Source of the DNA: Paramecium tetraurelia
Taxonomy: Eukaryota
Reading direction: 5' to 3'
NCBI GenBank assembly: GCA_000165425.1
Contig: CT868050.1
Coordinates: 62,001-126,000, forward strand
Length of the DNA: 64,000 nucleotides
This document shows positions 1-64,000 of the stretch, piece by piece. Position 1 is the stretch's first letter, and every line of letters begins with the position of its first letter. The notes under the pieces were generated by a model. It was not told the origin of the DNA, ran no database searches, and saw only the letters and a list, made by a program, of their open reading frames with translations. Made by a program: the position numbers and the translations under genes.

Positions 1-35
1 TTTTTAAAAAAAAGATATAAAAATTTAATACTTTA

Positions 36-533
36 ATGATCAGATTAGAATAGAAAATAGAAACTAAAGCTTTATTGCCTCGTCTCAAATAAAAATCCAT
101 CAATGACAATACCATGTATACAATTTAGTTACTACGCAAAACCATACATCAAATGACAAACAAATATTCGGAACCTCAGCCCAGATAAATGGCATCCAAA
201 ATGTTACCTGCTCAAAAAGTGAAGAGATTAAATTATTCCTACACTAAAGAGTACTCTCAAAACCACCAAAGTTAATCAATTGAACAATATCAAAGAGCAT
301 CCACATAAACTATCACCAACTTCAACATTGATTATAAAAAGAGTTCGCCAGATAACTTCAAGATGAAAGTAACAAAATCTCCCAACCTGCCCATTAATTC
401 AATCCAAATTTTTTAGCAATTTAGAAATAGGTTTTAAACCATGGACATAAATGACAGGTTCAAAAACCTAAAAAATAGAGCATTATCCCAGAAATACGGA
501 AAAAGAACCAGATCTGTTTCTCAATAAAAATGA
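36..533 (+). CDS. Hypothetical protein (165 aa, ciliate code)
   Basis: ATG at 36 reads to TGA 531-533 with TAA/TAG=Gln (MIRLEQKIETKALLPRLK...KRTRSVSQQK*). No recognisable domain. Confidence 0.7.
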
Positions 534-1015
534 ATACGTAATAATTACTATTAAATTTTGAAATAAAGATTTTTCAAAGGAATCTTCCTTCTTTCAAGAA
601 TATTCATTTTAATTCTTGTTTATTTGACTAAGCCTAATATTATTATACCAAATTATCTATATTATTAGGCCATTTTGATTCTAATTCTAATTTTTCTCTC
701 AAAAATAAATTATATAATTATGCAAATTAAATATGTTACAAATAAATGATTTAAAAACAAAGGATTTACATTCGCGATATGAATAGTAAGTGTAGCATCA
801 CTCAATTATTAATAATTTAAAACAAACTTTAATTTGATATATTATAATTCTATAGTCATTTATTTAAGAAAAGATATAGTCATCCAAACGATGAATGATA
901 CAATATTATTTGTTGTTTTATGTTTAGCTAAGATTTGATGTCTGTAAAGGCATAGATATTTTAAGATTTCAAATTCAATTATAAATTATTACATATGTAT
1001 TTATATTAAATAATT

Positions 1016-1770
1016 ATGGGAAATAATCTTTGCTATTAAACTGGAGAGAGATCTTCATTGTTTCCTTAATTGCTATTAAAATATGAAATGGGAAATTGTG
1101 AAATCGTGTTAACTGCAGGGCCTGTTGAAAATGAAGATGTGGAATGTTTAGTGATACCAACTGATTCTGGATACACCAATATCAAGCAAAGCGAAAGACC
1201 TAGTTTTAAATAAATAAACGAGAAATGTGTCTTTTTGCCTGGTAATAAAAGTATTGAATTCATAAATGCTTAAAAAAGAACGAAAAAGTTAGATTTTGGC
1301 TATTGTCATAGACAAGAATTTCTCAATTAAAAATGATGATGGAGAAGATGAAAAGTAGACAATCTACGCAACAGTTTAAGAGGCCCTCAGATTGGTAAAA
1401 TCATCAAATCTATCCTAAGGCCGAATAAAAGCTAATGAAATCTATTGGGTTCCCAGTATTTGAATCTAAAGATCATACTACTTCAGCTACCATCATGTTA
1501 ATGGCTATTAAACTCAGTTTAACAGAGCAAAAAATAAATTCCCTTAAAAGAATAGCAATCACACTTGATGTATCCAATTTTGCATAATCATACAAGCATA
1601 TTGAACAAGTGAGCAGCTTTAAATGGGTATTTCAACAAGTGTTCAAAGGAAGCGAACAATTGAAGCATTCTAGAACCTATTCAAGTTCAATAAATACGCA
1701 AATAGATTCGATCTCTATAGACAACATAAAGTCTAAAGTTAAAAGCAATACAAAGGATGAAACTCCTTGA
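1016..1770 (+). CDS. Divergent macrodomain-like protein with N-terminal MGNNLC
   Basis: Three short GTA..AG introns (first at 1251-1278) join IVLTAGPVENEDVECLVIPTD...TVQEALRLAEQKLMKSIGFPVFES...ATIMLMAIK...SLKRIAITLD. This resembles the macro-fold beta strands and the 'AL.LA.....SIAFP' motif. TGA at 1768-1770. Confidence 0.6.
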
Positions 1771-2661
1771 ATTAACCAAATTCATAAGTAACAAATTGAT
1801 TTATATTGTTTAATAATAAATTATCAAATTTAATGTTCCTCTTTCTTCCATTTACAAGAAAAATGTGAGTACTTCATATACAATTTACAATATTACCAAG
1901 GTCATAAAATAAAATCACCGAAATATTTAACAATAATATTATATCATATTTTATTTTATATGATTGCGGATATGCTAAAATCTAGTTTCTATTAACGTAA
2001 TTGTTAATTGAAGAATACAAATACTTCGTATCAAAAACTTATGCTACTTTGCCAGAGGAGTATCTTATTTAGACTTTTCATCAATCTTTATCAAGAACCA
2101 CCATCAAGATTTCTTTTTTGCTATTATTGGAACTGCATGATTAAAATAATTTGAATTTATCTTTCTGACCTAAATAGAATTATCTTTAAGTACAAATAAT
2201 AATGCAAATTTAGATCTCTTTTTAATTTCATTAAGCCTATAACGAACATAATCATTGAAACTTAGTTTAATTAAGTGTTTTACTTTTGAATTTTAAAAAT
2301 TATAAGAGATGCGCAAAGGTTTTATGAGAAAATACTATCGTATTGGTTTTAAAAATTAAATACTAATTTATTTATAAATCAAAAACCTATAAGTCTTTCG
2401 ATCTGCTATTTATAATTATTATAAAATAAAGCTAATTACTAGAAATTGTTTCAATATTGTTTAATTAATGTCCTTATATTTCAGTTTTTTAATTATAGTA
2501 TTTGACTGTATAAATTAATAATGATATGAATTTGTAATATTTCACTTTATTATCTAAAGATCCACGAACATTACACAATATTTTATATAAATAATGTATT
2601 TTCTTTATATTTGGAAATTGATATAATCCAATAATAAATTTATAAAAAATATATCATCATT

Positions 2662-5600
2662 ATGTTCCTAGAAATATTGCTTTTCTTTGTTATACTAAAA
2701 AATTCTTAAACTTAAACCTGCGAAGAAAAAGCAATAGACAAAAATAATTTCTTCATTTCAAGCTTTACGGATGCTTTTCTTATTGAAACAGATGAGGCAG
2801 ATTTTTCAAAAATTAACGGTATTGGATATGATGTTTTAATATTTGAATATTCATAACATTATGAATTGGAAGGAATTTTAATATCTGCTAAGTTATTGGA
2901 ATCCTTTTAAAATAAATCTGAATTACAAATTTGCAATCTCATTAATAAGGAGATTTCATATTTTATATAATGTATAATTGGATTAACCTTTATTTAAGAA
3001 GAGATAGATCTTAATTACTCAAATAAAACTGAAATCATTACTTTACCTAATGAAATATGTTAATCAATATTTTATGACCAAGAACAAATTTTTACAATAT
3101 TTTGTTACTCAGAAGAGAACTTTTAGTTAATATCTGTAAATTTAGATAATTAGGCTTAATTTTATTAGTTGTACAATTATCCTTAAGACTCTGAACTTAA
3201 GCTTTGCACTCCGATATCCATTTAATTTCAGCCCTTTCATTATTTAATAGGTTATCTTAATTGTTCTGACTGGAGAATTTTTCGAGCCTTAGATAACAAC
3301 ATTACCCTTATTTTAGATTAAGGGATTTTAAATGGATATTAGAATGATGTTACTCTAACAAATTTAGTGAATTTACAAATATGCTAGAAGAATAACATGT
3401 AAAGGTATTTGGTTTATGCATTATTTGACACAGGGTACGTTAAATTTGAAGATATTAAGGTTTCAGTATTTCTATTAAAAACTTAAGAACATAAAATCAC
3501 TTAATTGATATTTGATCGATTATGTAATGTTGCTATGTTTGTCGGGTAGGAAGAATCACTTATTCCTTTCTAATATTATTCATAATACTCCACTATAACA
3601 TTTAGTAAATCCATACCTCCTCCTGTGGTACATGCCCATGAATAATTTAAAATATTATAGCTTGAAAAAACCTTATAGGTGTTCATAAATTAGAAATTCA
3701 TTTAATATTATGATATTTCAGGTTTACTTTTATTTGATAGAACCTTTAATTATTTTTTTGCAATCCACCCAAGTTTAAATCAAATAAAACTTTATAAAAT
3801 TAAACATCTATCCAGATATCTTTTACCATAACGTTAATATATTTATGATTTTAATTTGAGAAATTTTAATTGTTGTGATAAGAAAGCTATCAAATGCACT
3901 AAGATTATAAAATAAGATCCATCGACTCTATTATAAGAATATGATTTTGGGGTAAATGAGCAATACCTTATTTCACAGAAATAACAATCGGAAATTAAAA
4001 TTTTCATTGATTACTTAGAATTCATGGATGGAATACCATTATTTTTTGAGGTGCCTCCTGAATACAAACATTTATTAAGTATTGATGAAATGAAAATCAA
4101 ATTTTCATCAATATGTCAATAACAATCAACAATATAGGATTCAAATATCCTTTTTTTTGATGCTTCAATTAAAATATTTATATTTTAAGATTAGAAAAAT
4201 ATTTACTTCTATAATTGTACTTAATAAAGATTATTTCGTCATGAATAGATTCAAAACAAATCTGTATTTACTACTAAAAATTATGTTATTATTATAGATG
4301 GAATGTTAAATCTAATAAATATTATCGTCATGTAATAGCAATCTATAAAAAAGCACCTTATAAAAATTGATTCTGAAATAATAAATGCTAAGTTAATCTT
4401 AAATTATATATTCATAACTTTGAAAGATAAGGAACCCTTAATTATTGAAATTTAATCAGATGACAAAATTTTGTACAATTCTGTAAGTAGTAATAAAGAT
4501 GATATATTGTTTTATTTTAAAGATTATAATTCAAGTCAGATATATTAAGTTAAGGACTACCTTTTAATTCAAAAAAATAACTATATTTTAAAAATTAAGT
4601 TTCTTGACTGGAAAATACTTGGATTCAATTCAAATTTAAACCTTTTTGTATTACATGAAATAGATTTGATTTAACTCTAAAAATTTGCACAATAAATTAG
4701 AATGAGGTAATATTTTTATAAAATCTTGATCTATTTGATTTTTCCATTTATTAACCTTTAACGTACTCTTTTTGTCATTCTAGTTTATTGATAGTGGCTC
4801 AAAGATAAAATAAATTATATATTTTAATATATTCCCCAAAAAACTCTTTTTAAAAACTAAGAATCATTATCCCAATAAGTAAACCCAACTATTATTATAG
4901 GGATGAATATATTTATTTTTATGATGAGAATAATATGCTAGTCTAAATGAGTACATAATAAAGAATAATTACTTATCATTTTCTAAATTTTAATAAAATA
5001 TTCGAAATTGCTAGGGTTCATTTAAATCTTTTATCCCAAATAGATTTCAAACAATACAATACGTATAATTTGACTCTGAAAATTTTAAATAAAAATTTTG
5101 AAATAATTCCTAAATTCGACCTATCAACTCAAACAATTACAAACATTTAACATTAAATTCAAATATTTAATCATTTTTTAGGACCAATAAATAAACTTTA
5201 TTTAAATGATGATTGCCCTTTTAATTTAAGCGGACCATTGCTAATAAGAAAAAATATTATGACATGCAATCAAAGTGTCTCTTCAGATTGCCTTTTTAAA
5301 TGGAAGAGTAATAATCATTCACAGATTTCACTTTTTTGTTTATTTTTTAAAAAAGTCGAGGAGAATAATTCAACCAATAATACAAATTTTATTCTTCTCT
5401 CCTCCTCTATGTGTAATTGGTATTAATTAAGAAATGGAGATATATTTTATATTCCGAGGCTAGAATAATTAACTGGTGAAGTACCCATGTATACGTATGA
5501 TATTATGTCTGGTTCATATGTTTAGTATAAAACATTTAATATTTAATAACGTTGTACGATTTAAATTCGAAAAATTGGTGATTTAATGTATTGCTAAGAA

Positions 5601-6509
5601 AGCTCTTAATTTTATTTATTATACGTTAATAGAAACTTTATCAAATAGATTTATGAGACTTAAAATTATTTTGATATGATTTATATAGAGAATTCAGATG
5701 AAGAATATATAATATTGACTTAGAATAATTACATTGACATTACACATTATAATTTTTCTTAAGGTAATGTGGTTCAAATGCAAACCTACAATATAGAAAA
5801 AATAAAACTATTATTGATAGATCAAAATGAAAATAACTTTTTGATAAATCCAATGTTAGCATAAACACTTTAATTTAATCTTGTTGATGCTTTGAAAGTT
5901 AAATTCGAAATACGATTAAATGGCATCTTAGATTTTGAAAATATAAAATTTTATGTAACTGTTACTATTAATACATTGAATTAAAGTTTTGAAACAAAGA
6001 TAATAAGAACTTTTAGAAGTTTAGATTCTATAGAGAAGATAATATTTATTGACGAACGATTTGCTATATTTTAAGGTTAAGCTCAATTTCAATGTTATAT
6101 TTATGATTTAAGATAGGATTAAGAATTTTATGATCCGATAGTTAAAATGAATATGTAGCCTGCAATGATAATAAAAAGCTATAATAGTACACATTATATT
6201 TTCTTTGATTGTTTAAAGAATGAAGCATTTTTAATAGAAATTGGATATGAGATTAGTTTTTTTGAGAAAGAGAAACCTAAAAATTGTAAGTTAATAGCTG
6301 AAAATGAGATATCAAAGGCTGAAATTTAATTAATCATTTAATAAGAAGAGATTAATGACAACATTAATTACAAAAGTATTATAATAGTATCAATTATTAT
6401 ATGCATATTAATTGTTTTAATCATTTTTATATTAAGGAGATAATAATTAAAGAATCATAATCTAAAACAATTCTAGCAAATATCAATAGATGAATCAAAA
6501 CTATAATGA
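2662..6509 (+). CDS. Large type-I membrane (surface) protein of unknown function, one frameshift near 4680
   Basis: Signal peptide MFLEILLFFVILKNS; single C-terminal TM IIIVSIIICILIVLIIFIL followed by RRQQ; TGA at 6507-6509. The reading frame changes near 4680. Confidence 0.75.
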
Positions 6510-6582
6510 TTTTATATTAAAATTAAATAAATTTATTTAAATATTTAATAAGTTTTGTTTAAAGATTTTGGCGTGCCTATAG

Positions 6583-6732
6583 NNNNNNNNNNNNNNNNNN
6601 NNNNNNNNNNNNNNNNNNNNNNNNNNNNNNNNNNNNNNNNNNNNNNNNNNNNNNNNNNNNNNNNNNNNNNNNNNNNNNNNNNNNNNNNNNNNNNNNNNNN
6701 NNNNNNNNNNNNNNNNNNNNNNNNNNNNNNNN
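6583..6732. other. Assembly gap (150 N)
   Basis: Run of N. Confidence 1.
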
Positions 6733-8952
6733 TATCATAAGATATTTGCTATTGTTCTTGGTCGTTAAAATATTTAAAAGACCTTAACTAACTGAGTACT
6801 TGAGAGGTTAAATTACTTTGTATCCATGAAGTGAGTAAATATTCATTAATTTTAGATTTGAAAAGTATAAGCAATATTGTAATACTTAATCATTGGAATC
6901 CTTTATTGCTATGATTTTTAGTTGAAGTACTTCCATGCTAACAAACACAATCTGAACATTTTTAAGATAAAATTTATGGTAAATATTATTAAATTTAACA
7001 ATTATGAAATCTTTATATTAAATAAAGAAAAGATTCTAATTCTGATTAAAATAAATAGCCTATTAATTAAAGAATAGTTTTTCATCAAACTATTTTGAAA
7101 AAGGGTTTTAAAAAAAAGAAATTTACAGTAGAATGGGAAGAGATTAATTAGTCTAATTTCTTTGAAAAAAAATCAAAATTTTATCGTCTTTTTAAATGAA
7201 ATAGTCAATTTAATCTTTGAGATTAAATTTTCTATATCCGAAAGATGAATTCAATTGCAAACCATAGATCTCAAGTTATTGTAATTGCTAGTTTATTGTT
7301 ACAATAGTATTTCTGAACTGATGTACTAATTTATTACTTAAATCAACTTAAAAGCTCTCCTAATTTAATCCACAAATTTCAAAAAATATAGTATTATTCT
7401 ACATATAAACAATATTTTCATACTCATTACTATTTGAATAAAACGTAATTGTAATATCCTTTTTTTTGTAATAAAGATTTGTACAATTACCTAAAAATAA
7501 ATTATTTGTTTTGGTATGGCAAGTAAATGAGTTTTAATTGGAAAAAATATTATCTATTTTAAAAGGCAATCTTAATTAAAAATTATTTTTTATTAACATA
7601 TTAACTCCAATATTATCACATCCAATTTGTAAATCAATTTAATTATTGGTTGAGGTTGAATAAGTCAATAAATTATTTTCGACCTTTATTTAAAAACATT
7701 CTATTTGGCTTCCATCACAACATTGATAAAAATAAGGTAAAATTTAGAAAATAAATTATTTTTTTGGATTTTTGATCCAATTCTTTTGTGAGAAGTAATA
7801 AATAGTCAAAACCCCTAAAGTTTAGTCAAATTAATAAAAATAATTTTTATTAGGCGGAAAATAAATTAATTCAGAGTTGATTTAATACCTTTCTTTTTCA
7901 AAACAATTGAAATGCACTTCTAAGTAATTTTATTCTAGAAAAAATAAATATTAATTAAATTATTCAATTCTCAAAGAAGTTGATGTAGATAAATTCAAAT
8001 TAACTAATTTCAACTCTTCAGAGGTTTGCTAAAATAGTTATAATTGACCATTCTATATAGAGCTAACTATAAATTTAATATTGCAAATCTTATCAAATAT
8101 CAGTTTTTTAATCCTCCCTTTCACTAAATCAAATTAATTACCTAAGTAAAATTGATTTAATTAAAATTATAAACTTATGTATTAAGTACCATCATATATG
8201 TATAAATTTGGAAAACAAATATCAAAATTTTCTAGTTCATTTTCCAAATGAAAATTAAAGTTTTTTAAGGAATTTTCATAATTTATAATTCCTAATTCTT
8301 TGCCCTTTTTTAATACTTAAATACTCCAATTTTTACATTAATATATAATATTTAAATAAAACTCGAATGAAAATTGCTCCATTGATCTTTTACAATGATT
8401 TTGAAAAGGTAATTGTAAAATCTAAATATTTGAAAAAAGATGGGTAATTCGATCTATTTAATGTAAAATAATGTGGGAGTTTGTAAAGCAATATACAACC
8501 ATAATATTATTATTTTCTTTATAAATCTATTTGCATTATTCATTTTCTTGTATTGGCAAAATAAATTAGATTTTAGTAGAGGAGGAATTATTGGATGAAT
8601 TACGATTTGATAAATCAAGATCGGAAATACATTGAATAAAATAGAATCCATCATAATGTAGATTACAAATTTCCTTTAAGTATATATCATCATACTTATC
8701 TGTTAAAATAGATGACAATAATGATCCTTTAAATTCATATTGTTTTTGTAATTCTACAGTAATTGAGGCTTAATCATAATTTTACCTAAAACTATAATAT
8801 CTGTCATCTGATTCAATTAAAATTGCATCTTTCTATTTAGCTATGAACGACTCCCCAGGCAACAAGTGGACTTAGGTACAATTTAATAAAATTTCATTCT
8901 CTATTCCAATTTTCAACAATAAGAAATAAAAGAAAAAAGAATTTAAATTCAT
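6733..8952 (-). CDS. Paralog of the 2662-6509 surface protein, 3' part lost in the gap
   Basis: Starts MNLNSFFFYFLLLKIG. Shared blocks: DAILIESD/DAFLIETD, EICNLHYDGFYFIQCI/QICNLINKEISYFIQCI, IQPLKYS/YQPLTYS. Runs into the N gap. Confidence 0.75.
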
Positions 8953-9435
8953 TTTTTCTCTAGTGATAATAATTTGGGTATAATATTATTAATAAAATAA
9001 CTTGTTTTCATTTATTTATTTTACAACATTTTATACTTTTTATATCTATATATATTGGTTTTTTAGTAACTAAATGCTTATCTAAAATTGAAAAATATGA
9101 ATTAATTTAATTAATATTGTTTTATAAGTTCTTATCTTTACAAAATATAAAGAATATTTCTAATGAAGAAAATTTTAATCCAAACTCTTAATGCTTCTAC
9201 AAATTTTAAGGTCTTCTTTAAATTAAGAAAGAATCACTAGAAAACATCATGGAGATAAAGAAGTCCTTCATTAAAAGTGGAAAATAGCATTAATACATTT
9301 AGTATTCTAGATGAGTCCACAAAATTAAAAATAAATTATTGGTTCAAATATATTGATAAAATTAATTTTATGAGAAGTATTATCTAGCAAATTATTTTGT
9401 TTGTTCATTATATAATTAAATAAAATAATATAGTA

Positions 9436-11782
9436 ATGCAAGAGCTTCTCGATTAATTCATAGAACTATTAAAATAGACAGATGAAGCCATAAAGAATAA
9501 AATTAGAGCACTAACAAATAATAATGTTGATTTTCAGGTTCCAAATAATAAGTGGGATGAAGCTTCAGTCAAATTATTAAAATTGCTAATTTAGACCTAT
9601 TGTATAGATCAATAGATTAGTCATCATTAAGTTCCAGATGATATTTGGAGCTTAATATCCTAACTTGTGAAGAAATCTACCATAGATTGCAAATTGTAAT
9701 TTGGGACTAGGAAAAAAATAAGATTACTTCAATAATAGTGGTCAAAAAAGGAGGATGAAGCATTAAAAGAAATCTGTTTTTCGTACTAAGCATAGAATAA
9801 ACCATATAAGTGGAGTGAAATTGCAAAAGAATTAGCTTAAAAATTAAATCAATAGAATGTTAAATTGACCAAATTTGTAAGAGATCGATGGCTAAACAAG
9901 TTAAATCCTAACATTTAAAAAGGTCCTTGGGAAAAGAATGAAGAATATGAATTATGCAAATAGGTGTTGAAACATGGAAAAAATTGGATGAGTATTGCAT
10001 TAGAGATGAAAAATTAAAGAACAGAAAGCTCGATAAAGAATAGATATTTTAATATATTGAAAAAGCTGGAGAAATAGGAAGTTCCAATATTAAGTAAAGC
10101 AGACATAGAAAAAGAGCTGGAAAAATTATATTCAAATTAAATTGAAAAATTGGATTAATTTGGATAATAAGAAATTAGTTTTATTTTATATTCATTAAGG
10201 AATCTGGAACCAAAAATAACAAAAGCCAAGTAGGAATTTGAGGCAGATAAGAATGTATAAAAGAAAAGCAATGTGAGTACTTAAAATAATGGATCAAAAA
10301 AATTATTAAAAGCAGCAGAAAAAGACTAAAAATTGCATGCAAACAACATAGTTAAGAAAGTTCTTTAATAATACAATTAAGATGAAAATCTTGATTACAA
10401 TAAAATGAAAGAGCATTATTAAGATGTAGTAGCTTAAAAAGGGGACACTTTAGAATTGGATGAAGAACCCATAAGCGATTCTGATAACCTATCAGAAGTG
10501 TAATTTGCAGTAATGGGAAAGGATTCATAAAATTTACATCTCATTCCTAAATCATAGCTAAAAGCTGTCATGGAATTGATGAAACAAAAAAAAGAATAAA
10601 AAAAAGAAGTGTAACAATCACTAAGTAAAATTTAATCTCTTCCACCACCTCTTCCAAAGTTAGAATAAAAACTATAATAGTCTCAGTAATAATCATCTTA
10701 ACAATAATAGTAGAATCAATAATAGGTTTCTTAATAAATTTCACAATCTCCTTAACAATAAATTCCAGTTTAAATGCCTATGGTTTAGTCAATTATGCAA
10801 CCAGTTGCTATGCAGGCTCCAGTGATACCAATACAATAATAACTTTAAGGGTAGTAATAGTAACCTTAACAATAATAGTAATCTTTACAACAACAATAAT
10901 AATAATAGCAATAATAATAACAATAACAACAATTATAATTATAATAGTAACAATAATAATACTATTAACTTGTCTATCCTTCAAATTTTATGTATCCATA
11001 AGTTTAGATGGCTTAGGTAGCTTAAATACCAATAATGCCAGGCTAAATGATGGGATAAATTCCAGGTTAAATGATTGGATAAATGCCTGGGCAAATGGTT
11101 AGTTAAATTCAAGGACAGATTCCAGGATAGATGGTTGGTTAGCTTCCAAGTTAGATGATAGGTCAAATTCCAGGATAAATGGGTTAAATGGTTGGCTAAA
11201 TTCCGAATCCGATGGTAGGGTAGATTCAAAATTAGATGGTTGGCTAAATTCCAACTTAGATGGTTTCTGCCATTCCTGGATAGATGCCCTAAATTATTTC
11301 TCAACTCTAGCCCTAAATGATGTAGCAAGTCTAAGGTTAACTTCCATAAATGGTTTAGCCTGGGTAAATGGCCACAATGTAAAATGGATAAATGTAGATG
11401 CCTCAAATGGCACAAATTCCTTAACTTGCCTAAATGCCCTTATAGTCCCTTCCTTTGACTGCAACACAACCTGTAGGGATGCCGCAACAATTTATTCCAA
11501 TATTGTATTGAATATATTAAGTCAATTAGATATGCCCCTTAACCAGTATATTAATAACAATAACAAGCTTAAGGATAATCGAATCAATAATAAAAGACCA
11601 ATTAATAGTAATAATAAGTTCCGATTATGAATTATTAAATTCCAATGATGCCTCAATACTAGGATCAGTTTTTCTAGTTAATGAATATGAACTAACCAAA
11701 TTAGTAAAAGCAGCCTAAGTATTCATAAGTAAAATAGGAGACAGAAGAGCATTAATAACAACAATAATAAAATCGTAAATGA
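9436..11782 (+). CDS. Myb-family transcription factor (R2R3, possible degenerate R1) with Q-rich C-terminus
   Basis: WSKKEDEALK...KWSEIAKEL...VRDRWLNKLNPNIQKGPWEKNEEYELCKQVLKHGKNWMSIA...RTESSIKNRY. 25-nt intron at 11505-11529; TGA at 11780-11782. An in-frame upstream ATG exists at 9163. Confidence 0.92.
10845..10965 (+). repeat. Poly-Gln tract encoded by mixed TAA/TAG/CAA codons
   Basis: caacaataataataatagcaataataataacaataacaacaa in frame within the Myb gene. Confidence 0.9.
11030..11300 (+). repeat. Imperfect coding tandem repeat (GQMx/GQIP, 12/24-nt period)
   Basis: MPGQMMGQIPGQMIGQMPGQMVSQIQGQIPGQMVGQLPSQMIGQIPGQMGQMVGQIP... Confidence 0.9.
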
Positions 11783-11805
11783 ATAAAATTAATAATTTAT
11801 TTAAT

Positions 11806-14800
11806 TCATATCTAACCTAATTTAAAGGAACATTAATATAGCATTGCTCCGACTTTAATTTTTTCTTTATCCGATATTTTTTCCTCTAGAGCCGAAAAAC
11901 TTTTGATTGGGTTTTGATTTTTCAAGAATTCTTCAACTGACATACCTTTAAGCATATGTTTTCCATAAAGTTGTATGCTTAACTTAGATGATTTTTTAAA
12001 GGCGGAATTCAGAAAATTAAGTACATCTTCTTTTTTTAGAAGATCTATTTAATCAATGGTTATATCTTTTTCTTCAAATATGAAATCATTATTTGATATA
12101 TGATCCCAATAAGCCTATCCTTTTTCGAATAGTGTTTTTTCTTTTTATCTCAATTATTAAATCTAAAATATAATGATTATTTAATACCGCTGCTTTTTTT
12201 AATTCCTCAATGTCGAAATCTGTCATCTTTTCAACCTCCTGATAGAAGAATTAAAGGAAGTCTTCAATATATTAATTCACTTAATATGGGGTTTGAGCAC
12301 TGCCTTAGACCAAAATTGAAGCTCCATCAAGACACTCCAATGGTTAAAACTTAGCAGAAACCAAGTATCCCAATTGTTTATCTGTTCGTAAATAATTGAA
12401 CGCATAACTGTTAAAGGTACCTTTCAAGATATTCATAATAGCAAATTATTTTCTATTTCTATTTCCAAAAATGTAATAATTTAATGTAGCTCCATTATTT
12501 TCATTAGATTCTGCTGCATATGGAACTATGTAATTATGAGAGAGCTTTAGAATTTTTGAGTAGATGGGATTATAATCCAAGTGCTTTGGTTTTCCAAAGA
12601 GCTTTTTCTCAATAGATTTGAATAGAGAGAGTGCTTCTTCTCTGAGTACGTTTCCTGTTAAATAGAGTTAAAAGTTTGTTCCTTTGAATAATTAGGAATG
12701 GAATTACTCATAATCTTTGATATTGATGTTTTTTAGTTCTTATAAGATTGATTTTGGTTCATAGTAACCGAATATAAGAGTCTATAATATAAATGATAAT
12801 ATACATTTAAGAAAAAGTGATTCTTAATTTGAGAATATAATGGACTTTGTATTTCTTGGTTATATTAATTAATCAAAGTCTTGAGTGTTTGCTCATAAAT
12901 CTGTTTATCAATTTATTGTTTTGTGAAAAATGTTAAAGAATCATCTATGAAATCAAAGAATTTATCATTCCAACCATAAATATTAAATATAATGTGATTG
13001 GGTGATGATTAAAACTTGAAATTGTAATTGTTTTAAAAGGCTGATTCTAAGTTTTATGAAATTAAAGCCGACGTATAGGATTGAAATATTTTTAAGAGGA
13101 CTTATTATTTTAAATTGAATTGGAAGTTGATTTTATCTATTTTCATTCCCATAAAAATGGCTGGTGTTTTATAAGATCTATCTAATTTCCACCACAATTT
13201 TCCAATTGATGATTTAAACAAATATTCAGGAAGAGGATATAATTCTTCATATTAGTGTTCATACTGTAAACATTCCTTATTAGATTAAAAACAATTATTA
13301 CTTCAACATTGGAAAAGACCATTTCTGAATTTCTCTAAATGAGCATATTCTTATTTTGTAAATCCTCATAGGGATCTTCATCTATTTTGCTCTCTGAATA
13401 AGGTTTGCAAAATGATTTCATTTTCAAATCATTCGGTTGGTATTTATGAATAGATGGCAATTAAAATTTTGGTTGTTCAACTTCATCATAAGACTATATT
13501 TTCTATATGATTGAATCTGGGATGTCCAAATAGGCATAGTTAACCCTGTTGACTTTATCATATTAGACATCAGGATGATTTAATTGGGAATCCCCTAAAA
13601 ACACATTCAAATTATCAATATCCAATAGATCTGTAAGATAAAAGTATATTAATTCTGGGTCGTATTCCTCGTACAAATATTTTCTAGATAAAACATCATG
13701 AATTCCATAGATATTCAAATTGTGAGCAATTTCTTAAATATCTTCAATGATGTTTTCTTTGAAATTGAATTTAAGTGATGCTGTTTTCTTATAATCGTTA
13801 TATAAGGCTCTTAATTTAACATTATCAGCTACAGTATCGCCTTAATCATCGAATAAAGTCTGTATGAGGTAGTAATAATAAGAAAAGACAGATTAAATAA
13901 TCCGGTCGTAGTCATTGAAACTGTAAACTTAGAATTCTAAAGCCAAAACACTAAAACAGCCGTTATGATCATTAAATAAAATACCACTTGACATATCTAT
14001 AATGAGGTTTTTTGATATTAGATATTCTTTGACTCCTTTGCTTGATTAAATTAGATTATTAATGAGTTCGATTGATTTTGTTTTGTATTATTATTGAACA
14101 TCAGACAATTAATGAGTGATGTAAACTTTCTTTACGTCTGAATTCGATCGATATTAGATTAATTAAGTGCCATACTAGATTGGAGATCCGAAATCTTCAC
14201 ATGTAGGTTCAACTAAATTGTTATTTTTGATCTTTTCAAAATTCTTTATGTAGGTTTTAAGATCAGATATTGGCAGACTGCTTTCTATAACTAATGACAT
14301 TAAATTAGATGAGTAGGCTTAATTAAAAAATTCTTTCAACTTTTCTGATACTATCGAATGTATATTAAAGATAAATTACTTTCATCCTTTAATAAAGTAT
14401 TTAAGTTTCCTATTGAGAACTGGCTAAATGGATGCGATTTTTCTGAGATTATCTTTAATAGGGCTTCAATTTTCCATTCATCAGTACCAGTGATGATTTC
14501 ATATTCATTATTCACTGCATTCACTTCCTTCTCTACCATCTTCTGATCCAAGATTGGGTCGATGAAGAAGTGACTAAACACATCTAAACTTTAATGCAAT
14601 GCACTGTTTTGGATTGTGAAGTAATAATTGGTTTCATAGTTATCTGTGTATGCATTGTTTGTGCCTCCATTGTTGTGAATCAAATTATTAAAATAATTAG
14701 GGTCTGGAAATGTATGCGATCCAACAAATAGCATGTGCTCTAAGAGATGTGCTAAGCCACCATAATTAGCTGGTTCTTGGAAGGAGCCTGCTTTTACACT

Positions 14801-15016
14801 TAATGCCACTTATGAAATAATTGCATCGTTATTTTAGATCAATAAAACAGTGAGTCCATTTTCCAATGTGATTTATTCATAAATGTTGGTGTCAATCAAG
14901 GGTTTTTTAATTAGCTATTTCTAAAGAAATGATGTTTGATCATGCTATGTGGGTTTTTACTATTAAATCATCATAGTAAGCATAAAGGTTATTAAACAGA
15001 ATACGATTATGAGCAT
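11806..15016 (-). CDS. Insulysin-like metallopeptidase (M16A)
   Basis: ITLENGLTVLL...GGLAHLLEHMLFVGS (inverted HxxEH)...GGTNNAYT...EVNAVNNEY. Hydrophobic N-terminus MLIIVFCLITFMLTMMI. TGA at 11806-11808. Confidence 0.95.
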
Positions 15017-15599
15017 TATTGTGTTAAATATTGGGGATACTATCTTCTAGTATCCCTTTGCATTATTTAATTTCATTTTCGACTCGACTAATCCTTGCAG
15101 TTCTTCTTTCATTAAAAACGATAATATTAATTTGTGATTTTAATAAATAAATTTAAAAAAAACAAACAATTAACAAAATGCTCTACGCAACAAATAGCTT
15201 GTATTACAGATAATTCCTCACCACCACAGGAAAGTAATGAAAATATTCATATTCAAATTAGGAAATCAAAAGCACAATATTAACCATAGCATTAATAAAC
15301 AATTGCAAAGGGATAAAACTCTGAGCATCCAGCTGCTTAAAGTGCATGATTTATATATTCAAAATATATCACACATATATTAAATGCGAAGTATTTGTTT
15401 GAGTTGCTGTTCTAAGTTGCTTAGAGTGTTTTCGAGTATTTTCTCCACAAATTAGATTATAATAAATTATATTGATTAAAGTTAGAGTCTTCAAATAACC
15501 TATTTATAATTTATACGTAATCAAACTAGAATTTGATAAATTTCCATGATTATCTATAAATATTTACATACTTAATTAGAGACTAAAGAACTAGTTATT

Positions 15600-16867
15600 A
15601 TGAATTTAAATAATATAAATATTTGTGCACTTGAAATGAAATGTCAAGATGACAAACCAGCTTCATAATCTTATTAATTTCTGGATAAATTAGGCGAAGG
15701 GTATACATATTTTTTACAGCTTAAGTTCCTTTGGATATATCTGGAAAGTCAAGTAAATCTCCACTGGCTAGATCTATGCCTGCAAATTAGTAAAAAATAC
15801 GATGAAAAAAGAGAGGACACTTCTTTAAAGAGAAATAAAGATTTTGTAAATATTAAAAGGAAAAAAGGGTAATGATTCATCTGCTAACTGAAGGATTTAC
15901 CCAATTAATCACATCTGGTTAGGATAACAGAAACACTTATTTTATTATGAATTTGCTAGGAGATAACTTGGAATAGGTAAGAATGAAATGTGGCAATTTT
16001 GATTCTACTAGTATTTTGAATACAGGACAGTAGATGATTCAGTTACTTAAAGACCTTCATCATTCAAATATTATCCATAGAGACATTAAGCCAGAAAACT
16101 TTGTGGTTTATTAGGACAAACTACATTTGATTGATTTTGGATTATCCAAATAATATATATAGGATGGAAAACATATAGAATTCAGAGAGCAAAAGGGTAT
16201 GATTGGAACTGCAAGATATGCTTCCATTAATAGTTTAAAAGGCAATGAATAATCTAGGAGAGATGACTTAGAATCAGTAGGTTACTTGCTAATCTACTTG
16301 TTCATGGGCACATTACCATGGAACAACATTGTGGCTGATGACAAGACTGTCAAATATTATAAGATACAGAGAATGAAGGAAGCATTTAAACCAGAAACAT
16401 ATATTAACCTTCCTCCAGAGCTATCAAAATACCTTGAATATGTTAGAAGACTTAAATTTGATCAATAGCCTGATTATGATTATTTATTCAAATTATTTAG
16501 GAGAGGAGAAGATTTAACTGGAACTCCCAAATTGTAAATCTAATAAAATCACATGTCAATCAAAACCAATTTAGTTCGTTTAAAGAACATAGATAGAACT
16601 CAATGTTAGACTACTCGCAAATTATTTAATCAAGTTGGAAACACTAGTCGTCGAATTACCTTTGAAGATCTCAGCTCAGCTGGGGCAGATATAATGGAGG
16701 AGTTGGATAATAATGAGAGAATTCAATTAAAAAACCTATAAGTAGGCATAAAACAACCAAATACTTTCAATAAAATAAACAAAGTCAGAATGGGGTCAGA
16801 CTAAATATTTGAAATAGAAAATAAACTACAATACTAAGTACCTTTTTCATTAAAATAACTAAAATGA
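15600..16867 (+). CDS. Casein kinase 1 family kinase
   Basis: LGEG(intron)SFG, HRDIKPENF, LIDFGLSK, MIGTARYASINS, EQSRRDDLESVGYLL. Start is 15600 or 15636. Confidence 0.95.
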
Positions 16868-17241
16868 ATAAATTGATTATTTTGATTATAATATGAAGGT
16901 TAAATTACATTTTTCAAGTTTTTCATCCAATAATCCAATTGTTATTAAGTGATTTTATCATAAAATATATTAGATATTTGGTTTCACTCAAGGATTATCT
17001 TTAAAATATCAGAATAAATATATTTCATATAATCTAAATTTATAATTTTGACTTCTCAATCTGATTGACAATCATTATAGTTATAACAATTTCTTGTGAT
17101 ACTATTAAAGTTGATTGATTATAAGGATAATCATAGAATAACATTTAAAAAAAGAATATAATTATGATGAATATACATAGAAAAGTTATGCTTAGATTAA
17201 TTTTAATTAAATTGTTAAAAAAGTCTTTCTTTAATAGAAAA

Positions 17242-19187
17242 ATGTCGATTACATAGTTAAATAGGAAAATAAATCAGCTATTAAATTCCATTTTGGGAAA
17301 ATAAGAGGAATGCATTAGGTTAAATATCCTGGATTTGTATAATAACTTTCAAGATCCTGAATTTGATTAATATATGTTTTAGCTCTGGTAGTTACTATTA
17401 CATTAGGTTTAGTTATCTCTTCTATGTGACTGATAATAAATGTATAAAGGAGTTACTTTATAATTATGCTTTTTAAAATACTGTAAAATTTTTTAGATTG
17501 GAATGGATGCTAAAGGCTTTGAATGAAGACTCCAAATGCTAAAAAGTAAAGATCGGGTTTTCTACATTTTTGAAAGTAATTTCGAGGAAATATTTCTTAG
17601 TAATTGTAAACAGAGTTCGACTAAAAATATTGGAGTTTAGCAGGGAAATCATAAAAAAGTAAAATTACAATTTAAAATCCTAGCCAAATCGGCAAATAGT
17701 CCATCAATTTATAAAGATAAACAGGATCAAATAATATTCAATTTGATTGAATAAAGCTTGAGATTGAAAAAAATAAGTATAGAAAAACAAAAGGATCATA
17801 TGAAAACTTTTTTAATGTTGATAAATCAAATGATAACAAGTTTAAGATTTTCGGGGCAACCTGAATTTTGTGGCTTAACTATTCCTTTTAACTGTGATAA
17901 TGTAGATTCCTTTCTAATAGTAAATTTACTTGAAGATGAGTTTACTTGTTTCAATACAGCAAAAAGAGTTCCTTATAAGATCACTATAGAAACAGTAAAG
18001 TATATATAAAATAAAATGAACACTTAGTCCTTCTGAATTGGAGTTGATATAGAATATTAATCAATTAACCTAGAATAATTTGCCATAGCTGATTCCTATA
18101 TATGATATAGAAAAGGAAATGAGAAGCATTTCTTAAGTCAAAATATTTTAACAATATAATATCGAGGAATTAAAGAAGTATTAAATGTTATTATTTTATG
18201 TAGATTGGCTTTAAAAAAAATAGATTTTTAAAGAATGCAATACTTATAAAAGTAGAGCAAGATCGCTGAAAAGGATATAAATGTCTCCAGATCTTCAAAC
18301 TCTTCGATTTGGGGAGAGGATTGGAATATTACAAAGTAAAAGATTAAATAAAATTCATTATATGGGAACCTGAAATCCCATGTAGTTAGATAGATCATAA
18401 TAAAAGGAGGTGACGATCTCAGAAGCGAACTCTTAATTATGCAAATGATGAGAAAAATTAATGAAATATTCAATTAGAAAAAAAACAATCTTTACCTTCG
18501 ACCTTATGATATCATTCTAACATCTCCAAATAGTGGTATATTGGAATTCATACCCAATACTGTTTCTATTGATAAGATTAAAAGAGAATATTAAGGAATC
18601 TCGTTGAGAAAATTTTACTAAATGAACTTTGACAACTTTCAAGAGGCTCAAAAGAACTTTGCTGAAAGTTTGGCAGCATACTCATTAATTTGTTATTTAT
18701 TCTAGTTAAAGGACAGACACAATGGGAATATTTTAATTGATAATTAAGGCCACATAATTCACATAGACTTTGGATTTGTATTGACATTGACTCCAGGAAA
18801 TGTTGGTTTTGAGTCTGCTCCATTTAAATTAATAAGTGAATATGAGGAATTATTAAACGGTAAAGATAGTGATATGTATATGTATTACAAAATAATGATA
18901 TTTTCAGGTATGTATTAATATTTAAATGTATAGGTCTTGCTATTCTGTAAGAGAACATCACAGAATTAATAACCTTTGTAAAATTAATTAATTTCAGTCC
19001 CAATCATAACCTTTTGAATTGTTTGGAGAATTTTAGTATCAATGAATTCAAGAAAAGATTTCATGAAAATGTTGACTAAAAGAAACTCTTTGAAATAGCC
19101 GATAATTTGGTCAAGCAATCTAGCAATTCATTAAAGACCTAGCTATATGATTATTTTCAATTCTAAACCAATACTATTTATTATTGA
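17242..19187 (+). CDS. Phosphatidylinositol 4-kinase, type III (beta/PIK1-like)
   Basis: [60 protein letters not shown]...GFESAPFKL, C-terminus YDYFQFQTNTIYY*. Start is approximate. Confidence 0.93.
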
Positions 19188-19435
19188 CGCCTTATTATTT
19201 TTAAATTATATAACCATCGTAAAGATCACCTAAATATAATTAAAAATTGAAAGAAAAGGAAAACGAGATTTTCATGGTTCCAGATCAGCCAAGTAAGAGA
19301 AATTGAAATATAACGTATAATTTGTATTGAAACATGGAGGGACCAAAACACTAAACCAATTGAAGGTACATATAATTTCAAAATACCTTAATAATTAGTA
19401 CTATTATTGTATAAATTATAAATTTATATAAATAT

Positions 19436-21122
19436 TCAACTATTAGTTCTTTTATGTTGTTTTATCATATTTTAAATGTCATCTAGCACTCTTATTTTAC
19501 TCTATTACACTTATCTTTAGTGCATAATAAAGTCTTTTGTCTTTAGGGCTTCCCTCTCCTCTTGAATTCTCTCATTTTCAATCAATTTCATCTTTTCTTC
19601 TAACTATTTTTATAAGGGAATACTTACATATCTCTATTCATTTTATAAAGTCTTTTGGTTTTATTTAGTTTTTAGATATTTATTTTTATAGATTTCTATC
19701 TATTCTTCACTCACAATAGCTTACTTTTTCATTTCCTGTATTAGTCTTTTTGAATCTGCTAATTCATCCTATGAATAGTTTAATTGAAGTTGCAATGACT
19801 CTAGTTTCTTTTCTATTTGTGATTGTTTCTATTGAATATACATATTAAATTACTTCCAAGTGTTGCTAATTCAAATAGGAGATATCATTATCTGATTCAT
19901 ATAATAGTTATTATAATCTTCTATTATCTTAATTGAGTTAATCTAAGTCTTGTAAAATCTAACCTCTTTCTTCCTAATCTATCTGGTATTGTTTATCATA
20001 CTAAGCCAATTTTTCTTCATATGTTTATACTAAGGATTTCTATGATTCTAATTTGGACTTCAATTCTTTTACTTCCTAAACTGAATAATGTGCCTCTTTT
20101 AATGCTAAATCAGTTTTATTTCTTTGATCATCTAGATGAGATTATAATTTGATATTTTCTTATTATTTTTCTAAGATGGAATTATTCAATGCGAATTCTT
20201 GCTTCTATTATTAGCTAATCATGTTTTCCAATTATTAAATTTGATTGCCCATGTTTTTGATCTTCTCTTTTTTTTTATTGATTTATGCATTCAATTCTTA
20301 CTGTTATGTCAATTTTTCCTATTAAACTTTATTGAGTTCCAGTGAATGACGCGATTCATTAATTTTAATTTGTTTTTCTAAGTCTTCAGCTTTACTATTA
20401 ACATTGTTAATAGTTAATTGTAAGATCTTGTTTTCTTCTAATTGCTCTTTTATATTTGATTCTAATAGCTAAGCATTTTATTTTTCTTCCTTAATTGCCA
20501 TTTCTAGGTATCGACATTGTTCTTCTTTTGCAATAATAGCTTATTTTAACACATTATTTTCATCTTTCAATATGGAGTATCGTTTTTCATGATCCTTACT
20601 AATTAACTTATTTAGAATCCATACATCTCATTTGTTAACGCATCGTAGAGTCGCTGCACTCTATCCAATTCAACCTAGAATTAGGCCTTCTGTTCTTCCA
20701 ACTTTGTATCATTGGCTTTAGACTCATCTTTCAATAACTTGATTTTATTTTTCTTCTTCTGCACCTTATTTTTCATATCGTTTAATTATGTTTTCAAATC
20801 TTCATTGCCTTTGGTTTACCAATCTGATCGTTCTCTCTCATATTTTTGGATGAGTTCTTCTTTCAATTGTAATATCTTCTCTTGATCTTTGCCCTCCTGC
20901 ATGTAGTCTCTTAAGGCTGCCTATGCCATCAATAAATGTTCTTACTTTTAACTTGGAATTGAGGTCCTTTAATTTGTTATATTTGTCTCTTGACACAAAA
21001 CCAGATTAAGAGGTCATTTCTTTCCACGCATTTGGAGAATTGGAAGCGAGTGGGTCGATATCTCTTCTAGCTTGATTTTATCGATTAAGTAAATCGTTGC
21101 TCGAGCCTTGGTTTGTTCTCAT
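19436..21122 (-). CDS. Long coiled-coil protein, unknown function
   Basis: ATG at 21122 (MRTNQGSSNDLL...); E/K/Q/L-rich heptad composition; short introns; ends KIRVLDDIQNMIKQHKRTNS*. Confidence 0.75.
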
Positions 21123-21247
21123 TATTTAAATATTAATTTTTTATAACAGTCACATCAATAAAATGGATTAAAAAAATTAAATATTTATCAATGAAGAATT
21201 TTTGAAAGTTGAAATAATGTTTATAATTCATTCTTTTTCCATATTTA

Positions 21248-24200
21248 ATGAGTAGCGATAATTTAAGAAAAGGATTGATTAACGATAGCTTTGGAGACTT
21301 CGGGAGTTTCGTAGAGACCCAAATGCCTGAGGAGAAGAAAACAATGAGAGAAAAAGCAGGATTCTTCGGGAAAATGTTTGTTTCCTGGATCTACCCTACT
21401 TTGTAAAATGTGCTATTAACCTAAGGAAATTAGCTTAAAGTCAGCCATTGGAGATTGAAACAATACAACCTCTGGCAAAGACTGAGAAATCCAAATATCT
21501 TTACGAGAAATTCAAAAAATAATTGAGCATTACTAAGAGAGGCGAAAATACTATATTCGAGGCCTTGTTTCACACATTTTAGAAGCGAATCATAATTACT
21601 TTTATTTGGTTAATAATTTCAGCCAGCACTGCAGTTGTTATTCCAATTATGATTAAGAATATTATTGACTACATTACCAGGTAGGAAGAGGATTATGTAT
21701 ATGCTACCATAATAATTGCAGTTATCATGATATCAAGAGCAATTAATATGATTTCGAATGCTTAATCTAGATTGGAGATTGTAAATGAATTTAATATTTT
21801 AAGAGAGCCTTTGGTTTTGATGCTTAATCTGTACTTTCAGTAGAATTATTGAGTAAAAGTTTACGAACTTCTTTTTTAAGTAATCCGAGGTACACTACTG
21901 GAGAAGTGATAAATTTGATGTAAGTGGATGCAGGGAAACTACAATTTGTAACATATTACTTGGGAGTGGCATTGTTGGTTCCAATCTAGTTGATAGTCAC
22001 AATATATTTAATGTTTGTTTATATTGGATTATCGTTTCTTGGAGGGTTCGGTATAATGTTGTTAACAGCAGTTTGGAACACGATGATAGGTAAGTTCTTA
22101 ATGAAATATTAACAAACGATGATGAAGGAGAAGGACAAGAGGACAAATTGTGCAAATCAGATATTCTCATAGATCAAATTCATTAAAATAAATGCTTTTG
22201 AAGAGTTCTTCAGAGAGAAACTATTCAAATTGAGGAAGGCTGAGATCAATATAACTAGAAAGCGTTACTTTGGAACGGCCTTCTATATCTTTTCAGTTTG
22301 GTTAAGTCCTTTATTGATATTGTGTGGAACATTCCTTATGCACATTTTATTAGGCCACCAACTCAGTGCTGGGAGTACGTTTGCAATCATAAGTTTATTC
22401 TAAATGTTGCAATAACCTTTGTTACAATTACCAATAGCAATCAATGAGGTTATGGCTACTAATATCAGTTTAAAAAGAATACAGAAGTTCTTATTTACTG
22501 AGGAATTATAATCGGATTGCATCTAGTATGATTATTATGACGATGAAAAATCAATTGAAATAAGAGACGGTAATTTCTATTGGTCAGCGCTTAAGAAGGA
22601 GGAAATTGATGAGTAAGAGAAGAAGGAGTAGGAGAACAAAAAGAAGAAGAAGAAGCAAAAGAAAAGCAAAAAGTTTTAGGTCGAAGAGTAAAGCCATGAG
22701 GAAGATGAGAAGAAATAGGTGCTGTTTAATATCAATATTGAAATTAAGAAGGGACGGATGATTGGCATAATAGGAGATGTGGGATCAGGCAAGACATCAA
22801 TCTTATAGGCCATAATAGGGGAGATGTTGTTTAAAACTGAGAGTCCTCCTAAAGTTACTGTGGGAGGTTCATTGGCATATGTGGGACAGAAGTATTGGAT
22901 ACAAAACTTAACTGTAAAAGAAAACATATTATTTGGATTAGAGTATAAAGAATAGAAATACTAGAATGCCCTCAAATACTCCTGCTTATAGTAGGATTTG
23001 AAGATATTAATAAAAGGAGATGAAACTATGATTGGAGAAAAGGGAATAAATCTATCTGGTGGTTAAAAAGCAAGAATAAGTTTGGCTAGGGCCATCTACA
23101 GTGATGCCGACATAATATTGTTGGATGATCCAATCAGCGCAGTTGATGCACATGTAGGTAATTTCATTATGAATGAATGTTTGAATGGATATTTGAAGGA
23201 TAGAACAAGAATTCTTATTACTCATGCTTTAAACAATCTGCAATATGTAGACTACGTGTATCTATTGGAAAATGGAGCTATAATCGAGAAGGGCACGTTT
23301 GAGGAAATAAAATAATCAGTCAGTTTCAATTCGATATATTAAAAGTTATACAAACATCAACATTAAAATGATGATGAGGAGACGATTGAGTAAAAGGTGG
23401 AAGAGTTACCTCAGTTGGTGAAATAAGCCTCTTAGAAGGAGGAGAACAAGAATGATTAGAATAATGAATTGATGTTGGATGAGGACAGAGAAAGGGGCAA
23501 GTTGGCATTGGAAACTTACAAGGAATATTTTAGATTAACTGGATATTTTAATATTGCTTTGTTGGTTATAATTTAAATTTGTTGGATTATATGCTATTTT
23601 GGTACATCTATTTTGATCGCTCTTTGGACTTCTCGTGCAGAGGAAGATGAGGATATAGATAATTATAAATATTTAGAGGTTTATTTCTATTTCTCTTTGG
23701 GACAGGGAATATTTGCGTTTCTGAGACCTTTTTATTAGTTTCTGCTGGAACCAGAACATCTGATAAGATTCACACGAAAATGATAAAGTAAAGAGTATAA
23801 TTAATGATAGTTGTTTACTATATGCTCCCTAATGCTCATTTTTTGAAAGAGTGCCATTGGGTAGAATATTGAATAGGTTGACAAAGGATTAAAACTCATT
23901 GGATAGTGAAGTATATTGGGGATTGAGTTGGTTTTTTGTGGCTATCAGCTTATTGGCAGCGAACTTGACTATTTATGTCTATTCGAGTACTGCTTATATG
24001 TTGATTCCTTTGTTTTTCTACTTTTGTCTATGTTGGTGGATTCAACAGTTATATGTGACAGCAAGCAGGGAATTATAAAGATTAGAATCAATCTCTAAAA
24101 GTCCGATAGTGAGTTTCTTTGGAGAATGCATAAATGGATAGAGTTATGTGAGGGTGTTTAAAAAAGAAAGTAAATTCATAGAAAAGCATTGTGACAATAT

Positions 24201-25313
24201 GGATGTAAATCGAAGAGTGTTTTTAGAATTAATAGGATCTTAGACTTGGTTCATGTTGGTGTTGGGATTAGTAAGTTTAGTGGTGAATGCCATGGCAATA
24301 GTGTATTGTGTATTCTTCTCCTTTTCTAATCCCTCTTTGGCTGGATTGCTATTGACCTATGCAACTTAAATAGATGGCAATGTTTCGGAATGTGTTCAAT
24401 CCTTTAGTTAATTGCAATTGGGATTAGTTTCATTTGAGAGATGTTTGGCATTCACCAAAATAGAGCCTGAACCAGGATACAAGGAGTTAGTTAATAATCA
24501 TTTAGTGGAGGTTTCTCATTAGGAGAATTATTTAGATCATTGGCCAAAACAGGGAAGGATTGATTATAGTAATTATTCAGTCAGGTATCGAGAAGGATTG
24601 AAGCCTGCATTGAAGAATCTCAATATTACGATTGACCCTCAGGACAAGATTGGAGTTGTAGGCAGAACTGGAGCAGGTAAGTCTACTATGACACTAACTC
24701 TCCTGAGAATTCTTAGAAGGCTTTGGAAGGCAAAATTGTGATCGATGAAGTTGATATATCCACTATTTCATTGAAGCAACTTAGAGAACATATTACTATG
24801 ATTATGTAAGATTCCACAATATTTGATGGAACTCTAAGAGAGAACATTGACCCTTTAAATTAAAGAACAGATGAGGAAATTATCAATGTGTTGGAGCAAT
24901 GTTGTTTGAAGGATTTGGTAAAGCAGAGGAATGGATTAAATACTTAAATTAGTGAAGGAGGTGACAATTTGAGTTCTGGAGAAAAATAGCTAATTTGCAT
25001 AGCCAGGGCAGTTTTGAAAAAGAGTAAGGTGGTTTTAATTGATGAAGCCACTGCCAATATAGATGTTGAGACTGAACACAAGATATAAGAGACAATCTTG
25101 AATGCATTTCGTGATTGCACTGTTATCACAATTGCTCATAGAATAAATACTATTTTGCATTGCGATAAGTAATTAGTTATTTGAGATTTTAGAATAATTG
25201 TAGTTGATTAAGGGGAAATAAAGGAGTATGGCAAGACCAATGAATTATTGTTGTTAAAGGATTCCATTTTCTATGGAATTTATCAAGAAGCTTTGAGACA
25301 TAATAAAAAATGA
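21248..25313 (+). CDS. ABCC (MRP-like) full transporter; two frameshifts in this assembly
   Basis: NBD1: [48 protein letters not shown]2: [41 protein letters not shown]. Frameshifts near 23727 and 24715. Confidence 0.92.
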
Positions 25314-25348
25314 TATACGGTTTATAAATAATAATTAATAGTATATTT

Positions 25349-28300
25349 TCAATTAAAATTCTATACATCCATTGATGGTTCTTGGAAGGTTTTGATTGAA
25401 ATAAAATGGCCTTCAGTTTTTCTATCAATAGATGGAATTTCAACAATGCAATGAGAAAAATACTGAAATTCTTCTGGATAGCATAATTCCAATGTTTTTT
25501 TTGTAGATTCTGAGACTTACACCTTTCCTCTTTCCCCCTTCGATTCCATTTTATTAGCTATCAACACGTCTGGCCCATAGATATCATATCTCACAATATC
25601 AGTTCCAAGAACTCCTCCGATGATTTTCCCAGTGTGTATACCTATCCTCATATCCAGATCTGAATTATTGATTTTGTCTCTGACCTTGCTGATGATGTTG
25701 ATCATTTCGAATCCCATTTCCACAGTGTTTTTAGCCTCCAAGGCTGGATTTCTGTCTTTGGCATCCACCATTCCCATGACCACATAACAGTCCCCAATGG
25801 TATATAACTTATACACATTCTTCTCCTGACAACACTTATCAAATTCAGTGAATAGATTCCGCAACATAAATACGACTTATTCAGGAGCCACTTTGCTTGA
25901 ATACTCTGTAAACCCAGCGATATCAGCAAACAGAAGAGTGACATCCTCATGTTGATCCTTCAAGACTGCTCTGGATTGTTGTAATTATAAAAATTGATCA
26001 AGCATGTGAGTTGGCAATTGATGTTTTACTAACTGATCTAATTGTTCATGCTTGTATTTGAGTTTGCATTTTTAGTTGTAAGCCTCAACATTCTTCAAGA
26101 ATTTATAGATTTGGTTTGATACAAATATTACTTGGAGTAGACTGGCGTAGTAAATTAGGGAATTATCCCAATTATTAGACACGACGGCTATGATATTCAT
26201 GCAAATCATGACAATGCTCTCAACAACCTTGTATTTCATTTTGATTATGGGGTTCAATTGAGTCAAGAAGGAGAGAAAGATCCCAATGGCAATACAGACT
26301 TCTCCTATTATCCCTTCTTTGACACTGAAGATGTGCATGATCCACCAGATTAAAATGAAGATGTAGAACCCTATAAAGTATTTCTGTTTGAAAAAGTGAT
26401 TGCAATATTGCTCATTGAACAATAAACAGATGAATATCAATTTAACAAAGACAATCATGTATCCCTACACAATATTAATGTACCAAACTGTAATCTCTCT
26501 GAAAATGTTGTCAATCAAAATAGTGGATGTATTTTAAATGAGGATTAGTATGCCCATTCCAAGTTCCAAGAGAATCACCAGTATTTTATTTTACTTCCTC
26601 AATTGCTGGTAAAACTCTTGGATGACCTCTTCATCGACTTCGGAATGAAAGTCAAGGTACAATCTCTTTTTGTCCAAAATCAACACATCCATCTCTTTGA
26701 ACTCGTCCTCAGCCTAATGAATCTGTTTTAACTTGTCCTTGTCTACTTCAACCAAAGGGAATTCCAGGGAATCTTCAAACATGAGATTCTCCCGAGCTAA
26801 TTTGATTTCGAGTGCTTCGATTAGGTTCTACCCTGTGATAGTGAGTGGTTGTTGCTCCTTTGTCGGAGGTTGCAATTGATCACTCTCGCCTCTAGAATGA
26901 TGCTGGGACACATTGTTATTGTTATTGCTATTATTCAAGGTAAGATTTTGATTGTCTAAGTTGATACTCGATTTATGCAGCAATTGGGGTGTCACTATCT
27001 TAAGGCTTGATTACACGATGGTGGGTTTGCGAGAGTTCTTGAATTCAAATATGGATTTTCGATGCTTGCCTGGATAATCATCTCTATTTAGGAATATCTG
27101 CATGTCATCTTTGAATTTCCTCAGCTTCTTCCTTGAAATCTTCTCCTTTATCACTTCCTACACCAAATAGGTGGCCAATTGACCCTTTCCTTTCGCCTCC
27201 ACTATATCCAAAGTAAAGGTGAAGTCAGGACAATTGGAGACCTGCTTGAATGCCTCCTCAGATATCTTGATTTGATTGTCCTATGCAGTGGAACAAACCC
27301 GACTGGTGGTATTGACAGTATCTCCAATCAAAGAAAACTAGGGTTTATGATACCCAATAACACCAGCAATCACATTGCCATAATGCACTCCAATCTTCAC
27401 GACAATGTTTTCAGTCTAACCAAAACTCTGGGACAAAGCAAACTTCTGCATCTCAAAGGCCACTTGGAGAGCTCTAAGAACTGGGTTAATGTTATTTTAA
27501 GATATTAGATTCTTCAACCCAGAAGCTGCCATGTATGTCTTGCCAACAGTTTCTATCTTCTGCAGGTTGTATTGATTGCACAAAGAATCATATTGTCTGA
27601 ATAGGATATCCAGCAAATGAACCACATTCTATTGTTGCACCTTGATTATTGTGTCAAATTGACAAATATCGCAAAATAGAATTGCTACCTCCCCTTGATT
27701 CTCCTAAATGTCAAACTCTCCTTTCTGATTGATCATGTTCCTGATGAACTTTGGCATCAGAATCGAGAGTGTGTCACTTATCGAATTGATTTTCTAATTC
27801 AATTGCAAATTCTGAATGAACTCCTGTCTCAGATTCCTTTGCACTCTCAAATGCATCCCGCTACTCAAGGCTGTCTACATAAATGCTATGAGATAATAAT
27901 TGAGCATGATGTATGTGTTTATGTTCTAATTGATGGACGTATTGTTGGCACTAAATCTGATGATGAAACTGATGTTGACTATGATGCAATAGAAGATTAT
28001 GGTCAAGGGCCTATCATCAATTAATGGTTGCAACATGAACAACTGCATAATGAGCATGTCACTCAAGGAGTTGTCATTCTGTTAGAAAAAATAGATATCA
28101 TACACGATCTTGTACAACAGACGAGAGAGAATCAAGATTTTTGACAATCTGAAATGGTACTTCTTAAACACTGATGTGTAGATGAACAGAGCCATCAATA
28201 ATTAAGTGCCGTTGTATCCATATGAAAAATCCAGTAGCCAAGTATAATTGCGGTCCTTGTTGACAAACCAAATTTGCAACAAGATTGCCCCCTCCACCAA

Positions 28301-31300
28301 CATCCAGCTCAATGGATAATAGAATCTGTAATATTCTAAAATTGATGTCAACTCATTCAATTGATATTTGGTTTCTAATTGAATATTCTTGAACTATTGA
28401 GTTAACTTATTGATTTTTATGCTCTTTTCACTCAAGGCCATTCCAGACAACATCGATCTTATCGAAGAATCCATTTCATCTTCATTCTTAAACAATTTCA
28501 AAGCATACTTCTAGATATTCAACAGAAGCGAGCTATTGTTCTTCTTTTTAGAATAGTATATCTCTATTGGCTTCAATAGACCGCAAATCTAAATCTTGTC
28601 CTTAACTGAAAACATCAACTTGTCTATCGTATAAGGAATGAATTAAAAAAGCAATTGCTAAAGTGTGTAAATTATTAGAATTATGAGTAAGATGTAGAAT
28701 ACACTTTGAATGTTGATTAGGTGTTCCAGAATTTGATAGTAAGTTTCATTGAATATTTGAATATAACTGACCAAGGTCAACAAATAGAGTACGATTAATA
28801 ATATCCACCAATAGACTATGCTGTCATAGATCCATTTACTTTGCTCAACCACAATGATTATTGAATACATTTACAAAGACTGAATAGAATTATCAAAATC
28901 TCTGCCATCATCTGTATAAAATTCTATGTACTTTTAAATTATTATTATAATGAAGGATTCAAATATGGAGAGCAATAATACTTTGTAAATGAACAACCAA
29001 TATTTGTGCTTTCTGAATTGAATCCAATTCTGATTATAAAAGTAAACTAATTGTTATTTAAAATCAGTGATGTTTCTATTATTCAGGATTGACTACTTGT
29101 ATAGCAACAACGAAGGCAATATAAACATGATAGATTAGTAATATGAGAGAGGAGGAACTTCATTATACACTTCCATGATACGCTGGAAAAATAGGCAAAA
29201 CATTATCAAATAGCATCTATAAAATGCATATATCATTAAATTCTCGAGAAATTCTGCATGCTTTCTACTGTCATAAAATAATAATGTTATTAGATTATTC
29301 ATATCCTTAATAATGAGATCTGCTGTGCTCATATGTCTCACTTTAGAATAGATAAATTTATCTAATTATCTATTAGAGTAGAGTTATTGCAAATGCTTGT
29401 ATTTTGATAATTTGTTGGAAACCTGTGCATTATTATTTATGTTACTCTCCTTTTTTACTCTCTCAATTTACTCCATTTTTTCTATTTTTATTTTTTAACT
29501 CGCTCTCTCATTCTGAATTTATATTGCGAAATCTGAATTTTCCATGATAATCGAATCGTTAGCCTCGTCTCCTACAACCAATATCCTTCTCCTTTACAAT
29601 TGCTTTTTCTGTAGAATCTTAATCAAAACACCTTTCTAATACTTATTCATTGAATAACCAATAAGGTGAGTACAGAATGAGACTAGAAATGCCAAATGAT
29701 GATACAAGTTTTCATCATTTTCAATAGTCTCCAGAGCCTTCCCTTCAATCATAATACAAAACGGTTTGGTTTTGGATAAGTTATTATTCATGCCTATTAA
29801 AACACCTCTTGTGCTGGCTCTTCTAGCCACATTTATTGATTTTCTCTTGTTATTAGGACTACTGAGTAATTTTTCATTATTCTTTTTATCATTTTGCTCT
29901 TCCCTTAACTGTTTAATCAGATTATTATAGCACCAAAGAATATGTGACTTAATCTGCTAAGAGATCATGTCGTTTGATTCTATTTTTAAGATTTGAATAT
30001 TTTCTTTCAAAATGCTTGATTTATAGGCTATGGGCAATACTTTATTTTTTGTATCACCGCTGGCAATCCATATAGATATATCTGCATTCTGATAATAGTT
30101 GATGATATCCTTCAATTATTTCTTCAATTTTTCTTACACTCCAACAATTAACACAACTTCCAATTGATTTTACTTATTTTTAATCTCTTCTAATGGATTC
30201 TTTACAAATAAATTATAACTGTTTTAGTCCATGTTGTATTTATAATAGATTATTGGCCTACAACCTCTCTGTATAATTTTGTTGATTATTCCATTCCAAA
30301 CATCCTTGTCCTCCTTGTCCATGTTTATCCCCTCGATCAATTCCAAACCATCCTCTCTGATGTATTAAATGTATTCAAATTTATCATTGAATTGAAACGC
30401 TAACAATTTGTTATAATCAGTAATCTAAGTGATCACAGACAATTTGTTATTATCTAATTAAGTGACTGTCACTGGAATTTCTACTAGATTCTCTTTAATC
30501 TCAATAATGTACTTGTTTTTCCCAAAGGTGGATCCAATAAATTTATAATCATAATTCTAAGCTAAATTAATTTGTAGTTCATCTATCTGATTGTTAAATT
30601 CTTATTATAATGAATCCTGCTTCTTCAGATATTTGGTCTAAGTGTTATGGCAAATGATGAGGATAAACAATGATTCCTCAATGACCCCTCTATATTCTGG
30701 TGTCAATGATTTACTAAAGATTTCCTTCTCATTACTAATAAAGTCATCTTGTCTATCATATTGAATGTTGAATTCATCGGTCTTGTAGAATCGATCAGCC
30801 GATAACTTCTTTTTTGGTTCCATTTTCTCTAATATTGGTCTTCTCTCGCTGAACTTACGTCTGGCTGTCTCCTTGATTGGAGATTAAGACTTGATCATCC
30901 TTTATTCATTGAGCTGATTGATCATGCCTCCTAAATCAGTGCCGGATTCCCAAGAATCTATTTGAAACAGTTTTGGAGGTTTGGTTCTATGGATCTCTTT
31001 CAATTTGGAATGATCGTCTGCAATCTCTTCAGCATTGAAGTTGGCTTCTTCCTATTAACTTGTCTCACGTATATCTTACTCAAAATTGGGTTCAATGTTC
31101 ACCAAGTTGTCCTCCAATCTCCAAGGCGTGACTGAGGCTCTTTTAGCAGGACTCATGGGTCGATGATGGGGTGACACCTTGATGGATGAGATCTAATTAG
31201 GAGACAAGGATTAATCCTGAATGAAGAGCATCTCCTAATTATCTAACACCTCCTTCTGATACTTCTTCCATTCGGTTGTATTCTTAAATGTTTTGTTATG

Positions 31301-32790
31301 AATTTCGTAGAATGTCTCATTTATCAAAATTAATTTAATTTTAAATTGCGGTATGGTCATCGTACAAGTCTTGTCAAAAATGACAGAATCCACCAAAGAC
31401 AAATCAGCTATAGGAGTTGCATTCAATTTGCTGTACACTGTATTTAAGTCCATCTTGTGATTCACGAATATATTGAATTCCTACTGACTCTCACTATTCT
31501 GTCCTCCCTTCTGCTTATTGAATTTGAACAGTTTCTAACTTGAACTCAGAATTTACAGTAGATCCAACAATCCTATCAAATAATAAGGCAACATATTCAA
31601 GTAAATCAGAAAGTGATCAGCTAAATATTGTATCTTCCACCCTTAATCAACCAATCTGATTGATTCAATCATCCAAGACACAAACGATAACAAAATTATG
31701 AGGATTAATGTGAATTTGTAGAAGGTGTCAATCTTGTTTTCAAAGAAAGACTTAGTTGACTTCTCAAACTTGCTCAAATGATAATATTTACAATTCAAAC
31801 CACAACTCAACACAAGTCCATACACATAATCACAAGTCTGCAATTGTTGTCCTCTATACAGGATATTCTCCCTCTTGATATCAACAGCCTGAGGGTCATT
31901 CTTCAATCGAATAAACCCTGTGTAGAAGCACTCAGATTTGTAATCCTTGTCGAAGGTCACCTTCCCACTCAGCAATAATCGATATTCAAAGCCATTTCCC
32001 TTGAATTAATGCATCTTGGGCAAGGATGTTAATTCGTTAGCACTCTTTATTCCCTCCTCGGTCTCCCCATTCACACACGTGTTATTCACGTAACATCTCT
32101 CCTGGTTTGACTCCAATATCAGACAATCCGAGGGACAAATCTCATTCCTTTGTAATATTATGATGTCTCCAATCTCCAAGTCTTCCCATCTTATTGTCTC
32201 TATGATGCTCACTTTTGTGCTCTCGTTCAATTCGGTCAAAGGCTGGGGGGACGGTGGTATCATCCCCTTGTCTGCTCTTTGAGTTGATATCATTTGGGTC
32301 TTATTTAATTTTTGCTCATATTCCATTAAACCGATTTTCTTGTTATGCAATATTTTCTTCAGTTTCTTAAACACAATCACCCGTCTTTTGTTTATTAAAT
32401 TGTCCTCGCCATTCACCAATTTCATATAATAAAATGTTTTTATCAAATACATCACTATACCAAATAGAAATGGAATGACAAATCCGTAGATAACTTGTGA
32501 ATTGTCTTGAGTTATGCTCAGACATATAATGTTAATCATCAGAAAAATGTAATTGAACGGCCTCCTCAAATATCTCCATATAATACTCCCCAATGATTAT
32601 ATAGTGGAAATTTTATTTTTTAATTCTGAAGAAGAGAAGCCCTTTAAATTTACTGTGTCTCCATTTTCAAATTCTATCTTGTTTATTAAAATGTACGATA
32701 TACTTGCTTAGAATATGAATCATCATTCTTTTATTTTGTTTTTGTGTATTTTCTATGCAGGTATTCATAAATTAACTATGATAATTTCAT
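25349..32790 (-). CDS. Alveolate-type guanylyl cyclase with N-terminal P4-ATPase-like domain (~2,470 aa)
   Basis: ATG at 32790 and a 26-nt intron (32678-32703); the remaining length is a multiple of 3. ATPase half: WEDLEIGDII, CPSDCLIL, VNGET, FDKTCTMT, IASGDT, VGDEAND. Cyclase 1: QKIETVGKTYMAASG...KPQFSLIGDTVNTTSR. Cyclase 2: LFADIAGFT...KLYTIGDCY...RYDIYGPDVLIANKMES. Confidence 0.96.
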
Positions 32791-34252
32791 AATTTTAATA
32801 TACAATATGATACAACAATTAGCGCCTGTAACCTTTTATTAAAAATATGATCACCACGTCTTTCCCTCCTCAAAACCCTTCTCAAGTCCCAATTCCCTAT
32901 TTTTCATCCTACCCATTAACGGAATTTGTGTTTTTTTTGTATTTAAACCCATGTAGACCCATCCATCGGTATAACATAGAAAGAAGAGAGATCAAAGTTT
33001 TTGAATTTAGATGTAATTATCTAAACTTAACATATGATCTTATGGGATAGCAATTCAAATTTTATATCATATAAAAATATTTTAAAAGCTTGCTTATATA
33101 TTTAAGTGTTGGAGGAATAAAGGATAAAAATTAGCAATTCACATTGAGCCTTATAAGTTCTAATAATATTTCCATCAAATTTCTTGTATTTACATTTTAT
33201 TTCGAAAGATTAAAATAGTATTCTTCTTTCATTCAAAGCAATTTTATTGAGAAATTAAGACTATTTGATATCTTATGATGGCTAGGAAGGATTAATAAAG
33301 CAATTTCTTATCAATGAAGTAAAAATTTTGTAAAAAATTGAATTAAATTATTATGCAGTTTTATTTTTTGCTCAAATTATTTAATCTAAATAAAAATAGT
33401 TAAGATTGATTCTAAGATTCACAATTTGTAAAATTAAGGGCTTCAAACCATCTAATAATCAGTGTGTATTTTTTATTTAAAGGAAAGATATAAAAATAAC
33501 CTGAAATTGTTAATATTAAAAAATTATTCATTTCAATCTAATTGAATTTAATTGAAATCTAGTTTTTTTTTTTTAGTTCTCTTATTTTTAACCTAGTAAA
33601 TTAAAGATGAATGGTATCTAAAATAAAATAAATTCTACTCCATACTTATTATCATTTAACATACTTTATCTATATCAATTGATGAATATATATATATATT
33701 GATTCAGAAATCTATGGAAACAGAATTAAATAGAAATAAAATAAAGTTTATATAATTATAATTCTTTTTCGATTCAAAATCATAACATTATTTTAGTTAC
33801 AATACATCTTTAAATTTATAATTAAGAGTGAAATTTTAAATTAATATTATATTATTCACTTTGATAAATAATAATTCTGCAATTTATATAGTAATTGCTA
33901 ATAGAAAATACTTATCAATAAATTGTTAATAATGTTCTATTGATAAAGACATTCAAATTATGGCTACCACACATCCCAGTTTAAGGGTAGTTAGCAAAAA
34001 ATTGATGGAAAATCAAGTATTCGCAATTTTAATTTTAATTCATATTCAATCAATCTCTAAATATTCTTATGTAATGGTAAATTGATTAGTACCATTTTCA
34101 ATAAATCAATCATTTGTAAGCTAAATGATAGTTTGAAGGACTGAGGATATTGTTCTTTAGGATTGGAATGTTCTAAATTTTAAATAAAGGTTTGTAGTAT
34201 ATTTATTAATCGGAGTGTGAAATAAATAAAAAAGTGGGAGAAATATTTTATT

Positions 34253-34259
34253 AAAAAAA
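34253..34259 (-). terminator. RNA polymerase III terminator (T7 run)
   Basis: A7 on the + strand, beginning 2 nt past the tRNA 3' end on the minus strand. Confidence 0.75.
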
Positions 34260-34260
34260 T

Positions 34261-34334
34261 TGGTCGGGGCGGGAATCGAACCCGCGACCGTTGGCTCATA
34301 AGACCAACGCTCTAACCAACTGAGCTACTCGACC
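34261..34334 (-). tRNA. tRNA-Ile(UAU), intronless
   Basis: Reverse complement GGTCGAGTAGCTCAGTTGGTTAGAGCGTTGGTCTTATGAGCCAACGGTCGCGGGTTCGATTCCCGCCCCGACCA forms a cloverleaf with A/B boxes and anticodon loop CT-TAT-GA. Confidence 0.96.
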
Positions 34335-35085
34335 ATGTACAATGAAAATGATGCACTTTTTCATAAATAATCAAGTCATTTGATAAACATTTACATTCAA
34401 CTCAGAAACATGATAATTAATGTAGTTAAAGTCTATATTTAACCATAATAATTAATATTATTTTGTATTCAGGTAAAAAATCAAAACTATTCATCATAAA
34501 TCTGTTACTAGATTAAGGTTATCCTCTATATATTTAATAAATTCACTTGAATTATTCCTAAAAAGAGTTAAACAGATTATTTGAAAGACTAAATCTTTTT
34601 TTTAAGTCTACTTCAATTATAAATCTTTTAAATACTTTTCATTTCAATCTTAATTTATATTTCTAATTATTAAAAAGATTGATTATGAATTTCTCTATCT
34701 GAATTTATCTTAACTTATTTTCAAGAATATGTTATATATAAATTATTTTAAGATTCAGATAAGAAATTAATAATTCTTATATATTTTTTTTACTTGATAA
34801 TTTTGTTTTTAGACTATTTTTATAATTGTTTAAACATCATTTTTAATTATACTAACCTAATCTTACTCATTCTTATTTAAATTTATTATTTTATACTTTT
34901 ATAATCAATATTGCAATGATATTAAAATTTAATGCTAGATTTGTAAACGTATTAGTTATTATTATAAGGTTAATCATACATCAACTTACTGTTAGACCTT
35001 AATAATGTATTATGAAGTGTAAGGACAAGTATTAAATAATAAATTACAGTTTATGATAATATTAATAAATTTTATTTATAATAAT

Positions 35086-35972
35086 TCAATCAATTACAAA
35101 TTTAGCATGTCTCTTAATATTCCCAACACTATAATCTAATTAAGAGTTGTCTGCCAGATTCGATTCAGTGAATGAAATATCTTCAACTTCTGAATTCGAT
35201 TGTTTACTTGTTCTTTTGCTATTTTTACTGCTGAAGACATTAAGATTCTTATAAATCTTTTCAACATCTATTCCTCTAGATTTAACTGCCTTCACCAACT
35301 GTATTAGTTTACGCTCCTTCTCTGATAGTGTAAGCATTTTTTATTGCATTTCCTTGATTTAGTCTTTTAATTTATTGCGATCATGGAGGTTATCTTTATT
35401 GCCTTGATTCTTCTTCATTTGATTCAATTCATCTTAATATTGCAAGACTCTGTGTTGTATTTCGTATTCCTTGAGCTTATTTTCTAGAATAGAAGGCAGA
35501 ATTACCGAATTTCAATTAGTTCTCTTTGGATTATTATTCTAATTGTTATAATTGTATCAATAATTGAGCCCTTTCTTAATCATATACCTGTTTTTCATTG
35601 GTTTAATTGTTGTGTATAATTTGCTTGATTGATTGTATAAGTTAGATCAAGATGAGAGACATATCCTACTCATTGATACAAGAACTCAATCCCGCAAGCA
35701 ATTTAGTCAAAATAACATTCAACTCTCTCATGCCAATGTTTTTATCGATGCTGTCGACAGTGGATTTAATCAATCTGATTATCTCCTTTTTCGAAGCCTC
35801 CGATTTAAGATAAGATTATTCAGAGAAATAGCTTTAGACAGAAAGCGCATCTTTTTTTTAAGTTGATTAGGTTGTTTATCTACTCTGTTATAATATCAAA
35901 TGATACCAATCGTTTGTCAGGAGTCAATAAACTATTATTGTTATAGTATTTAGATACCGATAATGATTTCAT
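35086..35972 (-). CDS. Hypothetical coiled-coil protein
   Basis: ATG at 35972 with two 22-nt introns gives a continuous frame (...KEMQQKMLTLSEKERKLIQLVKAVKSRGIDVEKIY...) to TGA 35086-35088. Confidence 0.7.
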
Positions 35973-36003
35973 AAAAATAATAAAAATTTATAAATAAAAC
36001 ATA

Positions 36004-36523
36004 TCAGCAATTTTAATCTAAACCTGGTTTCTTAATAATAATTGGATTAATTATACTAATTTCTAGAAATATTGCAGACAGGGCGTCAAATTCAATCCGC
36101 AATTTTCATAATATGAAGTGCAGTAGCTCTGACAAATTGGAATCGTCAGATTTGTAGTTTAGTCACAAGGAGGGAAATTCCATTTACACAAGAATTGCTT
36201 ATATGCCTTGTAACAGGTATCGTCTTTGATTAACACGCTATCTACCTCCCCGTTGATTTCCTAAACTAATCTGTCCCTGATATAGGCCACGAAATCCAAT
36301 CGAATTTCTTTGTCTCTACTTTCAATAGTATGATCTGGCCATAATTTCTAAAATCTATTCTTAAATCTACTCTCAGTTCAGGAACACAAATATAATCGTC
36401 AAGCTCGTAATTACAGAATTCTACTCCATCAGATATTTGGACTCTTTGTGAACAAACCCCTGATTCATAACCATTTATTTGACATCCCAAAGCGAATTTC
36501 GAAATTATAAATAAAATAAACAT
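36004..36523 (-). CDS. Small secreted Cys-rich protein with Frizzled-CRD-like cysteine pattern
   Basis: Signal peptide MFILFIISKFALG; two introns (23 and 26 nt); ...VEFCNYELDDYICVP...TCYKAYKQFLCKWNFPPC...PICQSYCTSYYENCGLNLTPC...DQNC*. Confidence 0.75.
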
Positions 36524-37084
36524 AATTATAATCAAAAATTGGCAAGCTATTTTATAAACGTATATTGCATCTCTCTTCCTAGTATATGCTGGCTGAAATT
36601 GGACAATATAAAAACAAGGAGGCTATAATTATGCTCAGTTTTTTAGTCTCAATTAAAAATTAAATAATTTAATCGAATTTGATGTTATAAACATATTAAA
36701 TTATATAGGAAGAATTAGTAAATTTATGAGATGTTTGCTTGCTAGAGGTGTTAAGAGTTTCCAATACAATTTATCAATATTATTGTTATTATACTAATTA
36801 TAAGTAAATCTTAATATAATTTTTGAGGCGTATTTTACATTTCATAAAAGAACTTCAATAGTTTATTTACTCAGTAGAGGGAATAAAACTAAGCCAAAGA
36901 ACTTTTAGTGTAATTGAACAAGTAGCTAAGACAGATTCTGATAATATTTTGATTAAACATTCTTTATATGATCTTGATACCTTTCTTGTGAATATAAGTA
37001 TGGTTGTTAATTAAATGAAGTAGTTTGGGAATCCTTTTAGTTTTGATTTTACACTTCACATATCCAATATTATTAAGTGTATAT

Positions 37085-38472
37085 ATGATGAGTGGTCGAG
37101 AAAATAAAAATAAAATGAATTATTTATTAATATTGCTTTATATATATTAAAGTACAATATTATCATTATTTACAATCATAATCCCAATTTTATTGGCGGA
37201 GAAGGGATATACATTTGAATAATAAGGTATGTATTCATTGATCAGCTATCCATTTTATTTTAAGTTTTTGTTTGCACCAATAATTGATTTGTATCAATTT
37301 TAATTCCTGGGCAAAAGAAAGAGGTAATCATTAGAATTAATAGAGCATAGTTATATTTTACCAATAAACTTGATATTGTCGGTAATTCTTTTGTATCTGT
37401 CCAGAATGGACATTTTAACAAATTACCACATTTTATGGATTTTCGGATTTATTTTGTGTTTGTTTTTGGGAATTCAAGATATCGCAATAGACGGTCTTGC
37501 GACTGACTTATGTAAGCAGGAGGGAGAGAGTGCTGCATTACTTTAGAATATTGGATTTACAATAGGAAATTCGTTTCTTGGAAATTTCCTATTTATTGCC
37601 TTGTATTCCAATCAGATTTGCTCATTGGAGACCTTCTTCATGCTACTATCAATAGTGGGTTTGATATTGACTATTTTCTTGTATGTAAAATTGCTTGAGA
37701 AGGAGGAGCAAGAAAAGAGGGCAACCACTTTTCAAGACTTGTTGAGTGTGTTTAAATCATTTTTTAAAAATGAAAATATGATCACATATTCATTATTGAT
37801 CTTCTTTGAAAGGTAGAGTATTCAAATGAATGATTAGGACTGCATTGTCCTCCCTAGATGCAACCTTCCGATTGAAGTTGGTCTAATTCAACATCAACAA
37901 AACCTACATTTCCTTCATCGACACAATAATATTGCCATTGAAAATAGCAACGGGATTGATTTATCACCAATACTTCTACAAATTCGATTTCAAGTATTTC
38001 AATACATATAGCAATGTAGATATTACGGGAACATTCAATATTTGAGATTGATTTCTACGTTCTTTGCGATCCTGACCCTATTGTTGATTGATAAATTCGA
38101 ATTGGAGGGACCATTTAGTTACATTGCCATATTCTTTTCGAACATGTGTTGGTGGGTTCTGTTCAACATCACATACATCGTTAGAGTATTGAGTTTACAT
38201 TGAAATTTAAGGGTAACTTCTAAATGAAAATAACTACTCCTGGAGTGGAAGCCACAACTCTGACGATCCTTAATAGCATCAGTCAATTGGGAGTCAAGTT
38301 GGCATTCTCAGTAAACTTGATTATGGCCAATTACGTAAATTACTATTGGTTGTTGTGTGCTGGATGGATCATCCATTTACTCTATTGTTTTAGATACTCA
38401 GAAACCTACAGAAATTTGTACATGTAGCCCATTCAAAAGTGGTATTTAAATAAATAAATAAAATAAATTTGA
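37085..38472 (+). CDS. MFS transporter, SLC33A1/AT-1 (AmpG-related) family, copy 1
   Basis: SLISYPFYFKFLFAPIIDLY...LGKRKSYILP, GIQDIAIDG, PGVEATTLTILNSISQLG. Four introns. Start is 37085, 37088 or 37115. Confidence 0.88.
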
Positions 38473-38480
38473 TTTTATAT

Positions 38481-39781
38481 ATGAACTATCTTTTGTTATT
38501 TCTGTACATTTACTAAAGTTCGATGCTTTCGATATTTACTTAGATTATGCCCATTTTACTGGCGGAACACGGATTCAATTATGAGTAGTAAGGCCTCTTC
38601 TCCTTGGTAGCCTATCCATTTTTCTTCAAGATCATATTTGCCCCCATCATCGACTTGTTTCACATTAGGTCCTTGGGGAGAAGAAGGAGGTATATTTTGA
38701 ATTGCAGTTAGTTACATCCTGCCATGCACAATATTGATGTCCTTCAATTTGTTTTGGTAGTCTAGTCTGGATATTCAACAAAACTACCTCCTTTTTTGTC
38801 TGATAGGCTTATTCAATGCCACATTTTTGGGGATGCAAGACATCGCCATAGATGGGTTCGCTGCAGACCTATGCAAAAAGTCCAACGAGAGTTCGGCTCA
38901 CATTTTGAACATGGGTTACACTATAGGTAGTTCCTTTTTGTCCAATTTCATTTTTCATTCTCTAAACAAATATCAACTTTGCTCCCTGTCTACCTATTTG
39001 AAAATGATGTCTGTGTTTGGGTTATTGATGGCAGTGTATCTTTTTTTAAAGGTCAAGGAGGAGCCAAACTCATAATAAATCAAAAAACTCACTGGATTCA
39101 GGCAAGTCATCAGAGGAATATTCGGCAATGAGAATTTGATTACTCTTTCTTTTCTCCTATTCTTTGACAGATACGGTGTGGCTCCAATCGAATCCACATT
39201 CAGAATCAAATTGACAGAGTTGAAATTCAACAAGGCCTACGTCTCATTTATGGATACAGCCATCCTCCCTTTGAAAATAGCCGTTGGATTTGTGTATCAC
39301 AAATATTTCAGTAAATACAACTTCGAATACTATGGGTATGTTCAAGGACTCAGATTAATATCTTGTCTCTTTGCAACCTTGACAGTTTTTCTGGTTGACG
39401 TGGTCAAAGTAAACGATACCATAAGCTACGTTGCATTGTTCATAGCAAGCACAACATGGTGGATAGTCTTCAATTTGACTTTCATCGTTAGAGTAAGAAT
39501 TATATGAGTATGGATAGGGCAATTTTTAAATGAAGATAATAACTCCAGGATATGAAGCCACAACTTTGGCTTTGATGAACAGTCTGGGATCCTTGGGAGG
39601 TAAGACTGGGTTCTCTTTGTGTATGTTTTTGACGGAGTATGTAAATTATTATTGTTTTGCTTGCTTTGCCTTGGTTGCCCAATTGCTATTCACTCTCAAA
39701 TCCATCAAGTTATATAAAAGGCTCTATCATGTTCCTTAGGAGAAGTATAGTATAATTAGATAGAACTTGAAATCAGAATGA
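38481..39781 (+). CDS. MFS transporter, SLC33A1/AT-1 family, copy 2
   Basis: SLVAYPFFFKIIFAPIIDLF...LGRRRSYILP, GMQDIAIDG, PGYEATTLALMNSLGSLG. Two introns; TGA at 39779-39781. Confidence 0.88.
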
Positions 39782-39869
39782 AGAGTAGATTTAATAGAAA
39801 TTAATTATAATATAATTGTCTTCATAATGGGAAATATAAATATTTTTTAAATTATTTAAATTATCAGGA

Positions 39870-42800
39870 ATGGCTTAAGATATATACAAATTACTGGTGC
39901 TGGCATACACATGTACAGACAATGCATTGCGAAAGGATGCTGAAGAATAGTTGATGAGTGGAGTAATTAAAAATATCTAAAATTTCTCATCGATTGCCTA
40001 GATTGCAAAGAGTCAGGACAACAGTAAATAATAAATTAATTAGAAAAGTGCAGAATTAGGCAGCCAGTTTGTTGAATTCAGTAGTTTTGAAGATGTTGTA
40101 AAACAATTGTATGAAATTTCGCACTTATTAATTTAGTTGAATTACAATTGGAACATGCACAGTTAGTTTTTGATGTGATCATATCACAACAGACCTCATT
40201 GAAGTGCAAGCAATTATTGTAAAAATCTATGAGTTTGTTGATTAAATAAAACAAAAGTAATGCACTTCATAATTAAACTGATTAGAGATTAAGCCAGAAA
40301 TCGAAAACAAAATGAAGTAATTGTTGAAGAGTGAACAATTATGGGAAGTGTAATCGGGATTATTTTTCTTTAAGACATTGATTGATTCTTTGGATTTGTC
40401 ATCCTATAACATAGTCTTAAATTAGGGATTAGATTGGATCAAAGACTTCTTCGACCTAATCTACCCACTATTCAAGAAGTGGGATGAACAATCAGCAGAC
40501 ATTACTGAAGAGTATATCCTCACTATCAAATATTACGCCTAGATTGTGTGTGAGTTTTGTGAGAAGATATTCAAATAAAAGGCTCATAATAAGGAATCAT
40601 TGATCCCACTCTAAACTATGATGTTTAAATTAACTTCATTCCAAATAACCTTATTTACCATTTTCAAATACTCCTCTCCAAATAATGTTATCCAAAGTTG
40701 CATCATCTCTTGCACTAACAATGAACAATTTGACAACAGAATAAACGAAGTGAAAATGTATGGATTCAAATGTCTCCAAATATTAATGAATTCCCTATTA
40801 AGCAAAAGTAAAAATGAATAAAGAAACAGTGTGTTTTACAATCAACAAGCCAATTTAAATTAGTTATTGTTGTACTCCATCTTTGCATACACCAGATAAG
40901 CCAAAATCCAAGACATTCTATAGTAAACACTAAGCTATAATTAGGAAACAATATCTGTCGAGTATCTTGAGTAGCATGCTCAGATTGCTGGCCCATTTAG
41001 GGGGACAGGCTGAATTGTACCCCTATTTCCAAGAATCCAAAGGCCTTTTGATTACTGACATCATCTATCCTTTTCTAATTACCACCAAGAGCGAGTATCA
41101 ATTAATGAAAGAGCACCCTGAGGAATTCGTCAACATTGCAATTGATGTTGTTGATAAACAAGAGTCAGATTTACCAAAAACAGCTGCCACAACTTTGCTT
41201 GAAAGCCTATGTGATCATATAGATGGATCAACATCCTACTTAGCATAAATGGCTATTGTTGTCATATCCTCTTCCATCTTAGAACTGTCACAGTCTCAAT
41301 TAACCAAATAATAACAACAAGTCATATTAACAGACATCTAACAGATATCTGATAAAAAACTATTCTAGGAATTTACTCCTGTGGATAGAATTGAAAGTAG
41401 TTTGATGATTTTGACAATTATAAGCTATCTAGTACAAAAAAGATATGATATCATATAATTGATGGAATAATTGTTATCATCGAATCTTGTGTTCTTCACT
41501 AACACAACTGAATAGATCATTAAGGTTAGGTTTGCCTTGTTTTTCGGTTATTATTGTGACAATTTATTTAAAGTGGAATCCCAATTTTCCCTTATGTTAA
41601 ACTACATACAATTACTGATATCTTATGCCAAGCCACAGGAGCCAGTTGTTTTGTATTAGTCCATTGATGCATTAAAGGATATCTTCGAGGATGATGAGTT
41701 GAAACATAAGACTGGAACTTTGGTGGTCAATGTGTTCCCATCCTTGATCAATGGATTGATATTCAGTACTTATGAAAGACATTTTGAGATGATAGGAAAT
41801 CTACTCAAGAAATTCCCCTCCATTTTCTTTGCAAACGAAAGTTACATTATCAACCTGGTTTAAATATTAGTACAACGCATAATCCAAGAAGAAACACTGG
41901 TTAAGAACAATAATGATTCTAATAGATACATTCATTTAAATAGATGTTGGAATGTCATCAGGTAATTACCAACGATCAATGAATTTTCACCTCTTCTTCT
42001 CAAAATCGAATAAGCCATGCAACCCATCTATCAATTGCTTGTCATCTAAGATAGCAGAATGAACTTGTATGAAGACTTGATTTTGTTCATCTCCTCAGTT
42101 ATCTAGAAACTATAAACAGTCTCTCAATTCCAAAAAGAAATCTTACCTTACTTTTCTCACGTCATCACCAAGCAATCTGGAAGATTCGTATACTTGTATG
42201 AAACACTAAATATGTACATGTATTATGGAAGAAGTTACTTCGTATAAGAGCAAGCACAACACATCTACTTCAACTTGTGTTTTCAAACTCTGATGCAAGA
42301 GGAAACTTTCGAAGACGTCGATTTGGCTGAGGGTGCACTTCTGATCTAATTAGGAATTCAAGTTCTACAGAATGATCTCAATTAAGCCATATTGGCTCAG
42401 GTGTTCTAAAATGTGCTCTAATTAATGGCGAAGGAGAGTGTCACTGGAATCATTCGTTCTAGAATTACATCCATCTTTTTGGTGGCTTTCTACTACATTC
42501 CCCAACAATCATATCAAATATTGGGTGATCTTTTTCAAAATGTATACCAAAAGGTCTTGATCACTCAATATCATCCAGGATATGACATCAAGTTGTTCAT
42601 AATTACAATTTGCAAATTAATCCAATCAACACCTTAATTGTTGAATACCGAATTGATTTAAGTAATCATTAGGAATTTGGAAAATCAGGAAAATGATGAG
42701 AAGCCTGATAAAACAGATTTTGAGTAATTTATTAATCTATTAAGTAGTGATGATATGATGGATGATGATGAGGAATAGGAGGAGATCTTGGAAGAGGAGG

Positions 42801-43102
42801 AACGACAGTAGGCCAAACAGCAGATTGAATAACTTAAGAGTGCTCTGAACAACATCGACGAATTCACGGTCTTTAGGAACACGATATTGGGTTTCAAGAC
42901 TTCGTAAGATTTACATTTCTAATGTTTTAGGCAACCCATGATTATTGAGATCATTAAACAAAATCTTGATCTTCCAAGTTAATAAAAATTAAACAATTAT
43001 TTAAAGTTTATGAGAATTGATAATAGTGAGAGTGCAAGAAAAGTAAGAGTTTCTATCTATTTTAAGGTGATGACAACTTCCAGAAGAAGATAAAATAAAT
43101 GA
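39870..43102 (+). CDS. Importin-beta family karyopherin (importin-7/8-like)
   Basis: N-terminal DNALRKDAEEQL (IBN_N-like); EYQLMKEHPEEFV...PKTAATTLLESLC; helical HEAT-like composition; acidic C-terminal patch. Confidence 0.8.
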
Positions 43103-43158
43103 AATAATTATTATATGTAAATAAATAGTTCTTTATTATTTATAAAAGTTATAAACAT

Positions 43159-44616
43159 ATGAAATACATTTAAATGGCTGATATCTTCGGAGTCCCATAT
43201 AGGTAATAGATTACTTTAGAAGAAAAAGTTTAGAAGTCTGTTCTTGGTGGAATAAGTTCTGTGATTGTAATCTTGGTTGGATTTGGTTACTTGATCTACG
43301 TCATGAATGAATGGATTAGTAGCAAGATTCTGCCTAAATCAACTAGTACTATGAAGGTTGATAATTATTCATAAATAATATTTGATAACGAATAGCTCTT
43401 TGAATTTTGTTATTGGAAATACGATCCTTCTTAAATCGATCCTTTTAGAATGAAACGTAACATATTAACTCCTGTTGGAATCTATTTCATAGATGGAATT
43501 CCACAAAAACCCTTCTCATTATTATAAGAAAATTAAAAACAATCAACTTATAATACCACTCTCATGAGCATTAATAATTTATCATTAATTCAAAATAGTA
43601 ATTTCAACAAAGAATTGAATGCAACTAAAGAACTCATGATTGTTATCACATCTTGCAACTAAACTTTGATGAATGAAGGCTATGAATGTGCATCGCAAGA
43701 GGAAATTCAAGATTTCTTTAGGTCATCCGTTAATTATATAAGTTTTTGGTTGAATTTGAAATAGTATGATCCTTATAGCCAATAATTTGAAGTGGTAAAA
43801 AAGTAATACTACCTATCCTTTGATTATGAGATTGCTCAATAAGGTCAATTGATTCTTACACAAACAAAAGCCACAATTGATACTGGAATTCTCTTTGGAA
43901 AATATTACTCAAAAAGCTATGTGTACAATGCCTAGTTGGTAACAAGTGCAACATCCAAAAACTTTTGGTCGACACTATTGGTTTAGTAATCCTACTTCAA
44001 TTTGTTCGTCCGATTGGACCCAATGTCCTATGACATATAAATCGTGTATCCAAAGTTAGGAGAAATTCTAGCCCAAGTTGGGTCTATCATAAGCATGTTG
44101 ATGATCATTCAATATGGAATATAACATTATAATGAGTGGCTGTTAGATTGCAATTTCATAGACAAGGTTTTGAGGTTTTATTTTATTGATTATGTATAAT
44201 TAAAGCAATCTAAAAACAAAGTGGATAAAGAAACTTGTTAAGAACTAATCCAATCAGCACGGAAGAAACTAGTATACACGAACGTCATTTACGAGCTATC
44301 AAGAATACAACTATTTTTATTGCACCATTTTGGACGGACTTCTTTAGAATAAACTCATCATCTTGGTCTGTATGCTAGAGGGGATTTCAAGCCAAGTTGT
44401 GATATGTATGAGAAATTCATTACGATTCCGAAAACTGAAATAGAAAAGCAACATGTTTAGTTCGATATGAATAGAGCAGATTTTAATTTATTATGTAGAG
44501 CCAAGTCAAGGACGATGATTTTAGGAGGGAATAGTAATAATTAAGGAAGCTCAGCTGCTATTGATAACGTATTTTCAGAAGTCAAAAGTTCCTCGTTGAA
44601 ATCAATTAAAACATGA
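43159..44616 (+). CDS. Two-TM protein with large extracellular loop (ciliate 'DIFG...GG' family), channel-like topology
   Basis: Intronless, 485 aa. ADIFGVPY...KSVLGGISSVIVILVGFGYLIYVM (TM1); YECASQEEI; VRLDP...IVYPKLGEILAQVGSIISMLMIIQYGI (TM2). Confidence 0.8.
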
Positions 44617-44651
44617 TATATTATTATAAAAATTATTATTTAAAATTGAGA

Positions 44652-46136
44652 ATGCATTAACGGGAAAGAAGAAGAATATATTCATTATAAAACAGAGAAC
44701 CAATAAATCTACCAAAATACCATATAGATGTCTCAATGGATAACTTACAAAAGCGAAAGATATCAACTAATGAGTTACCATAATTGATATAAAACAAAAT
44801 GCAAATGATAAATTACACAAATTCTATGCAATTGCAACTAAAAACAAAATATGAGCAATTATCAATGAAGATTTTGAAGGAACCCTACAAAGCGACCAAT
44901 AGCAAATAAAGAATTATTCCCAATCATTTAATGTTGCAATAAAAAATCCAAGATATCACAATATCAGATAGCATCAAAAATAAATAGTTGGACACTGATA
45001 AAACAATAATCAAGGGAATAGTTATGCTTCCAGCTCAGAATGATCAATAGTACACAATTCCAGTATCAAGGTAGGGCAGTCGAGTGGTGAAGTATGATCA
45101 TTATGGACTGGTGTTTGGAGGACATTCCCATAGAGAAAATATTGAGATTCATGCCATTTCATTATTGAATGGGTAATGGAAAAGGAAGCAGGAGTGTTAT
45201 TATTCGTAGATAGAATAATTGAAATAAAAATAGATTGCAAATCCTAATTTGAGATTAGGATGTTATTTTAGTTTAAACATTGATGAAAATAAGACAATAT
45301 ATGCTTTTGGAGGAGAGAAAAATACAAATAATAGAAAAACTACAAATGTAATCACCAAAATATGTCTAGAAGGGGATCGATTAGAATGGCAATAATTTCA
45401 AACTTCAATTGGGTGTCGTAGAAATCATAGTGGAATTTATACGCACAATCATCTCCTTGTTGTAGGAGGTATAGATTGTAGTGATTTTATCACAAAATAT
45501 TATAATGATTTCTAATTGATCAATTTGTCTAAAATGCAATCTAGTCAATTTCACCCGAAGTTTTATAAAAAGTAAGTTCTTTAAAACGATCATCCCTTTA
45601 AATTGGGTATAGCCTATCATAGTGCAACCTTAGTGGGTAATCCCTTTTTGAGACTGAATTATGATTTCTCTTAGATAGCAAAAAAGGAGGAATAGGTCGA
45701 TCAATTATTCACGAAAGAAGGCATATATATTTTTGGAGGTAAAGATAGCGAAGACAATCTATATAGCGAGTTATATTAGATGGTTATTGACACTTACCCA
45801 ATAGTTGTTTAGATAGTGGAGACTCTGGGTTAGAAGCCTCCTAGTCGAAGATCCCATAGTATGAATTATGACGAGAAGATAAGTGCGTTGTTGTTATTTG
45901 GTGGGACAAACGAGGTTCAATGTTTTGGAGATTTGCATATATTGCTTCTCAAGAATTACACTTGGTAGAAAGTGCAATTGCAGGGGTATTTGGAGTATCC
46001 ATTCAGATATGAGCATTGTAGTGTTTTTAACGAGGATAAGTTGATTGTTTTTGGAGGCTTAAACCAGGATGGATTTTTAATGTATAACCCAATTACAATC
46101 TAAGTTAAGTTTAAAATAATTCAAAAGCATAACTGA
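44652..46136 (+). CDS. Kelch-repeat protein
   Basis: IYAFGGE, RRNHSG...LLVVGGID, IAYHSATLV, IYIFGGKD, PPSRRSHS...LLLFGGT...W, RYEHCS...LIVFGGL. Ends are approximate. Confidence 0.85.
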
Positions 46137-46183
46137 ATCTATTTAATATATTTTTATTTTAGTAAACAAACCATTTTAAATTT

Positions 46184-47545
46184 ATGTAAATAAAGAAAGT
46201 CAGTTGTTTTGGAGCAGGCTATGTGGGAGGACCAACGATGGCTGTGATGGCTTCTAAATGCCCAGAACAGACCTTCATTGTTTATGATATAAATGAATAG
46301 TAAATTTAAAAGTGGAACAGCAAACAATATCCAGTTTACGAGGAAAATTTGGATGAGTATGTGAATAAAACAATACACAAAAATTTAATATTCACTAGTG
46401 ACATTGATCTTGCTTTGAAGGATTGCGATATTGCATTTTTGGCAGTCAATACTCCAAGTAAAACTTATGGGTTGGGAGCTGAATCTCAATTAGATATATC
46501 CTATATAGATAGCTGCCTTCAAAGCATAAAGAAATACCCATTGACTAAGAAATTGATATTGGTTGAAAAATCAACCGTTCCCATAAAAACTGCTGATTAT
46601 ATCAATGCGGTATTATAGAATTTGAATATTTGTGTTTTGTCTAATCCTGAATTTTTGGCTGAGGGCACTGCAATCTAAGATCTTCTTTCTCCAGACAGAG
46701 TGATTATTGGTGGGCCTTTGGAATCTAGTAAGTAGCTTGCTTCATTGTATGAATAATGGGTACAAAAAGACAAGATCATTTTCACAAATATTTATTCAGC
46801 AGAATTGAGTAAAATTGTTGCCAATTCTTTCCTGGCTCAAAGAGTGTCTTCAATCAACAGTATATCCATAATTTGTGATAAAATTGGAGCAGATGTCAAT
46901 GAAAGTAAAATAAATAGATTCTATATGTTTATTAGTTTCATAATGCGTTGGAAGTGATAGTCGAATTGGTAATAAGTTTTTGAAGTCATCTGTCGGATTT
47001 GGTGGATCTTGTCTAAAGAAAGACTTGCTTTGTCTAATTTACTTGTGTGAATCTCTCCAATTGGATGAGGTAGCACAATACTGGAGATAGGTTTATCTAC
47101 TAAATGAATTTCAAAAACAAAGATTTATCAATTTAATTATCAGTTCCATGTTTAACTGTTTGAGGAATAAAGTCATAGTGATTTTGGGGGTAACATTTAA
47201 GGCCAAGACCAATGATACCAGAGAGAGTGCTGCTTTGCTGATTATTAAAAAGCTACAAGAGGAATAGGCAATACTAAGGATTTATGATCCTCAAGGGAAG
47301 ATAGACAAGTTGGAGCAATGTTAGAGTTTGGATGGCATCTTTAAAGGGGCTTCTGCATTAGTGATACTAACTGAATGGGAAGAGTAATGTTATGTTTGCA
47401 TATAAATAGATTTACAAAAATAGATTATGTTGAGGCTTTTAATCAAATGGCTAAACCTGCATATTGTTTTGATGGCAGGAACCTGTTGTAAAGTGATTTG
47501 ATGAAGTCAATTGGATTTCTATATTACGGGTTAGGGAGAGTCTGA
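46184..47545 (+). CDS. UGDH: UDP-glucose 6-dehydrogenase
   Basis: [84 protein letters not shown]. Confidence 0.97.
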
Positions 47546-47597
47546 TGTTGAAAATAGAGGTATCAAAAATGATTTAAATATATAAAAATAATCATTA

Positions 47598-49286
47598 ATG
47601 TCTGAGGAACAACAGTAATATTGGCCCATTTTCACGGAGTAGGATGAAACCAAAACATTCTGGAATAAGAAACCCTCCAATTTGGACAAATAGGCTATTA
47701 TCTATCAGCAGCCTATGTAGAGAATTAGTTGGAAAAGTAACAAGCCTACTGAATATGAATTTTTATTGAGTGAGGAAGGCGTGCTGTTTTATAAACAAAG
47801 TAATAAGATCAAGGGATATGTGTAATTAAACGAAGACATCAGTCTGAAATTGATTGATCTCAAGATCTCAAGCAAGAAAACAGAGGCTGTTAAGGTCATT
47901 AGGATTAAGAGAACTAAGGACATCTTTCTATACATATGGAATAAGGATTAGTACTTTATAGCCCCATTCTTAATTTTAGTTCGTATACTTTTCAGTTTCT
48001 GAAACATTTATGTTAATTCTGTTTTGTTCAAAATTTGGATCAGTTGTACACTATGCAAGATGTGATAGGAAAAGGCGGATTCTCCAAAGTGTATACTCTA
48101 ACTCCCAATATCCGACTACCTAACCAGCCCTTCAATTATGCAGGCAAGGTCTATAATAAAAACGAATTGTTATCTAAAAAGGACCTTAAAAAGTTTTATC
48201 ACTTTATTCGAAACGAGTGTTATGTGCTAAAAAGAATCAATTTCCCTTACGTACTCAAATTATGCGAAATTATACAAATGGAGGAACTCCTAAGTATTAA
48301 TGTAATGTATACCAATTTAGTCTTAGTAACTGAATATATCAAAGGAGGATCCCTGTATCAATACTTGAAAGAGAGAAAGCAACTGACAGAAATGGAATCT
48401 ATCCAGATCTTGCAGAAACTGGCATTAGGCTTGCAATAAGTTCACAAGTATTAGACCCTTTTTCTATTCTTTAAGTCTGGGGTATGTTCATCGAGACATT
48501 AAGTTGGAGAATGTGCTTATCGATAAAGATTAGTTGAAATTGATAGATTTTGGATTTGCAGAGAAAATATGCAGAGACAGACTGGTCAACGGTCAAGGAA
48601 CAGCTGGTTACATTGCACCCGAAGTGTTTATGAAGTAACCATACCAAGAAGTAGGTGACATCTTTAGTTTAGGAGTGATATTCTATTCATTGTTATCTGG
48701 TAAGGCTCCATTTAGATCAAATACTTATGATGCCTTACTTAAATTGAACAAGGAATGTCAAATCGATTTTTCAGAATAAAGATTCCAGAATGTCAGCCAA
48801 AAAACTATGCATCTGTTAAAAGCTATGTTATAAAAACAACCAGAAAACAGAATCAATGTTTAAGATCTCTTAAATCAACTCACTGCTAATTAGATCTTCT
48901 CTCCTTCTCATAACATTCCTTCAACGTAATCAATTGTAGAGGGCTCTGTTGGCATAAGCTTTAATCATTTGCAATCAAAAAACACTCTAAAATCCTTTTA
49001 TCAACATAGTCAAAATTCATTTATTGACAACAGTAGTTAATGTTCTTAAAAAAAACCATCAAAAAACCTTAGGGATAGACGATATAAGAGTCAGAGCATG
49101 GATAAAAAGGGTATGCTTTTGAAATCATCCTCTTTCAAACCATCGCTTAAGAGCATTTATCAAATTAAAATTGAGCAGTCCGATGATAACATTTCAATAG
49201 CAGATTATGAGTTACCAATACCAGAGGTTAGTCTTCAATTTCTCTAAACTTCTTATCAAACACTAAATCGCTAAAAGTTTATTTGA
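47598..49286 (+). CDS. Ser/Thr protein kinase, CAMK-group-like, with possible N-terminal PH-like region
   Basis: IGKGGFSKV, YAGK, HRDIKLENVL, IDFGFA, GTAGYIAPE, DIFSLG. Short introns; TGA at 49284-49286. Confidence 0.93.
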
Positions 49287-49312
49287 TTTTTATAACAATA
49301 TGTATTTATATA

Positions 49313-51397
49313 TCATAAATAATAGTATTCTCCATTGAATTCCATATTTTTGAATTTATTCTTGACATCCCCCAAGTTGTATTCTTTGAATGAATCCAAG
49401 ACGTTTTCAAATTTGCGATCCCCTAAAAATATTGATTATATTTACTTTTGGTTAATAAATACAAAATGAGCCTCAAGATGTCCAATATATTGGGGTTCTC
49501 CTTAATAATCTTCAAACTATAAACTTCCTTGATCAATTTAATGGTCAATTAATAATCATCCAACTGACTATCCTCTTTCCCTTTGTCTTAAAAATAAAAC
49601 AAATCAAAAATATTGCTCAGGTTGATGCAATTCCTTACAATAAAGAAACTACTGATTTCGGTGTTGTAAAATACAAAGCTCAAAATTTACGATAAATACA
49701 AAACGTTACTGTAATACTCGTCTCTTCTCATTTTGCTCATACAACAGATTTATTTGAAATTGTAACCTAAAGATGTTTTTTATTCTTTGTCATAAGCAGT
49801 GGCTAAAATGAGTTCCAGCATCTTTTTGGAATGAATAACGGCAGGTTTAACATTCAATTAAGTACATAATATTGCCATTGATTGAGTCATTCTCTAAACT
49901 GTGGGATGAAATAATTTAATATAGTAAATGAACAGTCCACTTACAGTTTATTAATATATAGTTTTGCATATTAATTCAAAATCTTATAAAGACTCGTAGT
50001 ATTACAGTTCAATTTAATCTTCAAAAATGTAGGCTTGGTAGTAATTGGACAAGTCAAACATATCAATAAAAAATTTGGACAATTGGATTTAATTAGTTTC
50101 TAAATTTTTAAAAAGTTCTTTTTTATGAAATTTCTTTAACAACTTTCTGGCAGATTTAAATGTTATAAGAGAACTCGAGTAATTGTCCTTCCTCTGGAAT
50201 TCTTGTATGAATTTGACCACAGAATCAGTTGCCTTTTCCAAAATTACATCATTAATTTTAACAGTCTACGATAACGTCTAAGAGTTCATCAATATCCTCT
50301 TGATTTATGTCTCCTCCTCTATGTACTTCTCATCAATCTTATACTCCAAATATTGGTTCAATTGCACTCTCTACAATTTATGGAATATTTTTGGATGATC
50401 ACACTTGATTTCATGTAGAATGTCAATCAATACAAAGTCCACTTACAATTAATCATACGGCACCAGTTGATTGCAGATTGGGCATTTCCATCTATTCTCA
50501 TTCGGCTTTTCATTCATTGTCAAATAGGCATTCAATTCAAAACAATCAAAATGTAAGCACTATTTCCCTCGAACTGGAATCTCCAGTTACTACATCGTAA
50601 TTCCATCAATTAATTTTACTGAAAACAATGAATCCTAAAGAGTGTCATCAACCACTAATACTTATATGAATTGCATTACATGACAATGATTTAATCTTAT
50701 CTTGATATTATTACTTTTATTAAGTAATAATGGAGTCTATTATTTTCTCTCTCCCCACATCTATTAGTTTACTCTTTAATTCAGATATTTTAATACTTTT
50801 AACTATTACTATACCAAGTAGAGAATTGCTTTCTACATCTTCTCCAACTTTCACTTTTATTGTATTTGCTCCCCATTAGATACAAGTGGATGGTCTAAAA
50901 TTATAATATTTTTAATTAGATAAACATAAATCCATAATCGTTTATATGATATGCTATGTGATGTTGGTTGTTCAATTCAACATACACATTTTTGCTTGGC
51001 CACTCATACAATTTTTTTGGTTCTTTTGTTTTAGTACAAAATATTGCAAGGATTATCGATTTCTTCTTAAGTTCTTCATAATACTAATTCACTTCAAATG
51101 TGAACACCTTCTCTAGTAATTAGGCAGGTTTCTTAATTATAGCAACATTAAATTTATTGTTTAGCTTAATAAATGTCTAATATTCTTAGTGAAAATTTAC
51201 TTCGAATTGCATCTAGGGATTATTCGCAGTTAATGAGCATTGGAGGCATCGAAGTTACGATGGTTATTTATCTGTTATTTGATAATCATAGCACTGCCAA
51301 TGATGATTCTTATGACAAACGTAACAGATAAAACTATCTAAGATGTTATTTTATTCACAATAGCATTATTTTTACATTTAATTAATATTTTACCCAT
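49313..51397 (-). CDS. SP-RING (MIZ) zinc-finger protein, SIZ/PIAS-like SUMO E3 ligase
   Basis: IPVRGKQCLHFDCFELNAYL...RWKCPICNQ. N-terminal CYC...CYVCHKNHHWQC...RCLQC is PHD-like. Confidence 0.87.
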
Positions 51398-51963
51398 TAA
51401 TTAGCGAATGAAGAATAAATTTAAACAATTAACTTTACTAATATTTAGTTACAAAGGCAATTAAATATTTATTATACTAAATCTGCTAATATTAAATTAA
51501 AAAATATATATATGTTTAATATTTATGTAATGGAGATTTCTCGAAGACACTTCAATTATTCATGGATCCCTATATTCTCAAAGAAAATCAAGTTATCTCT
51601 ATTTTTATTCTAAATATACATCGAAATTTGTTTTATATATAAAATAATTATGAATTGAAGTTAATTATGTATGGTTTAATCTATTGCTATTGATTATTTT
51701 AGCATTAGAACTTAACTTTGAATATTATTTAAGGATAAAATTTAACTTGGAGAGGTTTTGATCTGATATCATAACATATTTTAAAATCTTCTTCATAATT
51801 GATATCTTGTATTCTCTTTAACAATTTTATTTAAAATTATAAATCAAAATAAAGAAATGTTTAGAAAAGCTAAAATAATGAATGAAAAATTTTGATAAAT
51901 AATGACTAATATATAATTAAATGTTATTTTATTGCATTTTGGATATGAAGATAATTATGGTTA

Positions 51964-54900
51964 TCAATTCATTACAATTCTTTGATTCTTAAATAGGGAT
52001 AATAAATCTATTCCTGTTTTAGATATGATTGTACTATTTTCAACAACTGTGTCCTATGATTCAAATTTTAATAATTCTGACATTGAAAATTTCATAGAAT
52101 AAATTGAATTCTATTTCTAATAATATCGAATAGATTTATCATCACTATAAGTAACGTAACAATTGAATTTTAAACTTACTGCAGCTCCATTGACTTGCTC
52201 ATCATGCTCATTTTATATAATCATCGATTTATCTTCTTCATCATAAAAGATAACCTATTTATCTTTTAAATTGGTGGTAATCAACAGTGTCTTTTCATTT
52301 AAATAATTGAGACTATTAATGGAGAAGTCTTTAAAATCTTTTTCATAGATAATTTCAAATGATTGTGCTGAGATCACTTTAATTAATTCTTTAAAAACTA
52401 CAACCAACTTGGATTTATCAGGAGACTAACTTAAACAAATAATGTTTGGTTGATTCAAATCCAAGAAGTCTTTTGTTTTCTCCCCTTTATAATTCCAAAA
52501 CCCAAGTTTGCCATCTTTATCTCCTGAATATATTGTGTTGTTCTCATCCACTAAAAATGTGGTGGGAAAATGATTATTTGACTCTTAGGCGTATGAATAC
52601 TTCAGCTTTTTCTGCAAGATAGGGACATAAAACAATTGATCATCCTTAGACCAAATGATTCTTCTCTAATTGAATAAGACCAATATGGATTGATTGTCAT
52701 TTAGATTGACAATTTTCTCAGATAAAATTAAGTCATCTGATATCCACATGCTTAAACCTTCGAAAGTATGTAAAACAAAATAGTTTTGATCATTAGAAAG
52801 ATAGAAGGAGTTAATGGTTGATCCAGTGTCAATGACTTTGATTGGTTTATCATCCTTCCATTGTTTTAATATCCCATCAAGTCCAGCTGTGATAAACATA
52901 TTTTGGTTATTAATCCAAGCAATTTTAGTAATACGTCCATTGTGAATTTCAGGTATCACTTAATATTAATCTTATTTTTAAAGGTCAATGATAAGCAGAT
53001 TTCCATTTTGAGTGCCTGCGTATATCATGTTACTATTCTTCATGCAAATAGAATGTATATGGTCTTTCTTCTTTTCCTTAATTACCTTTATTGTCGACTT
53101 CTAACTAATATTCCAAATTCTAATAGTTTGGTCGATCGAGATATAGAGGTTATCGTTCCAAACAAAAAAGTCATTAATTTTAGTAAATTTACTTTGGTAA
53201 TTAGAATATTGAGTAAAATCACTAAATTTCCAAAATATTATTGAATTTTATCCTGAAGTCATAAACAACTTATTGTTCAATACATAAATGATATCACATT
53301 TGCTTTTTTTGTGAGCCTAATTTTTGAATATGAGTTCCTTATTTTCTATGACTAAAAGATATCCCTCACTCGTACCAATTAACTTCTATAACCCATTATT
53401 GCTTATGGCTAAAGCAGTTATATATTGATTTTAGATTTTTAAGTAATTGCTTATGTTATACGATTCGATAACATTCACTTATTGATCCCTGCACTAATCT
53501 AATAATTTTTTAGTCTCAATATTTGGAATTATTCTTTTATTTTCATCTTTGTAATCGTATATTAGTATAAACTCTTATAAGTTATTAAGACTCCATAAAT
53601 GTATTAATTTTTCTTCAGTCATTGTAACTATATTGTATTATTCCTCTGAATAAAACACAGATACCTTGGAGATTTGAGAAGCAAAATGATTTATCTCACT
53701 CCTTATCTAAAAGGTTAGCAAGTCCCAAATATATAAGTATCCATCTTCTCCTCCTGAACATAACAAATTAGAATCTTGAGAGATGGCTAAACTTCTTATC
53801 GGCAATTAATGCTTTTCAAGATTCTGACCAATCTGCTGCCCAGTTTATGTGTTCCAAATCTTGATTAACAAATCACTAGATCCAGATATCAATAAAGTTC
53901 CATCAAATGAAAATATGCAACATTAAACAGAGTTGATATGACCTTATGGATTACTAATTTAGGTGTCTTAACTATCTAAGTCCCAAATTTAGATTTATCC
54001 TTGGTTTTATCCTGTTACTGCTAAATAAGTATTAGTGATTAATGTTAATGAGAATATTTTAATAAATGCTGTAAAATTAGCTTAATTTATTTATGATAAT
54101 TGCTAAGTACTCCATAAAATAATTGATTAGTCAAAAGAACAAGAAACTAGAATTTTGCCATCATTCGAAAACTGTAATTCAGCGACTGCTTTCTTATGTC
54201 CACTTAGACTAACAGGTTTCTCAATTTATGACAAATTATAGAGATATATTTCTCCCTTTCGACCACCAATTGCTAAAAGATTCAATTCTAAATTACTATC
54301 CATACAAATTACTCTTTCACACTTTGTTTCAATTTATTTCATCAATTATGCTTGCTAACTGTATAAATGTATAGTTTTTGATAATCTTTACATAATTATA
54401 ATTTTACAGCATCGAAGATTCACAATTTATTCGTTGATTAGTTATTTAAATGAATCTATGGTAACAATCAAATCCTTTTATTACTAGATGATTTCAACTT
54501 TATCTTCAACCTCTTATTTTTAGTTTTATTATTTTCCTTTTTTCTTGTCTTTGTCTGTTGTTTTCTTTTATGCTTTTCTTTCAACATATTCAATATTTAA
54601 TTTGAGTTCATGTGCACCATTGTATCCTCCAAAAATCAAAGATTTATCATCAAATCCAAATACACAACTTGTTCTCTCTTTATCAAAACATTATCCATAT
54701 TGTATTAATTGAACTATTTTCATATCAAACAAATCATATAATAAAATCTCGTTTTCATTTAATAAAGCCATTAGTCTTTGATTATTTGCCAGAATAGCTT
54801 ATTTGGGTATAATTTTGATATTTAATTTATTTACTTCTTGAATTTTATAAATGTCATACTATTTCATTTCAGGTTTTTAATCATCAAAAGCAAGCAGAAG

Positions 54901-57900
54901 CCTTTCTTTTTCAATATAAGTTAATCCTTTGATGTTTCCCAAACTCGTAGATATTTTTGGTAACTAATTCAATGAGATATCAGTCCATTAAGCATTAACA
55001 ATCTTGGATAAATTTAAATTAACAGATGATAGAGTTATACCTTTTAAATTTGAATTTGTGAAATCGCAATTAAAAAAGTTGGCTCCACTCAATGATACAT
55101 CTGTTATTTTAATATTACTGAAATCCATATCAATAAAGGAATGATCCATTTCATTTAACAATAGCATACTATTAGAACCGGCTATAACAAAATTATCATC
55201 AGTTCTTGTTAGATAAATGAAATTTAAAAGCTATTACTTTTATTCATCATTATACTTTAATTTATCACAAATAAATGTTATAGAACCTTTCAAAAATTCA
55301 AATTCCCAAATTGTCTTAAAAAATTCATATTAAAATAGTTACTTTTTTGTATTTTCATCTATAGGAAATTTTATATTGGATAAATATTCAACAAACCATT
55401 TAGCTACTAAAAATTCTTAAATTGATTTATGATTAAATGAATAAATGCTGTTTTTCTACTTAATAGGCATACATTTTCTAAATAATCTTTTGTAAACTCC
55501 TTCCTAACATTAATCATCAAAGAATTCATCTTTCCAATCAGATTCTAATTTCTTAAAGATAAGCCCACTAGGTTAAAAATAAACTTAGGTCATATTTCTA
55601 AATGTCATCTGATTAGCCAAATGATGAGTGAATTTCCATAACTCACTACCAATTTATTCATAATCTATAGGTTCACCTGCTTCTCTTAATTTATAAATTT
55701 ATCTCTTAAAATAATGTTCCAGAAATTAACTATAGAAATCATATGTAGATAATGGTTCTAACATTAATGAGTTCTTAATGATAGTAAATTTTTAATTGGA
55801 AGTAAAATATTTAGTAATTAATTTATCTACTTAAATTTCTGAAAACTCCAGTAGATATTCGCTCAAAAAATTTGAATTATGAATAATTGTTTACCATTCA
55901 TCTAATGCTTATTTCTCAAGTTGATTAAATTATAGCAATTAATACTCACTTTTTGCGAAGTAAATATATTTTTTAATGAATCTATTTTTTACATTGTTAA
56001 TTTCTGACCTTTACCTAACAATATAAGGGAGAACAGCCATGACAATCTCAGCCATAAAAGGAGTTTCTATTACTTTGTCTAATTTCATAATTTGGATGAA
56101 TTTTAAATATTAAGCACTCGACCATATTTCTGCAAGTAATTAGGATAAGGACTTTTGCATTTCCTTTGAAACAAAATTAGAACATTTAAATAAAATTTAC
56201 TATATTACATTTGGATTAAGCATAAATGTATTTTCAAATTTCATCTTACCTAAGTTCAATGATTTAACTAGGTCAGTGAAAAATGTCTCATATTCAGAGT
56301 AATCTTAAGTGCCATAATTACTAAAGTAAAATTCTCTAATATCCCTTTTAACACACAATAATGTGTATTGATCAATATACAATTTTTATTGTTCTTAATT
56401 AAATTTTAATAATTTGACTTCTTTGTAAAATTAAGGAGAATTTGATTCTGATAAAAACCATGTATTATAGCCAGCTATATTAAATATTTCTGTTCTACAG
56501 GTGGTGATAATTTTAGGAAACTTGTTTTTGTCAGCTTAACATCTCCATTTTGAGAGTTTATTTGATACATTTAGGTTTAGTCCTATGTAATCTGACTTTA
56601 GTTCATCATAACTATCCATTATTATTACCAATTTTATTTTACGTTATTCAACAGCTTCTTAAAATTCTTAGATTTATCTTTCATTAAATCTATAATTATC
56701 AGATTTTAAAGTTTCTTCAATACAACAATACACAGGGTCTCTTAATTAAGGCAATTATACAAAGATAGGAATTAATGGTATATAATCACTCTATTTTTTA
56801 TTCTTTTGATAAAACATCCATAGGAATTCCTCTATTTTTCTAGCCGCTGTACTCTTACCCGATCCAGCTTAACCATGAATCAAAAAACTATCCTTAGATT
56901 GCTTCCAAATAAATTCATTTATCTCTCCATCTCCAAAAATGTCCTCTGTGAAGAGATTTGTCTTTTCAGAAGAGTATTATGAATCATTCAATTTTTCTTT
57001 CGATTTTATAGGTATATAAACATTGTCGGAATTGAATACTAATCTTTATTATAACATTTTTTTCATTCTCAATTCTAATAATTCATAGAATGTTCTCCCC
57101 TTCAAATATTTTATGTCCTTGCTTATTTAATCTAATGTTTCTTGCATCTAAATAATAAAATTTTCGATTCTTAATAGGTCCTATTTTAGATCCTACAGAA
57201 AGATGATTGTAATTCCGAGTGAGTTTTATATTTAAGCAACATTATCAAACATTTACTAGATATCTTTCTCTAACTTAGTATACTCCTTTCGTAATTGCTA
57301 TTTAAAATTTTCCTAGGTTTCAATCGATATTTATTGGGCTAACTCATTTAAATCTTTTAATTTCTCCTTTAGCTAATTTTAGATAATGGTTTCTTGACTC
57401 GGCCAATATTTGCCCATCAATTGATTGGATAATTGAATGGATTTATCATCAAATAGTGATCTAATTCTCTTATCAGTCTCATAAACTTAAAATCTTATAT
57501 ATAATCCAGAATTCAATGACATACAATTTTATTGAAGACAACTTCTTCTCATCTATATCAATTCATAAACCAAAAATTGTCTAATCCTCCATTAGTTATT
57601 TGACAATAAATCATTAATTCCCTGTTAAATTAAATCAAAATAATCATTTGATTTTTTCGACTCATCTTTATTTTCTATCTGACTCAAAATAAAATAGATT
57701 TGTGGCTCTAGATCCGAAGGGTACTAATTAAATTCTTTCAATGAAATAATCTACTAAACTTATTAATAGTCAATGGCAATCTCTATAGTCAAATTACAAT
57801 ATTCACTCATTGATTCCTGTAATAATTTTTCAGATTCCTGAAACTACAAATAAAATTGAGGTTTCTTTGTAGCTAATTTTTACAGGGTAATCACATTTAA

Positions 57901-60651
57901 AATTTGAGATTACACTTTCTCAGAATTAGTAAATATATTTTAGAATTATTGCACTTATTCTTGCTATCTGGTTTTAATTTATTTCATTTCATCTACTAAT
58001 TGTTCATAAAATTTGATTTCCTCATTCCAATCAAATTGTTTTTATTCAATCTTAACTGATGTACTCTTTATTAATCTGCAACAATCGCTTAATTACTTTT
58101 GTATATCCTCACAAAGATAAAATGCAATTTCTTTATCCTTTTCATTAGTTATTTTCATCAATTTTACAATATCAATCAATTCTATAATGTTTGAAATTGC
58201 AGCTCTCTTATTTTCTAAATATTAATAAAACTCATGATCTTCGGTTTTGATGTAATCTTTCATAATTTCAAAGGATTTTAAGAATTCATCCTGATAAGCT
58301 GAAAGTTTTTAAAAGCTCAATACAATCTAGGATTATAATAAGGAGTTCGTGTTGAAATTGGGAAAAATTTCATGAAAGATAGATTAATCTCTTAAGATAA
58401 TTAGATCATCTTTTTGTTCCTGATTGTTATCTAATTAATTTTTGAGAATATCTGTTATCATTTTGAATCCGCTACAGATTTAATTTAAATAGTTGATGTT
58501 ATCAGTCAATTCTTCTTATACAATTTTACAGATTTCTTAGTCAATACTTACATCATTCTTCAATTTGGTTTCTTTGAATAAATGTGTTGTTAAAATTCCT
58601 ATTATTTAATTGATTGTTATAAATTTTTCAATTGTTATTGCTTTTAGAATCTTAACAAATTTATGGGATTGATCAGTAGGTATTTTGGATAAGATCTTGC
58701 TACTCTAACATTTTAGGAATTGGTTGTACATAAATTACAATGAAGATTATAGAGGATCGTAAGAAATCATTTACATCGAAAGTTGAATGATTTCTTATTT
58801 TAAATTTAATTACTTTTCGTCTTCTTTAAAAGAATTGGTCATTCTTAATTTAATTGATAAAATCACTTGAATCTGTAAATTCCAATTTATGAAGCATTTG
58901 GATTTCTAAGTTAGATCAAAAGCTTTAAAAAATCCATAAAACCATTTATTCTCATTGGTAGTATTTTTCGTTGTTTCTTATTGCTTCTTCATTTTTAGTG
59001 AAACAATCAAGTTTTCAATTTAAACTTGATTAATAGTTTTTTTAAGAATTTCCTCCCTTAATTCAATGCTTATTTCTTCTGAAGTAAATTGATCTAATAG
59101 TGATTGTATGGCATTCTCTTAAAATATTGAATCGAAATCAATATGTTAAAACTGTTTACTTGATAATTGACAATTCAAGTATTTTTGTAGAAACATTACT
59201 TAAATTTTGTCAGTTTCTGGAAATTCATAAATGAACTCATTCTAATTGATTTCCCCCTAGATAGATTATTAGATGATAGCCAAATATTCCAAATCTCTCT
59301 TAAGTTGAATAGTTTTAGAAATCAAATCTTTCATTAGGTCTTCAGCTTCTTTGATTTTTTGTTGATCATTATTAATCACAAGCTATTTAAATAGTTCAAC
59401 CAATTATTATTAACCCTATTAAATTGCGCTAACTGAATTCATAAACTGAGAGATCTAAGAAGAACTAAATGAATTATTTTTTAAAGTTGAATTAGTTGCT
59501 TTGATAACAGATAATTTGTTAAAATAGTATTGTTCATAACTTTATAGTAATCCATATCCATTTAATATGTAATATTATAGTCGAGATAATTCTTGCAGTG
59601 GCTGACTATTTTCAAAAATTAATTTCAATAATTCGTCATTTTGAATGTAAAAATTATTGATTGCCACATAATTTCTACCATCAAAATTAGGGATTGTATA
59701 TTCTTTTCCTTAAAAATATTACTAGAGCTGATTTTGAATTCTCAATTCATCAACTGCTTATCTCAATTAAAAGAGTTAAGATAACACCTAAATCCAACTG
59801 CACCAAATTTCCCAATCAGTAGATTCTCGAATAATTTCGCAATACATTTTGCTAAGAACAGTTGCCAAATACTTTGCATCCCTTCCATTATCCAATTCAT
59901 CAATAATATAAAACTTTAATTATTGAAGAGCAAAAATCACTTCCAATTTGCGCTTTCTACTATACTTAACTCCCTCTTAATAGATATAGATAACACTCTT
60001 CTTAAGACTTTGAATTAGATCATCATTTAAAGTAAATGTGCTTACTGATTTAAGAGCACCACTTAAAAACTATACTAAGATTTCTTAACTCTCTTTTGAA
60101 TTAGTCGGTTAAATAGTTATAATGGATTTTGAAATAAAAAATTCGAAATAGAGATTGTTGAATAGTTTATCAGCGTTTCTTTCAATTTTTAATTACTCTC
60201 TTATCAAGCCCATTTCCCTTAGCATAAATTACTGCCTGTCAATGTCCAAATATCTCTCTTAATTTGTGGAATAGTACATAAACAGAATCCAAGACAATTA
60301 GGTCATAATTTATAATACATATAATGAATATCCCACATGTTATTAAATTACTTTTTATAATGCTGACATTAGTGTATCTAAACTTTATGATACAAGTTCA
60401 AAGGATTATTGATTTAATTGAACATTACTAATCAAATTCCATATTTATCTCTAATTTAATTGGAAGAATTGAAAACTATTCATTAGGTTATTTTCCTAAT
60501 CTAAAACTGTCACCATAGATCTTCCAATACGATCACAATGAAACTTAATTTAAGTTGTCAATCCTGGGCTATTTTTTAAGGTTTGTGTTTTAATGGGGAA
60601 AGGTGTAACTATGTGAGTTGATCCACAACCTCCTCCTCTTAAATTCATCAT
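51964..60651 (-). CDS. NACHT-type STAND NTPase with pentapeptide and WD40 repeats (NLR-like, ~2,895 aa)
   Basis: Length 8,688 nt is a multiple of 3. Walker A LIHGQAGSGKST (~56850-56885); Walker B IIMDSYDE; KIITTCR; TPFMAEIV; pentapeptide SLSGANFFNCDFTNSNLKGI (~55000-55130); WD40 repeats GHKKAVAELQFSNDGKILVSCSFDQSIILW and GHINSVQCCIFSFDGTLLISGSSDLLIKIWN. Confidence 0.93.
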
Positions 60652-61332
60652 AAATTTTTTAATAATATTAATTATTTGTCTTAATGAGGTAATTGAGTTT
60701 AAAACTAAGAAAAATAGTATCTCTGATTAGAAGAGTAAGATCAGAAAGATGTTTTAAGTATTTAAACATTTTAATTTATATTGATAATAAGACAATAATT
60801 TTTAAATAAAAATATAAAACCATTTCTCTTTACTTTAAAGTTTTATGATGAAAAATGAATCGTAAATTTAAACAATAGCATAAATAATAGTTAGTTCGTA
60901 TACAAGTTGAATAATATTACTGGATTCATTATTTTGAGGATTATTTAAAGCCTGATTAATCAGATTTAAGAGTATTCTCAAATGATGTAGAAGGAGAAAT
61001 AATAAATCTGTTTAATATTTTTCGATTTTAAAATTAGCTTCTAACCTTTTTTTCTTTCCACTCTTATATTTAATTAAATTCAATATAAAGTTAAAATAAA
61101 AATATATATTAAATGATAAAAATTATAAATTTGCATCATAAAACCTGTTTTGATTTTGTAAATTTACAAAAGGAATAAAAGTTAAACGAAACTACTATAT
61201 TTGATATTAAGTAAGTCTGATATGAAGATTAAAGGGGTTGCTTTTAATATGATTGATAATATAGACATTGGAATCTAATTAAAATAGATTAACTTATAAG
61301 AAGTCAATCTTGATTAAATACGAATACAAATA

Positions 61333-64000
61333 TCAATAAAATTATATAACTCCTTCTTTGAGTATAGAATTAGTAGAGTTGGAGTGATCCAAAGTAGTTT
61401 TAGTACCGCATTTCTTTAATATATCAAATATTTATCTGGCTGGTTTTCCCAATTGTTAATAGAAATCTATAAATAAACAAGCCAATAGGATGGTTGAGAA
61501 TCCTGCAATTTCCACCCATCCTAATAAGGATACATATTCTATTTGGGAGAATAATAGGAGTGATTCTGAAACTGAAAATAGGATAGCTATGGCTGATATC
61601 AAACATTCGGTGATAATAATTTTGTAGTTTTCAAATTGGTTTGCAAATGGTCGCATTCTATAGACATAGACTGAATAAAAGCCTGAAATCAAAGAGGTTA
61701 ATATTGGTTGAACAGGGGGAAGTGTTTGCAATAGGACTAAATTGGCAATGAAAAAGGTCTTTTTAATCAAGACTAGTGTGGTGAATTGCCTATTCCAATA
61801 GTTTCCTTTGATTTCAAGTCCTTCAAAGAAAATGGAGAATCGTCTCGATAAATTCTTTACTGTACTCAAGTAGGAGTACAATTGGAACATGAGAGCAAAA
61901 TTGAAAATGAGTACGATAAGTGCAAGAAGTGAGCTAGTTTCAGTGATGGAGTCATACGTTTAGAAATTCGCCACTTGCAGAAGAGCGGAGAACATTAAAT
62001 CGTAGAAGTTGGATAGGTATATTCTGACGAGTCCTGAGTAAAAGAAGTATTAGTAATAGGATTTGCAGATTTTTTGAATGAAATGCATAGCTTTGATTAT
62101 TTTGGTGATTGTTTCGACGTATCTTTGATCGAATACGATGGGCCAATTGTAATATTTGAGTGAAGTAAGTAGCAGTTATAAGAAGTAAACGATAACGTAA
62201 TTGGTGAATCCAAGAACTAGGATAATGATGAAGGATTCCAGATTGATTCCAAAGTAGCAATTGATAGAGAACACTTCAAATCTTCCAAAGGCAGGTATGA
62301 AGGGAGAATTGTATTGAAACATTTCTTCGATGAATCCACTCAATTTAATTCTATCAGTTATTGGTTAAATAGTAACAAGGGAGAAAACTTCAAAGTAAAT
62401 AGATAAATTTTAAGGAAATTTCAGATTCAAATATTTCATATAAGATAATTGTTATAAGGTATCTATAAGATTCCAAAAGATTTCTAGATTACCACTTATG
62501 AAAGCAACACAAGCAACAGTAATCAAAGTATAGATTACAATTTCATTGAATAATGCAGCATTGGCAGCCACCATCTTTTGAGTTGAGGATAATGTAAATG
62601 GATCCTTCAAGATGATAGTTTATTAATTAGATGCTAATTGATTCTCATATTGATTAACTAGTTGATCGCAATAGATCTTGACTATTAATATGGGTCCGAC
62701 AACAGATTTGTAGAAATTGAGTTTAATCTTGTAGGAGACAGGTTGCAAAGTATAATCAATGCTCAGGATGGGAATTATTTCATAAGTGTAATCTGAATCT
62801 TAGAGATTGGAGATGGAAATTTGAATGAGTTGCATAAATATCTCTTCAGTGATGGAAGTCGAATTCAATCTGACATCTTCACTGAAAGTAAGAATGATTT
62901 CTTAGCTCTATCCATAACTATTGAGAGGAGTGGTCAATTTGATGGTTGGACTGATATTGTAAATGCAAACACTCAAGGAGTCCACAAAATAGCACTTCCA
63001 GAATTTTTCAATTTCGCAATTAGAATTGCATCCATCATTATTATCAGTGTTGGCATCTTCACATTGTTCATAAGAAGAGGCAAAGATACCATCACCGCAT
63101 TTATTTTAACAATATGATTAATTTTCATACAATCCATTAGGACATTAGATGCATTCTCCTTGGAAACACTTCAGGCAATGAGAATCACATGAATATTCGC
63201 AGTTATAACAGCCATCAAATTCTACGAGATTACCATCATCACAATATTCTTTGCCTACTATAATACCATCTCCACAAATGGATTTACATTGTCCATCAGC
63301 CAGTTTCCATCCATAGGAATCGCAGACTTAGCATAATTTACCCTCACACTATAAACACCCTAATGAACACTAGATCTAACACTTATAGCATCCATCATAA
63401 GGAAGATAATTGCCATCATCACATACTTCATCCGAATTAGTGATGATTCCATCTCCGCAAAACCCTTCACACACATCAGTAAAACAAATTTGTAACTAAT
63501 CATCCCAAAAGCATCCCTAATTATACTTATCACTCTAACAAGCCTCCTTAATTGAAAAATATTAACACTCAGTTATCTCTACACATCCTCCCCCCCTCTT
63601 AGTAGTACAAGATGATAAGTACTCTTAACATTGTTAATGAGTTGTTAAGTTAGTTGTAGCTGTGTTGCATGTTTTCGTAACACAATCATTTATTATCCAC
63701 ACACACTCTTTGAAAAACTTATCAAATGTACACCCATCCTTAATCAATACTTCTTCACAAGTACTTCTCCTGATACATTGATAACCATTTGTAGTACAAC
63801 TTTTGTCTGGAAATATAGAAGCACAAGCAGAATCAATTGCATAATAGTAATCAGTGCAAATTCTTAATCTGCATCCACCTTTTTAACAATTCTACATATA
63901 TCCCTCGCATTCCTTATTAGACAAAGCAAATTTAGGGCCATTCTCACATGTCTTCTCTACACACTATACTCTCTCGGTATTCCAAAAACATTCAGTACCA
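61333..64000 (-). CDS. Cys-rich surface protein with C-terminal multi-TM domain (5' end outside window)
   Basis: Surface-antigen-like Cys repeats (63480-64000); three CGDG...E.C(D/E)D.N....DGC repeats (~63000-63470); then FWNLIDTLQQLSYMKYLNLKFPQNL and several TM helices with RPF...FEN; TGA at 61333-61335. Confidence 0.88.

Follow-up and report, generated by a model that had tools for sequence, protein, structure and literature searches.

Giant NACHT-WD40 proteins of Paramecium carry, close to their N-termini, a highly conserved L-R-G-G-G-C block that recurs in altered form in most of their Tetrahymena relatives, and the best reading of this block, which we hold to be probable though by no means assured, is a masked dual-acylation signal that needs unmasking by an LxGG-type endopeptidase. 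We infer the cleavage, the acylation of the new end, and the protease that would act. The gene from which the analysis started lies in a stretch of 64,000 nucleotides of Paramecium tetraurelia (contig CT868050.1, positions 62,001 to 126,000 of the forward strand), the whole of which is here termed the window. Its minus-strand ORF (60651..51964) is uninterrupted under the ciliate code, and the N-terminal start of the ciliate-code translation is MMNLRGGGCGST. The features are as follows, with positions given within the window.

51964..60651, minus strand: whole gene of the NACHT-WD40 STAND protein, a single ORF of 2895 aa in the ciliate code, stop included
60643..60651, minus strand: leader M-M-N (ATG ATG AAT), from translation, with the second ATG as the annotated start
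60631..60642, minus strand: L-R-G-G (TTA AGA GGA GGA), ubiquitin-tail-like, the proposed P4-P1, present in 28/28 distinct Paramecium contexts
60616..60630, minus strand: G-C-G-S-T (GGT TGT GGA TCA ACT), candidate embedded acylation signal, from conservation across Paramecium and Tetrahymena
60580..60651, minus strand: residues 1-24, predicted disordered tail bearing the motif (AlphaFold2 pLDDT < 50)
59752..60561, minus strand: residues ~31-300, predicted all-helical, solenoid-like N-terminal domain (pLDDT ~90, helices only), with no Pfam family
56545..56883, minus strand: NACHT NTPase, aa 1257-1369, with Walker A GQAGSGKST (PF05729, 33.5 bits against a cut-off of 26.7)
52858..54753, minus strand: WD40 beta-propeller region, aa ~1967-2598, matching many WD40/beta-propeller Pfam families

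The reverse complement of 60616-60651 reads ATG ATG AAT TTA AGA GGA GGA GGT TGT GGA TCA ACT, and its translation confirmed the N-terminus described in the original prediction, M-M-N-L-R-G-G-G-C-G-S-T; LRGG occurs only once in the entire 2895-aa protein. The public protein P0008 (2894 aa) is identical to the ORF apart from the first Met, as its annotated start is the second ATG (60646-60648), giving MNLRGG..., and in six of six group-A orthologues there is a single Met with which this second ATG aligns. Upstream of 60651, no in-frame ATG was present within 228 codons, up to the nearest TGA. The further claim that the protein has no Gly2 unless it is cleaved held with either start: residue 2 is Met or Asn as translated and the earliest Gly falls at residues 6 to 8. 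Because residue 2 of the translated protein is not Gly, co-translational N-myristoylation is excluded, and a free N-terminal Gly would arise only after a cut following LRGG, in which case the candidate acceptors would be Gly8 for myristate and Cys9 for palmitate, with Thr12 at position 6 of the N-myristoyltransferase (NMT) register. The remainder of the window protein has an NLR/STAND architecture, in which a NACHT domain with a Walker A P-loop precedes a repeat sensor domain, whose WD40/beta-propeller Pfam E-values reach 3.6e-55 among the matches listed; the label "immune-like" is applied to it only on the basis of this NACHT-WD40 architecture.

Conservation in paralogues and orthologues had been set as the point on which the prediction could fail, but the motif proved conserved in both Paramecium and Tetrahymena, far more so than expected. 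In a first set of 38 proteins, 24 had LRGGGC; 13 of the 14 others were fragments that matched from inside the domain, and the last (P0022) had a degenerate version, ...A-GGGC-V. It was also found in all six further Paramecium NACHT proteins, P. bursaria included. Across distinct Paramecium N-terminal contexts, every residue of L-R-G-G-G-C was retained in 28/28, a count that, like those from Tetrahymena, comes from sequences sharing descent and does not represent independent events. Some of the N-termini bearing the block are just 17-24% identical to the window protein. Moreover, in a full-length alignment of eight paralogues (24-80% identical to the window protein), L4, R5, G6, G7, G8, C9, and G10 were the sole invariant columns within the first 40 residues, forming a run on a par with the Walker A block, the P-loop columns of which (GQAGSGKST) were likewise invariant. 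The leaders ahead of LRGG were 2, 4, 5, 7, 11, 13, 21, or 50-90 aa long and also differed in sequence. Judging from these sequence comparisons, the LRGGGC motif is not a product of chance.

A related block, [L/I]-x-G-G-G-(x)-C-x-S-K, was carried by 34 of 46 Tetrahymena NACHT/WD40 relatives, behind leaders of 4 to ~560 aa; in P0099 of T. thermophila, for instance, the leader MGHR precedes LLGG, and P0062 is a member with a long leader. Among the 26 distinct three-Gly contexts from this genus, P4 was Leu or Ile and G-G-G was intact in every one, while the position equivalent to the Paramecium Arg (P3) was Leu in 22/26, so that the tetrapeptide is mostly [L/I]-L-G-G. P5 was basic (K/R) in 22/26, and Cys stood at P2' or P3' in 24/26, the P3' placement accounting for 19. 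The motif was absent from 12 of the 46 relatives, eight of which look truncated at the N-terminus and four of which have 408-824 residues ahead of the shared domain. An HMM built from the Paramecium N-domain and searched against 17 further sequences matched only the three Paramecium proteins among them and none from Tetrahymena; therefore, the motif is common to both genera and the domain adjoining it is not. A metagenome scan recovered eight loci, of which three extend far enough upstream for the motif to be judged. Two of these (L005 and L007) had no motif, and the third, L006, reads K-K-R-D-L-R-L-L-G-G-G-V-C-A-S-K, with an in-frame TGA six codons earlier that adjoins an A8 run. Its L-L-G-G-G codons are TTA TTA GGG GGG GGA, as against TTA AGA GGA GGA GGT for L-R-G-G-G in the window, and these differing Gly codons indicate that conservation operates at the amino-acid rather than the nucleotide level.

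The acylation register was counted with the Gly after L-x-G-G (P1') as residue 2. NMT accepts a small or uncharged residue at position 3, prefers Ser/Thr at position 6, and favours a basic residue at position 7. A cut after LRGG had been predicted to yield G-C-x-x-S/T, and this is indeed what the family conserves: Gly at P1', Cys at P2' or P3', Ser/Thr at P5', and often Lys/Arg at P6'. Specifically, in Paramecium P1' was Gly and P2' was Cys in 28/28 contexts, and P5' (position 6) was Ser/Thr in 24/28, the exceptions being Phe in P0021 and P0038, Asn in P0043, and Cys in P0045. In Tetrahymena, P5' was Ser in 25/26. The Ser/Thr peak lies exactly +4 from the last Gly in both genera, and Lys/Arg peaks at P6' (position 7; 13/28 in Paramecium and 19/26 in Tetrahymena), with no acidic residue (D/E) at +1 to +5 (positions 3-7) in the contexts of either genus. 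The window protein, with Gly8 as position 2, has C3, G4, S5, and T6, which agrees with NMT preferences, and the Cys within a few residues of the Gly, as in dual-acylated (SH4-like) N-termini, is placed at P2' in 28/28 Paramecium contexts and at P2'/P3' in 24/26 of those from Tetrahymena. The G-X-X-X-S consensus of the processed AvrPphB family similarly has Gly at P1' and Ser at P5' (PMC2708883). As far as residue preferences can tell, the family thus follows the N-myristoyltransferase register and places alongside it a Cys that could receive palmitate.

Under the masked-signal reading, the short leader M-(M)-N would be followed by L-R-G-G presenting the P4-P1 pattern of ubiquitin-tail/LxGG-type cysteine endopeptidases, and a cut after the second Gly would create the new N-terminus G-C-G-S-T. 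N-myristoyltransferase could then attach myristate post-translationally to the exposed Gly, and a palmitoyl transferase could S-palmitoylate the Cys next to it. So lipidated, the tail would tether the helical N-domain, along with the NACHT-WD40 machine, to a membrane, plausibly at the cell cortex, and the cut may be either a constitutive maturation or a regulated licensing step. The mature tryptic peptide would be expected as myristoyl-GCGSTHIVTPFPIK, and the uncut Met-initiated N-terminal peptide is (M)MNLRGGGCGSTHIVTPFPIK. That leaders vary in both length and sequence, from two to several hundred residues, fits a removable pro-piece. Additionally, the retention of leader and L-x-G-G in dozens of paralogues from two genera, although a simple M-G-C start would acylate constitutively, points to a role for the proteolytic step itself.

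The protease is most likely a trans-acting host enzyme, since the domains that flank the motif differ between Paramecium and Tetrahymena. Pfam gave no match above cut-off in aa 1-1250 of the window protein, and hence no protease domain there, and no family above cut-off, protease or other, in two Tetrahymena leaders of 381 and 564 aa. The AlphaFold2 model of aa 1-420 places the motif in the predicted disordered tail (pLDDT < 50 for residues 1-24) ahead of a confident domain. Foldseek found no PDB match for this N-terminal domain at E <= 0.001, and VIA-align returned generic HEAT/ARM-type solenoid matches only, in a flat list with a best Z of 9.4 (WapL), and we take the modelled domain to be a generic helical repeat rather than a named family. 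As regards a self-processing papain-like protease within the same chain, aa 1-420 are modelled as all-helical with solenoid-type matches only, and aa 1-1250 gave no such Pfam match. Typical deubiquitinases grip the ubiquitin fold. The window leader comprises two to three residues in a tail predicted to be disordered, leaving no beta-grasp ubiquitin-like domain upstream of the di-Gly, and because that fold is missing, the suggestion that a canonical deubiquitinase makes the cut is doubtful.

Post-proteolytic myristoylation as such is already known, from caspase substrates and AvrPphB. The effectors AvrPphB, ORF4, and NopT cleave themselves, exposing embedded myristoylation and palmitoylation sites, and their lipidation leads to membrane targeting, according to PMC2708883. 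As described there, a conserved N-terminal patch hides the signal, and after the cut Gly occupies P1' and Ser P5', with a Cys close by, as would be the case here. However, these effectors are bacterial papain-like proteases that cut themselves beside G-D-K (PMC2708883), whereas the ciliate site is L-x-G-G, the carrier is a eukaryotic NACHT-WD40 protein, and Pfam found no protease domain in aa 1-1250. In human cells, 12/12 mapped post-translational myristoylation sites follow a protease (Asp) P1 residue (PMC4200515). The same paper describes caspase-dependent N-myristoylation of BID and others, in which NMT can act on an internal Gly only once endoproteolysis has exposed it, a dependence that would apply to the ciliate proteins as well. 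The BID-type process involves Asp-specific caspases acting in apoptosis on unrelated proteins, in contrast to a ubiquitin-tail-like site that is a family-wide N-terminal feature.

The ciliate block also resembles ubiquitin and NEDD8 precursors and natural ubiquitin fusions, in which the same L-R-G-G directly precedes the scissile bond, here a proposed one that follows LRGG in 28/28 Paramecium contexts. The NEDD8 precursor tolerates Gly at P1'. Unlike these precursors, which have a ubiquitin fold upstream, the window protein has a leader of two to three residues, two Tetrahymena leaders gave no Pfam family above cut-off, and the Tetrahymena tetrapeptide is mostly [L/I]-L-G-G. Adenain-type proteases have (L/I)-x-G-G specificity. 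Both they and viral papain-like proteases recognise a short linear hydrophobic-x-G-G without the ubiquitin body, although their known substrates are viral polyproteins, and no such enzyme is linked to the window locus. In plants, N-terminal myristate and palmitate anchor NLRs such as RPS5 at the plasma membrane; acylated plant NLRs were reportedly the subject of Qi et al. 2012 and Takemoto et al. 2012. Those proteins start with M-G and are acylated co-translationally, with no proteolytic unmasking, whereas the ciliate proteins have a leader. In NLRP1 and CARD8, which are NLR-type sensors, the N-terminal region is a protease substrate, with FIIND autoproteolysis and N-degron degradation; their activation does not proceed via a lipid anchor, unlike the proposed ciliate switch. 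In the literature searched, as judged by titles and abstracts, we found no paper on ciliate NACHT proteins or on ciliate NLR acylation, and no relevant report that combined LRGG with myristoylation.

Should the cut indeed take place, a whole receptor-like family of ciliates would have its N-myristoylation gated by proteolysis at a ubiquitin-tail-like site. This would extend the triggers of post-translational lipidation beyond caspases and bacterial effectors that cleave themselves, would imply an LxGG endopeptidase able to act where no ubiquitin fold is present, and would offer a handle on the function of the very large and so far uncharacterised NACHT-WD40 families of Paramecium and Tetrahymena. 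The prediction is directly testable, as Tetrahymena thermophila and Paramecium tetraurelia are both genetically tractable. A more elaborate version, which we consider unlikely as a whole, is that a dedicated (L/I)-x-G-G endopeptidase, either of the host or a pathogen deubiquitinase/papain-like enzyme caught by mimicry, acts on the bare linear site and strips a pro-leader of 2 to >500 residues, and that only then would NMT and palmitoyl transferase anchor these NLR-like STAND ATPases at the cortex to signal or kill, in an arrangement conserved since before the Paramecium/Tetrahymena split. Were this version true, NLR-type proteins would gain a new activation logic, and post-translational myristoylation a new class of trigger.

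An alternative that we regard as possible, if on the unlikely side, dispenses with cleavage, such that the protein remains Met-initiated and a flexible Gly run presents the Cys as an internal or near-terminal S-palmitoylation site or as part of a protein-binding motif. The conservation of the Cys (28/28 in Paramecium and 24/26 at P2'/P3' in Tetrahymena), the predicted disorder of the tail, and the fact that no protease was identified by Pfam in aa 1-1250 or in the two Tetrahymena leaders are all consistent with this, as is S-acylation having no strict consensus and no need for an N-terminal Gly (PMC4972946). Yet it leaves unexplained the invariant hydrophobic residue placed exactly four positions ahead of the third Gly, the three obligatory Gly, the Ser/Thr that both genera keep fixed at +4, with Lys/Arg at +5, and the tolerance of 2 to ~560 residues ahead of the block.

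Alternatively, L-x-G-G could be a tripwire or bait: rather than serving a host enzyme, it would imitate the ubiquitin/NEDD8 tail and thereby attract a symbiont, parasite, or viral protease of the deubiquitinase-like or papain-like kind, whose cut would unmask the lipid anchor and activate the protein. Bait sites of known tripwire NLRs evolve fast, which counts against this idea, although the mimic of an unchangeable host target could remain invariant. The NLR-like architecture is in its favour, and the Paramecium L-R-G-G together with the basic P5 of Tetrahymena (K/R in 22/26) echoes ubiquitin R-L-R-G-G, the ubiquitin tail being 73-LRGG-76 (PMC11568203). Moreover, some viral papain-like proteases combine LXGG cleavage with deubiquitinating activity. 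However, identical motifs in dozens of paralogues from two genera suit housekeeping maturation at least equally, and the window contains nothing that would connect the gene with a symbiont or a virus. We consider a bait function improbable.

Cleavage at another bond is very unlikely. The invariance in Paramecium of Arg at P3 and of the Cys right after the Gly run (28/28 each) would permit a metacaspase-like enzyme to cleave after Arg (LR|GGGC), or cleavage before Cys by an Ntn-hydrolase or by hedgehog/intein-type self-processing (GGG|C). In Tetrahymena, however, the Arg position is Leu in 22/26 contexts and the Cys is usually shifted by one residue (P3' in 19/26), so that neither bond is conserved family-wide, and this lack of conservation led us to reject the metacaspase cut and G|C self-cleavage. 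Furthermore, the residues after the Cys are hypervariable and predicted to be disordered, unlike a Hint or Ntn fold, and the Ser/Lys register would be left unexplained.

There is likewise very little chance that the motif is an artefact of the gene model and lies outside the protein, either because translation begins downstream (the next Met is residue 46) or because an unseen splice yields an M-G start. Three raw oligo-dT RNA runs labelled as the same species gave 0 matching reads, and the sole RNA-like contig, of depth 4 and from a run only guessed to be RNA, covers 60000-60623 and stops inside codon 10, 28 nt within the ORF; while this end and the TGA six codons ahead of L-L-G-G in L006 speak for the artefact, a contig end at depth 4 is uninformative on the transcript start. 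Against it, the seven-residue block is invariant at the protein level down to 24% identity, with Gly codons that differ in L006, residues 13-45 are conserved at 61-94% among orthologues, the Gly codons have no abutting ATG, and independent gene models from six Paramecium species include the motif.

By reasoning, a block this short and Gly/Cys-based is unlikely to be an amyloid-signalling motif like that of fungal NWD2, and a bacterial lipobox or double-glycine export leader was rejected, given that a signal peptide is lacking and the motif belongs to a giant protein of cytosolic type. Finally, the KRGGGC string near 63594 belongs to a Cys-rich surface-antigen repeat in the upstream neighbour, and its resemblance to the motif is a coincidence.

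On the minus strand of the window, the reverse complement of 60616-60651 reads ATG ATG AAT TTA AGA GGA GGA GGT TGT GGA TCA ACT and encodes M-M-N-L-R-G-G-G-C-G-S-T, so that translation confirmed the N-terminus reported for this protein in the original prediction. The window is AT-rich (GC 0.19-0.37), and, under the ciliate code (TAA and TAG as Gln), the following features were recognized in the gene that these codons open.

60651..51964, minus strand: NACHT-WD40 ORF, 2895 aa, uninterrupted, with 191 reassigned codons
Residues 1257-1369 of its protein: NACHT domain (Pfam, 33.5 bits vs a cut-off of 26.7)
Residues about 1967-2598 of its protein: many WD40 propeller families (Pfam)

Pfam returned nothing above cut-off for residues 1-1250, and no in-frame ATG was present upstream of 60651 in 228 codons, back to the nearest TGA. 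The public protein of the locus, P0008 (2894 aa), is identical to the ORF from residue 2 onward, which places the annotated start at the second ATG, the position at which the orthologues have a single Met. The sole adjustment to the reported leader is that it may be M-N instead of M-M-N.

A word-indexed search with residues 1-400 of the window protein recovered six NACHT proteins from the P. aurelia complex, each full-length at ~2900 aa and 43-91% identical over that region, and all six, likewise the members of their 90% clusters, opened with M-x(1-3)-LRGGGCG[S/N][S/T]. Exhaustive phmmer searching of 1.84 billion representatives with residues 1-420 gave 24 matches, the source being Paramecium in all ten that were looked up. 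LRGGGC was retained, at 23-36% identity, by every match that extended to the N-terminus, behind mutually unrelated leaders (MSKIF, MSQMESI, MAKLIQKTKFL, MLALVNTITSS); longer Paramecium leaders comprised one of 21 residues and, in some models, 50-90 residues. The sole family member that covered the motif position with the motif decayed was P0022, a Paramecium protein of 387 aa that reads H-F-A-G-G-G-C-V-L-V; its gene model is short and odd, and it may be a pseudogene. The remaining 13 motif-less proteins from the Paramecium searches were fragments whose matches began inside the domain. Profile searching added five further Paramecium NACHT proteins of 4200 aa, with leaders of 53-58 residues, and one P. 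bursaria protein with the N-terminus MNLQHHKQSQLFT-LRGG-GCGLCK, and the motif was present in all six. When eight paralogues (24-80% identical to the window protein) were aligned over their full length, the first 40 residues held no invariant columns other than L4-G10, and no second LRGG copy was found elsewhere in these Paramecium proteins.

The profile search also reached Tetrahymena NACHT/WD40 giants with L-[R/L]-G-G-G followed by Cys. When seeded with one such giant, a search retrieved 46 proteins from T. thermophila, T. malaccensis, and T. utriculariae, in which the usual forms were DK-LLGG-GICGSKSK, NK-ILGG-GICGSKQK, and MGER-LLGG-GCGASKQQ, preceded by leaders of 4 to about 560 residues. 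Conservation among paralogues and orthologues, on which the original prediction depended, was thus observed: 34 of the 46 Tetrahymena relatives kept the motif, and in 28 distinct Paramecium contexts L, R, G, G, G, and C were each present in 28/28 (the following Gly in 25/28).

Residues around the proposed cut in 26 distinct three-Gly Tetrahymena contexts (P positions precede the cut, P' positions follow it)
P5: K/R, 22/26
P4: L or I, 26/26
P3: L, 22/26
P2, P1, P1': G-G-G, 26/26
P2' or P3': Cys, 24/26
P5': Ser, 25/26
P6': K/R, 19/26

Eight more Tetrahymena contexts had four Gly and are readable in the same register, but were left out of the counts because their register is ambiguous and allows a choice. 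Among the 12 motif-less proteins, eight had <250 residues ahead of the shared domain and, since ten motif-bearing proteins that were checked had 400 or more, look like truncated models; four had 408-824 residues upstream, yet were without the motif. An HMM built on the N-terminal domain of the Paramecium proteins matched no Tetrahymena protein, so that the motif is conserved but the domain behind it is not. Moreover, 11 of 25 long Tetrahymena leaders (P0047, P0049, P0051, P0062, P0064, P0067, P0069, P0072, P0076, P0079, and P0084) had a common element, S-[L/I]-[S/T]-Q-[I/V]-Q-R-x-N-L-x-N-L-I, 39-195 residues before the L-x-G-G site, indicating that the long leaders are coding sequence and that the pro-region itself is under constraint. 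Pfam placed no family above cut-off in two long Tetrahymena leaders.

With the Gly after hydrophobic-x-G-G taken as position 2, position 6 held Ser/Thr in 24/28 contexts from Paramecium and 25/26 from Tetrahymena, while every other position reached at most 15/28 and 7/26. Lys/Arg was at position 7 in 13/28 and 19/26, respectively, Cys was at position 3 or 4, and Asp/Glu was absent from positions 3-7 in all 28 Paramecium and 26 Tetrahymena contexts. Such a register is a recognized N-myristoyltransferase pattern, and a cut after LRGG would generate the G-x-x-x-T arrangement and Cys that had been predicted. The further claim, that the uncleaved protein has no Gly2, extended to these relatives: as translated, none of them has a second-residue Gly in a setting that could be used, hence the acylation signal is masked.

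The AlphaFold2 model of residues 1-420 (21-row family alignment; mean pLDDT 79, pTM 0.74) had pLDDT <50 for residues 1-24, while residues 31-300 formed helices alone, at about 90. On this model, the motif would lie in a flexible tail that is protease-accessible and suited as a lipid tether. Foldseek found no match for the helical domain in the PDB at E <= 0.001, and VIA-align returned nothing more specific than generic matches of the HEAT/ARM type (best Z 9.4, flat list); no family is assigned to the domain.

We observed a composite motif, conserved in depth and in register, with variable leaders and a disordered context. The reported N-terminal motif is confirmed and much strengthened, and the proposed protease-gated switch is supported in part: comparison between sequences gives good support to an acylation signal masked by an L-x-G-G site in front of it, while cleavage and lipidation, like the protease and any role in immunity, are inferred. 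An endopeptidase would cut after hydrophobic-x-G-G, the newly exposed Gly would be myristoylated post-translationally and the Cys palmitoylated, and the lipids would anchor the receptor-like protein to a membrane. The version in which the site is bait for pathogens is a hypothetical special case of this cleavage model. Although a one-step change to an M-G-C start would give constitutive acylation, dozens of paralogues across the two genera have kept the leader and L-x-G-G, which argues that the proteolytic step itself is functional. An uncleaved palmitoylation or binding motif is possible, but does not account for P4 being hydrophobic, for the Gly triplet being obligatory, or for the Ser/Lys register. 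A gene-model artefact is unlikely given that the block is kept at the protein level with other Gly codons (TTA TTA GGG GGG GGA in the environmental locus L006 vs TTA AGA GGA GGA GGT in the window), that residues 13-45 are conserved in orthologues, and that no ATG adjoins the Gly codons. Cutting after the Arg or before the Cys is contradicted by Tetrahymena, in which Leu replaces the Arg in 22/26 contexts and the Cys usually lies one residue further along.

Cleavage after L-x-G-G by a classical deubiquitinase is doubtful, as the site is not preceded by a ubiquitin fold. Bare (L/I)-x-G-G is read by papain-like viral proteases and adenain-type enzymes, which show that such specificity is feasible. 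A trans-acting enzyme is favored, since no protease domain was found in cis (residues 1-1250 of the window protein, two Tetrahymena leaders) and the flanking domains differ between genera.

In plant NLRs, for example RPS5, acylation takes place directly at an N-terminal M-G. Proteolysis followed by myristoylation is established for caspase substrates, with 12 of 12 mapped sites after Asp in PMC4200515. According to PMC2708883, AvrPphB, ORF4, and NopT self-cleave, exposing embedded myristoylation and palmitoylation sites, and processed members of the AvrPphB family follow the same G-X-X-X-S rule as the register described here, with Gly at P1', Ser at P5', and a palmitoylation site close by. New here are the putative ubiquitin-tail-like cut site, its use throughout a family of NLR-like proteins, and its conservation in two genera of ciliates. 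No literature pairing LRGG with myristoylation was relevant by title or abstract, and the motif was not described among the matches listed for Paramecium with NACHT, for ciliate myristoylation and palmitoylation, or for Tetrahymena/NACHT/WD40/NLR, the last without mention of Tetrahymena.

Other genes in the window were as follows.

61333-63897, minus strand: upstream neighbor, Cys-rich protein whose repeats are of the Paramecium surface-antigen and DUF4215 types and whose C-terminal half is hydrophobic
49135-50838, minus strand: protein with a MIZ/SP-RING zinc finger (SUMO-ligase-type domain), immediately downstream of the NACHT gene
25349-32539, minus strand: 2396-aa ORF with a P-type-ATPase-like region at the N-terminus and two catalytic domains of adenylate/guanylate cyclase
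9097-11511, plus strand: Myb-domain protein ending in a very long tail rich in Gln, Pro, and Met
6421-8952, minus strand: ORF whose translation has a run of X, and within which the window therefore has a stretch of N

A K-R-G-G-G-C near 63594 in the upstream neighbor lies inside a Cys repeat and was judged coincidental.

Several individual sequences were also of note. In P0048, from Tetrahymena malaccensis, L-R-G-G-G-Q-C-S-C-K occurs 1216 residues in and the precomputed Pfam list includes protein kinase families, and the model reflects either an artefact of gene fusion or a pro-region of great length; in its twin, P0047, that site is at residue 520. The environmental ciliate relative (L006:1690-1760) reads K-K-R-D-L-R-L-L-G-G-G-V-C-A-S-K, with an in-frame TGA six codons ahead of L-L-G-G and a +1-frame ATG just before an A8 run; this arrangement could reflect an indel in the assembly, a frameshift, or a start at another position. 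Finally, P0052, a 2492-aa NACHT protein matching the family profile, starts directly with M-G-G-C-V-G-T, an unmasked acylation-type start that may provide a useful comparison for the masked form.
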